The position numbers and the translations under genes are program-made. Of a stretch of DNA of 64,000 nucleotides, positions 1 to 64,000 are shown in pieces (position 1 is the stretch's first letter; every line of letters begins with the position of its first letter). Where the stretch lies: assembly GCA_049644265.1 (NCBI GenBank), contig JBARRO010000139.1:5462-69461 (forward strand), in the 5' to 3' direction. The stretch comes from Bacteroidota bacterium. Lineage in GTDB: Bacteria > Bacteroidota > Ignavibacteria > UBA10030. A model generated the notes under the pieces. The model had not been told where the DNA came from. It was given only the letters and a program-made list of their open reading frames with translations, and made no database searches.

Positions 1-1599
1 GACTTCTGACGGCTTGGTGTTCACCTTTCCAACGAGAACCTGGCCAGTCGTTCCATCGATCGAGATCCAGTCCCCTTCCTTTACCATCTTTCCGTTGGCT
101 CCCATGGTTCTCTTGGTGTAATCAATCTCGAGCTCGCCACATCCTGCCACGCAAACTTTTCCCATCTGGCGCGCAACGAGAGCCGCGTGGGAGGTCATGC
201 CGCCGCGGGCGGTAAGAATTCCTTCAGCTGCATCCATCCCTTTGATGTCCTCCGGAGAAGTCTCGATGCGGGTCAGGATGACCTTTTCTCCGCGCTTCGC
301 CCATTCCTCGGCGTCATGCGCGTTGAACACAACCCTGCCTGTTGCAGCGCCGGGGCCTGCATTGAGCCCCTTTGCCAGGAGTCGCCCTCCCTTGATCGCC
401 GACTCTTTTTCCTTGAGGTCGAAGATCGGCCGCAGCAGCTGGTTGAGTTGATCAGGCTCGATACGGAGAAGAGCCTCGCGGTCCGAGATGAGCTTTTCCT
501 CAACCATATCGACGGCAATCTTGATCGCGGCGAAGGCTGTCCGCTTTCCCGCGCGACATTGAAGCATGAACAGCTTCCCTTGCTGGATCGTGAACTCGAT
601 ATCCATCATGTCGCGGTAGTGCTTTTCCAGGGTCTGGCGGTTCTTCTCGAGTTGTTTGTAGATGGGGGGATTGTCCTTCGCCAATCTCGACATGGGAAGC
701 GGAGTACGAATCCCGGCCACGACGTCTTCACCCTGGGCATTCATGAGGTATTCACCGTAGAACACGTTCTCGCCGGTGGCGGCATCGCGCGTAAAGGCGA
801 CTCCGGTTCCGGAATCTTCTCCCATATTGCCAAACACCATTGTCTGGACGTTCACTGCCGTTCCCCACGACTCGGGGATGTCATAGAGTTTCCGATAGGC
901 AATTGCCCGGTCGTTCATCCATGAACCAAACACGGCTCCGATTGCTCCCCAGAGCTGGTCGTACGAATTTTCCGGGAAATCGCTCCCCGCTTTCTCCTTG
1001 ATGGCTTTTTTAAAGAGAACAACCAGGTTCTTCAGGTCTGCCGCCGTGAGATCGGTGTCGAGCTTCACGCCGCGCTCTTTTTTCATATGCTCGATAATCT
1101 CTTCGAACGGATCGATCGCATCTTTTCCGACGGGCTTGAGGCCGAGGACGACGTCCCCATACATTTGAACGAACCGTCGGTAGGAGTCGTATGCAAAGCG
1201 CTCATTTTTCGTCTTTGCGATGATCCCGGCGACCGTCTTGTCGTTCAAGCCCAGGTTGAGAATCGTATCCATCATCCCCGGCATTGAGGCGCGTGCACCG
1301 GACCGAACAGAAACGAGCAACGGGTTGGCGGGATCGCCGAATTTCATCCCCATCGCCTTTTCAACTTTCACGAGTGCAGCCGCGACTTCTTTTTCCAGGG
1401 ACTTCGGGTATTTCTGCTTGTTCGCATAGTACGCGGTGCACACTTCGGTGGTAATGGTAAATCCCGGAGGGACCGGCAAGCCGATGTTGGTCATCTCGGC
1501 GAGGTTTGCACCTTTTCCGCCGAGGAGGTTCTTCATTTCTGCTTTCCCTTCGGCCTTGCCGCTGCCGAAGAAGTAGACATATTTCGCTGATTTCGCCAT
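1..1599 (-). CDS. ppdK: Pyruvate, phosphate dikinase, N-terminal about 530 codons (gene continues past window start)
   Basis: Minus-strand frame open to the window edge. Reverse complement of 1501-1599 translates [33 protein letters not shown], the canonical PPDK N-terminus. ATG at 1599. Absent from the ORF track because the stop lies outside the window. The plus-strand ORFs at 187-924 and 197-451 are shadows of this gene. Confidence 0.9.
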
Positions 1600-1622
1600 G
1601 GTACACTGCTTCCTTTCCGAGT

Positions 1623-2324
1623 TCAGGTTACTTTGCTTTTGACCGATTGATGAACTTCCCGCAAGAACATCGTTGCGAGGTTTGTTGAAACACTCTCTTT
1701 CGGCGCCCGTTCGGGGTGCCACTGGACGAGCATAAGGAACGGCATCCCTTCTTTTATCGCCCACTCCGCTGCCTCAATCACACCGTCCCCTGATTGAGCA
1801 GACGGAACCAGGCCCCTTCCGAGCTTCTCCACCGCCTGGTGATGGTAGGAATTCACTTGTTCGACAATTCCCGTTGTCATGATGCGAAGCAATGAATGGG
1901 GAGCAACGGTGACAGCGTGACGCGTTTCGTTTCCCTTTGGGCTTGAATGATTCTCGAAACCTTCCGACGCCAGATCGACGTGGAGGGTGCCGCCCAGATA
2001 CACGTTCATGACCTGCATCCCGCGGCAGATTCCCAGGATTGGCAGGTCTGCGTTCAAAGCTTTCTCGATGAGAGCAAATTCAAATTCATCGCGCCGCTCA
2101 TCCACCCCTTGAGTCTTCGGCAGCAATTCCTGTCTGCCATAGTTCACGGGGTGCACGTCTCCGCCTCCTGTCAGGACAAGTCCGTCAAGAGCAGAAACGG
2201 ATTCAGCGGATGGGGCATCCTGGGACAACTTGTCGATCTTGATCCCAGGATCCACAGAGTGGATCCACTCGACATATTGCCGGAATTTGTCTTCGTTACG
2301 CGTATCGGTGATCCCAATCTTCAT
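1623..2324 (-). CDS. Class-I glutamine amidotransferase-like protein, peptidase C26 / gamma-glutamyl hydrolase family
   Basis: ORF 1623-2333; ATG giving MKIGITDT at 2324. Motifs GICRGMQ (catalytic Cys) and HPE near the C-terminus are typical of the C26 family. Directly downstream of lpxK. Confidence 0.75.
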
Positions 2325-2333
2325 AGAATGCAA

Positions 2334-3377
2334 CTACCTCTTGTTCAAAACCCTTGATAACGCACTCGTCAGAACTTCATCGCCTGCAATGAATGCTTGT
2401 TGTATCTCCACATAGAAAATCGGAAATTTCTCGAGAAACGATTCCCCCGAACTTCCGCGCAACCGGCTCACATCTTTTTCCGTTGTCACGAACGCCTTCG
2501 TGTCCGCTCGTCCTGTCAGCTCTGCAATATCGTCCTTCGAATACCAATGATGGTCCGGATACGTATAGTGCCTCACGACATCCAGGCCCATCTCTTTGAG
2601 TATCGTATCGAAGGATTGCGGCCGCCCAATCCCGGAAAAGGCGACGACGCGTTGTCCCTTAAGCTTCTCCAATTGCCAAACTTCATTCGAGGATGCCCTT
2701 CGAACGGCCTTGAATCTCGTTTGGACACCAACCATTCGACTGCCGGCCTGGGATGCGAGTTTGGCACTGGCCTTCTCAAAATGGCTCTTGTCGTTGCATT
2801 GTGAAAGAACGACGATGTCTGCTCTCCTTAATGACGAGGGCGGCTCACGTCGGTTCCCTGCCGGCAAGAGAAAATCACCTGCAAGAGCATCGTCCGCGGT
2901 CACGAGGACAATATCGAGATCCCTTCGAAGATACCGATGCTGAAATCCGTCATCGAGGACAATGAGCGAAACCCCGAAATCTGCGACAACATTCCGCGCA
3001 GCGCGCACTCTGTCCTCGTCGACCGCGACCACAACGCCCTGAAGTTTTTCCGCCAACTGAGCCGGTTCATCCCCCGCCGTCCACGCTTCGGCGCAACGCT
3101 GAGCACCATTGCTGACAACCACATACCCTCTGGTTCTTCGCCCGTATCCCCTGCTCAGCACAGCAATTTTTTGTTTTGACGACGCGAGCCTGGACACGAT
3201 CAGCTCCACGAATGGTGTCTTTCCGGTGCCGCCCACGGAGAGGTTACCCACTGAAACGACGGGAACGCCTGCATCGGCAACCCGGAATATCCCGATTTCA
3301 AAGAACCAGTTGCGAAGTGCGACTCCCACTCCGTACAGGAGCGACAGCGGAACGAGAAGAATGCGGAGTCGATTCAC
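2334..3377 (-). CDS. lpxK: Tetraacyldisaccharide 4'-kinase
   Basis: 347 aa. P-loop VGNLSVGGTGKTP and overall LpxK-like sequence. GTG start. Its stop abuts the GATase start. Confidence 0.85.
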   Translation of the reverse strand: MNRLRILLVPLSLLYGVGVALRNWFFEIGIFRVADAGVPVVSVGNLSVGGTGKTPFVELIVSRLASSKQKIAVLSRGYGRRTRGYVVVSNGAQRCAEAWTAGDEPAQLAEKLQGVVVAVDEDRVRAARNVVADFGVSLIVLDDGFQHRYLRRDLDIVLVTADDALAGDFLLPAGNRREPPSSLRRADIVVLSQCNDKSHFEKASAKLASQAGSRMVGVQTRFKAVRRASSNEVWQLEKLKGQRVVAFSGIGRPQSFDTILKEMGLDVVRHYTYPDHHWYSKDDIAELTGRADTKAFVTTEKDVSRLRGSSGESFLEKFPIFYVEIQQAFIAGDEVLTSALSRVLNKR

Positions 3378-3380
3378 TTG

Positions 3381-4502
3381 TCAGGCCAGCTGAACAATCC
3401 GTTCCGCCACGCGCCTTGACGCTCCCACCGTGCCGAGCATTCCTTTCACTTTCGACAACTCTGCTTTCATTTCACTCAACCGCGCTTCATCGGCAAGCAG
3501 CCGGAGCGCTCCGCGAACCAGGGTCCGCGGGGATGCCCGGTGCTGGATGAATTCGGGCACAATGCGTTTGCCGGCAACAATGTTCACGAGGCCGATATTC
3601 TTGATGCTGACGAGCACTCTGCCGATCAGGTACGTCAGCCACGAAGTCTTGTACAAGACGAACATCGGCGTTCCAAAGCACGCCGTTTCCAGCGTCGCGG
3701 TGCCCGACGTAACAAGCGCAAAATCGGCGTTGGCCATGAGCTCGTAGGTCGCCCCTTTGACAAGCCGGATTCCGTCGAGGTTGAAAAGGGTTTTGAAATA
3801 TTGTTCCTCGAGGGTTGGCGCCACTCCGACCGCGACCTCCATATTCCGTCGGATTGCGATGGCCTTCGCTGCGGAAAGCATAGCCGGAAAGATCGTTTCG
3901 ATTTCCTGACGCCTGCTTCCGGGCAAGAGCCCGATGAGTTTCTTTTTCTCGTCGAGGTCGTACCGTTTGAAAAAATTCTTCCGGTCAAGCTGAGACTGAA
4001 GGACTTCCAGAAGCGGATGGCCGACGAATTCGACGTCGATTCCCTCCTTACGATACAGGTCCACCTCAAACGGAAAAATGACGAGCATCTTATCCACCAG
4101 TCCCTTCATCTTTTTGATCCTCGACTTGTGCCACGCCCACACCTGGGGGCTGATGTAGTACACCACGGGCACTCCGTATTTCTTGGCGACAGCCGCAAAC
4201 CTCAGATTGAACCCCGGATAGTCTATCAGAAGAATGACGTCGGGCTTTTTGAACCTGACGATCTGGCCGAGCGTATGTTCCATCGCTTTGATGAACGGCA
4301 AATGCTTGAGCACCTCGACGAACCCCATGAATCCCAGTTCCTTGATGTGATAGATGAGGTCCATTCCTTCGCGCTTCATCTTGTCTCCCCCCACACCGTA
4401 GACGTCGATTTCGGGGGAGATACGTTTGAGCTCACGGACAACACCCGAGCCGTGCAGGTCACCGGACGCCTCGCCCGCGATGATCATGACTCTGCGGACC
4501 AC
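3381..4502 (-). CDS. lpxB: Lipid-A-disaccharide synthase
   Basis: 373 aa. N-terminal IIAGEASGDLHG and GT-B fold features of LpxB. 3-nt gap to lpxK. Confidence 0.9.
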   Translation of the reverse strand: MVRRVMIIAGEASGDLHGSGVVRELKRISPEIDVYGVGGDKMKREGMDLIYHIKELGFMGFVEVLKHLPFIKAMEHTLGQIVRFKKPDVILLIDYPGFNLRFAAVAKKYGVPVVYYISPQVWAWHKSRIKKMKGLVDKMLVIFPFEVDLYRKEGIDVEFVGHPLLEVLQSQLDRKNFFKRYDLDEKKKLIGLLPGSRRQEIETIFPAMLSAAKAIAIRRNMEVAVGVAPTLEEQYFKTLFNLDGIRLVKGATYELMANADFALVTSGTATLETACFGTPMFVLYKTSWLTYLIGRVLVSIKNIGLVNIVAGKRIVPEFIQHRASPRTLVRGALRLLADEARLSEMKAELSKVKGMLGTVGASRRVAERIVQLA

Positions 4503-4504
4503 GG

Positions 4505-5089
4505 TCAGCCCCTATACCAAAGAACGACAAGAATGAGCATCACGAGAAGAATCGCCTGAAGCGTTCTACGTTCGGATTGCCCCGCCTCAGCCCATTTTGG
4601 CGATTGCGAAGCTTGTGCAGGGTGTTCGTAGCGACTCCATCGTGGGAAAAACCTCGGCACATTTTTTTTGAATTCCCTATACGCCGCGCCAAATTCTTTT
4701 TCGAGAAATTCCTCCTCGAGCGAGACGATCATCCCATACTGAAACGAGAAATACACCAGTGCGAGAATTTGAAGCCATGGCACCAACGCGTTCGACATGA
4801 TGCCGATGCCGGTGTAGAGGAGGATATTCCCGATATACAGCGGGTTCCGAACGTACGCAAACGGACCGGCAAGGATCACTTCCGGCGCGCCGACACTTGC
4901 GACGCGGGTCAGGCTTCCTGCGTACGCGACCCCCCAGAATCTGAGAAATTCCCCGGTGACGACAACGGCAAAGCCCACGACCATCGTCAGGGCAGACGGT
5001 TGGGCGAACACCACCATGACCGCAAGGAACGGAATCGGAGTGTAGCTGCGATAGTGAAAAAGACTTTCACGGAATGACACGGGATTCAT
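4505..5089 (-). CDS. Membrane methyltransferase of the isoprenylcysteine carboxyl methyltransferase (ICMT)/PEMT family; candidate lipid-A phosphate methyltransferase (LmtA-like)
   Basis: 194 aa, 4-5 predicted TM helices, family signature GPFAYVRNPLYIGNILLYTG. ATG at 5089 overlaps the HAD gene stop and the gene ends 3 nt before lpxB, so it is operonic with the lipid-A genes. Confidence 0.7.
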   Translation of the reverse strand: MNPVSFRESLFHYRSYTPIPFLAVMVVFAQPSALTMVVGFAVVVTGEFLRFWGVAYAGSLTRVASVGAPEVILAGPFAYVRNPLYIGNILLYTGIGIMSNALVPWLQILALVYFSFQYGMIVSLEEEFLEKEFGAAYREFKKNVPRFFPRWSRYEHPAQASQSPKWAEAGQSERRTLQAILLVMLILVVLWYRG

Positions 5090-5799
5090 CCTTGCATGAA
5101 GACTTCACGCCGCGCCATGACCGCCTCGCGTCGCCGCTTGGGCTTGTGCTGAAGAATTTCGGCTAGTCGTGCGTGGACTTCCCTGAAGTCGTCGAAGGCG
5201 TGATAACTGATGTTTTGTTCCTGGCAGTACTTGATCAGGCTTCTTTTTGCAAACACAATATCGGCAAACCGCACCGGACACCGGTCCGATATCCCGTCAC
5301 CGACGTAGACAACCACATCTTCATCGGCGCTCTGCGTAAGCATGTGGTTTCGTTTGCAGTTGCCGCAATAATCGCATTCTGCATCGGCATACGGGAACGA
5401 AACCTCGAGGCTCGTTCCTCCGGCGGTCGTGACGAATTCCAGATGGTTGGCGTACCAGGGAAGGCGGCCGAGGCCGTGGCGTGCAAGAATTCTTCCAACA
5501 TAAAAATCCAATCCGTCGCTCAGAATGGCTAAGGGGATTTCCCTCTCGTTACAAAAATCTACAAATCCCTTGAAGTACGGATCAAGCGAAAACTGTTCCA
5601 GGAATGATTCAAACTCCGCGGCTGTTACATTCTTCACAGCAGCGCATTCTCGTGTGAGACACTCTCGTGCGGTGGCTGTGCCGTCGAGATACCCCTTCAC
5701 AATCTCGTTTGCCAGCTCCCCCACATACGTCCGGAAAAACCGATTACCGATATCGATCGGTGAGACTGTTCCGTCAAAGTCGCAGAATACCCGCACCAT
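5086..5799 (-). CDS. HAD-superfamily phosphatase (MtnX / HAD-IB-like)
   Basis: 237 aa. N-terminal DxDGT motif (VFCDFDGTVS) and distal GDGISD motif. Confidence 0.7.
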   Translation of the reverse strand: MVRVFCDFDGTVSPIDIGNRFFRTYVGELANEIVKGYLDGTATARECLTRECAAVKNVTAAEFESFLEQFSLDPYFKGFVDFCNEREIPLAILSDGLDFYVGRILARHGLGRLPWYANHLEFVTTAGGTSLEVSFPYADAECDYCGNCKRNHMLTQSADEDVVVYVGDGISDRCPVRFADIVFAKRSLIKYCQEQNISYHAFDDFREVHARLAEILQHKPKRRREAVMARREVFMQG

Positions 5800-5807
5800 G
5801 CAGCGCT

Positions 5808-8800
5808 CTACGTTTTCTCCACCTGCGTGTCGAATTTCACCGAGACAAGCTTTGAGATCCCCTCTTCTTCCATCGTCACACCGTAGAGGGCATTCGTCGC
5901 TTCCATCGTTCGCTTGTTGTGGGTTACGACGATGAACTGTGTGTTGTCCGAGAACTTGCGAAGAATCCGGGTAAACCGGTCGATGTTGGAATCGTCAAGC
6001 GGCGCATCGACCTCGTCCAGGATACAGAACGGGCTCGGTTTCACCAAATAGATTGCAAAGAGCAAAGCAATGGCGGTCAGGGTTTTCTCACCGCCTGACA
6101 GAAGATCGATCGACGTCGGACGCTTTCCCCGCGGCTTTGCGATGATTTCAATTCGTGCCTCAAGCGGATCGACTCCGTCCTCAAGACGAAGGTCGCATTC
6201 ATCACCCTCATCGAAGAGTCCTTTGAACGTCGCGATGAAATTGTCCCGAATCAGCTCAAACGTGGCGCTGAACTGTTTTTGCGCTGTCGTATTGATCTCG
6301 TCGATGGTTGCCACCAGAGTCTTCTCCGACTCCTGGAGGTCATCCCTCTGGGCCACGACGAAGTCGAGGCGTTCCTTTTCACTTTTGTACTCATCGAACG
6401 CCGCAAAGTTCACCGCGCCGAGGTTTCTGATTTTGTCCTTCAGCACCCGGACTTCCTCCCGAGCGGTATTGAAATCGTACTGATCACCGTCAGGGTATTC
6501 CTTCAGCTGGAGCTCAAGGTCGAGTTCATCTTTCGCCCTTGACTTCAGGTTCTCGGCCTTCATGGTCAATTCCTGGACTTTAATCTCCAGGTCGTGAGCC
6601 GCTTGCAGAGAGCCTTCCTGTTTCAGGCGCTCATCCTTGAGCTTCATCTCGATTTCATGCATCCGGCCACGCTTTGCACCGTAGTCCTTGTCGACTGATT
6701 TCTTGCGTTCCAGGAGCGATTCAAATTCCTGGCGCGAAAGGGACAGGTCCGTTTCCAGGTCACGCGCTTCAAACGCGATACGGTCGATTTCCTCGCGGGA
6801 GGCTGTGACTTCTGCGGACCGCTGGTCGAAGAGGGCCGCAACCGAGTCGAGGTTCGAGCTCGTGTAGTCGATCGACTGCTGGATGCGCTGTTCTTCTGAT
6901 TTCAAAGAGAGCACCCGGACATTCGCCTCATTCGTCACGCGCGCGTATTCATTCCCGAGCGCCTCCATCGTTTCAAGCTCGCTCGTTAACACGCCCACCT
7001 GGCGCTCCGACTCCGCCTTCGTGCGTTCGACCCGCTCAAGGGAAGGAATCAGCGTCCTGAGCTCTGCATTCAGCGTTTCAATCTCGCTGTTCAGCTTGTT
7101 CGTTTCGGTCCGATTGCGGTCGATGTTCTCCAGAGCCCGCTTCTTTTCAAACTCCAGTTGGGCGATGCGGACCTCCACGGAAGTCTTCTGCTGTTCGAGA
7201 GCGCGGGCGTCGTCCGTCAACTTCCTCAGGTTTACGCCTTCGAGCTCTTCAGCCTTCTTCTCCATTTCCTCTTTGAGCTTTTCGTGGCGTTCCTTCAGCC
7301 GGCGGAGTTCTTCCGTGAGCTCCTCGAGCTGGGATTTCTTGCTGATGTGGCCGCCCTCATCCTGGCGAAGGCTACCCCCGCGCACGACACCTTTTCCGGT
7401 GATTACTTCACCTTCGAGGGTCACGCAACGCATGTTCGGGTATACCGCGACCAGCCGGTTTGCTGCAGCGACATCGTTGACAAGCAGCGTCTCATCGAAC
7501 AGGAAATTGAAGAGCGCCTCGTACCGGCCGTCAAATTCGATGAGGCTGCTCATCCATCCCACCACCCCTTCGTCCTGAAGAGCGATCCGGTGGTTCGAAA
7601 TGTGAGGCAGGCGATTCAGGCAGATGAATGTTGCTTTCCCCTTCTGGTTCCGCTTGAGGAAGTCCATCGCCGCATAGGCCCGCTCGACGTTATCGACAAC
7701 CACGTACCCTGCAGCCTCGCCAAGCGCAGTCTCCACGGCAATCCGATAGCGGGGGTCGGTGGTCAGCGCTTCGCCAACGGTTGTCTGAATGTCGGAGTTC
7801 CACTCGTTGCTTGTAATCAGATACCGGGCACCCTCAGAATAGCCGTCAAAGCTTTCGACAAGACCTTTGAGAAAGTCGATGCGCGCTTCCTTGCGCTCGA
7901 TTTCCCCGCGCACTTCCAGCTCCCGGTGATGCAGGGCTTCAACCTCATCCTGAAGCTTGCGCTTGTAGTCTTCCATCTGATGCGTTCGGACTTCGGCTTC
8001 GGCAAACGCGCGCCGGAGTTCCTTGTTCTCGGCCGTGAGCTTTCCAATCAGCTCACTGTTGTTATCGATATCCTGTCCGTAGATCCCATTCTCCTCGGTC
8101 GTGTACCCAATGCGGCCGCGGATATTCTCGATGCGAGCTTTCGACTGGCCTTCCGTGTTCCGAAGCTCCGACATCTGATGCAGCAGAGCAAGCACCTGGT
8201 CCTGGCCCGACTTCAACTCTGTCTTTTTCGCGTTCAGCTGAATTTCGAATTCATCGAGCTCCCGTTTCTTCTTCTTATGATCTTCCTCTGCGGCTCCCAC
8301 CTTCTCCCGAACAGCCTCCAGGCCGCGGAACAGCTCTGTCTGCTTATTTTTCAGTTCCTGCCGCTGTTTCTGGAAATCGATTTTTTCCCGTTCGAAGCGC
8401 TCGATGTTTGCGACAAGCGAACGACGTCGTTCGGCTGTCGTGGCCTGCTTTTGTTCAAACTGATGGATCCTGGATTGATGCTCGGAAAGGTCATTCTGTG
8501 CAGCGGTGAGCTGATCCTCCAGCTCCTGCAATTCCGTCCGAAGGACATCCAGGAGAGCTTCCTCCTGCCGCACTTCCACGTCGATTCTGTTCTTCTCCGT
8601 GACGGCAATGGAAAGCTGTTCGCGCAGGGGGGCGATTTTAGAGACCACGCTCGAGTACTCCCGTTCCATCAGGTCTGTCTCCAGGCCCTGCAGCTGCTTC
8701 ACAAGTTCGTTGTAGCGTTCAGCCCGCTGAGCTTGGCGCTCGAGCGATTTGACGGCTTTTTCCACTTCCCGGACGATGTCATTGACCCTCGTCAGGTCGA

Positions 8801-9356
8801 GGCGAACGCTCTCAAGCCTCCGGTAAGCCTCTTTTCTTCTGTGTTTGTACTTCGTCACACCAGCGGACTCTTCGAATAGACGTCGCCGCTCGTCCGAGCT
8901 GTCGCTCAGAATGCTTTCGACCATCTTCAGCTCGATGACCGAGTATGCATCCGAGCCCATGCCGGTATCCATGAAGAGGTCCCGGATATCCTTGAGCCGG
9001 CAGAGCGTCTTGTTGATGTAGTACTCGCTCTCTCCGGACCGAAACACCCGCCGCGTGATTGTCACTTCCGAATACTCGGTCGGGAGAATTCCCTTTGTGT
9101 TTTCGATCGTGATGGAGACTTCGGCGACATTCAGAGGCTTTCGGGATTTCGTCCCGTTGAAAATGACGTCCTCCATCTTGTCGCTTCTGAGGGTCGTAGG
9201 CCGCTGCTCTCCGAGCGCCCAGCGAAGAGCGTCGACAACATTGGTTTTGCCGCAGCCGTTCGGGCCGACAATGCCCGTCAGACCGCTGTCGAAGTCGAGA
9301 TTAACCTTCTGCGCAAATGACTTGAAGCCAAAGATTTCCAGCTTCGATAGATACAT
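5808..9356 (-). CDS. smc: Chromosome segregation protein SMC
   Basis: 1182 aa. Walker A GPNGCGKTN at the N-terminus, long coiled-coil middle, hinge, and C-terminal LSGGEKTLTAIALLFAI signature plus Walker B ILDEVDAPLD. Confidence 0.95.
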   Translation of the reverse strand: MYLSKLEIFGFKSFAQKVNLDFDSGLTGIVGPNGCGKTNVVDALRWALGEQRPTTLRSDKMEDVIFNGTKSRKPLNVAEVSITIENTKGILPTEYSEVTITRRVFRSGESEYYINKTLCRLKDIRDLFMDTGMGSDAYSVIELKMVESILSDSSDERRRLFEESAGVTKYKHRRKEAYRRLESVRLDLTRVNDIVREVEKAVKSLERQAQRAERYNELVKQLQGLETDLMEREYSSVVSKIAPLREQLSIAVTEKNRIDVEVRQEEALLDVLRTELQELEDQLTAAQNDLSEHQSRIHQFEQKQATTAERRRSLVANIERFEREKIDFQKQRQELKNKQTELFRGLEAVREKVGAAEEDHKKKKRELDEFEIQLNAKKTELKSGQDQVLALLHQMSELRNTEGQSKARIENIRGRIGYTTEENGIYGQDIDNNSELIGKLTAENKELRRAFAEAEVRTHQMEDYKRKLQDEVEALHHRELEVRGEIERKEARIDFLKGLVESFDGYSEGARYLITSNEWNSDIQTTVGEALTTDPRYRIAVETALGEAAGYVVVDNVERAYAAMDFLKRNQKGKATFICLNRLPHISNHRIALQDEGVVGWMSSLIEFDGRYEALFNFLFDETLLVNDVAAANRLVAVYPNMRCVTLEGEVITGKGVVRGGSLRQDEGGHISKKSQLEELTEELRRLKERHEKLKEEMEKKAEELEGVNLRKLTDDARALEQQKTSVEVRIAQLEFEKKRALENIDRNRTETNKLNSEIETLNAELRTLIPSLERVERTKAESERQVGVLTSELETMEALGNEYARVTNEANVRVLSLKSEEQRIQQSIDYTSSNLDSVAALFDQRSAEVTASREEIDRIAFEARDLETDLSLSRQEFESLLERKKSVDKDYGAKRGRMHEIEMKLKDERLKQEGSLQAAHDLEIKVQELTMKAENLKSRAKDELDLELQLKEYPDGDQYDFNTAREEVRVLKDKIRNLGAVNFAAFDEYKSEKERLDFVVAQRDDLQESEKTLVATIDEINTTAQKQFSATFELIRDNFIATFKGLFDEGDECDLRLEDGVDPLEARIEIIAKPRGKRPTSIDLLSGGEKTLTAIALLFAIYLVKPSPFCILDEVDAPLDDSNIDRFTRILRKFSDNTQFIVVTHNKRTMEATNALYGVTMEEEGISKLVSVKFDTQVEKT

Positions 9357-11992
9357 TAGCCAAGGCTCCGTGCGACGTTCACGACCAGTGAAAAATACGA
9401 CCCTAACGCGTATGTCGAATCATAGTAGAAGAACAGGGCACCCAGCAGCACGGCGCTTACAAGGACACCCCCCACATACACCTTTGCCGAGCTTAAGTCG
9501 TAGATAACGGAGACACCTTTGAGAATCCTGGAGAACGCCCAGAGCAAAAACACGAAGATCAGGACAAGAGAGGGAATGATGTAGAGTGGATTCTCCATGA
9601 CCTTGAACAGACTCATCGCCACGGGGCTGAGGAATATCAGCGGCATTGCACCCCAGACCGAGACGGTATAGGAATGATACCAGGAGATTTTTTTTCGAAT
9701 GAATACGGAACAAACCTTCACCAGCATTGCCAGAAGGCCAAACCCCACGAAGAAACACCCGGTAAAGGCCATAATTCCCGCCAGCGGATGCCAGGTTGCC
9801 CTGATAAACTGCTCCTTGAGCGAATCCCAAACGATGAAGTAGGTGAGCACATAGTCCGCAAACCTGTCCGCACGGTAATGATAGAGGATGCTCGACAGTA
9901 CGACCGCAAGCGTAATGGAAATTGAAAGAGCAAGCAGGAGTGTTTGAAACATCGACACGGAGTGATGGTCGCGAAGGTCGGCGAAGAAATTGTATGAACG
10001 CAGAAACGCACGCTTGATCGCCTCACCGAACCGGCGGTTGTAGGTGTACTGATACCCGACCAGAATGATCACAAACAGACCCGAGAGCACATGCGCGACG
10101 GGAAAGCTCGACCGATACGTGCCGATGGGAATGGCGTTGATTTTTTCTTCCGAGTAGAGCGCCCTGACCATTTCATACGATAACCTCTTTGCACGGTCAT
10201 AGCTCATCAGACCGACCGGGTGAACGTAGTGGTCTTCGATATTCACGTTCATGATCGGCCGGTCGCCTCGCCAGTCCGCGAACGACGATACAAAGCTGCC
10301 GGCGATCTTCAAATCCCTGATCGCGCCGTATTGCTGAAAGAAAAATCGTGCCTGAGCTTCCTGTGAGAGCGGGTCGCTGTATCCATTCCGGTTATTCTGG
10401 TCGACTTCCTTTCCATAGCTGAGCACAATCACCGGCTGGTTCGCGTGATCTTTTTTCCATTCGGACAAGAGCCGGCGAAAATTCTTCAGGTCGGCGGAAG
10501 GAAGGTTGATCGCAGCAAAGTCGACTTCCTTGGCGCACACATCGTTATAGACCATCCGTGAACCAAAATAGACGGGGCGTGCGTCGAGAGACCGCGCCAC
10601 GGCTGCAGCCTGCCGTACAAACGCGGCCGCGCGTTCATCCGCGGAGTCGAACTGGTCCCCGATTCCCCAGGCGAGCACAGCGGGGTTTTCCAGGTCGCGT
10701 TCAATCATTTCGCGTAGATAGGTGTCGGTGAGACTCTGGAAGGATTCGTCGGAGAGGATGTCGACCGGAGCGTTCCAGACGGGAACCTCTTCGAGTGCAA
10801 ACAATCCGTAGCGGGCGCAAAGGTCAATCATGTACGGATGCGGGGGATGGAACGCAAACCGCACTGCGTTGGCGCCGAGCGACTTCATCAGCACCACGTC
10901 TTTATCCATCTGTTCGTAGGTCAGGGAAGCTCCGACGCCCGGGTGGTCTTCGTGCCAGACAATGCCTTTCAGGGTCGCGGCAACACCGTTGACCTCGAAG
11001 GATTTGGCCCCGACGACCACATGGGAGAATCCGATGAGCCGGTCCATTTCATCGATGGCCAACTTTTGTTTACCCTCAACAGAGAAGATCGTCGCCCGGA
11101 GGAAATAGAGCTCGGGAGTTTCGGGACTCCACAGTCTCGGCTCGTTCATTGTCAACGAAGTCTCAACGTTGTGCTCCTTGTTCCGTTCGAGCGAGAGAGC
11201 GACCGGAAGCGATTGGGCAACGACGGCCTGCGACATCTTGTCTACCAATTCCAGACCCACCATATAGCTGACGTTCACAGGGCGGTTGTCCGAAGAGTCT
11301 TTCTTGAGTCCCTGGAACCCTCTGTTACTGATAACAGCGGATACGCGGATCGTGCCTACCTTCAGGTCCGTACTGACGGTGGGGAGTGCATGGAGCTCCG
11401 AGATCCATAATCGCGGCGTCACAAGAATGTACACATCGCGCAGAATCCCGCCGTAGTTTCTCCAACCCCAGACTTGTTTCCGCAACGGCAGCGTTGATCG
11501 TCCGTTGAGTCGATTGTCGACGACGATCTGAATGGAATTCTCCGGTCCAAGCTGCAACGCTTCGTCCGGGATATCGAACTCCGTTGTCGTGTATCCCCCG
11601 ACATGCTTCCCGATGAAGACATCGTTGACAAAAACTTCGCACTCATAGTTGATTCCGAACGCAACCAGACGAAACACGTGCGACTGAAGGAGCGATTCGT
11701 CCATCGTGAACTTCCGACGGAAGGTTACTTTTCCTTCAAAGTCGAGCGAGCTCGGGACCTTGAGTTCGCTCCATGTCTCTTTGTCCGTTGAGAATGTCCA
11801 GGTTCCGGCGAGGTCGATTTTCTCTCGCAGCGGTGTGTCGGGATAGATGCCGGCGTCCTGGCCCCTGAGCGTCGGCTGGCCATTTTCCAGAATCCGTTGT
11901 TGTGCAAAAACCGGGGTAATTAGAAATAATGCGGAGACAAGTGGAAGAAAAAGGCTGAAAATACGGGGGAAAATGTGAGGTTTTCTTGTCAA
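9356..11992 (-). CDS. Glycoside hydrolase family 2-like periplasmic domain fused to a C-terminal polytopic (about 8 TM) membrane domain
   Basis: 904-aa ORF. Probable TTG start at 11992 gives a signal peptide MTRKPHIFPRIFSLFLPLVSALFLITPVFA-QQ. GH2 sugar-binding and TIM-barrel regions are recognisable, followed by eight hydrophobic helices. Stop overlaps the smc start. Confidence 0.65.
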   Translation of the reverse strand: MTRKPHIFPRIFSLFLPLVSALFLITPVFAQQRILENGQPTLRGQDAGIYPDTPLREKIDLAGTWTFSTDKETWSELKVPSSLDFEGKVTFRRKFTMDESLLQSHVFRLVAFGINYECEVFVNDVFIGKHVGGYTTTEFDIPDEALQLGPENSIQIVVDNRLNGRSTLPLRKQVWGWRNYGGILRDVYILVTPRLWISELHALPTVSTDLKVGTIRVSAVISNRGFQGLKKDSSDNRPVNVSYMVGLELVDKMSQAVVAQSLPVALSLERNKEHNVETSLTMNEPRLWSPETPELYFLRATIFSVEGKQKLAIDEMDRLIGFSHVVVGAKSFEVNGVAATLKGIVWHEDHPGVGASLTYEQMDKDVVLMKSLGANAVRFAFHPPHPYMIDLCARYGLFALEEVPVWNAPVDILSDESFQSLTDTYLREMIERDLENPAVLAWGIGDQFDSADERAAAFVRQAAAVARSLDARPVYFGSRMVYNDVCAKEVDFAAINLPSADLKNFRRLLSEWKKDHANQPVIVLSYGKEVDQNNRNGYSDPLSQEAQARFFFQQYGAIRDLKIAGSFVSSFADWRGDRPIMNVNIEDHYVHPVGLMSYDRAKRLSYEMVRALYSEEKINAIPIGTYRSSFPVAHVLSGLFVIILVGYQYTYNRRFGEAIKRAFLRSYNFFADLRDHHSVSMFQTLLLALSISITLAVVLSSILYHYRADRFADYVLTYFIVWDSLKEQFIRATWHPLAGIMAFTGCFFVGFGLLAMLVKVCSVFIRKKISWYHSYTVSVWGAMPLIFLSPVAMSLFKVMENPLYIIPSLVLIFVFLLWAFSRILKGVSVIYDLSSAKVYVGGVLVSAVLLGALFFYYDSTYALGSYFSLVVNVARSLG

Positions 11993-12078
11993 TTCAGTTG
12001 AAGCAGGATGTGCGCCAAGAAGCTGTCGGAAAACCCGACAATACGCAGAATGACTCTGAATATAATACAAAAAGGAGG

Positions 12079-12107
12079 GGAAAGCAACGGAAAAGGGCGG
12101 TCTGACG
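12079..12107 (-). terminator. Putative rho-independent terminator downstream of tpiA
   Basis: Imperfect GC-rich stem (aagggcggtc / gaccgcccctt) followed on the minus strand by TTTTCC. Confidence 0.4.
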
Positions 12108-12204
12108 ACCGCCCCTTGAATTTAGGAAGCTGTAAAATGAAGAGATTAATGGAACTTGTGGATGCTCGATGTAATCCCGGGCGAGTTTTCTTCAAGCGCT
12201 GCAG

Positions 12205-12969
12205 CTACTCACCTGCTGCCGCCTTAATGATCGAGGCAAATGAGTCGGCCTTAAGGCAAGCGCCGCCTACGAGTGCGCCGTCGATGTCCGGCTGCTTCAT
12301 AAGGTCTGCGGCATTTTCCGGCTTGACGCTCCCGCCATACTGCAGGACGACTTTCTCTGCAACAATCCAGCCATACACCTGACCCACCTGCTTCCGGATG
12401 AATTGATGAACATCCTGTGCCTGCTGCGGCGTCGCGACTTTTCCGGTACCGATTGCCCAGACCGGCTCGTACGCGACGATCAGCCGTTCGACTTCCGGGG
12501 AAGCGAGCTCTTTCAGACACCCTCTCACCTGAACAGACACAACTTGTTCCGTGATGTTCCTTTCCCGCTCCTGAAGCGTCTCGCCAACACACACGATGGG
12601 GATCAAACCAGCAGCAATCGCCTTCTTCGCCTTCTTGTTGATGAGGTCGTTCGTCTCGCCAAAATACTGACGCCGCTCGGAGTGGCCAAGTATGACGTAG
12701 GCGCAGCCGGCTGACTTCAACATCTTTGAAGAAATTTCTCCAGTGAACGCGCCATCGTCTTCAACGTGCATGTTCTGCGCGCCGAGGGCGATCGGACTTC
12801 CCTCCAGAACCTTGTGGGCGAGGGAGAGAGACGTAAATGGCGGGCAGACGATCACCCGGGTTCCTTTGAGTGGGAAATTAAGCTTGGTTTTGAGATCATT
12901 CAAGAGTGCGGAGGATTCGCCAAGATCCTTGTACATTTTCCAGTTGCCGGCGATGATTTTGGGTCTCAT
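12205..12969 (-). CDS. tpiA: Triosephosphate isomerase
   Basis: 254 aa. Motifs IIAGNWKM, GHSERR, AYEPVWAIGTG. Confidence 0.95.
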   Translation of the reverse strand: MRPKIIAGNWKMYKDLGESSALLNDLKTKLNFPLKGTRVIVCPPFTSLSLAHKVLEGSPIALGAQNMHVEDDGAFTGEISSKMLKSAGCAYVILGHSERRQYFGETNDLINKKAKKAIAAGLIPIVCVGETLQERERNITEQVVSVQVRGCLKELASPEVERLIVAYEPVWAIGTGKVATPQQAQDVHQFIRKQVGQVYGWIVAEKVVLQYGGSVKPENAADLMKQPDIDGALVGGACLKADSFASIIKAAAGE

Positions 12970-12984
12970 GATGTCTTTGAGAGT

Positions 12985-13030
12985 CTATGAGTGGATGAGT
13001 AGATGAGTAGTGGAGTAGTGAAGAAAGAGA
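12985..13030. repeat. GAGTAGATGAG-type word repeat, left flank of the four-helix-bundle gene
   Basis: Sequence gagtggatgagtagatgagtagtggagtagtgaag. The same words occur reverse-complemented at 13395-13445. Confidence 0.6.
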
Positions 13031-13032
13031 TG

Positions 13033-13386
13033 CTATCTTAGCAACGATTTTTGTAGACCGTACAGCATCGCAATGATCTCATTGAACTGCTTGAGAATAT
13101 CTTGATAGGTTGCCTCCTGCATGAAATCATTTTCCAGAGCAATATCGAGGCAACCTACGCACTCGAAAGCGGAACGAATTGAGTAATCAAGAAAACGCGC
13201 GAATTCTTTTTTTGTCGTGTTTCCCGCACCTTCAGCAATATTCAGAACAATCGAATCCGTAGCCCTTTTGAATTGCGAGGTTAATACGAATAGTTCGTCT
13301 TTCGGGAATCTTCTTACTGTCTGCCTTACAACCTTTGTCATCGAAAGCGCTTTTCGATAGACATTTAGATCCTTGAATTTGTTCAT
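13033..13386 (-). CDS. Four-helix-bundle protein (23S rRNA intervening-sequence protein family, TIGR02436-like)
   Basis: 117 aa. Similar to the small Bacteroidetes/Leptospira four-helix-bundle proteins. Flanked by inverted word repeats. Confidence 0.7.
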   Translation of the reverse strand: MNKFKDLNVYRKALSMTKVVRQTVRRFPKDELFVLTSQFKRATDSIVLNIAEGAGNTTKKEFARFLDYSIRSAFECVGCLDIALENDFMQEATYQDILKQFNEIIAMLYGLQKSLLR

Positions 13387-13394
13387 GGAATCCC

Positions 13395-13445
13395 CCTTTT
13401 TTGGTTGATTTTACTCAACTACTCCATTACTTCACTACTTCTTCT
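13395..13445. repeat. Reverse-complement copy of the GAGTAGTGAAG word repeat, right flank of the four-helix-bundle gene
   Basis: Sequence ctcaactactccattacttcactacttcttctcc is the reverse complement of the words at 12985-13030. Confidence 0.6.
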
Positions 13446-14898
13446 CCCCCAACTTCCTCCTCAACACCTCATTCACCACCTTGGGATTAGCCTTCCCCTT
13501 CATCATCTTCATCGTCTCTCCCACGAAAAAGCCGAACAGATTCATCTTCCCTTCGTTGAATTTCTTCACCTGCTCCTGATTCCTGGAGAGGATTTCATCC
13601 ACGACTTTTTCGATTGCCGCCGTGTCGCTGACTTGCACAAGGCCAAGCTTCTGCACAATTGCTTTGGGGGATTCGGCCGTGTTGAGCATTTCCTCGAAGA
13701 CTTCTTTTGCAATCTTGCTGCTAATCGTCCCATCGACGAGGAGGTCGATCATTTCGGAGAGATACTTCGATGCAACCGGGAATTCTACAACTGCAACGCG
13801 GCGCTCTTTGACAACTCTCAGCACATCGCCCATCGTCCAGTTGCTGGCCAGCTTGAATGTTTCATCATTTTTCCTGCCCAAATGTTTCACCACACTCTCG
13901 AAGTAATCCGCCAGGTCTTTCTCCGCGGTCAAGATATCGGCGTCATACTTCGGAAGCTTGTATTCGCCGACATATCGATCCCTGCGGGCGGAGGGCAGTT
14001 CCGGCAGAGTTTTGCCTATTTCTTCTATCCATTCCCGTTCGACCAGGACGGGAACAAGGTCCGGCTCCGGGAAGTACCGGTAGTCGTGCGCCTCTTCTTT
14101 GGAACGCATGGAGACAGCAATTCCCTGACCCGCATCCCACAGCAGCGTCTCCTGCTCGATCGTTCCCCCACTCTCGAGCAGATCAATCTGGCGATTGATT
14201 TCGAACTCGAGCGCCCGCTCCACAAACCGGAATGAATTCATATTCTTGACTTCTGTCTTCACACCAAAGGTCGTCACTCCCTTCCTTCGGACCGAAACGT
14301 TCGCGTCACAGCGGAGACTTCCCTCCTCCATATTGCCATCGCAAATGCCGAGGTACGTCACCATCTGTCTGATTTTCGAAAGCGCATGTGCCGCCTCATG
14401 CGGCGACCGTATGTCCGGCTCGGTAACGATTTCGATGAGTGGAACACCGCAGCGATTCAAGTCAACGAGCGTGTCGACGTCAAGGTCGTGAATGGATTTG
14501 CCGGCATCTTCCTCCATATGAATGCGCGTGATGCCGATTGTCTTCTTCCTTCCATCCTCCGACTCAATCTCCAAAGAACCGTTGGAGCAAATCGGTTCTT
14601 CATACTGGGAGATCTGATAGCCCTTCGGCAGGTCAGGATAGAAGTAATTCTTTCGCGCGAAAATTGATTTGGGCGCTATCGTGCATCCCATGGAGAGTCC
14701 CAGCTTGATTGCAAACTCGACAACATTCTTATTGAGGACCGGCAGAACGCCCGGCATGCCGAGGCAAACGGGGCATACGTTGGAGTTCGGGTCGTTGCCA
14801 AATTTCGTCGAGCAGCTGCAGAATGCCTTGGAGGCCGTCAGGAGTTGGGCGTGAACTTCGAGGCCGATGACGGGTTCGTATGCGTCGTTCCAGGGCAT
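13435..14898 (-). CDS. gatB: Asp-tRNA(Asn)/Glu-tRNA(Gln) amidotransferase subunit B
   Basis: 487 aa. N-terminus [11 protein letters not shown], CxxC region and overall GatB-like sequence. Confidence 0.95.
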
Positions 14899-14948
14899 GA
14901 GGAAGTTGTTTGAATTGTTGGATGGTTGGTATCTTGAGAACGTCGGCT

Positions 14949-15518
14949 CTAGTGTCGGATGAGGTACCGTGCCCTTCCCTCCCGGACACGGAACCCGATT
15001 TGCCTGTCCACTTTCGGAGGGGAGCTCATAAGCTGACGAATGGCTTCCACGATAGCGATAATGTCATCATCGTGTCTCTTCACGTGCGATTCAAGAAGCC
15101 TCAGTTTGTCAGCAAGCTTTCGGTGCGTGGAAAGAAGCTCTCTCAGTTTCACAAAGGCACGCACGACGTACAGACTCGCTTCGATGGCTCTTCCTGAATT
15201 GAGGACGCTCGCGAGCATGATCGCCCCGTGCTCCGTGAAGGCATACGGAGGATATCGTCGCCCGCCACGACCCGTTTTTGAGGTTTCAAATTGAAACCTC
15301 AAAGCGGTACGGACAGCAGAGAACTCTCGTGGCGTAAGCCGAAACACCATGTCCGGAGGAAAACGGAGAGGGTTGCGCTTCACAGCGAGATTCAGAGACT
15401 TCGTGGGGACACCATACAGCTCAGCCAGATCGCGATCCAGCATGACTTTCTTTCCCCGAAGAACGAGAATTGCTTTCTGAATCCGCTCAACCGGGATGAG
15501 CACACGACGAACATTCAT
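14949..15518 (-). CDS. ORF6N (KilA-N-like) domain protein
   Basis: 189 aa. N-terminal ORF6N/KilA-N DNA-binding region and the C-terminal helical region typical of Bacteroidetes ORF6N paralogues. Sits alone between gatB and sucC with 50-bp and 22-bp gaps. Confidence 0.7.
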
Positions 15519-15540
15519 TGTTCCCCCCTCTCAACGATTT

Positions 15541-16704
15541 CTACGCGGCGATTGCCCTCGTAACTTTCTCTGCTGCTTCTTTGAGACTTCCCGCAACATC
15601 AAAGCTCAGGCCGGAGTTTTTCAGAATCTCCGCGGCGAGTTCGGCGTTCGTGCCAGCCAGCCTGATGACGATCGGAACGTGGACGTCAACCTTCTTTGCT
15701 GCTTCGACAACGCCCGTGGCAACACGGTCGCAGCGGACGATGCCGCCGAAAATGTTAATAAGAATCGCTTTCACGTGCGGATCTTTGAGAATGATCTTGA
15801 ATCCCGCTTCGACTGTCTGTGCACTCGCGCCTCCACCGACATCGAGAAAATTCGCCGGCATCCCTCCGGCAAGCTTGATGATGTCCATCGTCCCCATCGC
15901 CAGACCAGCCCCGTTGACCATGCAGCCGACATTTCCGTCGAGCTTGATGTAGTTCAGATTCGACGCGGACGCCTCGACCTCAAGCGGGTCCTCCTCATCG
16001 AGGTCCCGCAGCGACGCATAATCGGGATGACGGTAGAGCGCATTGTCGTCAAAGTTGATTTTGGCATCCAGGGCGATCACATTACCCTCCTTGGTAATGA
16101 CCAGCGGATTGATTTCCGCCAACGATGCATCCGTTGCTTCGTACGCTTTGTAGAGCGCCAGGAGGAATTTCACGCCGTTCTTGAAGGCATCCCCCGTCAA
16201 TCCAAGGCCAAAGCAGAGCGACCGCGCCTGGAATTGCTGCATGCCGACTCCCGGTTGCACGTATTCTTTGAGGATCTTTTCCGGAGTCTCAGCTGCCACT
16301 TTCTCTATCTCAACGCCACCCTCGGTAGAAGCCATGACCACGTTTTGCGAGCGAGCACGGTCAAGCGTCACGCCGACGTACAGCTCCCTGGCAATGTTCA
16401 TTCCCTGTTCGATGAGCAGACGCTTGACGATCCTGCCTTCAGGGCCTGTTTGATGCGTCACGAGCCGCATTCCCAAAATTTCCGTCGCGCGCGACCGGAC
16501 TTCGTCGAGACTGCGCGCCAGTTTCACGCCGCCGCCTTTTCCGCGACCCCCCGCGTGGATCTGGGCTTTCACAACCCAGACTTGTCCTCCGACTTTTTCA
16601 GCCGCCTTGACCGCTTCATCGACGGTGAACGCGACTTCACCTTTAGGCACGGGGACGTTGTATTTTTTGAGGATTTCTTTGCCCTGGTATTCGTGGATTT
16701 TCAT
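15541..16704 (-). CDS. sucC: Succinate--CoA ligase (ADP-forming) beta subunit
   Basis: 387 aa. [13 protein letters not shown]-terminus, ATP-grasp domain and CoA-ligase domain. Confidence 0.95.
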
Positions 16705-16705
16705 G

Positions 16706-16800
16706 GAGATTTAAGAGTTTAAAGTTTCTAGTTTAAAGTTTAGGGTTTGAGAGCTGAGGGCTGAGGTTTGGCGAGCACTACTTTAGTTTTGAGTTTGCAG
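16706..16800. repeat. GAGTTTA-period word array
   Basis: Sequence gagatttaagagtttaaagtttctagtttaaagtttagggtttgagagctgagggctgaggtttgg with a 7-nt period. Confidence 0.6.
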
Positions 16801-16837
16801 AAAAATTCCAGCGTGCAGGCAGTAGAGAAACCATTAC

Positions 16838-16925
16838 CCATTACTTATTGCTCATAGCTTATTCTCCGTTCTTCATTGTTCATTGCTCATTGTTCATTGC
16901 ATCATTGTCCATCGCATCGTTGTCC
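16838..16925. repeat. CATTGYYCATTG word array overlapping the 3' end of a CDS
   Basis: Sequence cattgttcattgctcattgttcattgcatcattgtccatcgcatcgttgtccattgcc. The part inside the gene encodes the DNDAMDNDAMNNEQ tail. Confidence 0.6.
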
Positions 16926-17403
16926 ATTGCCTTCTCCCACTCTTCAAACTCTTTCCTGGCAGCGACGTATTCGGGGATCGGAACAAACACCTTGGCCGGT
17001 TTGCTCAGGTTGCTGCGGGACTGAGGGGAGTCTCCGCCTCCGTCCCAGACAAATCCGATTGAATTGAAATTCTGCGGCAACACCGTGAATCCCTGCGATC
17101 CGAGGAATGAGCGGACGAGTTCTGCATCGTTGATTTCCGTCGATTGGAAGAGCTTTGCCCAATCCTGTTGGACCTCGACTTTGCAATGGCTCAGACAAAA
17201 CTGACGGCCGCGAACAACCTTCGCACATTCCTTGCAGACAACCTTCCGGCAGATAATGCAAACCCCTGACGAAATATTCTCCGGATGGGTCTCACAGAAG
17301 ACATCCGTTCCGCCCTCAAAGAGTATTCCGCAGTGGGGACAGAAATCGGAGTCTGCGGTGACTTCTTCAGAGCAGTTGGGACATGCGGTCAGTTGAGACA
17401 TAT
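16880..17403 (-). CDS. Zinc-ribbon / B-box-like plus DUF2007-like protein
   Basis: ATG at 17403 gives MSQLTACPNCSEEV. There are two Cys clusters (CPNC...CPHC and a B-box-like CETH...C..C..C...H..C). The C-terminus is a repeat-encoded low-complexity tail. The annotated 193-aa ORF has a further upstream in-frame extension that I discount. Confidence 0.55.
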
Positions 17404-17482
17404 AATAGACTCTTGGAGAAGGTGGTAGGTGTGAGGTGGTAGGAAGATATTCCCCTTCCACCTACGACCTATCACCTTCTTC

Positions 17483-19039
17483 CTATTTTATCTTCTCAGC
17501 AATGGACTTCGCTTGAAGGAAGAGCAACAGGTAGTCATGTCCGCCGGCTTTCGAATCCGTTCCCGACATATTGAATCCGCCGAACGGATGAACTCCTACA
17601 AGAGCTCCGGTAATTTTGCGATTCACATAAAAATTCCCCACATGAAAGGACTTCTTCGCCTTCTCGATCTTCTTTCGATTCCTTGTCCAAACACCGCCCG
17701 TGAGACCGAATTCCGTGTTGTTCGCTATCTCCAACGCCTGGTCGAAGTTCTTCGCTTTGATGACGGCCAGGACTGGTCCGAAAATTTCCTCCTGGGAAAT
17801 TGTCGCTTTCGCATCAACGTCAGCAATGACGGTCGGCTTGATGAAGTACCCGTCTTCGTTCAGACTCATTCCGCCGGCGATCAGGCGGCCGCCTTCCTGC
17901 TGCCCCTTTTCGATATACTGGAGGATTTTCTCCTGGGCGCCTTTGTTGATCACCGGACCGATGTAGTTCGACTGCTTTTCAGAATTTCCGACCACAAGTT
18001 TGCTGGTTTTCTCTTTCAGGAGGTCGACGAATTTGTCGTACACCTTTTCGACAACAATCGCCCGTGATGCAGCGGAACACTTTTGACCCTGGAAACCGAA
18101 AGCCGACACAACCGTCGCCTGAGCGGCGGCTTCAAGGTCGGTGTCATCGTCGACGACGATGGAGTCCTTTCCTCCCATCTCCACAACGACCCGCTTGAGC
18201 CATTTTTGTCCGGGCTGGACCTTTGCTGCAAGCTCGTTGATATGAATTCCAACTTCCTTGGATCCCGTGAATGAAATGAACCGGGTCAGTGGATGGGCGA
18301 CCATCGTGTCACCGACGGACCCGCCGGGTCCCGTGATAAAATTAATCACTCCTGCGGGCAATCCCACTTCGCGCATCAGGTTGAAGTAGTACCACCCTGT
18401 CAGGGGCGAATCGCTGGAGGGCTTGAGAGCAACGGTATTTCCCGTGACAACGGCGGCTGAGGCCATCCCCGTGAGGATGGCGAGTGCGAAGTTCCAGGGA
18501 GGAACCACAACACCGGCGCCAAGGGGGATGTACACCAGCTCGTTCTTTTCCTGCGGGTGCTTGACCACGGGCTGGGGTCCGGCAAACCGGAGCATCTCGC
18601 GAGCGTAGAACTCCATGAAATCGATCGCCTCAGCGGTATCGGCATCGGCTTCGGGCCACGTTTTGCCGACTTCGTAGACCATGACGGCGCTGAACTCGTG
18701 CTTTCTTTTACGCATCAACTTCGCGGCTTTGACGAGATATTCGACCCGCTTTTTCGGGTCGACCAGCTTCCATTGTTCGAATTTCGCCGCAGTAGTTTCC
18801 ACGGCTCTTTTTGCCAGTGCCTCATCGGCTTTCTGAAACACGCCGACCACTTGTGAGGGTTTGGAAGGATTATAGGAATAGAGCTTATTCTCAGTGCGGA
18901 TTTCTTCGCCGCCGATAACGATGGGGTATTCTTTACCGAAGTTCGCCTTCACTTTGGCCAGCGCCTTTTCCATTGCACTCCGGTTTGCCGGCTTTGTGAA
19001 ATCGGTCAACGGTTCATTCTTGAATTTCGGGAGAGCCAT
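17483..19039 (-). CDS. pruA: Aldehyde dehydrogenase, L-glutamate gamma-semialdehyde (1-pyrroline-5-carboxylate) dehydrogenase family
   Basis: 518 aa. ALDH fold with catalytic Cys (QGQKCSAASR) and conserved Glu (VVEMGGKD). N-terminal region resembles RocA/PruA. Confidence 0.8.
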   Translation of the reverse strand: MALPKFKNEPLTDFTKPANRSAMEKALAKVKANFGKEYPIVIGGEEIRTENKLYSYNPSKPSQVVGVFQKADEALAKRAVETTAAKFEQWKLVDPKKRVEYLVKAAKLMRKRKHEFSAVMVYEVGKTWPEADADTAEAIDFMEFYAREMLRFAGPQPVVKHPQEKNELVYIPLGAGVVVPPWNFALAILTGMASAAVVTGNTVALKPSSDSPLTGWYYFNLMREVGLPAGVINFITGPGGSVGDTMVAHPLTRFISFTGSKEVGIHINELAAKVQPGQKWLKRVVVEMGGKDSIVVDDDTDLEAAAQATVVSAFGFQGQKCSAASRAIVVEKVYDKFVDLLKEKTSKLVVGNSEKQSNYIGPVINKGAQEKILQYIEKGQQEGGRLIAGGMSLNEDGYFIKPTVIADVDAKATISQEEIFGPVLAVIKAKNFDQALEIANNTEFGLTGGVWTRNRKKIEKAKKSFHVGNFYVNRKITGALVGVHPFGGFNMSGTDSKAGGHDYLLLFLQAKSIAEKIK

Positions 19040-19144
19040 TACTTCAGTTCCTTTCTAAAGATTCTCTGATGCTGACGTACTGTTTAATGTAAGAAAATAT
19101 TCGAAGAGAGAGAAGGGACTCATCCCCCTTCTGATATCTCCCCC

Positions 19145-19168
19145 TTCTCTAACTCGAGTTAGAGAAGC
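19145..19168. promoter_or_regulatory. Perfect 24-bp palindrome (12-bp arms, no spacer)
   Basis: Sequence cttctctaactcgagttagagaag is exactly self-complementary. It lies about 110 bp upstream of pruA and just downstream of the nagZ fusion stop. It could be an operator or a hairpin. Confidence 0.3.
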
Positions 19169-19189
19169 GGGAATAGAGTCGTTTCCGCG

Positions 19190-22069
19190 TTAGGGTGTTG
19201 AGTCCCGACCCTTATCGCTGACGTTCCCTTCATCTTTCAATGCATGTAGAATCGCATCGTGAATTCTGGGGCGAGCGCGTGCTATTCTGCCGAAGTTGCG
19301 ACTCGGATAAACACGATTCGTGAGGAGGACAATAATCACGTTCTTTTCCGGGTCCGCGACGACAGAAGTTCCTGTGAATCCCGTATGAAGAAACGTCTTC
19401 ATCGACGTGAGCGTTCCGGAGAACGATCGCCCGGAAGTCTTCGTATCCCATCCAATTGCCCTGCTGTCCTTTTCCGACTGACGCTCGATGAACCTGGAAA
19501 TAGTCTCTTTGCTGATGTAGCGCTTTCCTCCGTAGGTGCCGCCGTTGAGAAGCATTTGCATGAAGATCGCAAGGTCCGAGGTTGTCGAAAACAGACCCGC
19601 ATGGCCCGACACTCCTCCGAGCGTCGCCGCATTCTCGTCATGCACGCGGCCACGCACAGCCACTCCCGTGTGGCGCCAATACGTATCAACCTCCGTCGGG
19701 GCGATTCGGTCGATGAGGCGCTGCGGAGGATTGTACGTCGTGCTCCTCATCCCGAGCGGCTTGAAGAACAAAGAGTCCACGTACTTGTCCAGTCCGACGC
19801 CGGTGATTCTTTCTATCACCTTTCCTGTCGTAATTAATCCGAGGTCACTATACAAGGTCGAATCACCTGTTTTGTAGATCAGTCCTGTGGCAAAGACCGA
19901 GTCGACAACGCACTGGGAATCCTGACAGAAATCGTAGAATCGCCTCCATGCCGGCAGTCCGCTGTTGTGAACCATCAGGTTGTAGAGCGTGATGTTCTCT
20001 TTTCCGTTTTGTCCAAACCGCGGGAGATACTGCACAACCCGGTCTTCCAGTCTCAACTTCCCTTCGTCTACAAGCCTCATTACTGCGCTTGTTGTTGCGA
20101 TGACTTTTGTGACTGACGCGAGGTCGTAGATGGTGTTGACGTCAACACGCTTTGAATAGAGCCCGTACTCGTAGCCGCCGAATGCTTTGTTGTAGACTAT
20201 GACCCCATTCCTCGCGGCGAGGAGGACACCGCCCGGGAAGGCCGAATCTTGTATCGATGATTCTACGACATCGTCAACCTTTTGAAGTTCGGCTCTGTCG
20301 AATCCAACTTCCTCCGGCGCTCCAGTTCTCATCGTTGTTTTTGGATACTCAATGCCGTCGCCGAAATTGTAGACTCCCGGTACGGTGATCGGCAGTTTCC
20401 CCACCGCAGGAGATTCTGCAAACAGCACTTCCGCGGCGGCCTGCTCCATGACGTCCGCATCGGAGTACGTGCACACATACGCGTCGACCTGCGGAAACTC
20501 CATGACTACGTATGGATTTCCGAACGAGACAGCAACGACAGGTTTTTTCAAAGCGAGGAGATTCTGCATCAACGCCGCCAGCTTGGGATCGACGAACCCG
20601 GTCATTTCACCGGAGCGGGTGTAGAGATGAAGCTGACAAAGCAGGATATCGGCGGTCTTTGCTTTCACGAGGAGCGAATCGTACTCCATCCGGTTGCTTC
20701 GGGGATCAATCGTCGCACGGCCAACCCTCCCACGCCGGGCCTGAAGAAGCCGATGGAACCCGTCGCCGGCAGAGGGATCCTCCGTGTCGGAAATAATGAC
20801 GTCGAGGATTTTCGTCGTGTCCGTCTTCGGAAGAGGCAGAATGCCGCTCTTGTTTCCCAGGACCGTCACCGCTTTGCGCGCGATTTCCGTCGCGAGCAAC
20901 TGATGCGGCCGCGTGCCAACCTGCTCGTAGATTTTGGCAACATCAACGTATCGATTAGCATCCAAACCCATTCGCTGTTTGATCTTCAGCAGTTTCCGGA
21001 CCGAACCGTTGATCCGCTCTTCAGTTATTTCTCCGTTCTTCACTGCAGCGACGATGGCATCGACGGCGAGGTCGGGGTCTACAGGCATGAGAACCAGGTC
21101 GACTCCGGCCTTGATAGCGAGGACCGCCGCCTCGCCCGGCGCATATTTTTTCGCCACACCGGCCATTTGCATGGCATCAGTGACCACAAGTCCGTCGAAC
21201 TTCAATTCGTCTTTGAGGAGCTTCGTCGTGATGTTCGGCGAGACCGTTGCTGGAACGCCTGGAACTGAATCGTAGACGGGAACTGCGAGATGACCGATCA
21301 TCACGGAGAGAGCTCCCGCGTTGAATGACTGGACGTATGGGGGAAGGTCACGTTTCTCCAACACGTCTTTGCCAAAGTTCAGAATGGAAAGACCAAGATG
21401 AGTGTCAACGTCCGTGTCCCCGTGTCCGGGGAAATGCTTCACGGTGGCGATCATGCCGCCGTCCTGGGTCCCTTTCACGAATGCGGCTCCCATTTCGGAA
21501 ACCAGTTTCACCTCATCGCCAAACGCCCGAGTGTTGATGACGGGATTCTTCGGGTTGACGTTCACGTCGATATCGGGTGCGTAGTTCTGATGAACTCCGA
21601 GCGCTCGTCCCTCGATTGCCGTGACCTTGCCGACTTCGTAGGCATAGCCAGGATTTCTCGTCGCTCCGATCGCCATCGCCCGCGGAAACGTCGTCGAGCC
21701 ATGGACGCGCATCCCGACACCGTATTCAAAATCTCCTGCAATGAGCAGCGGAACATCGGCGTGTTCCTGGAGCTTGTTGATTTGCACGGCGTATTCGTAC
21801 ACATCTCCGATAGAGAAGATGAATCCTCCGAGTTTCCTCTCCTGAGTGAGGCGTTCAAGCTCTTGCCACCGGTCCGAGTCCTTCGGATAGTATTTCCCGA
21901 GCGTCCAGACAAAAACCAGCTGGGAGACTTTTTGTTCAAGCGGAAGACGCTGAAGGGTTGATTCAACCCAGTCGGGACCCACTGAGACGGTGGTTTGTGG
22001 GGGTATGGATGTGGAACAGCCGAGTCCAAGGAGGATAACGAAAACGAAAATTGTGAGTGATTTGGTCAT
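19190..22069 (-). CDS. nagZ: Bifunctional beta-N-acetylhexosaminidase (GH3, NagZ-like) fused to a beta-lactamase-fold serine hydrolase; lipoprotein
   Basis: 959 aa. Lipoprotein signal with LGC lipobox. N-terminal GH3 motifs KHFPGHG and Asp nucleophile region GLVVTDAMQMAGV. C-terminal domain carries an SxxK motif (SVTK) and beta-lactamase-fold features. Confidence 0.85.
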   Translation of the reverse strand: MTKSLTIFVFVILLGLGCSTSIPPQTTVSVGPDWVESTLQRLPLEQKVSQLVFVWTLGKYYPKDSDRWQELERLTQERKLGGFIFSIGDVYEYAVQINKLQEHADVPLLIAGDFEYGVGMRVHGSTTFPRAMAIGATRNPGYAYEVGKVTAIEGRALGVHQNYAPDIDVNVNPKNPVINTRAFGDEVKLVSEMGAAFVKGTQDGGMIATVKHFPGHGDTDVDTHLGLSILNFGKDVLEKRDLPPYVQSFNAGALSVMIGHLAVPVYDSVPGVPATVSPNITTKLLKDELKFDGLVVTDAMQMAGVAKKYAPGEAAVLAIKAGVDLVLMPVDPDLAVDAIVAAVKNGEITEERINGSVRKLLKIKQRMGLDANRYVDVAKIYEQVGTRPHQLLATEIARKAVTVLGNKSGILPLPKTDTTKILDVIISDTEDPSAGDGFHRLLQARRGRVGRATIDPRSNRMEYDSLLVKAKTADILLCQLHLYTRSGEMTGFVDPKLAALMQNLLALKKPVVAVSFGNPYVVMEFPQVDAYVCTYSDADVMEQAAAEVLFAESPAVGKLPITVPGVYNFGDGIEYPKTTMRTGAPEEVGFDRAELQKVDDVVESSIQDSAFPGGVLLAARNGVIVYNKAFGGYEYGLYSKRVDVNTIYDLASVTKVIATTSAVMRLVDEGKLRLEDRVVQYLPRFGQNGKENITLYNLMVHNSGLPAWRRFYDFCQDSQCVVDSVFATGLIYKTGDSTLYSDLGLITTGKVIERITGVGLDKYVDSLFFKPLGMRSTTYNPPQRLIDRIAPTEVDTYWRHTGVAVRGRVHDENAATLGGVSGHAGLFSTTSDLAIFMQMLLNGGTYGGKRYISKETISRFIERQSEKDSRAIGWDTKTSGRSFSGTLTSMKTFLHTGFTGTSVVADPEKNVIIVLLTNRVYPSRNFGRIARARPRIHDAILHALKDEGNVSDKGRDSTP

Positions 22070-22177
22070 GAGATGTGGAGGGCGATAAGTTGAGAGATCA
22101 GTGTTCAGTTTACCCGCCGGGTGACTTATCTGGAATTTCTGTCGTCTGCAATCTGTAATCTGTCGTCTGCACTCTGT

Positions 22178-23458
22178 TCACGCTTTCTTTTTTCCGAATT
22201 CCGGGTCGATTTTCACGAGCGCTGCCACGAGGAAGCCGGGGATCGTGGAAGCCATGACCCAGAGGAAGAAATTCTTGTAGCCGATGGCATCCTGGATTGC
22301 TCCGCTGAACATTCCGGGGAGCATCATCCCGAGGGCCATGAATCCCGTGCAGATGGCATAGTGCGCGGTTTTATAGCGCCCTTCGGAAACCAGGATCATG
22401 AACATCATGTATGCAGTAAATCCGAATCCGTATCCGAATTGCTCCACGGCTACGGCCGCGTTAATAAACAACAGGTTCGTCGGCTGCACATGAGAAAGGT
22501 AGACGAACATTGCATCGGGAAGATGTATGGACAGGACCATGATCCAGAGCCAGAACTTGAGCCCCTTCTTCGCGATCACAAAGCCGCCGAGCAATCCGCC
22601 GAGCGTCAGAGCAATGATGCCGACCGTGCCGTAGACAATTCCGACTTCGCTTGTGGTGAGGCCGAGCCCGCCTTTGTCCCGTGCGTCGAGGAGAAACGGC
22701 GATACGAGTTTGACCAGCTGAGCTTCGGCAAACCGATACAGGAGAAGAAAGGCAAGAATAGTAATGATCTCCTTGCGCTTGAAGAACACAACGAACACTT
22801 CGAGGAATTTTGTGACAACTCCTGAGGATCCTTCACCAGGGTTTGAAACGTCGGATACGGGATACGGGAGGAGGAATTTGTGATAGATGAAGAACAGCAG
22901 GAAGAGGCCGGCGAGCAATCCGAAGGCAATCGACCAGGCAACCGTAATGCTTCCGCTGGTCGTTTCGATCGATCCCGCGAGAACCACGAGGGCGCCCTGA
23001 GCCGTGATCATCGCTATTCGATAGAAAGTGCTGCGTACTCCGACGAACGCCGCCTGCTGATGCTCCGGAAGAGCAAGCATGTAGAAGCCATCTGCAGCGA
23101 TATCGTGCGTCGCAGAGCTGAACGCCATGAGCCAGAATACCGCAAGCGTGTATTGGAAGAACGACGGCAGTGGAATCGTCAGCGCGACCCCAGCGAGTCC
23201 TGCTCCGATGAGTAGCTGCATCGTAATGATCCAGAATCGCTTGGTCTTGAGAATGTCGACCACAGGGCTCCACAGCGGCTTGATGACCCACGGGAGGTAG
23301 AGCCAGCTTGTATACAGGGCGATGTCGGTGTTCGAGATCCCCATACGTTTGTACATGATGACGGAAACCGTCATCACAACGACGTACGGAAGGCCCTCGG
23401 CAAAGTAAAGAGTCGGGACCCAAGCCCAGGGATTGCGGGATGCGGGAGTAGAGGCCAT
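22178..23458 (-). CDS. ampG: Muropeptide MFS transporter AmpG family
   Basis: 426 aa, 12 TM. N-terminus WVPTLYFAEGLPYVVV and overall AmpG-like sequence. Confidence 0.85.
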   Translation of the reverse strand: MASTPASRNPWAWVPTLYFAEGLPYVVVMTVSVIMYKRMGISNTDIALYTSWLYLPWVIKPLWSPVVDILKTKRFWIITMQLLIGAGLAGVALTIPLPSFFQYTLAVFWLMAFSSATHDIAADGFYMLALPEHQQAAFVGVRSTFYRIAMITAQGALVVLAGSIETTSGSITVAWSIAFGLLAGLFLLFFIYHKFLLPYPVSDVSNPGEGSSGVVTKFLEVFVVFFKRKEIITILAFLLLYRFAEAQLVKLVSPFLLDARDKGGLGLTTSEVGIVYGTVGIIALTLGGLLGGFVIAKKGLKFWLWIMVLSIHLPDAMFVYLSHVQPTNLLFINAAVAVEQFGYGFGFTAYMMFMILVSEGRYKTAHYAICTGFMALGMMLPGMFSGAIQDAIGYKNFFLWVMASTIPGFLVAALVKIDPEFGKKKA

Positions 23459-23773
23459 GAGAGTGATAAGGTTTAATAAGGAGTATTCAGTTCGTTGGAT
23501 ATTGGGTGTTGGTTATTGAGTGTTGGACATTGAAAAAGATTCAATTTCCAATAACGAATGTTTGGGAGTTGGGCATTGAAAAAAGACTCAACATCCAATA
23601 GCATCGTCCGATGTCCAATTACCAAGGAGTAAGACCTTGAGAGTTGATCATTGGGAGTTGGAAATTGAAAGCTGAAAGATTCAAATTCCAATACCCAACA
23701 ATCAACATCCAACGTTCAAGGGAACACACCTTGGACATTGGAAATTGGCTATTGGAGATTGGACATTGAATCT
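23459..23773. repeat. Cluster of TTGGA(C/A)ATTGA...TCAAT(G/T)TCCAA hairpin repeats
   Basis: At least five imperfect inverted-repeat units (for example ttggaaattgaa-agctgaaaga-ttcaaattccaa) fill the whole 315-bp gap between ampG and the spoIID-like gene. Confidence 0.7.
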
Positions 23774-25102
23774 TCAATACAGTTTCTGAAGTTCCGCCCC
23801 ACGAAAATAGTGTTTCACAATTTCTTCCGCGCCGAATCCTTTGGCAGCCATCACGGCAGCGCCGATCTGGCAAAGTCCGACTCCGTGTCCCCAACCACCG
23901 CCGCGGAGCGTGAATTGTGTTGGAGTTCCCTGCGAGTCCTTTTCCGTCTCCACAATGAACGCGGAGCTGTACAGATGACTCTTCGAAAGCCACCGACGGA
24001 TTTCCAGTTCTTTTCCTACAACAATCGTCTTTTTGGTCCCCTCAATCCTGAGCCGGAAGATTCTGCCCGACGGACCACGCTGCAACGGGACCAGGTTCAG
24101 GATGGTTCCAAAGTCAATGCCCGACTTCGACTTGATAAGTTCTTCGAGCGCTTCGCGATTGTAGACCACCGTCCAACGGAAGAAATCCGTGGTTTCCTGG
24201 TCAAACGACGGCAGGACCTGTTTCAGAATCTTTCCGTCCGCGGTGTTGCAATACGCGTCGGGGGAAGAATGAAGCCACTCAGCTGCGCGGGATTCAGTGA
24301 CAACGGGAGCGTAGTGATTTGCTGAATCGGAAACGGAGCTGAGATACGGGATGGACAACTCTTCCCAACAGCTTTCAAACAGCTCCGACAGCCCTCCGCA
24401 AGACTTGGAGAATCGCGCATCGCAAACCTGATTATCGTGAATCAGAAACGTGCCCCGGGTTGCTTCCACGGCCTCGGCGGCGGCCTTCGAAATGATTTTC
24501 GTGAGGCCTTGGTAGCGCTGGCAATGGTCGTCCGCACAAACGTCGAACAGGGCATGATCCTCGCGGTCATACCAGCGAACAATTTCCTCTGCAGTCTGGC
24601 GCGATCTCTGCGAAGGGACGCCGACGTTCTTCTTTTCCCGTTCAAGCATCGCGACGAGCCAGCTTCGGGAGGTGATCGCGTGGGCCTTGAGCAAGTCAAT
24701 CGGAGCTTCCGCGCTCATTTCCGATGAGATGACACTCTTGAGGTATTCTTCAACACCGACCTCGTTGATGGCTGTAATGGTGCCATCCTCCCTGGCGAGC
24801 AGGCGAAGACTGCCGGGAAATGTCTGCGTCTCCCTCCGCTCCCAGTGAAATCCGACTCCAATCGTCACGTTCGCAAGCTTGAACGGCAGACCCTCGAGCG
24901 GTTTGCAGAGGAATTCCTTCTGCCGGATAATTTCTTTCCCGGTTTTGTTCTTAAGAACCACTGCACCATGTTCGACGCTCGCGGTAAATTCCCCCTGGAC
25001 TCCAAACACATTCCCTACAACAAATTTCCCGTCAAACGACCCTTCGACGCGAGGCTCGTGCTCGAACATTCCGACGGTGATAAGGGGCTCTTTGGAAACC
25101 AT
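23774..25102 (-). CDS. SpoIID/LytB domain protein
   Basis: 442 aa. C-terminal SpoIID signature GGGWGHGVGLCQIGA. Confidence 0.8.
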   Translation of the reverse strand: MVSKEPLITVGMFEHEPRVEGSFDGKFVVGNVFGVQGEFTASVEHGAVVLKNKTGKEIIRQKEFLCKPLEGLPFKLANVTIGVGFHWERRETQTFPGSLRLLAREDGTITAINEVGVEEYLKSVISSEMSAEAPIDLLKAHAITSRSWLVAMLEREKKNVGVPSQRSRQTAEEIVRWYDREDHALFDVCADDHCQRYQGLTKIISKAAAEAVEATRGTFLIHDNQVCDARFSKSCGGLSELFESCWEELSIPYLSSVSDSANHYAPVVTESRAAEWLHSSPDAYCNTADGKILKQVLPSFDQETTDFFRWTVVYNREALEELIKSKSGIDFGTILNLVPLQRGPSGRIFRLRIEGTKKTIVVGKELEIRRWLSKSHLYSSAFIVETEKDSQGTPTQFTLRGGGWGHGVGLCQIGAAVMAAKGFGAEEIVKHYFRGAELQKLY

Positions 25103-25103
25103 T

Positions 25104-25172
25104 GGGAGTTTCTAGTTTCTAGTTTCTGGTTTCTGGTTTAGAGTTTAGAGTTTAGAGTTTCTAGTTTCTGCG
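25104..25172. repeat. GAGTTTC/TAGTTTC heptamer array
   Basis: Sequence gagtttctagtttctagtttctggtttctggtttagagtttagagtttagagtttctagtttctg. Confidence 0.7.
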
Positions 25173-25203
25173 CCGAGCCGAGGATCGCAGAGTTGCTGAA
25201 TGC

Positions 25204-26175
25204 TCATTCAGCCCTTGCGATCTTCTGCATATCGTCGTCCTCGATGGTTACCTCACGAAAGATCGCTTCGACCATCTTTGCGTCCAGACTTCGAAAATCC
25301 TTTTCGCGGGGAGTGACGATGAGTCCGCCGATGTCGACAGCAGCCGGACTGATCAGGACCTGCTTATCACCCTTCTTGAAGTACACTTCGGGTCGGTGTT
25401 TTCGACGCGGGAATACAATGAGCCGCCACAAACGGCCGGTGCAGGAACAAAGGACATTCATCATTGGCTCTTCAACCGTTCCAAAAGCGTGTTTCCACAC
25501 CTTCAGAAGATTCAAGAACGAGTTTTCGAGTTCGGATTGGTCCTTCGACTCCAGCACAACGACTTGTCGGCCATAGTTTTGGAGCAAGAACTTCGAAACA
25601 GATCCCTTGTTTTTCAACAGAACCCGTCGCTTCGGATCCAGCGCTTCTTTTTCCACCGGTATTGCTCCGGAAGGACTCGCCTGAAAATGCATATGGTCTG
25701 GGGCGGAGGCCCCACATCGAGGCCCGTTGTAGAAAACTGTGAAGCCCGGACTCAGGTCTTTCGCCAGGTTCAAAAACGTGTGAACGAACGGCTCGAGCGA
25801 CTGCGGTATATGCGCGAGATTGGAAATCGTATAGTGTTGCCTGAAGATTGGAGCCGGATTGCAGAGGACGAGAAAATCCTCCCCGTACAATATCCCCTGC
25901 TGCTCTTTGGGCAGGTTTTCGACACACAGAAAGCAGGGCCGCGCTTCGATCGACTTCGCATCTACCTTTGCGCCGGTGCTGACAATCCTGCCAGGATTCC
26001 ATTGGAGCCACGCCGAGAATCCCGTGCACTGAATTTCACGGATCTGGATCTTTTCCAAGGAAGCGTAGCCCGCGGCGAGCGTTTTCCACGATCGCTTCTG
26101 TTGCTCGAGCAACTGGAGCGATAGCGAACTCAGACTCGCACCACCACGACGAAATGTTTTGAAGAGCTTATCCAC
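25204..26175 (-). CDS. HIT-superfamily GalT-like protein (HxHxQ motif), DUF4922-like
   Basis: 323 aa, GTG start. Contains HMHFQ (GalT/Ap4A-phosphorylase-branch HIT motif) and a CFLC pair. Family assignment is from memory. Confidence 0.5.
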   Translation of the reverse strand: MDKLFKTFRRGGASLSSLSLQLLEQQKRSWKTLAAGYASLEKIQIREIQCTGFSAWLQWNPGRIVSTGAKVDAKSIEARPCFLCVENLPKEQQGILYGEDFLVLCNPAPIFRQHYTISNLAHIPQSLEPFVHTFLNLAKDLSPGFTVFYNGPRCGASAPDHMHFQASPSGAIPVEKEALDPKRRVLLKNKGSVSKFLLQNYGRQVVVLESKDQSELENSFLNLLKVWKHAFGTVEEPMMNVLCSCTGRLWRLIVFPRRKHRPEVYFKKGDKQVLISPAAVDIGGLIVTPREKDFRSLDAKMVEAIFREVTIEDDDMQKIARAE

Positions 26176-26291
26176 GAAGAAATACCACGAAGGTCACTAA
26201 GGACACAAAGGAAAGAAATAATATTGAGAGAGAATCGTTGGACCGATTTCGAATAAAACCCTTAGTGTTCTTCGTGTCCTTCGTGGTTCAC
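26172..26291. repeat. CACGAAGG / CCTTCGTG word repeats arranged as an inverted pair
   Basis: ccacgaaggtcactaaggacacaaagg...aatattgag at the left, and cccttagtgttcttcgtgtccttcgtgg at the right. Confidence 0.65.
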
Positions 26292-26803
26292 TTTCCTTTC
26301 TTGACAGACTGAACCGGAACATACCCAATATAGTGGTTGACCTTCGTGGAGCCCATGGTGAAGGGCTCTTCTTCTGCGACCTGGAATCCCATACCCTTAT
26401 ACCAATCCACCGCCGAGCGGTTTTCCACCATCACTCCCAGCCAGATTCTATCCAACCCATGTGAGACAGCTTCGTCGGCAGCCATCACCATGAGTGTTCG
26501 CCCGATGCCCTTGCTTTGAAACTCCGGAAGTATATAAAGGGAGGAAACATAATGCCGTTCTTCTTCTTTGTTGAACTTTGTACGTACAAATCCGGCAACG
26601 GTGCCTTCGGCTTCTGCCACAAATCCGTTCACCGTCGGGTCCGCGAAGAGTTTCTTCATCGACGCTTCGTCGTAGGTTTTTTCGAGATAAGATGTGAGGT
26701 CGGATTCCGGAATGAACGAATACGCATCGAGCCATGTCTTCCGGAGAATTTCGCGGATGGGGGACAGGTCTCGTTCCTGCCATCGGCGGTACGTGATGGT
26801 CAT
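26288..26803 (-). CDS. GNAT family N-acetyltransferase
   Basis: 171 aa. Acetyl-CoA-binding motif QSKGIGRTLM and a GNAT fold. Confidence 0.8.
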   Translation of the reverse strand: MTITYRRWQERDLSPIREILRKTWLDAYSFIPESDLTSYLEKTYDEASMKKLFADPTVNGFVAEAEGTVAGFVRTKFNKEEERHYVSSLYILPEFQSKGIGRTLMVMAADEAVSHGLDRIWLGVMVENRSAVDWYKGMGFQVAEEEPFTMGSTKVNHYIGYVPVQSVKKGK

Positions 26804-28278
26804 CCCTTCTTCCCCGACCGGTTCATCTGCTGGCGGGCAAGCATCTCAATCGTGCGGATCCTGTCCTTGTAGGAATCGTTGCGGTTGGCTTTTTCCACGG
26901 AGAGCGCGGCGTCGGTGTTACCCTCCCAGCGCCTGCAAAGATAGATGGGCTCGAAAATTCTGCCGATCTGATATTCGCGTGACAGCCGGAGAGCAACTGC
27001 ATAATCTTCGCCGTAGCTGACGTTGGGAAGTTTCACTTCTCTCAGCAATGCAGTGTTAAAGGCCCGCGGGGCGCCAAGGCCATTGATCCGAAGCGCATTG
27101 TTGCGGCCGTTACCGGGAGTCCATTCTTTGTGGTCGATCAGTCCGGGAGGTATCTCTTCAAGCTTCATGTTCACAAGTTTGTACGAACCAATGACCATGG
27201 CGTAGTGACCACCGCGGAAGAGATCGACAACTTTTTGGAGCGTGGTGTCTCCGCTGTAGATATCGTCTGAATCAAGCTGGACTGCATAGCGTCCACAGTA
27301 TTCCGACTGAACGGCTTCATTCCAGCACCCTCCGATGCCGAGGTCCTGGCGGGAGGGGATAAGATGTTTCACCAACCGGTTTTGACCGGACAGGTCTGAT
27401 AGTATCCGCGTTGTTCCGTCCGTCGAATGGTTGTCGACCACGATAATGTTGAAAGGAAAATCTGTCTTCTGCTTCATCACGCTGTTCACCGCATCGCCGA
27501 TGGTCAGCTCCCGGTTGCGAACCGGAATGATCACACTCGCTTCAGTCACGAACGCCGCTGTAGACTTCGGGACTTTCTTGAATTTTGGCTTCAGATACAC
27601 TTCAACGTTCTTCAGGTGCCGGGTGGCGACATCCTCCAATTCTATCTGCACCTGCCGGTTCTTCGGGTCGACGTAATCGAAGAGTTTCTCTCCAGTCTTC
27701 CGGAGATCCGACTCAACAGCCGTGCAGAGATATTCCTGGATGTGAAAGAGGGAATGGTCGATCGAAACTTTCAATCGCAAATCGTAGAGCCCGGCCCGTT
27801 CAACGATGCTGATTGCTCCGTAGCGCTTCAGGGCTTTTCTGATCGCTGCCGTTCCAAAGAGCATCAAGGGGCCAAAATCGAAGCCATCGCGGATGCTGCC
27901 GAACTGATAGTCATTTACGGGATGCTCCGACCGAATACCGTTCTTCACGTCAAAATAATCCGCATAGACCATTCCCACACCCGGAAGCTCTGCCAAGGCG
28001 ACCAATCGCTCAAGTGCGGACTGACCCAGCTGAATTTCCTGTGAACGAGTCGCAAAGAGAACGAAGTCAGTCTTTATTTTTGCGATCAGTTCATTGACCG
28101 TCTTTCCCGAGGTGAACGCGTCCGAGCGGACTCCTTCGCAGTTTGGGTAGGAGCCGGCAAAATCCCCGCCATGCACGACGAAGATCTTCTGGACGAGAGA
28201 CGAAGTGAAAAATTGTTTGAGGGTATTCTGAAAATCCAGATTGGGATTGTAAGGCAGAACAACAGAGATCGAACTCAT
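26800..28278 (-). CDS. Family-2 glycosyltransferase (two GT2-like modules)
   Basis: ORF 26800-28299. Probable ATG at 28278 (MSSISVVLPYNPN). A second GT2 core is SVIIPVRNRE...VVDNHSTDGT. Confidence 0.75.
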   Translation of the reverse strand: MSSISVVLPYNPNLDFQNTLKQFFTSSLVQKIFVVHGGDFAGSYPNCEGVRSDAFTSGKTVNELIAKIKTDFVLFATRSQEIQLGQSALERLVALAELPGVGMVYADYFDVKNGIRSEHPVNDYQFGSIRDGFDFGPLMLFGTAAIRKALKRYGAISIVERAGLYDLRLKVSIDHSLFHIQEYLCTAVESDLRKTGEKLFDYVDPKNRQVQIELEDVATRHLKNVEVYLKPKFKKVPKSTAAFVTEASVIIPVRNRELTIGDAVNSVMKQKTDFPFNIIVVDNHSTDGTTRILSDLSGQNRLVKHLIPSRQDLGIGGCWNEAVQSEYCGRYAVQLDSDDIYSGDTTLQKVVDLFRGGHYAMVIGSYKLVNMKLEEIPPGLIDHKEWTPGNGRNNALRINGLGAPRAFNTALLREVKLPNVSYGEDYAVALRLSREYQIGRIFEPIYLCRRWEGNTDAALSVEKANRNDSYKDRIRTIEMLARQQMNRSGKKG

Positions 28279-28329
28279 GCGATTGAGGCTTTCATTCAAC
28301 AGTTGGATAAAACTACGAGACGGCGAATG

Positions 28330-29292
28330 CTATTCTTTGGAGTGCTTTTGTGAGACAGCCAGAGCTATCAAGGCTGCTCCGTGAACCGGATTTGCCTCAG
28401 GTTGCCTGAGAAGAACGCGGGGAAGACGTTTCCTGATCAGGCCTTTGACTTTCCTGGAATACAGATTCTCCCGGGTGATCAGGCTGCCGGCAAAGGAAAC
28501 TGCGGTCTTTCCACTCTGCCTTCCAGTCGCGTGCAAGCGAATGAGGGCAATCTGGATGACATCTACAAGGTCTTCTGCCGCTTTGGTCAAAATGCCGCCT
28601 GCAATCCTATCCCCTTTTTCCGCCGCTTCGACCACCCCCGGAACGACGGACGCAATATCAAATCCCTCTTTATACAGAGCGGTGATAATCGATTCCTGCG
28701 TGCCGAATCCTAATCGTTGAGTGAAGATTCTGGCGAGCGTCGTCTTCTTGATGCGCCCATCCAGCATTCTGGCTACTGCCCGAAACGCCTCCGTTCCAAT
28801 CCAGTAACCGCTCCCTTCATCCCCGATTAATCTCCCCCACCCCCCTGCCCTGTGAATCCTTCCCTTCTCATCCTTACCGAATACGATCGACCCTGTTCCC
28901 GCAATGACGATCACACCGGGTGCACCGGAAAACGCACCTTCAAGGGCTATGCGCGCGTCGCTTTCAACGGCGAATCGAGGGATTCCCATGCGTTTCGCAG
29001 TCGCCATGCGTTTGAGAGCCACAGCCATCCGTTGTTGGTCGACGGGACGACCAGCGCCCGTCAATCCGGCCACCACCGCCGCAACCGCAGAGGTCCCGCA
29101 TCCGGCAGTGTCGCAGCATGTCTCAACAAGGTCGAGAATTGTTTTCGCCGCCTGCTCAACACCGATGACCTGAAAGTTCGACGGACCACCCTGTGCTTTT
29201 GCGCGAACGGTTCCCTCGAGACTGCACAACTCCGCCGCAGTCTTCGTCCCCCCACCATCGAGACCGATAACAAACGATTTTTTTTCGTTCAT
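28330..29292 (-). CDS. BadF/BadG/BcrA/BcrD-type sugar kinase (GlcNAc/MurNAc kinase-like)
   Basis: 320 aa. N-terminal IGLDGGGTKT, DEGSGYWIG and an ASKHA fold. Confidence 0.75.
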   Translation of the reverse strand: MNEKKSFVIGLDGGGTKTAAELCSLEGTVRAKAQGGPSNFQVIGVEQAAKTILDLVETCCDTAGCGTSAVAAVVAGLTGAGRPVDQQRMAVALKRMATAKRMGIPRFAVESDARIALEGAFSGAPGVIVIAGTGSIVFGKDEKGRIHRAGGWGRLIGDEGSGYWIGTEAFRAVARMLDGRIKKTTLARIFTQRLGFGTQESIITALYKEGFDIASVVPGVVEAAEKGDRIAGGILTKAAEDLVDVIQIALIRLHATGRQSGKTAVSFAGSLITRENLYSRKVKGLIRKRLPRVLLRQPEANPVHGAALIALAVSQKHSKE

Positions 29293-29334
29293 ACTGTCGA
29301 AAGATTATAGCAGGAATTGGGAGGAAAAGCAACG

Positions 29335-29430
29335 AAAGGGGGCAGGGTAGGTTAGTTGGTTGACTGGTTAATTGGTTATTGGTTGATTGATGGGTTTTTT
29401 GCTGGCTACTCACCAACTAACTCCTCACCA
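29335..29430. repeat. GGTTAATTGG word array that is self-complementary
   Basis: ggttagttggttgactggttaattggttattggttgattg is followed by ctcaccaactaactcctcaccacttacc, its imperfect reverse complement. Lies in the divergent 270-bp gap between the kinase gene and tlpA. Confidence 0.65.
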
Positions 29431-29561
29431 CTTACCATACCCGTGGTATCTCTTTTCATTTTTTCCTATTATCGAATTGCTTCCAGAATCGGGAAACCTT
29501 CAGTCCGTTTTGTTGTTGTACACCCTGAATTCTCTTGTTGAACCTCTTTGAGGAATTGTTG

Positions 29562-30041
29562 ATGAAAAAGGCGTGTGCTGTTTTCATAGGTGCCCTGCTT
29601 CTCATGGGAAGTACAGAAGCGTTTCAGGCGAAGAAGAAAGCGCCATCATTCTCCTTGAAGACGTCACAAGGAACGACAGTCGATTTGAAGAAGCTGAAGG
29701 GAAAACTCGTTCTCGTAAATTTCTGGGCGACGTGGTGCGGCCCTTGCCGGGCCGAGATTCCGGCCTTTGTCGATCTCTACGAACAATACAAGGATAAAGG
29801 TCTGGAGATTGTGGGGATTTCGGTTGACGATAACGGCTGGTCGGAGGTTAAACCGTTTGTCGAAAAGTACAAAATCAATTACCCGGTTGTGATCGATAAC
29901 GGATCGGCCGTGCGCGCGTACGGTAACTTCAGCGCCATTCCAGTGACCTTCGTCATCGACAAAGAAGGTAATCTCGTCGACCGTCACATCGGCCTCATGA
30001 AAAGAGAAATGCTGGAGAGTCTCATAAAATCCAATTTGTGA
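29562..30041 (+). CDS. tlpA: TlpA/ResA-like periplasmic thiol-disulfide oxidoreductase
   Basis: RBS gagga upstream. Signal peptide MKKACAVFIGALLLMGSTEA and WCGPC thioredoxin motif. Confidence 0.85.
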   Translation: MKKACAVFIGALLLMGSTEAFQAKKKAPSFSLKTSQGTTVDLKKLKGKLVLVNFWATWCGPCRAEIPAFVDLYEQYKDKGLEIVGISVDDNGWSEVKPFVEKYKINYPVVIDNGSAVRAYGNFSAIPVTFVIDKEGNLVDRHIGLMKREMLESLIKSNL

Positions 30042-30097
30042 GACTCACCCCAAAAACGCCCACGCATAGTTGTCTCTCCTCTTGACTGACCCACACT

Positions 30098-31879
30098 ATG
30101 TCTAGACTTCTCGCAACCTGTCTGGCCTTCGCACTCGTCCTGCCGGCCCGCGTGTGCTATGCACAGAGCTTAGCCAGTGCGAAACAATTGGGCGTTGTCA
30201 CCTTCCTTTCCACCGACAAGATCCGGGCGGGAGAAACAACGCGGATCGCCGTTCAGCTGACGATCAACGAAGGCTGGCACGTCAACTCGCATCGTCCCAC
30301 ATTCGATTACCTGATCCGGACCGACCTGACTTTTAATCAGAACGCAGGGTATCTTGTCGCAGATATCCAGTATCCAGCGGGAAAGACCGAGAAGCTCGCG
30401 TTTGCTGACGAACCTCTCGATGTCTACCAGGGAACTGTCACCGTTGTCGCATCACTCCGGTTTTCCGACCTGATCGCTGTTGGCCCCGACACCATCCGGG
30501 GAGCCGTCCAGGTCCAGGCCTGCAACGACCAGGTGTGCCTCGCACCGTCCGCAATCCCGATTGTAATCCCCGTTGAAGTTGTTTCCGCCAGCGAATCCGT
30601 CCATGCGAACCATCCCGAGATTTTCAGTGCTGCCGGAACTGGTGAAGCGAAGCAATCATCCGGCGGGGGGAATGAACTCGCGGCCATGTTTGAAGAGCGG
30701 GGATCGTTCGTAACGTTTCTTGCAATTTTCCTGATCGGACTCGCCCTCAACCTCACGCCGTGCGTGTATCCCATGCTGTCTGTGACCGTTTCCCTGTTCG
30801 GTACACAAACGGAAGCGCGCATGCTGCGCGTGTTTCTCAAAGCGGTCGTCTACGTGCTCGGCATTGCAACGATGTACAGCGTGCTCGGAGTAACAGCAGC
30901 ACTTGGCGGTGGACTATTCGGCAGCTGGCTTCAGAGTCCATGGGTGCTCGGCGGAATCGCCGTTCTGCTTTTTGGCCTTGCTCTCAGCTCCTTCGGTCTC
31001 TATCAGATTCAGATGCCTTATTGGCTCACGAGCCGCCTCGGCGGAACGACAGGGACCGGGGTTATCGGTTTGTATCTCTCGGGACTCGTCGTCGGCGTCT
31101 TTGCAGCTCCGTGTGTCGGTCCGCCCGTCATTGCCCTGCTCACGCTTGTCGGCACAAAGGGAGATCCGTTCTTCGGCTTCTGGTCGTTCTTTACCCTCTC
31201 CCTCGGGCTCGGCTTTCCCTATCTGATCCTCGGGACATTTTCGGGGCTTCTCAAGAAAATTCCCCGTTCGGGCGCATGGCTTGTGTGGGTTGAGAGGATC
31301 TTTGGCGTTATTCTTACGGGAGCCGCGTTATTCTATCTCGCTCTCGCTGTTGCACCTTCGTACGCATCGTATGTCATTCCGCTCATCCTTATTGTCGGCG
31401 GCATCTATCTTGGATTCGTTGACCGGTCCGGCAAGGACAAGAAAGTGCTTCAGCGTATCCAGTGGCTCTTCGGCGTTGCCTGCGTGGTCGTCGGAGTTAT
31501 TTTTGCAAACGGACTCCGCAAACCGGGAATATCCTGGGAGTCATACTCCGATGAAAAACTTATGGCCGCGAAGGCACAGCAAACGCCGGTGGTGATGGAT
31601 TTCTATGCCGACTGGTGCATTCCTTGTCTGGAGCTTGACCGGAGCACGTTCACGGATCCTTCCGTCGTCAGTGCCACGAAGAATTTTCGCCGGCTCAAGG
31701 TCGACCTGACCCACTTTGATTCTGCGGACGCCGAGGCATTGCGAAAGAAGTTCGGTATTTCCGGAGTCCCGACGGTGATATTTCTGAATGTCGGCGGCGA
31801 GGAAGTGACCTCATCGCGCATCATTGGATACGTTACTCCGGAGGTGTTTGTGGAGAAGGTGGGGGGAGCAGGTAAGTAG
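30098..31879 (+). CDS. dsbD: Thiol:disulfide interchange protein DsbD
   Basis: 593 aa. N-terminal periplasmic domain, central TM domain with CVYPML, and C-terminal thioredoxin WCIPC. Confidence 0.85.
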   Translation: MSRLLATCLAFALVLPARVCYAQSLASAKQLGVVTFLSTDKIRAGETTRIAVQLTINEGWHVNSHRPTFDYLIRTDLTFNQNAGYLVADIQYPAGKTEKLAFADEPLDVYQGTVTVVASLRFSDLIAVGPDTIRGAVQVQACNDQVCLAPSAIPIVIPVEVVSASESVHANHPEIFSAAGTGEAKQSSGGGNELAAMFEERGSFVTFLAIFLIGLALNLTPCVYPMLSVTVSLFGTQTEARMLRVFLKAVVYVLGIATMYSVLGVTAALGGGLFGSWLQSPWVLGGIAVLLFGLALSSFGLYQIQMPYWLTSRLGGTTGTGVIGLYLSGLVVGVFAAPCVGPPVIALLTLVGTKGDPFFGFWSFFTLSLGLGFPYLILGTFSGLLKKIPRSGAWLVWVERIFGVILTGAALFYLALAVAPSYASYVIPLILIVGGIYLGFVDRSGKDKKVLQRIQWLFGVACVVVGVIFANGLRKPGISWESYSDEKLMAAKAQQTPVVMDFYADWCIPCLELDRSTFTDPSVVSATKNFRRLKVDLTHFDSADAEALRKKFGISGVPTVIFLNVGGEEVTSSRIIGYVTPEVFVEKVGGAGK

Positions 31880-31965
31880 CGGGGTGGGAGAGTCTGTGAG
31901 TCTATGAGTAGATGAGAAGAAGTGGTTTCTGGTTTGAGGTTTCTTGTTTCAGATTGCCGACTTTG
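31880..31965. repeat. GAGTCTATGAGTAGATGAG word array followed by a GGTTTCT array
   Basis: gggtgggagagtctgtgagtctatgagtagatgagaagaagtggtttctggtttgaggtttcttgtttcag. Confidence 0.6.
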
Positions 31966-32035
31966 GTCTCTTCAATTCTCCTCAATCGCCAGGTGCTCGC
32001 AGAAAACTGACCACTGATAGCTGACAGCTCAATCC

Positions 32036-33616
32036 ATGTTTAAGAATCTGAAACTCTCCACAAGAGTCTTTCTCATCCTGACACCATTTCTCATCGTGGC
32101 GTTTGGTTCTTCGGTGTATGTGAATTATCGTTTCCAGGAGCAGCAGACGCTGGAGCAGGCAGGGAACGCCGCCAATGCCGAAGCGGTCATCATCAAGCGT
32201 TCGCTCGTTCACATGATGGTGAAGAACCTGATCGTCGACGACAAGTATCTCGCCCAGATCAACGAACCGGGCGGAGATATCGAAAACCTTCAGGTTCTGT
32301 TTCATGCGGACAGTCTGCATCTGTTGGAGGATTACGCCACCCCGCAACGCATGGCCCGGCTCCGCGAGCGACAGGCATCGCTCTTCAACTTGCGCCCGGC
32401 TCAGTATGAGCAGGCATTTTCAACGGGGCGGCCGGTCTGGATCATGGCGTGCGACATCACGAAGCATCCCATCGAACTCCCCAAGCACGACGACTATCCC
32501 ATTGAATCGTTCTCGTCGGGAATTCCGCTGAAGTTCTGGACATGCGGGAAGCTGAAGGTCATCCTCCCGTTCCGTGCGGAGGGACGATGCCAGACCTGCC
32601 ACGATGTTCCGGAGGGATACGTCCTGGGCGCAGCATCGATGGACGTCCCCTTTGTCTCAACGTTCAGTGCCATCCGCGCCAACGCTGTACGGTCAGCAGG
32701 AATTTTTCTGGTCGTCACCCTGGTGACCATCGGAGTGGGTGCGTTCTTCTTCAGGAGGCTGGTGGGAAAGCCGATTGGACGTCTGGTCAAAGCGACCGAG
32801 ATGATCGGCGGCGGCGACCTGAACGTCCGGGTCAGCGAAGGGTTTGACAATGACGAACTCGGAAAGCTCGCCGTGTCGTTCCAGCATATGCAGGAGCGGT
32901 TACGTCAGGCCCAGGCGGAGCTCGTCAAGAAAGAGCGCCTGTCCACCCTCGGCCAGATGGCAAGCGGCATCATCCACGATTTTCGCAACCCGATTTCCAG
33001 CGCCCTCGCTGCCATCCAGTTCCTCGAACGCCACAAGGATGTGAGCGACGATCGCCGGCATGAAATGCTCGAGCTCGTCCGCAGCTCCGTCGATCGCATG
33101 CTCCGGATGACGCAGGAACTTCTCGACTTTTCGCGGGGGGAAGTGCGGCTCGAGCTTCGTGAGGAACTCGTCGGGGACCTTCTCGCCGAAATCACAAAAG
33201 ACGTGAAGTCGAATCTTGAGAAACGGGGTATTACTTTTGCGGTCCGGCAGGAGTTTGAAGGAAAGATGTTCTTTGACAGGGATCGCCTGCTCAGGGCGCT
33301 TATTAATATCATCAATAACGCGGAAGACGCCATGCCGAAAGGGGGCTCGATTGACCTGGAGGTCGTTTCCGAAAATGGGACGCTCGTGTTCAGGATTCGA
33401 GACACAGCGGGAGGAATCCCCGAGAGAATCCGCGACAAGGTGTTTGAGCCGTTCTTTACCTCCGGAAAGGCGAAAGGTACGGGATTGGGGTTGGCAATTA
33501 CGAAAAGGATTGTTGAACAACACGGCGGCACGATCCACTTCGAGTGTGAGGACGGCAAAGGGACCACATTCTTTATTAAGATCCCGATTCGGCAGGAGCT
33601 TGCAAAAACGGCATAA
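32036..33616 (+). CDS. Sensor histidine kinase with a periplasmic domain carrying a c-type haem motif (CxxCH), HAMP, HisKA and HATPase_c
   Basis: 526 aa. TM1, then an approximately 190-aa periplasmic domain containing CQTCH at nt 32587-32604, TM2, HAMP, H-box GIIHDFRNP, and the G1/G2 boxes. No response regulator gene in the window. Confidence 0.8.
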   Translation: MFKNLKLSTRVFLILTPFLIVAFGSSVYVNYRFQEQQTLEQAGNAANAEAVIIKRSLVHMMVKNLIVDDKYLAQINEPGGDIENLQVLFHADSLHLLEDYATPQRMARLRERQASLFNLRPAQYEQAFSTGRPVWIMACDITKHPIELPKHDDYPIESFSSGIPLKFWTCGKLKVILPFRAEGRCQTCHDVPEGYVLGAASMDVPFVSTFSAIRANAVRSAGIFLVVTLVTIGVGAFFFRRLVGKPIGRLVKATEMIGGGDLNVRVSEGFDNDELGKLAVSFQHMQERLRQAQAELVKKERLSTLGQMASGIIHDFRNPISSALAAIQFLERHKDVSDDRRHEMLELVRSSVDRMLRMTQELLDFSRGEVRLELREELVGDLLAEITKDVKSNLEKRGITFAVRQEFEGKMFFDRDRLLRALINIINNAEDAMPKGGSIDLEVVSENGTLVFRIRDTAGGIPERIRDKVFEPFFTSGKAKGTGLGLAITKRIVEQHGGTIHFECEDGKGTTFFIKIPIRQELAKTA

Positions 33617-33639
33617 GATCGGACTGACCACGAAGTTCA

Positions 33640-33712
33640 CAAAGGGCACGAAGGGGAATACGTCATAATCCCTTGGAAATTGGATGTTCGACATTGATTA
33701 TTGAGTGTTGAT
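33640..33712. repeat. One CACGAAG word element plus one TTGGAAATTGGA...GACATTGA element
   Basis: ccacgaagttcacaaagggcacgaaggggaatac and cttggaaattggatgttcgacattgattattgagtgttg. These are members of the families seen at 26172 and 23459. Confidence 0.5.
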
Positions 33713-33857
33713 CTCTTTAACGGAGAAAAGGGAACGGAACCATGTAGGAACGATGGAACGAGAAACGGCGTGTAGGGGTTTAATGATGATGTCCAACAAA
33801 AGAAATTACTTGTGGCAATTCACTAATCACAATATCTATACATCAGGAGGATACCGT

Positions 33858-34322
33858 ATGAAGAAACTCATTCTTGTGTTTCTCGCGTGCGTCGTGGCAT
33901 CGTCGATGCTCTTCGCACAAGAGAAAATGGAGAAGAAAGAGATGAAGAAGGAAATGTCCGGTTCGCATGTCATGACCGGATGGCTCGTCGACCAGATGTG
34001 CGGAAAGAAAATGGGGAACGGCGACGCCGAGAAATCCAATGCCAAAGCAGCAAAACACACCAAGGATTGTGCAGTGGAAGAATCCTGTGCGGAATCCGGC
34101 TATGGCCTGGTCAACAACGGCAAGTGGTTTAAGTTCGATGAGAAGGGCGACAAATTGGCCGCCGAGTGGCTGAGCAAGACCGACCTGAAGAAGAACCTGA
34201 TGGTGAACGTGAAGGGAGCGATGGACGGAGACAATATCAAGGTTGAATCCATCACCACCGCGAGCGAAAAGAAAATGGATATGAAGGACGGAAAGATGAT
34301 GGAGAAGAAGGCGAAGAGCTGA
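33858..34322 (+). CDS. Small secreted Lys/Met-rich protein with four Cys
   Basis: RBS aggagga. Signal peptide MKKLILVFLACVVASSMLFA. No family recognised. Confidence 0.6.
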   Translation: MKKLILVFLACVVASSMLFAQEKMEKKEMKKEMSGSHVMTGWLVDQMCGKKMGNGDAEKSNAKAAKHTKDCAVEESCAESGYGLVNNGKWFKFDEKGDKLAAEWLSKTDLKKNLMVNVKGAMDGDNIKVESITTASEKKMDMKDGKMMEKKAKS

Positions 34323-34361
34323 AGGGAGTTATCAGCAGTCAGCGTTCAGTTGTCAGGAGAG

Positions 34362-34396
34362 CCGCCGGTGTGAGAACATCGGCGGCTTTCTTTTTC
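34362..34396 (+). terminator. Rho-independent terminator
   Basis: Stem gccgccggtg-tgagaaca-tcggcggc followed by TTTCTTTTT. Confidence 0.75.
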
Positions 34397-34549
34397 CACG
34401 AAGTACTATGAGCTACCACGAAGGACACTAAGAACACGAAGAGAATATTGAGTATGAATCATGAATCCCGGCGGCTTTCTTTTTCCACGAAGCACTATGA
34501 ACTACCGCGAAGGACACGAAGAGAATATTGAGTGTGTGCCTTGAATCCC
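34381..34549. repeat. Approximately 85-bp tandem direct duplication
   Basis: Copy 1 is 34381-34468 and copy 2 is 34470-34549. They share cggcggctttctttttccacgaag.actatga.ctacc.cgaaggacac...gaagagaatattgagt and include the 3' arm of the terminator and CACGAAGG words. Confidence 0.8.
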
Positions 34550-34620
34550 TGAAATCACTCAACGACTCACGGACTCATAGACTGTAGACTCATCTACTCC
34601 ACTACTCACTTCGTTCCCGC
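34540..34620. repeat. CTCATCTACTC-type word array (reverse orientation of the GAGTAGATGAG family)
   Basis: cactcaacgactcacggactcatagactgtagactcatctactccactactcacttc. Confidence 0.6.
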
Positions 34621-34646
34621 CTCAATTATTCATATATTAGTCCACC

Positions 34647-34868
34647 ATGTCAGACAAGATACTCCTCATTGCATTTGGAACACTGTCCACGATCGGGCTG
34701 ATCATTGGGGCGTTGGGCATCTACTTCGCTATGAAGAGCGCCAAGAAAAAGGACGGCGAAATCAGCATGGCGCTCTGGTCGATGGCAGCCCTCGCAGGAT
34801 TCACCGTCGCAGGCATGTGCTGGGCGTACTTTCTTATTCCCATCCTTATGAACCACCTCTTCAACTGA
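34647..34868 (+). CDS. Small two-TM membrane protein
   Basis: 73 aa with two hydrophobic helices. Hypothetical. Confidence 0.5.
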   Translation: MSDKILLIAFGTLSTIGLIIGALGIYFAMKSAKKKDGEISMALWSMAALAGFTVAGMCWAYFLIPILMNHLFN

Positions 34869-34877
34869 GTATCCGCT

Positions 34878-35507
34878 GTGGCACCGAAACTCTGCCCCAA
34901 GATCATCCTCGAAGGCACTCGACTCACGCTGAAAACGGAAATTGCTTTTGCCATGAACGAGCACCCGCGGATTGTCGGACCGAAAAAGTATCGTTACCAC
35001 TCCCCTCTCATCTCAGCGGAATGGTGCGCGTTCACGAATTTCCCCTGGGGACGCGGACTCATCAATTTTGCGCCCGAGGAAGAAGCGCTTGCCCTTGAAA
35101 CCTATGGAACGTGGGTGCGCCTCTTTGAACTCCAACGATTCTATTCGTGGATTATCGATCGCTTTCACATTTCCACGCAGGCGTACCAGCTTCAAAGCCG
35201 CGGGAAACACTATGACTTCCGGTGGCTGGAAGACCGGATGCTTCCCCTTGGTTTTCGGCTTGTGTTCTGTACGCGGAGTCCCGAGTCGTTCGAGGCCGCC
35301 CGGGCGGAGCGATTGAAAGTCTCCGGAAATCCCTCTCAGTACGACGATTTGAACGTGTTCAAATATGAACAAGAGCTGATGAGAAGGCTCGTCGCCGAAT
35401 CGAAGCTGCCAACGATGGGGCTCGATATCTCCGACGGAAACATCGCCGAGGCAACGCGCAAAATCGCTGATTGGCTCGAAGAGACCGGCGGGCTCTATGC
35501 CGGATAA
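34878..35507 (+). CDS. Hypothetical protein (possible P-loop-less nucleoside/nucleotide-kinase-like fold)
   Basis: 209 aa. Start codon uncertain (GTG at 34878 or ATG about 66 nt downstream). No confident family. Confidence 0.45.
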   Translation: MAPKLCPKIILEGTRLTLKTEIAFAMNEHPRIVGPKKYRYHSPLISAEWCAFTNFPWGRGLINFAPEEEALALETYGTWVRLFELQRFYSWIIDRFHISTQAYQLQSRGKHYDFRWLEDRMLPLGFRLVFCTRSPESFEAARAERLKVSGNPSQYDDLNVFKYEQELMRRLVAESKLPTMGLDISDGNIAEATRKIADWLEETGGLYAG

Positions 35508-36747
35508 GCCCATCGCGGGTCGGGACCCGTACCAATCCCTCCGCTACCCTGAATTCCGCAATTACCTGCTCGCTTCCTTCCTCCTGACCGTCGCACTTCT
35601 AGTTCAGGAAGTGATCATCGGGTATGAGTTGTACAAAGTCACGCATGATCCCCTCGCGCTCGGACTGACGGGACTCGCGGAAGCTCTGCCATTCATCGGA
35701 CTTTCGCTTTTTGGCGGACACATCGCAGACCGGGTAAGCAAGCGAAAGATTATTCTCTGGAGTGTCGCCAGCGTGTTTGTGTGCTCAGTGATGCTGCATT
35801 TGTTTGCCAGAAATGCGCAACGTGTTTCTCCAACGGCTCTCGTGGCAGTCATGTATGCGGTCATCGCCTTCATCGGAGTCTGCCGTGCATTTCAATCCCC
35901 TGCCTCGGCCTCTCTCAGGGCATTCCTGACTCCGATTGCGGCCTACGAAAACGCGTCCACCTGGAACAGTTCCTCCTGGCAGGTCGGCTCCATCGTGGGG
36001 CCTGCCATTTCAGGATTCGTTTATGCACTGCTGGGATTCTCCAACACGCTCCTTCTTGTGGTCATCCTCGTCGCCGGATCGTTTCTTCTCTACTCCAGAA
36101 TCGAAGATAAACCGGTGCCCGTACCCAACAAGACGGACAATCTCATGGCGAGTCTCCGGGAGGGAATCGCATTTGTATTCCGGACGAAAATCATTTTCTA
36201 TGCAATCTCGCTGGACTTGTTTTCCGTTCTGTTTGGCGGAGTTGTCGCAATTCTTCCGATCTTTGCGGAGGATATTCTGCGTGTCGGCCCCGAGGGACTC
36301 GGTATCCTCCGCTCCGCCCCGTCGGTCGGTGCCGTGCTGACGCTCGTGATCGTCTCGCGCATATCAGTCATGGAACGTGCCTGGCAGAATCTCCTCATCG
36401 CGGTGACGGGATTTGGCATTTCGATTCTGATCTTTGCCCTGTCACCGTGGATGTGGTTATCGACGGCGGCTCTCTTTTTCAGCGGCGCATTTGACAGCGT
36501 CAGCGTTGTCATTCGGGGGACGCTGCTTCAGCTGCTCACACCCGATGAAATGCGGGGCCGGGTGATGGGCGTGAACGGAATGTTTGTCAGCTCGTCCAAT
36601 GAGATCGGCGCATTTGAATCGGGCCTCGCCGCGCGGCTCCTTGGGACAATTCCCTCTGTGGTCTTCGGCGGCGCGATGACCCTCATGATTGTCGCATGGG
36701 TGTATGCGCGATCCAAGGAGCTGCTGAAGGGAAATTTGAGGGTGTAG
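35497..36747 (+). CDS. MFS transporter, MFS_3 (EntS-like) type
   Basis: 416 aa, 12 TM. Overlaps the upstream gene by 11 nt. Confidence 0.75.
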   Translation: MPDKPIAGRDPYQSLRYPEFRNYLLASFLLTVALLVQEVIIGYELYKVTHDPLALGLTGLAEALPFIGLSLFGGHIADRVSKRKIILWSVASVFVCSVMLHLFARNAQRVSPTALVAVMYAVIAFIGVCRAFQSPASASLRAFLTPIAAYENASTWNSSSWQVGSIVGPAISGFVYALLGFSNTLLLVVILVAGSFLLYSRIEDKPVPVPNKTDNLMASLREGIAFVFRTKIIFYAISLDLFSVLFGGVVAILPIFAEDILRVGPEGLGILRSAPSVGAVLTLVIVSRISVMERAWQNLLIAVTGFGISILIFALSPWMWLSTAALFFSGAFDSVSVVIRGTLLQLLTPDEMRGRVMGVNGMFVSSSNEIGAFESGLAARLLGTIPSVVFGGAMTLMIVAWVYARSKELLKGNLRV

Positions 36748-36751
36748 GGGG

Positions 36752-36900
36752 AGGAAGGTAGATGTGAGATGTGTGATTTGAGTTTCGAGTTTGAAGTTTG
36801 GAGTTTGAAGTTCAAGGTTTAAAGGTGTTGCCAGTTTACCAGTCTCCAGTAACCAGTTCACGGTTCACTATTCACGATTCACTATTCACCACTCATTGCT
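36752..36900. repeat. Composite intergenic element (GAGATGT)n-(GAGTTTN)n-AAGTTCAAGGTTTAAAGGTG-core-(TTCACTA)n
   Basis: Shares an approximately 60-nt core with 56241-56300, and shares architecture with 41312-41511 and inverted 49015-49140. Confidence 0.75.
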
Positions 36901-37011
36901 CTAACTGCTATCTTCAACCTCGAATCCGAAATCCTGCGTGAACACTCGAAACGGCAGGCGCTGAGAATTGCCGGCTGGATTGGTGCGGACAAAGGTCGTT
37001 TCCGAAAACTC

Positions 37012-37443
37012 ATGGGGCTTTTCCTCCGTGGCGACTACCGGGTAACTCAAAGGTCTGCATGGATCGTCAGCCACTGTGCGGACAGGCATCCTTTCCTGAT
37101 TGACGCATGGCTCAAACCCATGGTGAAGAGAATGCGCGAACCCGGCGTACACGACGCGGTCAGGCGGAACGGCATGCGGATTCTTCAGAACGTCGAGATC
37201 CCACGGCCGTTGATGGGGACAGTCGCTTCTCTTTGCTTTGAATACCTCTCTTCCGTCGATGCTCCTATTGCCGTGAAAGCAAACTCGATGACTGTCCTGG
37301 CCAACATTGCGCGGCGCGAGCCGGATCTCCGCCATGAGCTTGAGGCAATCGTACAGCAAATGATGCCCTACGTCGGTGCAGCACTTCGCTCAAGGGGCCG
37401 ACAAGTTCTGAAGGTTCTCGCCGCGGTGCAGCAAGCCCGATAG
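37012..37443 (+). CDS. Hypothetical alpha-helical (HEAT/ARM-like) protein
   Basis: 143 aa from the ATG. The frame is open upstream to about 36853, so a non-ATG start is possible. Confidence 0.45.
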   Translation: MGLFLRGDYRVTQRSAWIVSHCADRHPFLIDAWLKPMVKRMREPGVHDAVRRNGMRILQNVEIPRPLMGTVASLCFEYLSSVDAPIAVKANSMTVLANIARREPDLRHELEAIVQQMMPYVGAALRSRGRQVLKVLAAVQQAR

Positions 37444-37568
37444 AAAAACTTCCCCAATTATTTCTTCGCTCGTCTGTACGAATTCCCAATCCCGGTAGCA
37501 ACCTTTTTGTTCTTCCCCTCGTCTAATCTCTGTAACCCCCGAAACACTTTTCTCAGGTTTGATGTACG

Positions 37569-38786
37569 ATGGATTTTTCAGGGTTGGGCCGATCTGCTGG
37601 CCTTGTTCTCATTTGCTTCCTTCTGTCTCCATTGAGTCGTGCGAACTCAGCCGATGTATGGCGTTGGACCGGCGACAATACATTTGAACCCGGACCGGGT
37701 CCGTCCATGCGATTCGACGAAATCCTCGAACGCGCAGCGCTTCTTCCTCCCACCGAACGCCTTCACATGATCGACAGCATCCTGGCCACCCTGAACGGCT
37801 TCCCCTACATTGAATCGGACACGGTCGCTACGTTCATTTATCGCGGGGACGCGAAGGAAGTCACCGTTGCGTCGGATGCGAATGGCTGGGATGCGGGATC
37901 AGACTACATGATCAGAATTCCAGATACCGATGTCTGGTTCTTCCAGGATAACTTTGAACCGGATGCACGCATCGAGTACAACTTCATCGTGAACGGCAAG
38001 CACCCGGTGGTCGACCCAATGGCCTCGAATCAATTCGGTTCGGTCTCCGAGGTCCGCATGCCGAAGTATTCGGCACCCTGGGAAATCGAATACCTGACCG
38101 ACATTCCGCACGGAACGGTAAAGGATACGGCGATTTCAAGCGAGGTGTTGAAGGAAACACGCCAGGTGCGTGTCTATCTTCCTCCCAACTATTTTGACGC
38201 GCAATCCGACAGCTTCGGACTGGCCGTATTTCACGACGGATCAGAGTTTCTTTCCATTGGGCAGGCGAGAAATGTCCTTGATCGTCTGGCCTATGAGCGG
38301 ATGATGGAGCCGGTCATCGCGGTGTTCGTACCGCCGGAAAACCGCAGAGAAGAGTATATCGGCTCACAGACGGATGATTTCGCCCGATTCCTAGCGAACG
38401 AGCTTGTTCCCCAACTGAGCTCCAGATATAAAATAAAAGCCGCCCCAAAATTCCATGCCGTCTCTGGTTTTTCCAACGGCGGAAACTCTGCACTCTGGAC
38501 TGCACAACGGTTCCCGTCAGTCTATGGCAACGCGGCGTCGTTTTCCGGAAATCTCACAGCAGCAACCATGGACGCATACCGTGACAGTCTCGCTGTGCCA
38601 CTGCGGCTCTACGTTGAATCTGGAACCTATACAGATTTTCTCCAGGAGGCTCTTCAGTTCTCCTCCGTCGTCAGGACAAAAGGACATAGCCTGCGATTCG
38701 ACGTTGCCCACGAGGGGCACAGCTGGGCAAACGTGAGAGCCCATCTCCGCCGCGCCTTACAGTTCTTCTTTCCTCCGGGCAATTGA
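37569..38786 (+). CDS. Secreted esterase-family alpha/beta hydrolase (enterochelin-esterase-like)
   Basis: 405 aa. Signal peptide, GFSNGG nucleophile elbow (GxSxG), and an N-terminal Ig-like region. Confidence 0.7.
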   Translation: MDFSGLGRSAGLVLICFLLSPLSRANSADVWRWTGDNTFEPGPGPSMRFDEILERAALLPPTERLHMIDSILATLNGFPYIESDTVATFIYRGDAKEVTVASDANGWDAGSDYMIRIPDTDVWFFQDNFEPDARIEYNFIVNGKHPVVDPMASNQFGSVSEVRMPKYSAPWEIEYLTDIPHGTVKDTAISSEVLKETRQVRVYLPPNYFDAQSDSFGLAVFHDGSEFLSIGQARNVLDRLAYERMMEPVIAVFVPPENRREEYIGSQTDDFARFLANELVPQLSSRYKIKAAPKFHAVSGFSNGGNSALWTAQRFPSVYGNAASFSGNLTAATMDAYRDSLAVPLRLYVESGTYTDFLQEALQFSSVVRTKGHSLRFDVAHEGHSWANVRAHLRRALQFFFPPGN

Positions 38787-38856
38787 TTTTCACCCCCCGA
38801 GTCGCTACTTTCCATCCTCAAAGTTCAATCTCCTCCATCTTACCAAAGGAAGTTTC

Positions 38857-40551
38857 ATGAGATTTCTGCCCGCTCTTGTCCTGGTTTGTGTTGCCATCAT
38901 TTCATTCTCGGGTGCACGCCCGAAACCCTCAAAGTCCGGGGAGTGGGATTCATTCCTGAAGGACTTCATTGAACGCTATTTTGTCCTGCATCCTGACTTT
39001 GCAGTCTACTCGGGACGCCATGAGTTCGACGGCAGGTTCCCGGACTGGACTCCTGACGGATTGAAGGCGCAGGCCGCCTGGCTGCACGATCAACGGAAGA
39101 CGGCAATGTCATACGACGGAAGAGCTCTCGACGATCGGCAGCGATTTGAACGGGACTACCTTGCGGCAATCATCGACAAGGACCTGTTCTGGCTGGAGGA
39201 GGCCGAGGCTCCTTTCCGTAACCCGACGTTCTATTCCATCGACCCGAATGTCTATGTGGCAAGGCCCTACGCACCTCTGGAGACAAGAATGCGGGCGTAC
39301 ACCATGTATGCAAAGGGCATTCCTTCCGTGGCAACGCAGATCAGGAAGAATCTCCGTACGCCGCTCCCGCGGACGTTTGTCGATATCGGAAGGATTACGT
39401 TCGGCGGGCTGGCTTCATACTACGCGAACGATGTTCCCGCTGTCTTTGCAGGCGTAAAGGATCAAGCCCTCCAGTCGGAGTTTAAAGCGGCAAATGCAGA
39501 AGCCATCAAAGCGATGAAAGAGCTTGACGCATGGTTCGCAGGGCAAGCCCCCATGGCGACAAGCAACTTTGCACTCGGCACAAAGGTTTTTGCAGACATG
39601 CTGCGTGCGACGGAGCTTGTTGATACTCCGCTGGACGACCTCATGAACATTGGAAAGGCGGACCTCGAACGAAATCTCGTGGCGCTCCGCGATGCATGTG
39701 CCGCCTATGCGCCGGGCAAGACTGTGGCAGAGTGCATTCGAATGGTTCAGTCCAGAAAGCCAACAGGTGGTCCTATCGATGGGGCACGCAAACAACTCAG
39801 CGACCTCCGGAAGTACGTCGTAGAGAAGAATCTTGTGAGCGTTCCGGGAACAGAAGAAGCGCAGGTTCAAGAAGCTCCTCCTTACCAGCGCTGGAATTTC
39901 GCATACATCGATATCCCCGGGCCGTATGAAAAAGGGCTCCCCTCCGTCTATTATATCGCACCACCCGACACTTCGTGGACACCCAAGGAACGCGAAGAGT
40001 ATATCCCCGGCGAAGCGGACCTTCTTTTTACTTCGGTGCATGAAGTCTGGCCGGGGCATTTTCTTCAATTCCTGCATTCCAACCGATCGCCTTCGAAGTT
40101 CGGTCAGATTTTTGTCGGCTACGCGTTTGCCGAGGGCTGGGCACACTACGCAGAGGAGATGATGTGGGAGGCGGGTCTTGGCAGCGGAGATCAGGAGACC
40201 CACATCGGCCAGCTGTTGAATGCCCTCCTTCGGAACGTTCGGTTCATCTCTGCGATCGGTTTACACACGGGAACGATGACAGTGGAGGATTCGGAAAAGA
40301 TGTTCCGGGAGAAAGCGTATCAGGATGCGGGAACGGCGAAGCAACAGGCCGCACGCGGTACCTTCGATCCGGCGTATCTGAATTACACCATGGGCAAACT
40401 GATGATCCGGAAGCTGCGGGACGACTGGACTGCATTGCGCGGGGGTCGAACTGCATGGAAGGAATTCCATGACAAGCTTCTCTCCTTCGGCGGCCCTCCG
40501 ATTCCCCTTGTGCGAAGAGCGTTGATGGGGAAGCCGGGACCATTGTTCTAG
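38857..40551 (+). CDS. DUF885 family lipoprotein/peptidase-like protein
   Basis: 564 aa. Signal peptide. Motif HEVWPGHF typical of DUF885. Confidence 0.65.
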   Translation: MRFLPALVLVCVAIISFSGARPKPSKSGEWDSFLKDFIERYFVLHPDFAVYSGRHEFDGRFPDWTPDGLKAQAAWLHDQRKTAMSYDGRALDDRQRFERDYLAAIIDKDLFWLEEAEAPFRNPTFYSIDPNVYVARPYAPLETRMRAYTMYAKGIPSVATQIRKNLRTPLPRTFVDIGRITFGGLASYYANDVPAVFAGVKDQALQSEFKAANAEAIKAMKELDAWFAGQAPMATSNFALGTKVFADMLRATELVDTPLDDLMNIGKADLERNLVALRDACAAYAPGKTVAECIRMVQSRKPTGGPIDGARKQLSDLRKYVVEKNLVSVPGTEEAQVQEAPPYQRWNFAYIDIPGPYEKGLPSVYYIAPPDTSWTPKEREEYIPGEADLLFTSVHEVWPGHFLQFLHSNRSPSKFGQIFVGYAFAEGWAHYAEEMMWEAGLGSGDQETHIGQLLNALLRNVRFISAIGLHTGTMTVEDSEKMFREKAYQDAGTAKQQAARGTFDPAYLNYTMGKLMIRKLRDDWTALRGGRTAWKEFHDKLLSFGGPPIPLVRRALMGKPGPLF

Positions 40552-40726
40552 CTCCGGTGTTTGAAAAGCAAACCGCAAAGAACCGCAAAGCTCGCCGCCA
40601 GTTTTTTGGCGAGGGGGCGCAAAGATCACGTATCATTTTCCTTTGCGCCTTCTCGGCGCTCTTTGAGGTTCAATGTTAGAGGAGTCTCTCGGAATCGCCT
40701 TCCAACCATCCGTCTGATCAACGACT

Positions 40727-41308
40727 GTGGAAATCGGAACCACTCTGTATGTCACAACGCGACGCCAGTGGCGCGCATGGTTACGGGCCAATTGCGCGCG
40801 CAAGAAGGAAATCTGGCTGATTTATTACAAGAAGAATTCCGGAAAGCCGAGGATTCCGTATAACGACTCGGTCGAAGAGGCGCTCTGCTACGGTTGGATC
40901 GACAGCATTCTCAAACCCATCGACAGCGAAAAATACGCTCAGCGGTTTTCTCCACGCCGAAAGGACAGCAAATTCTTGTCCGAGATGAATCGCGAGCGTG
41001 TCAGAAGGTTGATGAAGGAAGGGAAGATGACGTCAGCAGGTCTCACAGCTATCAGGCATCTTCTCGACGGCAAGGGCAGGGATCCGGCGATCCACGACAA
41101 TCAGCTTGTTCTTCCTGCTGGCTTGAAACGGGCGCTCAAAAAGGATCCTCAGACCTGGAAGAATTTTTCCAAATTCCCCGAATCTTACAAGAAAATACGC
41201 ATCGGCTGGATCGTGGCAGCGAGACACAGACGGGAGATTTACCGGCAGCGGCTGCGGTACTTCCTGAGAATGACTGCACAGAATAAGAAGTTTGGGATGG
41301 TGAAGTAG
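40727..41308 (+). CDS. YdeI/OmpD-associated family protein
   Basis: 193 aa, GTG start. Family-like pattern YVTTRRQWRAWL...EALCYGWIDS. Confidence 0.6.
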   Translation: MEIGTTLYVTTRRQWRAWLRANCARKKEIWLIYYKKNSGKPRIPYNDSVEEALCYGWIDSILKPIDSEKYAQRFSPRRKDSKFLSEMNRERVRRLMKEGKMTSAGLTAIRHLLDGKGRDPAIHDNQLVLPAGLKRALKKDPQTWKNFSKFPESYKKIRIGWIVAARHRREIYRQRLRYFLRMTAQNKKFGMVK

Positions 41309-41311
41309 GGG

Positions 41312-41511
41312 GATGGGAGAGGTGAGATGTAAGATGTGGGATGTAAGAAGTGAGATGTGAGTTTCGAGTTTTCGGTTCTGAGTTTAGAGTTCAAAGTTCA
41401 GGTTACACTCTACCTATCACTTTTCGCTTTTCATTTTTCACTGTTCACTGTTTGCTTTTCACCTTTCACTTTTCGCTTTTCACTGTTTACAGTTCACCAT
41501 CCGCGAGCATC
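41312..41511. repeat. Composite intergenic element (GAGATGT)n-(GAGTTT)n-AGTTCAAAGTTCAGGTT-(TTTTCAC)n
   Basis: Same architecture as 36752-36900. Occupies the spurious 5' extension of ORF 41357-42127. Confidence 0.75.
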
Positions 41512-42127
41512 CGTGAGTAGCCGCTTCCGACATATCGCTCTCCTTCTCAGCTTCCTCGCAATTTTCATCTGGTCCGTGATCTATCCCAAGGATCTTTTCA
41601 CCTGGTTTCTCGAAGTTTTCCCGGCAATCATCGGACTCTGGGTCCTTCTTGCCACGTATAAACGATTCCCGTTGTCGGATCTGGTGTACGGATTAATCTG
41701 GATTCACGCAATCATTCTTGTTATCGGCGGACACTACACGTATGCCGAGATGCCGTTGTTCAGCTGGATCAGAGACACGTTTCATCAGTCGCGAAATTAC
41801 TATGACAGAGTGGGGCACTTCGCGCAGGGGTTTATCCCGGCGATGATTGCGCGCGAGGTGCTCTTACGAACAACCTCTCTGAAACGCAGCAAAATGCTGA
41901 CGTTCATTATTGTCTCAATTTGTCTCGCAATCAGCGCCGTTTATGAACTGATCGAATGGGGAGTTGCGGAGGCGACCGGTTCAGCTGCCGACGCTTTTTT
42001 GGGAAGTCAGGGAGATGTGTGGGACACGCAGTGGGATATGTTTACGGCGTTGTGTGGGGCGATGATTTCCGTTGGGACACTCTCCCGGGCGCATGATCGC
42101 TCGATGTCGAGGTTGCCTTCCGAATGA
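41512..42127 (+). CDS. DUF2238 family inner-membrane protein
   Basis: Likely GTG start at 41512. Four to five TM helices. The upstream ORF extension reads as repeat-encoded nonsense. Confidence 0.6.
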
Positions 42128-42250
42128 TCCTGCTTCATATTTCTTTATCAGATCCTTCCTTGAATTGCCGTCCTCTTCTGTCGGCCTAAAAGGCCGACCT
42201 ACCGGGGATGGAAATGATCCTATTCGTGTTCTTCGTGTCCTTCGTGGTAC

Positions 42251-42286
42251 AAAAAAAAGCGTGGGAAGAAAAATCTCTTCCCACGC
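42251..42286 (-). terminator. Rho-independent terminator of the multihaem cytochrome gene
   Basis: On the minus strand: gcgtgggaagagatttttcttcccacgc followed by TTTTTTTT. Confidence 0.8.
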
Positions 42287-42315
42287 CCGGAGGATACAAG
42301 AAGACAGCCTGGCGG

Positions 42316-45249
42316 CTATTTAATCAGGACCATCTTCCTGGTTGAAACGAAGTCACCTGCCTGCAAGCGGTAGACATACACGCCGCTGCTGACTGCCTGG
42401 CCCGCATTGTTCGTGCCATGCCAGGTCACTCCATGGTTGCCCGCGGACATCGTGGTATTCACGAGTGTCGTTACGAGTTCACCGGAGACGGAGTAAATCG
42501 AAAGCTTCACAAAGGATTCGGTCGGAAGAGCAAACCGGATCTGTGTGCTTGGGTTGAACGGGTTGGGATAATTCTGACCCAGCGCATACACGGTGGGAAT
42601 CCCGTTCTCATCTTCGACGTTGGTCGTCTTGAGACCGACTTCGATCGAGAAAGCACCCATGTTGCCGGCGTTGTCCATGCCCACAACCTTGTAGTAGTAC
42701 ATCGTTCCCGGCAGCACGTTGACATCGCGACCCTGAACGGCCTTGTCAACCGTCAACACAGGCGTCAAGCCGGTCGGGTCAAAGTTCTGGCTGGTGCTGC
42801 GATACACGAGATACTGCACGACGTCGTTGTCGCGAGTCGTCGGAGCGTCCCACTTCAGGTCGACGCCCTGCGGGGTTGCATTCACCGTCACGCCCGTCGG
42901 GGCAAGCGGCGTGAGGTTATTCAACGAGTAACCGCTGTCAATCGGAGAGCTGTAAACCACAGTTGGGTCGTCCGTGTACCCGCAAACGAAGAAGGCCGTG
43001 TACTTCATGCCTGCTACTTTTGTGGAATCAAAGATTGTCGGTGCGACGGTGGAGTACTGGGTGAAGTTCATCGGATAGACATCCCCGACAAACGTCCACA
43101 CAGATCCGCCCAGCGCATACTGACTGCCGACCACGGAAGACTTCAGCATTTCCGTAAACGAACCCGCCTTCTTGTACGCAATGCCTGCTGACGGGAGAAT
43201 CGGATCCTGTCTCCAGATCCCGTATGCTGTCAACCGGTTCACGCTGTAGGACTCCGCGGGGAACTTGTTCCATACAATCTGAACAGTCTTCCCGTTGTCG
43301 CCCGGGACATCCTTGATCTGGACAATGCTTGCCGCAGCCGCACCGAGCTGAAGCTGCTCGATGGAGGACGTCAGAAGACCCTTGGCATACAGATAATTGT
43401 GCACGCCAAAGCTTCCGTCGTTGTTCACGAACTGATAGTTGTACGCCGCAGCCTTTTCCGGAACCGTGAGCTTGCGCTTGCTTCCGGCGGGTGCATTCTT
43501 CCAGTTTTGATACACGATCGTGTCGCTTGGCAGAATTACTGCGCCGACTGAATCGCGTTTGGGGAGGGCGTTGAGCAGTGTGGCAAGGAGCGCCTTTGTC
43601 TTGGCTTGCGTAAAGTCGACAAATTCAATGCTCGTTCCTTCGCCATGGCATTCGGCACATCCCGTCGGATTGAGAACCGGGACGGAGTCGCCGGGTGCAG
43701 TGTAGGCAACCCGGAAGGTGTGACCACCAAGCTTATTCAACATCGTGTCTGGCTTGCTGAAGTTCGCAGCTTGGGAAGCCAGGAACGACGGCGAGTCGGC
43801 CATATGGCACGTCACGCATTTCTCGGCAATGTCGCTGTGCGAGGAATTCTCATACTTGTAGCCCGGCAACTCCCAGCCGCTCCATTTTCCAAGCGCTGCG
43901 GTAATCAGGTTGGGGTTCGCCATGTAGTTCTTCAACACATCGAGCGAGAACGCCGGAGCTTTTGTTCCATCGAGCATCGGACCCTGATGGGCCGCATGCA
44001 ATCCACGGCTGCTGATGCGCGTCTCGTGGCAACCGACACAGACTTCTGCAATCGAGGCTGCACGGAGCTGGGCGGCATTCTTGTTGCTGTGCGGATCGTG
44101 GCACGTCGTGCAACCGACGGGCTCGGGATCCGGATAAACTTTGTTTCCACTCGCGACGACCGGCTCGGGTTCGCCGTTGATCGTCTGTCCGATGTATCCT
44201 TGTGCCGTATGACACTTGGCGCAAATTGGACGGTCGGTGTATTCCACCTGTGCGCCTTCCGCCATAGAAACGGCGTGCAAGGAGCCTGACCAGGCGTAGC
44301 CTTTGCCATGACGGTCACTGGAGAAGTGACATGGTGCGCAAACGTCGGAAGACAGAGAGCGATCCAACTTCGTGTTGTCGGGAGTCGGGAAACCTGAAGA
44401 CGTGTGCTGCGATGCAGGACCGTGGCAGTTTTCGCACTGAATGCTCGTGAGTCCCATCATGGTCCTCAACCCAATATTTGAACCTGCTGCCGTCACCAAT
44501 GAATCAAAGACCCCGGGGTGCTGGGGAGTAACGACTTTGAAACTCAACGACGTTGCATATTCGGTGTAGCCATCGTTGGGCGCTCCGGTGACTGTGGATT
44601 TATATGCACCAGCGGAGTGACAGGACATGCAGTTGTTCGAGAAATGTCCGCCGGCCGGTTCGGGCTGGTCAAGGTCGGTCAGTGCATCGAACCGTCGCTT
44701 GACGGCCTTTGCGTGCTTCGTCTTCTGCCAGTCGGTGAACTTGCCCGGACTCGTGAAGTGACATGCGCACCCGGAGGGCACAGTGTTGGCAGCCAGACTG
44801 ATGCCGGCGCCGACAAACTTTGAAGCAATAACTTTGATGGAAACGGAAGGCGTCGTTCCTGACGCAGTCGTCGCCGTCATGCCGACGGTGTACTCACCGG
44901 CAACATCCGGAATAAAATATACGATGGTTCCGTTGAGACCCGTCGCGGTGTCCTGGATCGTTGCAGTGGTTCCACCAGGCCCGGTCAGCGTCCATGCTGC
45001 GCTGGTAACCGACAGGAGTGTTTCGTTATATTTTGTGGCGGTACCAGAATACACCTTTGGTGCCAGCACAACGCGGTTGCCAATGCCCACAGTTTTGAGA
45101 CCGTAGGTTGATTCGTTCTTGTTGGCCGCTTTGAACCGGTCGGGAACGCCCACAACCATGATCTTGCCTGTTTGGGCGAACGCTCCGACTGGGAGCGCTA
45201 TGGAAAGCGCAAGGACAACAATGGAACAGATGAGTAAGAATCTCCTCAT
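42316..45249 (-). CDS. Secreted multihaem c-type cytochrome (at least 8 CxxCH) with FN3 domain and T9SS C-terminal sorting domain
   Basis: Start ATG at 45249 with RBS aaggagga and signal peptide MRRFLLICSIVVLALSIALPVGAFAQ. The ORF track extends 53 codons further upstream. CxxCH motifs: CMSCH, CENCH, CAPCH, CAKCH, CTTCH, CVGCH, CVTCH, CAECH. C-terminus YPNPFNPSTQIRF...VYVYRLQAGDFVSTRKMVLIK matches a Por/T9SS CTD. Confidence 0.85.
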   Translation of the reverse strand: MRRFLLICSIVVLALSIALPVGAFAQTGKIMVVGVPDRFKAANKNESTYGLKTVGIGNRVVLAPKVYSGTATKYNETLLSVTSAAWTLTGPGGTTATIQDTATGLNGTIVYFIPDVAGEYTVGMTATTASGTTPSVSIKVIASKFVGAGISLAANTVPSGCACHFTSPGKFTDWQKTKHAKAVKRRFDALTDLDQPEPAGGHFSNNCMSCHSAGAYKSTVTGAPNDGYTEYATSLSFKVVTPQHPGVFDSLVTAAGSNIGLRTMMGLTSIQCENCHGPASQHTSSGFPTPDNTKLDRSLSSDVCAPCHFSSDRHGKGYAWSGSLHAVSMAEGAQVEYTDRPICAKCHTAQGYIGQTINGEPEPVVASGNKVYPDPEPVGCTTCHDPHSNKNAAQLRAASIAEVCVGCHETRISSRGLHAAHQGPMLDGTKAPAFSLDVLKNYMANPNLITAALGKWSGWELPGYKYENSSHSDIAEKCVTCHMADSPSFLASQAANFSKPDTMLNKLGGHTFRVAYTAPGDSVPVLNPTGCAECHGEGTSIEFVDFTQAKTKALLATLLNALPKRDSVGAVILPSDTIVYQNWKNAPAGSKRKLTVPEKAAAYNYQFVNNDGSFGVHNYLYAKGLLTSSIEQLQLGAAAASIVQIKDVPGDNGKTVQIVWNKFPAESYSVNRLTAYGIWRQDPILPSAGIAYKKAGSFTEMLKSSVVGSQYALGGSVWTFVGDVYPMNFTQYSTVAPTIFDSTKVAGMKYTAFFVCGYTDDPTVVYSSPIDSGYSLNNLTPLAPTGVTVNATPQGVDLKWDAPTTRDNDVVQYLVYRSTSQNFDPTGLTPVLTVDKAVQGRDVNVLPGTMYYYKVVGMDNAGNMGAFSIEVGLKTTNVEDENGIPTVYALGQNYPNPFNPSTQIRFALPTESFVKLSIYSVSGELVTTLVNTTMSAGNHGVTWHGTNNAGQAVSSGVYVYRLQAGDFVSTRKMVLIK

Positions 45250-45648
45250 AAATCCTCCTTCGCGGAATAATTTGAGAGATCGTTCAATGGAGTTTGGGGA
45301 CATGAAAGACGATTTGTTGGTAGGTTGGTGATCGATCCCCAGGATGTCTTCAACAGAAATTTTCGTTGCGTCTGTTACAATTCCCCGGGAATCACCACTA
45401 TCCGTCAACTTTTATACCACTGTTCTTTCAAAGTAAGAGGATGTAGAGCCCTCAAAAGCGGAACAAAATCGACGACCGTACAGGTGATCATCTTCTCAAT
45501 TATTAGAATTGCGGAAATCAACAAATCCAACTTCTCTATTCTCATAAACGAGTCTTAAGAATCGTTATTCCATTGTCGGCTGTCTGAATGAGGAGCGGAA
45601 CGTTGAAAGCAAGCAATGCGTTGTGGGAACCAACCAAAGGAACGTACG

Positions 45649-46077
45649 ATGCGGTTGTGGAGTCTCCATCCGTCCTATCTCGACGCCAAAGGCCTGGTCG
45701 CCGTCTGGCGTGAGGCGCTTCTTGCGAGAGCAGTGTTGCGCGGGGCGACGAAAGGGTACAAGCACCATGCACAACTCGAGCGGTTCAGGAAATGCCGACG
45801 ACCTCTTGCCGCAATCAACAGCTATCTTAGCGGAATTAATGACGAGGCACTTCGAAGAGGATACAAATTTGACAGCAGGAAGCTTGGACCCCCGTCACGA
45901 GGCCCAGTGCTTACGGTGACACGAGGACAGCTTCGGTATGAGCTGGAACATCTGAAGAAAAAACTTCGAACGAGAGACACGCAGCGGTACAACAAGTTGG
46001 CAACCCTGAAGAGAGTTCATCCACATCCCCTCTTTCGGGTCATTGCGGGAACAGTTGAATCCTGGGAAAGACTTTGA
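45649..46077 (+). CDS. Pyrimidine-dimer DNA glycosylase (T4 endonuclease V-like) family protein
   Basis: ATG at 45649. N-terminus MRLWSLHPSYLDAKGLVAVWREALLA resembles the Pyr_excise family N-terminus. Confidence 0.6.
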   Translation: MRLWSLHPSYLDAKGLVAVWREALLARAVLRGATKGYKHHAQLERFRKCRRPLAAINSYLSGINDEALRRGYKFDSRKLGPPSRGPVLTVTRGQLRYELEHLKKKLRTRDTQRYNKLATLKRVHPHPLFRVIAGTVESWERL

Positions 46078-46082
46078 CGGAA

Positions 46083-46964
46083 CTACGAGGCTGACGCTGA
46101 AGCGGCTTTGAGAGTATTCTTCATCAGGAGGGCGATGGTCATCGGACCAACCCCGCCGGGGACCGGGGTTATCGCCTTGGCAATTTTTTCCGCGGAAGCG
46201 AAATGAACATCTCCCACAATACGGTATCCGTTCTTTGCTGAGGCATCCTCAACGCGGTTGATTCCGACATCGATCACGACAACTCCTTCCTTCAACATCT
46301 CACCGCGTATAAACTCTGCTTTGCCGATGGCTGCGATAAGAATATCGGCCGCCTTCGTGTAGGGCGTCAAGTCCTTTGCCCCGGTGTGGGCAATAGTGAC
46401 AATCGCATTTGCCGCTGCTTGTTTCTGCATGAGCATATTCGCGACCGGCTTGCCGACAATATTGCTCCTTCCAACGACAACCACATGCTTCCCGGAAGGA
46501 TCGTTGCCGCTGCGAATCAGGAGCTCCTGAATCCCTGCGGGCGTGCAAGGCTTGAACGTCTCTTCGCCAAGCACAAGCTTGCCAATATTCTGCGGATGGA
46601 ATCCGTCAACATCCTTCGTGGGGCTGACGCTTTCAATGACCCGCTGTTCGCTGATGTGTTTCGGAAGGGGCAGCTGGACGAGAATTCCGTGAATTCTGGT
46701 GTCCACATTGAACTGGCGAATTTTTTCAAGAAGAATTTGCTCCGAAGTATCTGCCGACATCCGCTCCGTCACCGAGTAGAATCCCATTTCCTCGCATGCC
46801 TTCCCTTTCATCCGCACATAGATCTGGGATGAGGAATTCTCTCCCACCAGTATAAAGGCGAGGCCGGGGGTAATTCCTTTCGCGTTCTTCAGGCGAAGGG
46901 TTTCGCCTTTGACCTCCTGCCGGATGTCTTCGGAGATCTTTTTGCCGTCGATGATTTGGGCCAA
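46083..46964 (-). CDS. folD: Bifunctional methylenetetrahydrofolate dehydrogenase / methenyltetrahydrofolate cyclohydrolase
   Basis: 293 aa, TTG start. IIDGKKISEDI N-terminus, Rossmann GRSNIVGKP, and PGGVGPMT motif. Confidence 0.9.
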   Translation of the reverse strand: MAQIIDGKKISEDIRQEVKGETLRLKNAKGITPGLAFILVGENSSSQIYVRMKGKACEEMGFYSVTERMSADTSEQILLEKIRQFNVDTRIHGILVQLPLPKHISEQRVIESVSPTKDVDGFHPQNIGKLVLGEETFKPCTPAGIQELLIRSGNDPSGKHVVVVGRSNIVGKPVANMLMQKQAAANAIVTIAHTGAKDLTPYTKAADILIAAIGKAEFIRGEMLKEGVVVIDVGINRVEDASAKNGYRIVGDVHFASAEKIAKAITPVPGGVGPMTIALLMKNTLKAASASAS

Positions 46965-47050
46965 GGGAGTTGAGGAGTAGTGAGTAGACGAGTGGAGGAG
47001 TCTATGAGTCGATGAGTCTATGAGTCGATGAGTAGATGAGCCTCTAAGTA
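46965..47050. repeat. GAGTAGATGAGTC octamer array
   Basis: gaggagtagtgagtagacgagtggaggagtctatgagtcgatgagtctatgagtcgatgagtagatgag. Confidence 0.7.
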
Positions 47051-47054
47051 GGAA

Positions 47055-47858
47055 TCAAGAGCTGCCGAATGCGGGGAAGATCAGCTGTTCGATCTTGGTC
47101 GCCTTTCCGGTCTCGGTATCAACCTGGATATACACCGCACACATACGGACGTCGTGTTCGGCCATTTCGAACTTGTAGGGAGTCTGGTGCTGAAAGCGCT
47201 TGATCGCTATCTCTTTTTTCATGCCGATGACAGAATCGTAGGGGCCTGTCATGCCGACGTCGGTAATGTACGCAGTGCCGTTGGGAAGAATCCTTGCGTC
47301 TGCGGTCGGAATGTGGGTGTGTGTGCCCACGACAGCGCTGACGCGTCCGTCAAGATGCCATGCGAGCGCCATTTTTTCCGCCGTGGCCTCCGCGTGCATG
47401 TCTATAAAGATAACCTTCGTATCGTTGGCGATCTTGCTGACAGCCCAATCTGCGGAACGGAACGGGTCGTCAATCGTCTGCATGTAGGTTCGTCCCTGCA
47501 GATTGATGACGCCCACTCTGCCCTTCTCTTTCAGGTCGTAGACGATGAATCCAAAGCCCGGATTTTCTTTCGGATAGTTGAGCGGCCGGAGAAGGTTTCG
47601 CTCTTTTGCAAGAAGTGGCTTAATCTGCCAACGGTCCCAAATGTGGTTTCCAGACGTGATGACATGAACGCCGAGACCAAACAGGACCTTCGTTTCCTCT
47701 TCGGAAATGCTTTTCCCCTCATTGACGTTCTCGCCGTTCGCGATGCAGAAGTCGATTTCGTACTTCTGGAGGTATTGCTTGAGCATCATCGAAACGAGAT
47801 TCATCCCGGGTTTCCCGTTGATGTCGCCAACAAACAGAATATTGAGGAGTTTGGACAA
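47055..47858 (-). CDS. YmdB-like metallophosphoesterase (TIGR00282 family)
   Basis: 267 aa. Motifs FVGDINGKPG, GNHIWD, GTHTHIPTAD. Confidence 0.8.
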   Translation of the reverse strand: MSKLLNILFVGDINGKPGMNLVSMMLKQYLQKYEIDFCIANGENVNEGKSISEEETKVLFGLGVHVITSGNHIWDRWQIKPLLAKERNLLRPLNYPKENPGFGFIVYDLKEKGRVGVINLQGRTYMQTIDDPFRSADWAVSKIANDTKVIFIDMHAEATAEKMALAWHLDGRVSAVVGTHTHIPTADARILPNGTAYITDVGMTGPYDSVIGMKKEIAIKRFQHQTPYKFEMAEHDVRMCAVYIQVDTETGKATKIEQLIFPAFGSS

Positions 47859-47956
47859 TTGTTCTCCGATTTGAAAGGATTTTCGGCAGTTAACGATGAA
47901 CAGCTGGCGCCGTTCAATATAGAGGAAAAAGGAGTGAAAGAAAAGGAGATGCTACT

Positions 47957-48985
47957 CTACTGCGATTCCAACGCCTTCCGGTAAGCGTCTCTGAGTTTTA
48001 TTGCGGCGTTCTTCCACGAAAACTCGTTCTTGAATTTCTCCCGGAGTCCGGTCCCTCGGTCTTTTTCCAGAGCCCGGACGATTCCGCCGCGAATGTCCTC
48101 GACGTAATTCGGATCCACGTATTCTGCATCTGAGCCAAAGTAATCCCGCGTTCCGCCGTTGGGCGTAATCACAATGTTGGCCCCGGCAAGTCCCGCCTCG
48201 AGTGCGGCGATACCGGGAGTTTCAAAGATGGAGGGAAGCGCAAACACTTTGGCCGCAGCGTATGCCGAAGCGAGAAGCGGTGAATCATGAGGAATGCTTT
48301 CGAGAACCGTCAGACGGGGATTTCGCTTTGCCTGTTCCATGCATGCACGGCCTGCCTCCGATTGCTCAATTCTGCCTATGATGACGGCGGGAATTTCTAC
48401 AGACTCCAGCGCTCGCAGGAGTCGGAAGACATTTTTGCGTGCAGGACCCACATGTCCGACATTCAGAACAAAATTCTCGGTCCCGTACTTCTTCTTAAAA
48501 AGACCGGGCTTTGCACTGTAGAATCTTTTCTCTATACCAACCGGCACAACGGTGAGGGATTCCTTTGAAACTCCGAAGCCGTTGGAAAACAGCGTCGCCT
48601 CTGCCTGCGTCGTGGGGAACACCGCCTTCGCCCATTGACATATCTCTGCCATGATGCCATAGTCGGTCCAGAAACCTGGAAGGAACTTTCTCAACGACCT
48701 GTCTCCCGCAATCGCCATCCGTACGAAAGCGCCCGAATGGCGCGTGTAGAAGATCGGGGTCACAACGGTGGGAACGCCGTTGAGCTTCAGCATGCGAGCC
48801 AGGTGGTATGTCCCGATGCCAGCACTAAAGATGTGCACAAGGTCAAATTCGCCCTTCTTAAATTCCTGCCAGGAATCAAACAAGGCGACCTTCACGCCGA
48901 GATTCTCCAGCTCCACTTTTGTCTGGAGGATCTGAGTGCGGGGGCCTCCCTTCAGCATCATGATAGATTGATAAGAGGCGAGGCA
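47957..48985 (-). CDS. Family-4 (GT-B) glycosyltransferase
   Basis: True ATG at 48985 (MNICLASYQ). The 151-codon upstream part of ORF 47957-49438 runs into repeat DNA. C-terminal motifs EGLP/ETPGIAALEA are absent in classic form, but the GT4 fold is recognisable. Confidence 0.7.
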   Translation of the reverse strand, partial: CLASYQSIMMLKGGPRTQILQTKVELENLGVKVALFDSWQEFKKGEFDLVHIFSAGIGTYHLARMLKLNGVPTVVTPIFYTRHSGAFVRMAIAGDRSLRKFLPGFWTDYGIMAEICQWAKAVFPTTQAEATLFSNGFGVSKESLTVVPVGIEKRFYSAKPGLFKKKYGTENFVLNVGHVGPARKNVFRLLRALESVEIPAVIIGRIEQSEAGRACMEQAKRNPRLTVLESIPHDSPLLASAYAAAKVFALPSIFETPGIAALEAGLAGANIVITPNGGTRDYFGSDAEYVDPNYVEDIRGGIVRALEKDRGTGLREKFKNEFSWKNAAIKLRDAYRKALESQ

Positions 48986-49014
48986 GATGTTCATGGGGAG
49001 GTAGCGGTTAGCAG

Positions 49015-49140
49015 GTGAATCATGAGTGAAAAGTGAAAGGTGAATAGTTAGAGCGTATATCGCACTTTGAACATTGAACTTTAAACTCGAAACTTCAAAC
49101 TCTAAACTCCAAACTATCTCCCACCTTACCCTCGCCCCAA
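49015..49140. repeat. Composite element in inverted orientation: (GTGAA)n...(AAACTC)n
   Basis: gtgaaaagtgaaaggtgaatag...gaactttaaactcgaaacttcaaactctaaactccaaact is the reverse complement of the 36752/56187 architecture. Confidence 0.7.
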
Positions 49141-50700
49141 CCGCCTCCTCCCCAATCTCATCATTCCCGAAACGGCATCCACCGTTTTCGTCAACGGTAT
49201 CCGGTAGTTGAACTTCCGGATTCGAGCGTAGTCGTCGGGGAACTGGACCGTCATCGGGTCTTTTTTCCAAAACAGTGAATCGAGGTGAATTTCCTTTCGC
49301 ATCGGCGAAAATGCTTCCGTACCGTCCGCTTTGGAGATGCGCAGCCAAACAGACTCCTTCGGCGGATCGCCTCCCGGAATGAGGATGGACCCTTTCAACG
49401 TCATTGTTGATCCGATGCTGCTCCGCTCCTTCCACCATGAAGCGTACGTGTGCATTGGGACAAGCGAAATACGCGCCTGTTTTATTGCGGCGAACAGATG
49501 TTCCAGAACTGCCGGATGTCCGTCTTTTGGATGATGATAGAAAATCATCGGGTCCCGCATGGCAAGCTTTTGCGCAACCACAAAGTCAAAATAGCTCTTC
49601 ATCTGTTCTTCAAAGTATCCCTGTCGCCGCAGGCTTCCGATGCAGATTGGGTGGACCGGAACCTGAAGGGACTTTGACCATTCACCGTGAAGAAGCGGGA
49701 AAGAAGGGAAATTGTCATGATCGTACGAGAACTCCGAAGAATACTCAAAGCCCGCCATGAGAATCGCCCTGCCGAGGTCGTTGTTCCAGACTCCGAGTGG
49801 CGCAGCAAATCCCTTCGCCGTCAACCCTTCGCGCTCAAATATCTTCATTGCCTGCCGGATGTTCTTCTCGTTCCCCCCGTAATCGTCAAACACCTTGTGC
49901 TCGAAGCAATGAATGCCGATTTCCTGCGACTCCATGCGCTTAAACATCGAAAGGAACAGCTGCTGACTCCCGACGTCGACAAACCAGGTGGCCGGAATGC
50001 CGTGCTTTGTGGTAAGCTGAAAGAGCTCATCGATTTCCGAGGGGCTCCCGTAATCGGTGTCGATGCGGAATGCGAACACCGACCGCGCTTCGCCCGGGAA
50101 ATACCAGCGGTGGGCATATGGCAATCCCCTCCGGTGATGAAGAACCTCCAGCGAACGCGAAACCAGCCTTCGCAGACTTCCTTTCGAGACATTCGAAACA
50201 CGTTCGAACGGCAGGCGGGGCTCAGGCGAGTAGAACGATTTCGTTGCAGCGGCGGTGTCCATCACCAGCCGGGCTGGGTCGAACGGCAGCGCCATGATGG
50301 TGCCGGGCTCGTGGGCGCCGATGTGACCCGAATAATCTCCGCTGTCGGTGCGAAGCTCGTTGGCGTTCCAGGCAAGCTGACACCGCTCACGAACATCGAT
50401 GAGTCCTATTCCTGAAAACAATGATTCACGGTCGGGTAGAATGTAATGAATGTATTCGCGTTCGTACGTCGATTGCCGGATTCGCGCGTACACTTTCGAT
50501 GAACACAAAACAGCGCCGCCGAGCGCCAGGAACTGGCGCAGCATTTCCGATTCCCGGTCGTCGACATCATCGCCCGCGACAAGAACGCTGTAGTTCTCCG
50601 CAGTCAGCGCCTCCTTGACGCGGTCGTACGGAACTCCCTCCTGTTGCAGCAGGAGTTCCCAGCCGCGGGGATCGCCGAGTATACCAACGCGAATATTCAT
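49126..50700 (-). CDS. Polysaccharide deacetylase (NodB-homology) family protein
   Basis: 524 aa. Central NodB-like region FRIDTDYG...HCFEH. Confidence 0.6.
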   Translation of the reverse strand: MNIRVGILGDPRGWELLLQQEGVPYDRVKEALTAENYSVLVAGDDVDDRESEMLRQFLALGGAVLCSSKVYARIRQSTYEREYIHYILPDRESLFSGIGLIDVRERCQLAWNANELRTDSGDYSGHIGAHEPGTIMALPFDPARLVMDTAAATKSFYSPEPRLPFERVSNVSKGSLRRLVSRSLEVLHHRRGLPYAHRWYFPGEARSVFAFRIDTDYGSPSEIDELFQLTTKHGIPATWFVDVGSQQLFLSMFKRMESQEIGIHCFEHKVFDDYGGNEKNIRQAMKIFEREGLTAKGFAAPLGVWNNDLGRAILMAGFEYSSEFSYDHDNFPSFPLLHGEWSKSLQVPVHPICIGSLRRQGYFEEQMKSYFDFVVAQKLAMRDPMIFYHHPKDGHPAVLEHLFAAIKQARISLVPMHTYASWWKERSSIGSTMTLKGSILIPGGDPPKESVWLRISKADGTEAFSPMRKEIHLDSLFWKKDPMTVQFPDDYARIRKFNYRIPLTKTVDAVSGMMRLGRRRLGRG

Positions 50701-52094
50701 GCCATCCGCCTTCCGAGTGCGAGGATTTCTTCCCTGGTTACCGCGCGGATCCCATAGACAGCTGCACCGTAGAACGCTGCCCCTCCCACCACCGCAATTG
50801 CAGCATGGAGGTTCGGAAATACGAGGAGAAGGGCCGCCATGGCTGCAGACGCGAACATGATCCGCACAACGGAATTTGGAGAAACAAGGGGCAGATAGTC
50901 AAGAAGTTTCTTTCTCATCAGCACGACTGTCACACCTTCCGAGAGAACAACCCCGAGTGCAGCGCCCGGAGCCCCGAACCAGCGAGTCAGGACAACGCAC
51001 AACACCGTATAGACCGCCGCGCTGACCGCCATGACTTTTCCGAACTCCTTTTCCTTGCGGAGCGCAAGCAATCCCGTCATATACACCGAATGCAGCATTG
51101 TCAGGAAGAAATACCAGACCATGACGCGAAAGACGAGAGCCGAGTCGGCGAACGCGCCTCCGAAGATGATCTCAAAGAGCTTCGACGCGAGCACCATGCC
51201 GCCGAGAGAGAGCGGAAGTCCCAGGAGTATGATCCACTTCATGGCCGTGGTCAGCGTCGATGAGAGCGCCTCCACGGATTCTGTGCGAAGTCTTACCGAC
51301 GCCGGGAGCAGCAGCGTCGCAACGATCCGGTCGATCATCAGAAGAAAGAAGACGAGCTTGCTTGCTGCGCTGAAGATGCCGACTTCAGATGCCGTAAAAA
51401 GAATTCCAAGAATGATGGGGGGAAGATTGATGCTGACGTGCGCAAGAACAAATCCGCTTCCCATCGGGAATGCCTGCTTCATCAGCGAGACCCATCGTGC
51501 AGGAGTCAACGATATCCGCAGCGGACCCTGCCGTCGTTCGTATGCCTTCCACATCAGAACCGCGGCAAGCATGTCGCCGACCGGTCCCGCAACCGCCGCC
51601 AGCATCAGATCGTTCACCGAACGGACAAATACGACCAGCACCAGGAGATAGAGGAGGGCCGAGGCGGTTCTCGCCCGTGAAAAAACAACCATTTCCTCCT
51701 TGCCTTGAAAATACCATTCCAGAAAGAGGGATTGAAAGAATGCAGCCGAACACGTAATAAGGATCAACCGTGCAACGACATCGTCCCGGAGAACAAAATA
51801 GCAGACCGCAAACAGAATTGCGAAGGCAGCCAGCGAATTGACGAGCCGAACGCCGAGGATTTCACCGACGAGAGTCGGGGAATCCATCCGGGCAATTTCG
51901 CGCGTTCCGAGGACGTGCAATCCCCCACTGCTCACCATGATGACATACGAAAGAACCGTCAACGCGAGACTGAGCGCTCCAAAACCGTACAACCCGATCG
52001 TGCGGGCCAGATACGCCACCGCGAGGAACCCCAGTAAGCGGCGGGCAACGTCGCTCAACAACAGCGACAGAAAATTCTTGGAGAGTCGCTTCAT
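50697..52094 (-). CDS. Wzx-type oligosaccharide flippase (MOP superfamily polysaccharide biosynthesis protein)
   Basis: 465 aa, about 12-14 TM. Overlaps both neighbours by 4 nt. Confidence 0.75.
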   Translation of the reverse strand: MKRLSKNFLSLLLSDVARRLLGFLAVAYLARTIGLYGFGALSLALTVLSYVIMVSSGGLHVLGTREIARMDSPTLVGEILGVRLVNSLAAFAILFAVCYFVLRDDVVARLILITCSAAFFQSLFLEWYFQGKEEMVVFSRARTASALLYLLVLVVFVRSVNDLMLAAVAGPVGDMLAAVLMWKAYERRQGPLRISLTPARWVSLMKQAFPMGSGFVLAHVSINLPPIILGILFTASEVGIFSAASKLVFFLLMIDRIVATLLLPASVRLRTESVEALSSTLTTAMKWIILLGLPLSLGGMVLASKLFEIIFGGAFADSALVFRVMVWYFFLTMLHSVYMTGLLALRKEKEFGKVMAVSAAVYTVLCVVLTRWFGAPGAALGVVLSEGVTVVLMRKKLLDYLPLVSPNSVVRIMFASAAMAALLLVFPNLHAAIAVVGGAAFYGAAVYGIRAVTREEILALGRRMA

Positions 52095-53095
52095 GCGGAG
52101 AGCTCGGTGATCAGTCGATGCAATCCTGATTCACGCAGCTTCTTTGCAAAGAGCTTCGCGGCCCGCGCACGAGCTCTGGAGCCGCGGGTTTTTGGCATCC
52201 GCAATGCCTTCTGGATTGCGGCTGCGAGCGAGGATGCGTCAGTCGAAGTGAGAATGCCGGTGTTTCCCACGGCATGGGAATTCCCTCCGACATCTGTCGC
52301 CACGGGGATGCACCCGCACAGCATCGCTTCACAGAGCGTGTTTGGCAACCCTTCACGACGGGACGGCTGGCAATAGACCTTTGCCCGCCGATACAAAGGG
52401 AGAAGATATGACCTGCGCAGTGGATCGAGGATGGTGACGTTGGGGGGAGCATCGAGATTCCGCGCAGCTTTCTTCCCCACGCCGACGACAAGAAACTGCG
52501 TTGAGCGGAGCTGACGGGCAGCCTGCATCAGGAGGTCGATTCCCTTCAGCCGCACACGCCGTTCGTCGTGCACGACCGCAACCGTCAGCACGAATGATTC
52601 CTTGCGGCCTTTCGGTTTCCAGAAGTCCGAGTCGTAGCCGGTCGGAAGAAAGCGGATATTGCGACCATCGTAGGCGGCAAGAGTTGTCGCGTCGTTGCGG
52701 AGGCTCTCATCGACCACGAGGACGCGATCGGCGTTCCGGAGAGCATAGCGAACGAGCGGAGCCTTCCACGGGCTGAGCCAGATTCCATAACCAAGTTCGG
52801 GCTCTTTTGCAACGTCCACGCCACCCACAACGATGACAGATTTCTTTCCGGAAATCCTGGCACACAGCACACCGACAAATGCATAGACAGACGCAAACCA
52901 GCAAAAGACGACATCGGATTGCGGGACACTCATCGCGATTCTGATGGCCTGAAGAATCCCATGACCGATGAGAGGTTTGACGGAATACCCGGCCGACAAT
53001 GTGTCGATATCGTCCTGGATGAACGGTGTGTGGAACGCTGAGAGAAAGAGAATGCGGGTGGAGGATTTCAGGCGTGTGCGGGAGTTTGGCGTCAA
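52091..53095 (-). CDS. Family-4 glycosyltransferase
   Basis: 334 aa. C-terminal PSRREGLPNTLCEAMLCGCIPVATDVGG is typical of GT4. Confidence 0.8.
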   Translation of the reverse strand: MTPNSRTRLKSSTRILFLSAFHTPFIQDDIDTLSAGYSVKPLIGHGILQAIRIAMSVPQSDVVFCWFASVYAFVGVLCARISGKKSVIVVGGVDVAKEPELGYGIWLSPWKAPLVRYALRNADRVLVVDESLRNDATTLAAYDGRNIRFLPTGYDSDFWKPKGRKESFVLTVAVVHDERRVRLKGIDLLMQAARQLRSTQFLVVGVGKKAARNLDAPPNVTILDPLRRSYLLPLYRRAKVYCQPSRREGLPNTLCEAMLCGCIPVATDVGGNSHAVGNTGILTSTDASSLAAAIQKALRMPKTRGSRARARAAKLFAKKLRESGLHRLITELSA

Positions 53096-53119
53096 GGGCG
53101 GTTCTGGTCCTGATCGGGA

Positions 53120-53611
53120 TTATTCATCGACATTGACTTCAAACCTGACAACTTCAAACCCCTTGAGTGTATCGAGCACGCCAAAGACGACGCCGAAAAA
53201 CATCGTCACCATGCCTGTCAGGAACGAAGCGATGATGAAGTACCGGATGGGGAGCACGTTCACAAAGAAGTCGAGGCCGATTAACAACGAAGTGACTACA
53301 AAGAGACCGACGGCAAGAAAATAGCAGAACAAGGAGTTCCGCACAAGCCGTGCCCGGGAGAGGAGGCGTCCGATCTGCTTCGTGATACTTTCCAAACGCT
53401 GATTGTCGGCCGTTTGCAGCTCCTGTTTTCCGGCCTGATGGAGCAGCTTTCGTTTCTCTTCGTTGAGGATCCGAATCCGGTTGAGGATGGTGGAAAACTT
53501 GCTGCTGATGCCGAGGAGGAGAAGTCCGCACGCGCTGATCATGACTGCAGGAGCCAGAATCAGCTGGATAACCTGAATGACGGTGATATGATCGCTCAGT
53601 GATTGATTCAC
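53120..53611 (-). CDS. DUF2721 family membrane protein
   Basis: 163 aa, GTG start, three to four TM helices and a central amphipathic helix, as in DUF2721. Confidence 0.6.
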   Translation of the reverse strand: MNQSLSDHITVIQVIQLILAPAVMISACGLLLLGISSKFSTILNRIRILNEEKRKLLHQAGKQELQTADNQRLESITKQIGRLLSRARLVRNSLFCYFLAVGLFVVTSLLIGLDFFVNVLPIRYFIIASFLTGMVTMFFGVVFGVLDTLKGFEVVRFEVNVDE

Positions 53612-53614
53612 GAA

Positions 53615-53800
53615 TGTGTCAAATTAGGGAACACGAATGAACCGAATGCAACGAATCACACGAACGAGATATTAGTTTGTGAGTTTGTATGATTCGTGTC
53701 ATTCGCACGATTCGTGCAATTCGTGTTCCACGTATGGAACGAATGCCACAAATTAGACGAATAAGAAATTGGTTTGTGAGATTCGTGTTTCATCCTTCAA
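53615..53800. repeat. ACGAAT / ATTCGT word repeats forming a long imperfect hairpin
   Basis: Left arm ggaacacgaatgaaccgaatgcaacgaatcacacgaacg. Right arm gattcgtgtcattcgcacgattcgtgcaattcgtgttcc. Also tttgtgagtttgtatgattcgtg and ttggtttgtgagattcgtg. Confidence 0.7.
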
Positions 53801-53824
53801 TCCCTCTAATCCAACCAATCCTGG

Positions 53825-54826
53825 TTATGCTTTTTTCACCCTCCCCATCACAACCGGATTCTCTTTTTTCTTCTTCTTCAGCGCTGCGACGATCCGATCG
53901 ACATCACCGGGAGCAACGATGAGGATCAAACCGATACCAAGATTCAGTGTTCGTCTGAGGTCATCTTCAGGCACGCTGCCGGCGTGTTGAATGAACTTGA
54001 AGATTGCGGGGCGCTCCCAGGCATCCCAATCTATATCAAGTGCATATCCCTTGGGGACAACCCGCATGGTGTTTCCTTCAATTCCCCCGCCCGTAATATG
54101 GGACATGGCCTTAATCTTAAACTTCGAGAGGAGCGGATACACCATAGGGAAGTACGATCGGTGGATGGCGAGCAGAGCTTCGCCGAGTGTCATGCCCAGC
54201 TCTTTGACGCGATAGTCGAGGGGATACTTTTCAACCAGGACATGCCGTGCGAGGGAATAGCCGTTGGTATGCAGCCCGGAGGACGGCAACCCGATGAGCA
54301 CATCCCCTTCTTTTACGTTCTTACCGTTGATGATCTTTCTTTCGTCCACAACACCAACGATCGTTCCTGCGAGATCGTACTCCTCTCCCGAATACATCCC
54401 AGGCATTTCCGCGGTTTCACCGCCGACGAGAGCGCACCCGTTTTCCCTGCAGGCTTTGACAAAGCCCTTGACAACCTGTTCGGCAACATCGGGCGAGAGC
54501 TTTCCGGTGGCAAAATAATCCATGAAGTAGAGCGGCCTCGCGCCGCACACGAGGATGTCGTTCACGCAATGGTTCACAAGGTCCTGTCCCACCGTGTCGT
54601 GGCGGTTCAACGAGAAGGCGACTTTGAGCTTCGTACCCACGCCATCAACACTGCTAACGAGCACCGGCTTCCGGATTCCGTCGAACTGTGCCCGATAGAA
54701 AGAACCAAAAAGTCCTATATCGGAAAGAACGTTTTTGTTGAACGTCGAACGGATTGGTTTCTTGATGCGCCGCACAAGCTCCTCGCCTGCATCGATATCA
54801 ACGCCGGAGGATTTGTAGGTGGTCAT
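53825..54826 (-). CDS. purM: Phosphoribosylformylglycinamidine cyclo-ligase (AIR synthase)
   Basis: 333 aa. [17 protein letters not shown]-terminus and PurM N-terminal and C-terminal domains. Confidence 0.95.
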
Positions 54827-54834
54827 GGGAGGCT

Positions 54835-54925
54835 AAGTAGGTCGAGGTTGGTAAAGAGTAAAGTGTGAAGAGTAAAGAGTAAATGGTGAATAGTAAACAG
54901 GAAACCGTGAAGAGCGAACAGTAAC
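54835..54925. repeat. AGTAAAG / GTGAA word array
   Basis: ggtaaagagtaaagtgtgaagagtaaagagtaaatggtgaatagtaaacaggaaaccgtgaagagcgaacagtaactcgtgaac. Confidence 0.65.
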
Positions 54926-55128
54926 TCGTGAACTGACCGCTGAAGGCTGATCATGACCGCTAAAGTACTTTTTTTTCACTCGTTGAACAAGGGGAATAAC
55001 AATCAATTCACTCTCCTTTCCCCAATGATTCTTTCTCTCGCAATGAATGTTGTTCCAACGCAAGGACTTGTCTTGCCATTCTTGCCCTCCTTCTCTATAT
55101 TGATAGACCACATTTTTTCGAATTCCTC

Positions 55129-55794
55129 ATGCCCACTGTCAAACTCCAAAATTCACAGGAACAGATTCCCGTCGGCAAAATCCTTTGCATTGGACAGAAC
55201 TATGCGCAGCATGCGAAGGAAATGAAATCCGACGTCCCAACCTCACCCATATTCTTTCTTAAGCCACCGACGGCGATTGTTCGCAACGGGGGAACCGTTG
55301 TCCTTCCCTCCATTTCCAACGACGTTCACCACGAAGTCGAGTTGACGGTGCTGATCGGTGAAGGAGGAAAGGATATTCCGAAGGAATCCGCTCTGCGTCA
55401 CGTCGCGGGATATGGCGTCGGACTCGACATGACCATGCGGGACATCCAGGATCAGGCAAAGAAAAAAGGAATGCCTTGGACGCTTGCCAAGGGCTTCGAT
55501 ACTTCGGCGCCCCTATCGGAGTTCGCTCCCGCCTCGTCAATCAGAAACCCCAACGCTCTTGATATCCAACTCACCGTGAACGGAACAGTCCGGCAATCCT
55601 CCAATACAACGAACCTCATTTTCTCCGTCGAGACGCTTATTGCCTACATTTCCCGCTTCTTTACTCTAGAGCGGGGAGACGTCATTTTTACCGGGACCCC
55701 TGAAGGGGTTTCGCGTGTAAGCAAAGGGGATTTGCTCGAGGCCGTGCTGAAGGATGGCCGCGTTCTGGCTTCACTCTCCGTTAAGGTCGAATGA
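55129..55794 (+). CDS. Fumarylacetoacetate hydrolase (FAH) family protein
   Basis: 221 aa. KILCIGQNYAQHAKE and HHEVEL metal-binding region. Confidence 0.8.
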   Translation: MPTVKLQNSQEQIPVGKILCIGQNYAQHAKEMKSDVPTSPIFFLKPPTAIVRNGGTVVLPSISNDVHHEVELTVLIGEGGKDIPKESALRHVAGYGVGLDMTMRDIQDQAKKKGMPWTLAKGFDTSAPLSEFAPASSIRNPNALDIQLTVNGTVRQSSNTTNLIFSVETLIAYISRFFTLERGDVIFTGTPEGVSRVSKGDLLEAVLKDGRVLASLSVKVE

Positions 55795-56186
55795 ACTTTT
55801 CCAGTATTCTGCAGAAAATTCGGCAGTTTTTTTTCAACTACGAATATGCCCTTGTTGCCTGGCTTATCATCGGTCTCCTAGTTGCCGTTGGCATTTATTT
55901 GGGCATAGACAAGCATATTATCGGTGCCGTTGTCGTTCTCGTAGGGGTTCTCGGACAGGCGTTTGCCGCGCTGGTCGCCTGGATCGGTTTTGTGCCCTTT
56001 GTGGGTCCGATCATTGCAAAAGTCCTCTCTCTTCCGTTTATTTGGTTGTTGAATGGCATCGGTTACCTCGCCTCTCTCATCGCCATCAAACGCGGTTATT
56101 CCAAGGATGTTGTCAACTATAGAGTCATCACAGTGACTTTACTGGTGGGAATAACTATCGGCTATGTGGTTGGGAAGGTGATTTAG
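55791..56186 (+). CDS. Hypothetical 4-TM membrane protein
   Basis: 131 aa. ATGA overlap with the FAH gene. Confidence 0.5.
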   Translation: MNFSSILQKIRQFFFNYEYALVAWLIIGLLVAVGIYLGIDKHIIGAVVVLVGVLGQAFAALVAWIGFVPFVGPIIAKVLSLPFIWLLNGIGYLASLIAIKRGYSKDVVNYRVITVTLLVGITIGYVVGKVI

Positions 56187-56345
56187 GAAGAAGAGGTTTC
56201 GAGTTTGGAGTTTAAAGTTTCAAGTTCAAGGTTCAAAGATCAAGGTTTAAGGTGGTTCCCAGTTGCCAGATAACCGTTCACTGTTCACTTATCGCTTTTC
56301 ACTTTTCGCTTCTCACTATTCACTCTTCACTATTTACTTCTTCCT
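56187..56345. repeat. Composite element (GAGTTT)n-AAGTTCAAGGTTCAAAG-core-(TTCACT)n
   Basis: Core ggtttaaggtggttcccagttgccagataaccgttcactgttcac is nearly identical to 36826-36880. Confidence 0.75.
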
Positions 56346-56356
56346 TATAGCTCTCC

Positions 56357-57163
56357 ATGGGAAAGATCATCACCATAGCAATTCCTAAAGGCGGCGTCGG
56401 AAAAACGACGACGGCGGTAAACCTTGCCGCGAGCCTCGCCGTGTACGAGAAGCGGACGCTTCTCATCGATGCCGACCCCTTCGGCGCCTGCAGCATGTCG
56501 CTCGGCTTCACGCCAGAGAAGACGACCGCCGGACTCTTTGAGGTCTTCAACTTCATCCATTCAATGAGTCAGGTCATCCACCGCACCGAGCTCGCCTTCA
56601 TGGATTTTGTTCCTGCGAATGTGCGCTCGACACAGGCCGAAGAGCGGTTGATGCGGCTTGCCGAGAACCGGACGATGTTGAGGAACGTACTGCGCGCGGT
56701 GATTCCCCATTACGATTACATCATTATCGACACTCCCCCGTTCCTTCGCGGTTTGACGACCAATGCACTCGCGTGCTCCGATTCAATCCTGATTCCCATG
56801 AAGTCGGGACATTTTTCGCTCGAAGGTCTCGATAAGCTTTTCAAGTACATCGAGTGGATCCGCGAGGCGGCAAACAAGGATCTGCAGATCGAGGGTATAC
56901 TGCAAACGATGTATGAACCACACCTGAAGGTCACAGAGATTACCGACCGGGAGCTGCAGGTCCGGTTCCGGAAATATCTCATGAAGACCACCATCCCCAA
57001 GAATACGCACCTGACGGAAGCGCTCTTCTACGGAAGACCCTCCATCCTCTTCAACGCCACGTCGAAAGGAACGCTTGCGTACATGGAGCTGGCCCGCGAA
57101 CTCGTCGCACGTGAAGCCGAAGTAGCTCCAGCTCCCGCTATTGCCCAGGAACAATCGGCATAG
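56357..57163 (+). CDS. ParA/MinD-superfamily ATPase
   Basis: 268 aa. Deviant Walker A IPKGGVGKTTTAVNLA and Walker B IIIDTPP. Confidence 0.8.
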   Translation: MGKIITIAIPKGGVGKTTTAVNLAASLAVYEKRTLLIDADPFGACSMSLGFTPEKTTAGLFEVFNFIHSMSQVIHRTELAFMDFVPANVRSTQAEERLMRLAENRTMLRNVLRAVIPHYDYIIIDTPPFLRGLTTNALACSDSILIPMKSGHFSLEGLDKLFKYIEWIREAANKDLQIEGILQTMYEPHLKVTEITDRELQVRFRKYLMKTTIPKNTHLTEALFYGRPSILFNATSKGTLAYMELARELVAREAEVAPAPAIAQEQSA

Positions 57164-57169
57164 CCGGGA

Positions 57170-59443
57170 ATGGCCTACCGGATCTCACTGATTCTGATTG
57201 TTGCCTCCGGCTTCTTCGGGTTATCCTCGACCCCGTACCTCAAGCCTTCATCGAAGCCACATTCTTCGGAATCCACTGAGCAAATCTACGCACCCTTCGA
57301 TACGCTTCGCACGGACCTCCGGGACTACCACTGGCCAACCGTTCCATACCTTAGAATCACCTCGGCGTTTGCCGACGTCCGGTCATTCCATTTCCATGCA
57401 GGGATCGACATTTCGACAAACCGGAGGAAGGGTTACGAGGTTTTTGCTTCCCGGAGCGGCTACGTCTCCAGAATCTGGATTTCACCCTACGGCTACGGCA
57501 AGATCATCTTCATCCGTCACCCCGACGGATTCACCACGACCTATGCGCACCTGCAGCATTTCAAGAAGGAGATTGATGATTTTGTCCGACTGGAGCAATA
57601 CAAGAACGAAAAGTACTCACTCGATCTGACGTTGACGCCTGATCAATTTCCGGTTCAGCAGGGCGATGTCATCGCGTACACCGGCGACACGGGTGTTGGT
57701 TTGCCTCACCTGCATTTTGAGATCCGCGACGAATCGTTGAATCCCGTCGACCCGCTCCTGTTTCCCGGCATCGCATCGTATTGTCCTGACCGCATTGCTC
57801 CGGCGTTCAGGGAAATTTCCTTCTCTCCCCTGACTTCCAGCACTCTCATTCAAGGCGACACGCGTTCGTGGACTGCGGATATCCGGAAGATCAGCGGATC
57901 GGAATTCCAGCTTCCCGGCATTCTTCATCTTTCAGGAAATATCGGCATCAGCATCAAGGCCGTGGATTGGATCGGCACGTCGTACTATCCGAACCGCGCC
58001 AACCAGTACGAGGTGTACGTCGACGATTCGCTGCTGTTCAGCTCCAGCATCGTTCGGTTTCCCGCGCGCGATATGAAACAAATTGCCGTCCATTACGACT
58101 GGACATTGAACCGCGAGGGAAAGGGATATTTCCAGAAGCTCTTCGTGGAACCCGGAAATCACCTTCCGTTCTACGCCCGGCAACCCGAGGGCGCCGGAGT
58201 TCTTGAAACGGAACACTATGCGGAAGGATTCCATGCTCTCAAAATCGTCACGAAGGATGTATCCGGCAACAAGTCTCAGCTTCGGGCAACCCTCGCATTC
58301 AGCCATCCGCCTTCGATCGACGTCAGCATGACGGAAGGGAAGCTGCTTGTTTCGAGGCTGGATTCTGGAAACCTCCAGGTGCTTTCGGTCGGCAGCAGCC
58401 AGGGTTCGTCGAAAAGCATGCGCAGGGTCGACCCATCCCGTCTTGTTTCAAACGACGGGCGATACGAAATTCCCCACAAGTATCTCACCAGGAACATTGT
58501 CAAGGTCGTTGCAGAAAATCGATTTGGGACGCCCTCCCGGCCACACTTTGTGCTCCTTGATCCGCCCCGGAGCAGCAATACCTCTTTGAGGATCGACAAG
58601 GAATTCATGCGCGATTTCGTTTACATCACCGTGAAATCGCATCTCCCGTTTACCCTTCGTCCTTCCGTTTGGGTCTCTCTGGGGAACCGTCGTGAGCTCC
58701 TCGACATTTCGGCGCTCGAGGCGAACAAGTATGCGGGAACATTTCCCTTGCGACCGGAGGACTCCGGTCCACTCCGGATTCAGGCCACTGCAGACATCAA
58801 CGGGGCATCGCTTGTGGAGGCGTTCGATGAATCGGCCGTGTCCCCGATAACTCCCGAAGAGGGCGGAACAATTGAGTCGGGAGATTTTCGGATTACCTTC
58901 CCCGTCGACGGAGTTTTCCAGACTTTGTACTGCAGAGTTGAAAAATCCTCGGGCTGCTACGAAGTGTATCCATCCGATGTCGTGCTCAACGAGGGCGCGA
59001 TAGTTGAATGCAGGATTCCGCCGTTAGAAACCGGAACCAGAGTCGGACTGTTCCATGACAACGGCGAGGGATGGGAGCTCATTGACCGGACTGCGGTCGG
59101 ACAGAAGGAAGTTCTCTCGGGCCGCGTGGACAGGTTGCTCGGAGAATTTGCAGTGCTGGAGGATAACACTCCGCCAACGATTTCGGGAATTCGGATATCA
59201 CCAATGAGCAAGAAGCTACGGGTTACTTTCCGCCTTTGGGATAATCTGGCCGGCACCGCCCCGGACAGTATCCACATCCGCGTTGACGGTCAATTGCTCA
59301 TCGGAGAATACGACCCTTACAATCGTCTCGTGACATTCGATGATGTGCGTGAGCTTCCTCCCGGAAGTCACGAGCTGAGCATTGAAGCGCAGGACCGGCT
59401 TGGAAACAAATCCTTCGCGTTGCGGTCGTTTCATACCAAGTAA
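57170..59443 (+). CDS. Secreted M23 (LytM-type) metallopeptidase with a long C-terminal Ig-like extension
   Basis: 757 aa. Signal/anchor, HxxxD (FHAGIDIS) and HLHFE motifs. 6 nt downstream of the parA-like gene. Confidence 0.8.
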   Translation: MAYRISLILIVASGFFGLSSTPYLKPSSKPHSSESTEQIYAPFDTLRTDLRDYHWPTVPYLRITSAFADVRSFHFHAGIDISTNRRKGYEVFASRSGYVSRIWISPYGYGKIIFIRHPDGFTTTYAHLQHFKKEIDDFVRLEQYKNEKYSLDLTLTPDQFPVQQGDVIAYTGDTGVGLPHLHFEIRDESLNPVDPLLFPGIASYCPDRIAPAFREISFSPLTSSTLIQGDTRSWTADIRKISGSEFQLPGILHLSGNIGISIKAVDWIGTSYYPNRANQYEVYVDDSLLFSSSIVRFPARDMKQIAVHYDWTLNREGKGYFQKLFVEPGNHLPFYARQPEGAGVLETEHYAEGFHALKIVTKDVSGNKSQLRATLAFSHPPSIDVSMTEGKLLVSRLDSGNLQVLSVGSSQGSSKSMRRVDPSRLVSNDGRYEIPHKYLTRNIVKVVAENRFGTPSRPHFVLLDPPRSSNTSLRIDKEFMRDFVYITVKSHLPFTLRPSVWVSLGNRRELLDISALEANKYAGTFPLRPEDSGPLRIQATADINGASLVEAFDESAVSPITPEEGGTIESGDFRITFPVDGVFQTLYCRVEKSSGCYEVYPSDVVLNEGAIVECRIPPLETGTRVGLFHDNGEGWELIDRTAVGQKEVLSGRVDRLLGEFAVLEDNTPPTISGIRISPMSKKLRVTFRLWDNLAGTAPDSIHIRVDGQLLIGEYDPYNRLVTFDDVRELPPGSHELSIEAQDRLGNKSFALRSFHTK

Positions 59444-59482
59444 TCTTCGAGTTCTTCCCGACTCAACCCATTCTACTAAGCA

Positions 59483-59538
59483 AGACTCCCGGAATACTTC
59501 TCAGCGAGATTCCGGGAGTCTTTCTTGTCTCTTTTTCC
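59483..59538 (+). terminator. Rho-independent terminator; stem shared with the valS terminator
   Basis: agactcccggaat-13 nt-attccgggagtct followed by ttcttgtctctttttcc. Confidence 0.75.
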
Positions 59539-59545
59539 CGGTTAT

Positions 59546-59745
59546 ACTCTTCGTGCACTTCGTGTCCTTCGTGGTTTGATTACCTCCAAGATTTTTCGTT
59601 AATTATCCTCGTGGGACGGGTAGCTTTAGGGCTACCTTTTTAGTTTCAGTTGGGAGTTGGATATTGGGTGTTGGGCGTTGAAGAGAGATTCAATTTCCAA
59701 TGGTCAATTACCAATTTCCAATATCCAATGTTGAAGAAAAAGATC
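59546..59745. repeat. CACTTCGTGTCCTTCGTGG element plus TTGGATATTGG...TTCAATTTCCAA hairpin-repeat cluster
   Basis: cttcgtgcacttcgtgtccttcgtggtttg, then gggagttggatattgggtgttgggcgttgaagagagattcaatttccaatggtcaattaccaatttccaatatccaatg. Confidence 0.65.
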
Positions 59746-59772
59746 TCGTAGAATGAACTAACCACGAACTCG

Positions 59773-62496
59773 ATGCAGGAACTTTCAAAAACATACAACC
59801 CCAAAGAAGTCGAAGACCGGTGGTATCAGTACTGGGAGTCGAACCGGCTTTTCCATGCAACAGTGAATCCGGCGAAGAAACCGTACACCGTCGTCATTCC
59901 TCCTCCCAATGTTACCGGGATTCTCCATATCGGACACATCCTCAACAACACCATCCAGGACATCCTGGTGCGGTGGAAGCGGATGCAGGGATTTGAGGCG
60001 TGTTGGATTCCAGGGACCGACCACGCAGGCATCGCGACGCAGAATTCCGTCGAGAAAGCCCTTGCAAAGGAAGGGATCGACCGCCACAAGCTCGGACGCG
60101 AGAAGTTTGTCGAGCGGGTCTGGAAATGGAAGGAACAGTACGGCGGGACCATTATCCGGCAATTGCGGAAGATCGGGGCTTCCTGCGACTGGGAGCGCGA
60201 ACGCTTCACTCTGGATGAGGGCCTTTCAAAGGCCGTGAACGAAGTGTTTGTCCGGTTGTACGAAAAGGGATTGATTTATCGCGGCAAGTATATCGTCAAC
60301 TGGTGCCCATTCCACCAGACTGCGCTGAGCGACGATGAGGTAGAAAACAAACCGACGACCGGCAATCTCTATTTCATCAAATACGCAATCGAAGGATCAA
60401 CCGAGGTTGCGGTGGTTGCCACGACGAGGCCGGAGACGATTCTCGGAGACACGGCAGTATGCGTCAATCCGAAAGACGAGCGCTACAAACACCTCGTCGG
60501 GAAGACCGCTATCCTTCCCATCGTCGGCCGCAAACTCCCGATCATCGCCGACGATTACATCGATTCTTCGTTTGCGACCGGCATGATGAAGGTGACACCC
60601 GCCCATGACCCGAACGACTTTTTCCTCGGGCAGCGTCATAATCTTCCCCAGCTGAACATCTTCGATGAAACGGCGCACCTCAATGAATCAGTACCGAAGC
60701 AGTATGAAGGGATGGACAGGTTCAAGTGCCGGAAGCAGATTGTTCAAGACCTCGAAGCGTCCGGAAATATCGTGAAGATCGATCGTTACGACCACAACAT
60801 CGGGCACTGCTACCGGTGCGAGACGGTCATCGAACCGTACTTGTCCGACCAGTGGTTTGTGAAAATGAAACCGCTTGCCGGAGCTGCCTTGCGCGTGGTT
60901 CATGGCGGAAAGATCCGGTTTCATCCGAAGCGATGGGAAAAGGTGTATGAAAACTGGATGATGAACATCCGCGACTGGTGCATTTCGCGGCAGATTTGGT
61001 GGGGGCATCGAATTCCCGTTTGGTATTGTCTTGGCGAGGCTCGGAAGCCCGAGTGCACAAACCCGATCGTCGCGAGGGCGCTGCCGGATCGATGCCCGCA
61101 TTGCGGCTCCACGAAGCTGCGGCAGGATGAAGACGTGCTCGACACATGGTTCTCATCGTGGCTCTGGCCGTTCTCCACGCTCGGCTGGCCGGAGAACACA
61201 CCGGACCTCCGCTATTTCAACCCTACGGATACGCTGGTCACTGCACCGGAGATTATTTTCTTCTGGGTTGCGCGCATGGTCATGGCCAACATGGAATTCA
61301 TGAAAGGCCTCCCCGGCCGCGACGGGAAACCGCGGAAGAACGACGACGACCTCGTGCCGTTCACCGACGTGTATTTCACGAGCATCATCCGAGATCTCCA
61401 GGGGCGCAAGATGAGCAAGTCTTTGGGGAACTCACCCGATCCCCTGGATGTGATCGATGAGTACGGCGCCGACGCGCTTCGCTTCACGGTGGCTTACCTG
61501 GCTCCACTTGGCCAGGATGTTCTTTTCGCCACGGAGAAATGCGAAATCGGCAGGAACTTCGCCAATAAGATCTGGAATGCCGGCAGATTCCTTCTGATGA
61601 ACAAGGCCGAGATCTGCGGAGCGGGCGATGTGAATCTCGATTCATTGCCGACGGGGAATCTGGATCTCGCCGACAAGTGGATCCTTTCCCGACTGAACCA
61701 TGCGATCCGGGATTTCAATGAGTCGCTGACTGAATTCCGTATCAACGAGACCAGCAAAATTCTTTACGACTTCATCTGGCACGATTTCTGCGACTGGTAT
61801 ATAGAGCTTGCCAAAACCCGGTTTTATGGAGACGAATCTGCGGATATTAAGGAGGAAGTAATCACGCGTGCGCTTTGGATCTTCGACCAGGCTCTTCGGA
61901 TGCTGCATCCCGTGATGCCGTTTGTGACCGAGGAATTATGGCAACACCTAACCGGACGGAACGGCGCCAGCCTTGTGCGGGCCGCGTTTCCGACTCACCA
62001 GGATACGCTGATCGATGAGAAGACCGAACGGGAGATGAATTTTGTGCAGGCAGTCATTGACTCCATTCGGAACATCCGCGGAGAGAACAGTATCCCGCCT
62101 TCAAAGGGAATCAACCTGCAAATACGGCTCTCCGACGGTCAGAAATCGACCGTGTTTCAAACATACGAGAGTTATCTGAAAAAATTGGCACGGGTGGAAG
62201 CAATTCAGTTCCTCCAGGGAAGCGCAAAACCAAAGCTCGCTTCAAGCGCTGTTGTCGAAGGCGCCGAAATCTTTGTCCCGCTTGAAGGACTGATCGATAT
62301 CGAAGCTGAGCGCAAGCGACTGGAGAAGGAGATTGCACGGCTTCAGCAGTTGGTAGATGGAATTGAGAAGAAGCTTGCGAACGCTCAGTTTGTAGAGCGT
62401 GCGCCGAAAGAAGTGGTGGAAAAGGAGAGGGAGAAACAGCTCAATATGAAATCGAATATTGAGAAATTGAAGAAGAATCTGGAGCTTATTTCCTAA
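59773..62496 (+). CDS. valS: Valine--tRNA ligase
   Basis: 907 aa. HIGH (PPPNVTGILHIGH), KMSKS, and a C-terminal coiled coil. Confidence 0.97.
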   Translation: MQELSKTYNPKEVEDRWYQYWESNRLFHATVNPAKKPYTVVIPPPNVTGILHIGHILNNTIQDILVRWKRMQGFEACWIPGTDHAGIATQNSVEKALAKEGIDRHKLGREKFVERVWKWKEQYGGTIIRQLRKIGASCDWERERFTLDEGLSKAVNEVFVRLYEKGLIYRGKYIVNWCPFHQTALSDDEVENKPTTGNLYFIKYAIEGSTEVAVVATTRPETILGDTAVCVNPKDERYKHLVGKTAILPIVGRKLPIIADDYIDSSFATGMMKVTPAHDPNDFFLGQRHNLPQLNIFDETAHLNESVPKQYEGMDRFKCRKQIVQDLEASGNIVKIDRYDHNIGHCYRCETVIEPYLSDQWFVKMKPLAGAALRVVHGGKIRFHPKRWEKVYENWMMNIRDWCISRQIWWGHRIPVWYCLGEARKPECTNPIVARALPDRCPHCGSTKLRQDEDVLDTWFSSWLWPFSTLGWPENTPDLRYFNPTDTLVTAPEIIFFWVARMVMANMEFMKGLPGRDGKPRKNDDDLVPFTDVYFTSIIRDLQGRKMSKSLGNSPDPLDVIDEYGADALRFTVAYLAPLGQDVLFATEKCEIGRNFANKIWNAGRFLLMNKAEICGAGDVNLDSLPTGNLDLADKWILSRLNHAIRDFNESLTEFRINETSKILYDFIWHDFCDWYIELAKTRFYGDESADIKEEVITRALWIFDQALRMLHPVMPFVTEELWQHLTGRNGASLVRAAFPTHQDTLIDEKTEREMNFVQAVIDSIRNIRGENSIPPSKGINLQIRLSDGQKSTVFQTYESYLKKLARVEAIQFLQGSAKPKLASSAVVEGAEIFVPLEGLIDIEAERKRLEKEIARLQQLVDGIEKKLANAQFVERAPKEVVEKEREKQLNMKSNIEKLKKNLELIS

Positions 62497-62508
62497 GATT
62501 CCTTAGAG

Positions 62509-62583
62509 AGACTCCCGGAATCTCTCCCGGTCCAAACAAGGCAAGATTCCGGGAGTCTTTCCAGGATTTCCGGGAGTCTTTTG
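62509..62583 (+). terminator. Terminator hairpin using the same 13-bp stem as 59483-59521, followed by a partial third copy
   Basis: agactcccggaat-24 nt-attccgggagtct ttcc agg atttccgggagtcttttg. Confidence 0.65.
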
Positions 62584-62594
62584 CGGAGGCGAAC

Positions 62595-62990
62595 ATGAAA
62601 AAACTCGTCATCGTTCTTGCGCTCGCAGCCGGCATCTTTGCAGGCTACGTCGACCTGCATTCGGTCGAAGTGTATCTGCCGGTCATCCTTGTCCTTGGCT
62701 TCGCATTCATCTTCGCCTACCTCCTTCCTTCCATTGTGTGGAGAGTGGCCCTGCTCGTAGGTATCGGCATTCCCCTGATGGTTGTCGCCGCGTACTATCT
62801 CGGTTACGAGCCGGCGTGGGTCGAGGAAATGCGCAGCCAGATTCCGGATTTCGATTATGATATCTCCAACGCACTGCAGTCAGTACTCGCCTTCATCCCT
62901 TCGTTCATTGGAGCGTACGGTGGAGCGCTGGTGAGAAAGGTTATCACATCAATGCTGACGAAGAAGAGTCCAGGAGATTTAGGCGGTTGA
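62595..62990 (+). CDS. Hypothetical 4-TM membrane protein
   Basis: 131 aa, ATG with an upstream GA-rich region. Confidence 0.5.
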   Translation: MKKLVIVLALAAGIFAGYVDLHSVEVYLPVILVLGFAFIFAYLLPSIVWRVALLVGIGIPLMVVAAYYLGYEPAWVEEMRSQIPDFDYDISNALQSVLAFIPSFIGAYGGALVRKVITSMLTKKSPGDLGG

Positions 62991-63120
62991 CTGGTTACTT
63001 GGTTAATTGGTTGATTGGTAGCTCGTCAATTGGTGACTGGAAAATTGGTTAATTGATAGGTTTGTTAGTGACCACTTACCGATTAACAACTCACCTCTCA
63101 CCAATTAACCCCACCAAAAG
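62991..63120. repeat. GGTTAATTGG word array, self-complementary (long imperfect hairpin)
   Basis: ctggttacttggttaattggttgattgg...ccgattaacaactcacctctcaccaattaacc. Same family as 29335-29430. Confidence 0.7.
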
Positions 63121-63169
63121 TTGAAGCACGGCGCCTGCCTGCCGGTAGGCAGGGGCAAGCATTCAGGAT

Positions 63170-63250
63170 TTCCATCATTCATCTTCCCTCTCCATCACCT
63201 CATACACATTTCGCATTACTCATTGCACATTGCTCATTACTCATTGTCCA
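63170..63250. repeat. CATTGCTCATTACTCATTG word array
   Basis: cgcattactcattgcacattgctcattactcattgtccattgaatcc. Same family as 16838-16925. Confidence 0.6.
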
Positions 63251-63260
63251 TTGAATCCCC

Positions 63261-63671
63261 ATGGTCCCTCAATCCACACTCTACCTCGGCGAGCTCCGCT
63301 GCAAGGCCACACACGGGCCGAGCAAAGTTGAGCTCACTACTGACGCTCCCACGGACAATCACGGACGGGGGCAGAGTTTTTCCCCGACCGATCTGGTTGT
63401 AACCGCTCTTTCCACGTGCATGATCACGACTGCAGCAATCACGGCCCAGCGCGACGGCGTGAAGCTCGACGGAACAAAGATCTACGCCGAAAAGCACATG
63501 AGCACCGACGCGCCGAGACGCATCGCCAAGATTGTCACGCATTTGTACGTGGCTCCCGGCATTCCCGTCGACTACAGGCCAAAGTTCGAAACGCTTGTGC
63601 AGACGTGCCCGGTGGCGAAGAGCATCCATCCGGATATCGCCCTCGACCTGAAATTTACTTATCCTGATTAG
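63261..63671 (+). CDS. OsmC/Ohr family peroxiredoxin-like protein
   Basis: 136 aa. Two conserved Cys (LSTCM and VQTCPV) in an OsmC fold. Confidence 0.8.
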   Translation: MVPQSTLYLGELRCKATHGPSKVELTTDAPTDNHGRGQSFSPTDLVVTALSTCMITTAAITAQRDGVKLDGTKIYAEKHMSTDAPRRIAKIVTHLYVAPGIPVDYRPKFETLVQTCPVAKSIHPDIALDLKFTYPD

Positions 63672-63795
63672 AAGCAGTTCACAGAGGTCTCAGAGAAGAA
63701 CAAAGCACACAGAGGAAAGACTGGAGTGTGAAGCATCTTGTTTAGAAGCGTTCACAGAGGTCTCAGAGAAGAACAGAGCACACAAAGGAAGATTA
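63669..63795. repeat. Two approximately 52-bp direct repeats separated by 23 bp
   Basis: tagaagcagttcacagaggtctcagagaagaacaaagcacacagaggaaaga and tagaagcgttcacagaggtctcagagaagaacagagcacacaaaggaagatt. Confidence 0.8.
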
Positions 63796-63818
63796 GGAGA
63801 AGAAAGGATTGAGCCCAA

Positions 63819-64000
63819 TGGCGAGCTCAGATACCAATTCCCTGAGAATTGACGAAGCAACGGAGCGGGATATTCCCGTCATCCTGCAATTCATTAAAGG
63901 GTTGGCGGAATACGAACGCCTCGTTCATTCTGTAGTGGCGACAGAAGAAATCCTGCGCGAAACTCTCTTCGGAAAGCGCCGATATGCTGAGGTGCTCATT
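63819..64000 (+). CDS. GNAT family N-acetyltransferase, N-terminal fragment (continues past window end)
   Basis: ATG at 63819 with RBS aggaga. N-terminus IDEATERDIPVILQFIKGLAEYERL is typical of GNAT (spermidine/diamine acetyltransferase-like). Confidence 0.6.

Follow-up and report, generated by a model that had tools for sequence, protein, structure and literature searches.

What does a multihaem cytochrome do whose gene stands alone amid housekeeping genes, and what is held in the long gene-free region ahead of it? We addressed both questions on the 64-kb stretch of DNA that contains the gene, hereafter called the window; the features concerned are collected in Table 1.

Table 1. Coordinates in the window of the cytochrome gene, of the domains that it encodes and of its flanking elements.
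Feature	Position	Strand	Evidence
Nonahaem cytochrome gene, 977 aa, with T9SS C-terminal domain (CTD)	42316..45249	-	ORF list, start codon, Shine-Dalgarno, signal peptide
Stop codon of the cytochrome gene	42316-42318	-	
Shine-Dalgarno AAGGAGG	45254..45260	-	read from sequence
Sec (SPI-type) signal peptide, aa 1-25, cleavage between AFA and Q	45175..45249	-	direct reading; AlphaFold helix aa 2-17
N-terminal Ig-like beta-sandwich, aa 27-143	44821..45171	-	AlphaFold strands, pLDDT ~90
OcwA-like nonahaem cytochrome c domain, aa 155-636, CACH + 8 CxxCH	43342..44787	-	family profile, Pfam, model secondary structure
First haem site of the family, contracted motif CACH, aa 161-164	44758..44769	-	orthologue conservation
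Beta-sandwich domain of unknown family, aa 642-775	42925..43326	-	AlphaFold strands; conserved family-wide
FN3-like domain, aa 785-874	42628..42897	-	profile matches, Foldseek FN3 tandems, model strands
T9SS type A C-terminal sorting domain, aa 894-977; motifs YPNPFNP, GVYVYRL, KMVLIK	42319..42570	-	TIGR04183
Intrinsic terminator: 14-bp stem, 4-nt loop, T-run	42257..42288	-	terminator scan
Divergent intergenic region, 399 bp, cytochrome gene / glycosylase gene	45250..45648	.	
Candidate sigma-54 (-24/-12) element TGGTATAAAAGTTGAC	45404..45419	-	pattern scan, weight matrix
Pyrimidine-dimer DNA glycosylase gene, divergent neighbour, outside the system	45649..46077	+	Pfam PF03013 Pyr_excise, E 2.9e-23

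The gene and its haem sites

In the list of open reading frames the gene occupies 42316..45408 (-), the frame being open as far as a TTG at 45408. The true start is the ATG at 45249, which has the Shine-Dalgarno sequence ahead of it and the Sec signal peptide behind it; the orthologous loci have the same start position in the same GGAGGATTT-ATG context. The product is identical to the NCBI entry MGB2868529.1 ('MAG: cytochrome c3 family protein [Bacteroidota bacterium]') and its homologues are labelled as Ignavibacteriales, Ignavibacteria or Bacteroidota MAGs. The host is a diderm, an Ignavibacteria-like member of the FCB group. The signal peptide reads MRRFLLICSIVVLALSIALPVGAFA, with the cleavage point before the following Q, and its sequence, read directly, contains no lipobox; over this region the family consensus is MKR...A..QTGKI. 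At the other end, the intrinsic terminator begins 28 nt past the stop codon, and the locus is a single-gene transcription unit.

The preliminary description had called the protein octahaem, with at least eight CxxCH motifs, and had pointed to an additional CACH toward the N-terminus. The CxxCH motifs number exactly eight (aa 207, 272, 304, 343, 380, 404, 478 and 531), the CACH is found as announced, and 18 of the 20 cysteines fall in these nine motifs. Among 48 orthologues (36-61% identity), all nine haem sites are invariant, together with nine further histidines and Met483. At the first site C161, C163 and H164 never change while their spacing does: it is CX1CH in 18 orthologues, CX2CH in 23 and CX3CH in 7. 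This means that the CACH is a contracted haem site, and since about half of the orthologues have a canonical CxxCH there, the family is nonahaem. The family profile also aligns the CACH to the first CxxCH of OcwA. Judging from these alignments the cytochrome is nonahaem with a contracted CX1CH first site; the eight motifs first counted all stand, but "octahaem" leaves out the ninth. To our knowledge, variation between CX1CH, CX2CH and CX3CH at one orthologous site has not been described elsewhere.

A CX1CH site within a multihaem cytochrome has a precedent in Kuenenia stuttgartiensis, where the CKCH of a tetrahaem cytochrome is reported to be functional and to bind haem covalently (PMC7096707, describing Ferousi et al. 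2019, J Biol Chem 294:16953). For the CACH the evidence is comparative, and the variable spacing distinguishes the present family from the Kuenenia case.

Kinship with OcwA and its bearing on function

By profile comparison the haem domain is a homologue of OcwA and OmhA. Among solved structures the family profile comes closest to OcwA of Thermincola potens JR (6I5B, E 3.6e-21) and the undecahaem OmhA of Carboxydothermus ferrireducens (6QVM, E 3.9e-17), followed by weaker matches to ONR (3e-8) and NrfA (3e-6). Sequence identity to OcwA is low and the single-sequence match is weak (E 1.2e-3), so that the relationship is convincing from the family profile only. Its alignments pair haems 1 and 3-9 as well as the C-terminal helix motif NDGSxGVHN, and the motifs CENCHGP...H, CHDPH and CHMA are conserved with OcwA and OmhA. 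Both the present protein and OcwA have nine haem sites in the same order, each motif with its counterpart, and an NrfA-like three-helix bundle, formed here by helices 541-561, 596-609 and 616-636 of the AlphaFold model. The Pfam matches in the domain are Paired_CXXCH_1, Cytochrome_C7, C554 and MtrC-MtrF_II-IV, the last with 35.1 bits against a cut-off of 30. Foldseek matches of the full-length model are dominated by FN3, and the predicted model of the haem domain by itself has a pLDDT of 43.7, so that neither corroborates the kinship independently.

OcwA is a nonahaem, surface-exposed terminal reductase (PMC6703420), and an extracellular location is predicted for the present cytochrome too. 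The two differ in their hosts, which are Gram-positive Firmicutes for OcwA and OmhA and a diderm here, in the first haem site, in the position of His381 of OcwA, an alanine here, and in the T9SS CTD and the Ig-like, beta-sandwich and FN3 domains, which OcwA lacks. Among 130 representatives of the closest OcwA-like domains, 59 terminate in a T9SS-type CTD; the other C-terminal tails are possibly surface-sorting or anchoring tails.

Nine haems and a T9SS tag make the protein a good candidate to deliver respiratory electrons to extracellular minerals, and this reading gains support because the homologues OcwA and OmhA are characterised cell-surface terminal reductases. We favour, with moderate confidence, the view that the cytochrome is exported by the T9SS and displayed on the surface, where it would serve extracellular electron transfer as the terminal oxidoreductase, and that it is expressed from a sigma-54-type promoter. 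The earlier proposal of an extracellular electron-transfer conduit is thus supported at the level of the sequence, by this homology and by the T9SS-tagged cytochromes of relatives, while the function itself is inferred.

The gene neighbourhood in the window itself counts against this reading, as it has neither another cytochrome gene nor porin-cytochrome genes nor a gene for a sigma-54 activator. The relatives speak for it: the orthologue adjoins a further T9SS-tagged multihaem cytochrome in loci L001, L003, L086 and L087; in L088, which carries ResB/CcsA, the adjoining multihaem cytochrome has only a weak FlgD_ig match. Genes for a multihaem-cytochrome b fusion, cytochrome b, NapC/NirT and Rieske/cytochrome b are found in L003 and L004, which places the orthologue beside cytochrome b / NapC-type quinol-oxidising modules.

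The protein could instead be a surface or extracellular catalytic reductase of soluble nitrogen or sulfur compounds (nitrite, hydroxylamine, NO, sulfite, tetrathionate) and no conduit to solid acceptors. Its haem domain does belong to the superfamily of NrfA, ONR, MccA, cytochrome c554 and OcwA, and the pocket residues His282 and His380 of OcwA correspond to the invariant H314 and H418. OcwA, which has two five-coordinate haems, reduces nitrite and hydroxylamine in vitro, but its turnover of nitrite is very slow, with a kcat of 1 per min (PMC6703420). Moreover, His381 of OcwA is replaced by Ala419 here and is a histidine in only 22 of 48 relatives, and the cytochrome sequence has no CxxCK motif. 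Small substrates enter the periplasm, for which a sorting tag to the exterior and stalk domains would be needless, and the genes that adjoin it in relatives encode electron-transfer cytochromes rather than accessory proteins of the nrf or mcc type. We consider this alternative unlikely.

We find it quite unlikely that the same architecture, at the same location, serves the reverse direction, electrons being taken up at the cell surface with Fe(II), a cathode, reduced humics or a syntrophic partner as their source. A multihaem chain can run in both directions, the sequence fixes neither, and the Rieske/cytochrome b and cytochrome b modules of the relatives could also serve both; however, OcwA and OmhA, the only homologues to have been characterised, belong to bacteria that reduce Fe(III) or respire anodes, and enrichments on anodes or Fe(III) have repeatedly yielded Ignavibacteria-type organisms (PMC7399161; PMC11495043).

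The sorting domain and the route to the surface

Aligned to TIGR04183, as had been proposed for the presumed T9SS sorting domain, residues 894-974 score 35.2 bits against a cut-off of 23, which bears out the assignment. In Pfam, Por_Secre_tail falls just below its cut-off (23.7 vs 27) and the related FlgD_ig is above it (41.7 vs 27). This ranking, and the fact that the 64-kb window shows no T9SS component genes, would suit a CTD that is a mere Ig-like (FlgD-type) fold without a working secretion signal, the cytochrome being then a periplasmic carrier or electron store. Against such a role, in addition to the TIGR04183 score, the CTD matches those of PorU, PorZ and T9SS-dependent peptidases as well as the PorU structure 6za2; it lies at the extreme C-terminus and closes in the usual K-x-x-L-I-K strand; the same domain terminates unrelated proteases and other, adhesin-like proteins across many FCB genomes; and PGAP names the orthologues 'T9SS type A sorting domain-containing protein'. 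A periplasmic role is accordingly very unlikely.

The FN3 domain noticed at first also holds, although the single cytochrome sequence has no match to Pfam fn3: the family profile matches FN3 domains of solved structures (3mpc, E 7e-8; 1k85, E 9e-6; also titin) and the AlphaFold model shows a seven-strand sandwich. Neither the Ig-like domain (aa 27-143) nor the beta-sandwich (aa 642-775) matches a Pfam family.

Returning to export by the T9SS, the known cargo of this system includes proteases, glycoside hydrolases, adhesins and metal- or haem-binding proteins. A passenger with nine covalently bound haems would be an unusual cargo, and our literature search found no paper in which the T9SS is linked with multihaem cytochromes or extracellular electron transfer. 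The present protein resembles known type A cargo, among them the Porphyromonas gingivalis gingipains and secreted Flavobacterium and Cytophaga enzymes, in its Sec signal peptide and in its beta-sandwich CTD of about 80 residues passing TIGR04183, and the same processing can be expected. Sec would carry the apoprotein over the inner membrane; the haems would be attached in the periplasm, probably by system II (ResB/CcsA), as adjoining one orthologue; the T9SS translocon would pass the folded holoprotein; and the PorU sortase would remove the CTD, leaving the protein tethered to the cell surface or released. With the FN3 and beta-sandwich domains as a stalk, the nine-haem chain may then act as terminal oxidoreductase for insoluble or high-molecular-weight acceptors, by analogy with its homologue OcwA on the Thermincola surface; Fe(III)/Mn(IV) oxides, humics, electrodes and partner cells are candidates.

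The proposed role is also that of MtrC, OmcA and MtrF of Shewanella, surface multihaem terminal reductases exported over the outer membrane folded with their haems. Those proteins are, however, decahaem lipoproteins that use the type 2 secretion system and dock on the porin-cytochrome MtrAB, and their fold is a staggered cross, whereas the present cytochrome has nine haems, no lipobox and an NrfA/OcwA-type fold. Among the solved structures matched by the family profile there are no MtrC or MtrF chains, only MtrA, and that only locally.

The upstream region

The region 45250-45648 is gene-free and partly AT-rich, as the preliminary description had it (GC falls to 0.30 at 45500-45549), and includes a palindrome, AACGAGTCTTAAGAATCGTT, at 45547-45566. 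What had been taken for a 400-bp untranslated leader is nevertheless a divergent intergenic region, in which a sigma-54-like element lies about 170 nt ahead of the ATG. The transcription start predicted from this element, at about 45393-45395, would leave no more than some 145 nt of 5' UTR.

In 9 of 11 orthologous loci an equivalent element of the form GG-N10-G(C/A), which fits the TGGCAC-N5-TTGCW of sigma-54 (RpoN) promoters, lies 66-186 nt ahead of the start codon; counted at loci outside the design of the pattern, the enrichment has P ~9e-11. The present element (TGGTAT-N5-TTGA) is degenerate and the weakest of the set, with GGTAT for GGCAC and TTGA for TTGC, and taken by itself its significance in a 400-nt search is only about 0.04. 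It is one of only three pattern matches in the entire window, and when scored by a leave-one-out weight matrix, derived solely from the other loci, it comes 13th of 127,970 positions. On this comparative basis, transcription of the cytochrome gene most likely starts at a sigma-54-type promoter.

Such a promoter would account for the long upstream region without a structured leader RNA. That the region is a riboswitch or attenuator controlling the gene is hardly credible: a 12-bp stem is possible at 45330-45394 and a long gap ahead of the gene is typical of the family (605 bp in L001, 675 bp in L004, 1225 bp in L003), but Rfam gives no match even at E up to 1, the predicted folds are no more stable than those of shuffled sequences (z -0.47 and -0.51), the upstream regions of the orthologues share only the Shine-Dalgarno sequence and the sigma-54-like element, and the promoter of the divergent glycosylase gene must fit in as well. 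The regulatory RNA suggested earlier thus finds no echo, and the stretch looks like ordinary promoter DNA.

The sigma-54-type promoter would be driven by an enhancer-binding activator. No activator site shared among the orthologous loci was found, and the NtrC-type activator gene usual for sigma-54 systems is absent near the present gene. In L004/L005 and in L087, which represent two lineages, genes for a PAS histidine kinase and a Sigma54_activat response regulator lie immediately upstream.

The gene and the haem sites of its product

The minus-strand open reading frame runs over 42316..45408, and its best start is the ATG at 45249, which has AAGGAGG six bases ahead of it; the orthologues start at the identical position, and the GGAGGATTT-ATG context is common to them. 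Read from this ATG, the frame opens with a typical Sec signal peptide (MRRFLLICSIVVLALSIALPVGAFA followed by Q), as expected of cargo of the type 9 secretion system (T9SS), and its product has 977 aa. Since the cytochrome gene is flanked by a convergent gene downstream and a divergent one upstream, it is a single-gene unit. The product is 100% identical to GenBank MGB2868529.1, 'MAG: cytochrome c3 family protein [Bacteroidota bacterium]'. The sequence itself is not new: GenBank already lists it, generically named, and its orthologues are annotated by PGAP as T9SS cargo.

Features of the cytochrome, of its gene and of related loci (aa, residues of the cytochrome; L numbers, loci of relatives bearing orthologues; other coordinates, nucleotides of the window)
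Feature	Position	Strand	Basis or remark
Sec signal peptide	aa 1-25		sequence and AlphaFold model
Ig-like beta-sandwich	aa 27-143		AlphaFold model
Haem domain, mainly helical, three long helices at its end	aa about 155-636		Pfam, model, profile
Beta-sandwich of no known family	aa 642-775		no Pfam match; model
FN3-like sandwich, seven strands	aa 785-874		model and profile
T9SS type A C-terminal domain	aa 894-977 (modelled strands 902-975)		Pfam, NCBIfam, model
Intrinsic terminator-type hairpin, 14-bp, with T-run	42257-42288		3' of the cytochrome stop codon
Divergent intergenic region, 399 bp	45250-45648		glycosylase gene starts at 45649, other strand
Near-perfect 20-bp palindrome AACGAGTCTTAAGAATCGTT	45547-45566		about 130 bp upstream of the sigma-54-like element
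Sigma-54-like element, window	170 nt before ATG		TGGTATAAAAGTTGAC
Sigma-54-like element, L001	186 nt before ATG		AGGCACAGATTTTGCG
Sigma-54-like element, L003	159 nt before ATG		CGGTACAATTATTGAA
Sigma-54-like element, L004	157 nt before ATG		CGGCACAAATATTGAA
Sigma-54-like element, L086	105 nt before ATG		GGGCACGATATTTGCG
Sigma-54-like element, L087	167 nt before ATG		CGGCATAAATATTGAG
Sigma-54-like element, L088	66 nt before ATG		TGGCATATATATTGCG
Sigma-54-like element, L089	149 nt before ATG		CGGCATAGGAATTGCG
Sigma-54-like element, L091	71 nt before ATG		TGGCACAAGGCTTGCA
Conserved set: PDZ protein, PAS histidine kinase, sigma-54 activator regulator, HTH_8, 64-66 aa ORF	L004/L005 3827-9325; L087 4507-9470		
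Full-length DsbD (DsbD_N, DsbD_TM, thioredoxin domains)	30098-31879	+	10 kb from the cytochrome gene
Copies of dispersed repeat	41340-41500, 36760-36819, 56196-56333, 25114-25159		all between genes
Copy of dispersed repeat	49027-49109	opposite	between genes

The evidence for the domains listed in the table includes an AlphaFold2 model (48 homologues as input, mean pLDDT 83), in which the three long helices occupy residues 541-561, 596-609 and 616-636. Pfam recognizes Paired_CXXCH_1, Cytochrome_C7, C554 and MtrC-MtrF_II-IV within aa 160-410, the first three all above their cut-offs, in keeping with a multihaem c-type cytochrome. The preliminary description had announced an FN3 domain: Pfam makes no such call on the single cytochrome sequence, but the family profile matches solved FN3 domains (3mpc, E 7e-8) and the model has the seven strands. 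Foldseek, run with the full model against the PDB, returned FN3-type matches only (insulin receptor, titin and similar) and left the haem domain uninformed; a model of the haem domain alone, made from a 14-sequence alignment, was unusable (pLDDT 43.7).

There are exactly eight CxxCH motifs, at aa 207, 272, 304, 343, 380, 404, 478 and 531, all of them invariant across 48 aligned orthologues, in agreement with the preliminary count of at least eight. The name "octahaem", on the other hand, has to give way to nonahaem: a single CACH lies at aa 161-164, and its C161, C163 and H164 are invariant in the same alignment. These nine motifs hold 18 of the 20 cysteines of the protein. Nine further histidines (179, 282, 314, 325, 387, 418, 471, 510 and 617) and Met483 are invariant too. 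Full-length homologues number about 85, at 36-61% identity; where named, they come from Ignavibacteriales, Ignavibacteria or Bacteroidota MAGs, and they are often labelled 'T9SS type A sorting domain-containing protein'.

At haem site 1 the spacing varies among the 48 orthologues (CX1CH in 18, CX2CH in 23, CX3CH in 7), both cysteines and the histidine being kept. This conservation of the three ligating residues argues that site 1 binds haem at every spacing, which would make the whole family nonahaem. A contracted motif with a function is reported in a tetrahaem cytochrome of Kuenenia, namely CKCH (Ferousi et al. 2019, as cited in PMC7096707). In a neighbour-joining tree CX2CH is basal, CX1CH forms a derived clade which contains the protein of the window, and CX2CH is back again in two sub-clades. 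One orthologous site found as CX1CH, CX2CH and CX3CH would be a natural experiment on the substrate range of cytochrome c maturation.

Relationship to OcwA and the T9SS signal

We searched all PDB sequences with the family profile. The best matches are 6I5B (E 3.6e-21), which is OcwA, the nonahaem terminal reductase that Thermincola potens carries on its surface (PMC6703420), and 6QVM (E 3.9e-17), the undecahaem OmhA of Carboxydothermus ferrireducens. Behind them come 6R2Q chain A (MtrA, a local match only, E 3.4e-11), the octahaem nitrite reductase (ONR) 8RV0 (E 3.2e-8), NrfA (2VR0 and 2J7A, E about 3e-6) and MccA (4RKM, E 1.4e-4). The assignment to OcwA rests on the profile because the single cytochrome sequence matches the PDB weakly (6QVM 8e-7, 6I5B 1.2e-3). 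OcwA consists of a globular haem domain and an NrfA-like three-helix bundle; its haems 2 and 5 are five-coordinate and its haem 9 is His-Met ligated (PMC6703420). In the printed alignments, haem 1, haems 3-4 and haems 5-9 of OcwA pair with the motifs of our family; haem 2 falls in an unaligned stretch, yet both proteins have one. The nine sites are thus collinear with those of OcwA, the model ends its haem domain in a C-terminal three-helix bundle, and the ADGSNGVHN helix of OcwA pairs with the conserved NDGSxGVHN of the family.

We compared the pocket histidines of OcwA, H281/H282 and H380/H381, which are distal to the two five-coordinate haems. His282 corresponds to H314 and His380 to H418, both invariant, while His381 is replaced by Ala419 (His in 22 of 48 relatives) and H281 by Arg. 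A conserved pocket histidine would also suit a catalytic reductase of soluble nitrogen or sulphur compounds, and the superfamily includes such enzymes; we consider this reading unlikely. The homology to OcwA and OmhA exceeds that to the other members of the NrfA-HAO-MccA superfamily. MtrC and OmcA are different: they are decahaem, staggered-cross lipoproteins with an MtrAB partner, whereas our cytochrome has nine sites and no lipobox. Pfam PF22113 matches it locally, split in three stretches; no chain of MtrC or MtrF is among the PDB matches of the profile, and no porin or MtrA-like gene was found in the window.

What the sequence shows is a c-type cytochrome that is exported, has nine haem sites and a T9SS type A tag, and is homologous to surface terminal reductases. 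We infer that it belongs with the cell-surface multihaem terminal reductases, a known kind, as a variant; our statements on its function are predictions. Such a protein would be exported by Sec, would have its haems attached in the periplasm and would be translocated by the T9SS as a folded holoprotein. PorU would then remove the C-terminal domain (CTD), leaving the protein tethered at the surface or released, with the FN3 and beta-sandwich domains as a stalk, and the nine-haem chain would deliver electrons to extracellular acceptors. That the same device is run for electron uptake seems to us quite improbable.

TIGR04183, the NCBIfam model of the T9SS type A sorting domain, aligns to aa 894-974 of 977, that is at the extreme C-terminus, with 35.2 bits for a cut-off of 23, which bears out the sorting domain of the preliminary description. 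Pfam gives FlgD_ig at 41.7 bits (cut-off 27) and Por_Secre_tail (PF18962) at 23.7 bits, slightly under its cut-off of 27; the same residues 894-974 also match the CTDs of PorU, PorZ and T9SS-dependent peptidases. Next to these matches, we give very little credit to the reading that the C-terminal Ig domain does not work as a signal and that the cytochrome stays in the periplasm. The CTD subtype (QNYPNPFNPST...) closes unrelated proteins of Ignavibacteria, Calditrichia, Marinimicrobia, Zixibacteria, KSB1, Gemmatimonadota and others. When a genome collection was scanned with the full-length alignment, nearly all the matches listed were to the CTD pattern QNYPNPFN, and one full-length relative (30% identity) was among them. 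Among the ORFs scanned in the 64-kb window there is no T9SS machinery (PorK/L/M/N, SprA/Sov, PorU/V), and no second CTD protein was found in the window.

The T9SS is reported across the FCB superphylum generally (PMC11205867), and many secreted multihaem cytochromes are predicted in Bacteroidota, their route being unnamed (PMC11495043); in the library searched, no relevant paper joins the T9SS to multihaem cytochromes or extracellular electron transfer. We tentatively propose that in FCB-group bacteria (Ignavibacteria and relatives) the T9SS could be the route by which fully assembled multihaem cytochromes reach the surface, unlike Mtr (T2SS lipoprotein and porin) and Pcc, with an OcwA-type module under sigma-54/two-component control and a haem site 1 tolerant of CX1CH, CX2CH and CX3CH. 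If true, this would be an extracellular electron-transfer architecture of the FCB group distinct from Mtr and Pcc. Enrichments on anodes and with Fe(III) repeatedly yield Ignavibacteria-type organisms, and the T9SS tag on an OcwA-type module offers a testable surface route for their outermost cytochromes.

In a published survey the OcwA/OmhA clade is 'very poorly represented', two Firmicute genera contributing 2 and 4 sequences. Our own search, exhaustive over 1.84 billion representatives and made with a profile of the haem domain (aa 262-632), gave 202 clusters (50% identity) at E <= 1e-30 and 1,550 at E <= 1e-10. In 130 of the closest representatives, nine CxxCH are present in 82, and a local HMM search finds the same T9SS CTD at the end of 59; the remaining ones have other recurrent tails or a membrane helix, or stop at the end of the haem domain. 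Hence the clade is wider than the handful of Firmicute sequences described, near half of its 130 closest members here being T9SS-tagged, and from these counts the OcwA-type module looks like a general extracellular cassette to which lineages attach their own surface-sorting device. The OcwA link, the size of the clade with its frequent T9SS tag, and the CX1/CX2/CX3 variation together with the sigma-54 element appear to be undescribed in the literature searched.

Two tails recur among the CTD-less OcwA-like nonahaem proteins, '...R[FY][FY]RV[IL]xxP' and 'DYPxxxLRGPV...W..Y' (representatives P0126, P0144, P0155, P0162-P0164, P0168, P0175, P0181, P0186 and P0259; and P0122, P0130, P0134, P0153, P0165, P0166 and P0182), and P0191 and P0226 are among the few that end in a membrane helix and basic residues. 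These alternative tails may be other surface-sorting signals.

The upstream region

The preliminary description saw in the 400 bp upstream an untranslated leader that might carry regulatory RNA structure or a complex promoter. The region is in fact a divergent intergenic one, with an AT-rich patch (GC 0.30 at 45500-45549); Rfam has zero matches to it, even at E up to 1, and the putative leader folds no better than its shuffles (z -0.47 for 331 nt, -0.51 for 152 nt), so that we abandon the structured leader RNA as extremely improbable. Long upstream gaps are a trait of the family (605, 675 and 1225 bp in loci of relatives).

Scans for the sigma-70 and Bacteroidetes -7 (TAnnTTTG) consensus found none upstream on the strand of the gene, the strict sigma-54 pattern TGG-N8-TTGC has zero matches in the window's upstream region, and BLAST among the upstream regions of the loci finds sharing confined to the Shine-Dalgarno region. 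Comparing the orthologous loci, to which a metagenome scan contributed at least five at 39% identity or more (four with enough upstream sequence for use), we found a common element, GG[CT]A[CT]-N5-TTG[ACT], which fits the sigma-54 consensus TGGCAC-N5-TTGCW. A sigma-54-like -24 GG/-12 GC with 10-nt spacing is present in 9 of 11 loci, 66-186 nt upstream. The background of the pattern is 6.1e-5 per nt over 3.5 Mb of fetched loci, and six of the eight loci outside the pattern design have the element within 200 nt (P about 9e-11). Within the window the pattern occurs three times, one of them being the site upstream of the cytochrome, and a weight matrix made from the other eight loci only ranks this site 13th of 127,970 positions; it has GA, not GC, at -12. 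L092 and L093, with an identity of only 40%, lack the element. In the upstream regions of these two loci (about 2040-2298), TTAGTGAATTTTTTCACATTC is conserved immediately before the Shine-Dalgarno sequence, suggesting another regulatory arrangement in their sub-clade.

In two lineages (L004/L005 and L087) the genes immediately upstream encode a PAS histidine kinase, a response regulator of the Sigma54_activat type and a small HTH_8 protein, and the conserved set to which they belong (see the table) is likely a dedicated regulatory module. No sigma-54 activator gene was found in the window. It is very probable that the family depends on sigma-54 RNA polymerase for its transcription; for the window's own gene we lean only slightly towards such a promoter, given a degenerate element and the lack of an activator gene in the vicinity. 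With sigma-54 transcription, the 5' UTR would be about 145 nt long, and the upstream region would accommodate enhancer DNA and the promoter as well. A search of the nine loci for common palindromes or 8-mers, as shared activator sites, found none; the palindrome AACGAGTCTTAAGAATCGTT is a candidate regulator binding site, although the other loci do not conserve it. The sigma-54 link gives a hint of the signals that might turn on the electron-transfer pathway.

Another good sigma-54-like element, TGGAACACGAATTGCA at 53715-53730 (-), scores 9.9 with the cytochrome-promoter matrix and lies about 105 nt upstream of a 163-aa membrane-protein ORF, 53120..53611 (-).

Genomic context

In the window the cytochrome gene stands alone amid housekeeping genes, its neighbours encoding a DUF2238 membrane protein, a YdeI-like protein, a pyrimidine-dimer glycosylase, FolD and YmdB; no other ORF of the window has more than one CxxCH. 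The DsbD could supply periplasmic reductant for use in cytochrome c maturation. Among the relatives, L001, L003, L086 and L087 have a second multihaem cytochrome with a T9SS tag (about 700-726 aa) adjacent to the first; in L088 the adjacent multihaem cytochrome (521 aa) has only a weak FlgD_ig match, and this locus also encodes ResB/CcsA (system II cytochrome maturation) together with more multihaem cytochromes. A downstream block in L003 and L004 comprises a multihaem-cytochrome b fusion, a 674-aa multihaem cytochrome and a cytochrome b, to which L004 adds NapC/NirT and Rieske/cytochrome b genes. The neighbourhood in the relatives is what one would expect for a respiratory pathway of electron export.

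A dispersed intergenic repeat family (copies of 40-140 bp, 67-81% identity, units such as GAGTTTCGAGTTTTCGGTTCTGAGTTTAGAGTTCAAAGTTCAG) inflates mechanical ORF calls, for example through N-terminal extensions of ORFs 41357..42127 and 47957..49438. Two unusual fusions are encoded in the window: a 959-aa protein (19190-22069, minus strand) joining the N- and C-terminal domains of glycoside hydrolase family 3 to a beta-lactamase domain, and a 904-aa protein (9356-12070, minus strand) joining a GH2-like part to a Yip1-like membrane tail.
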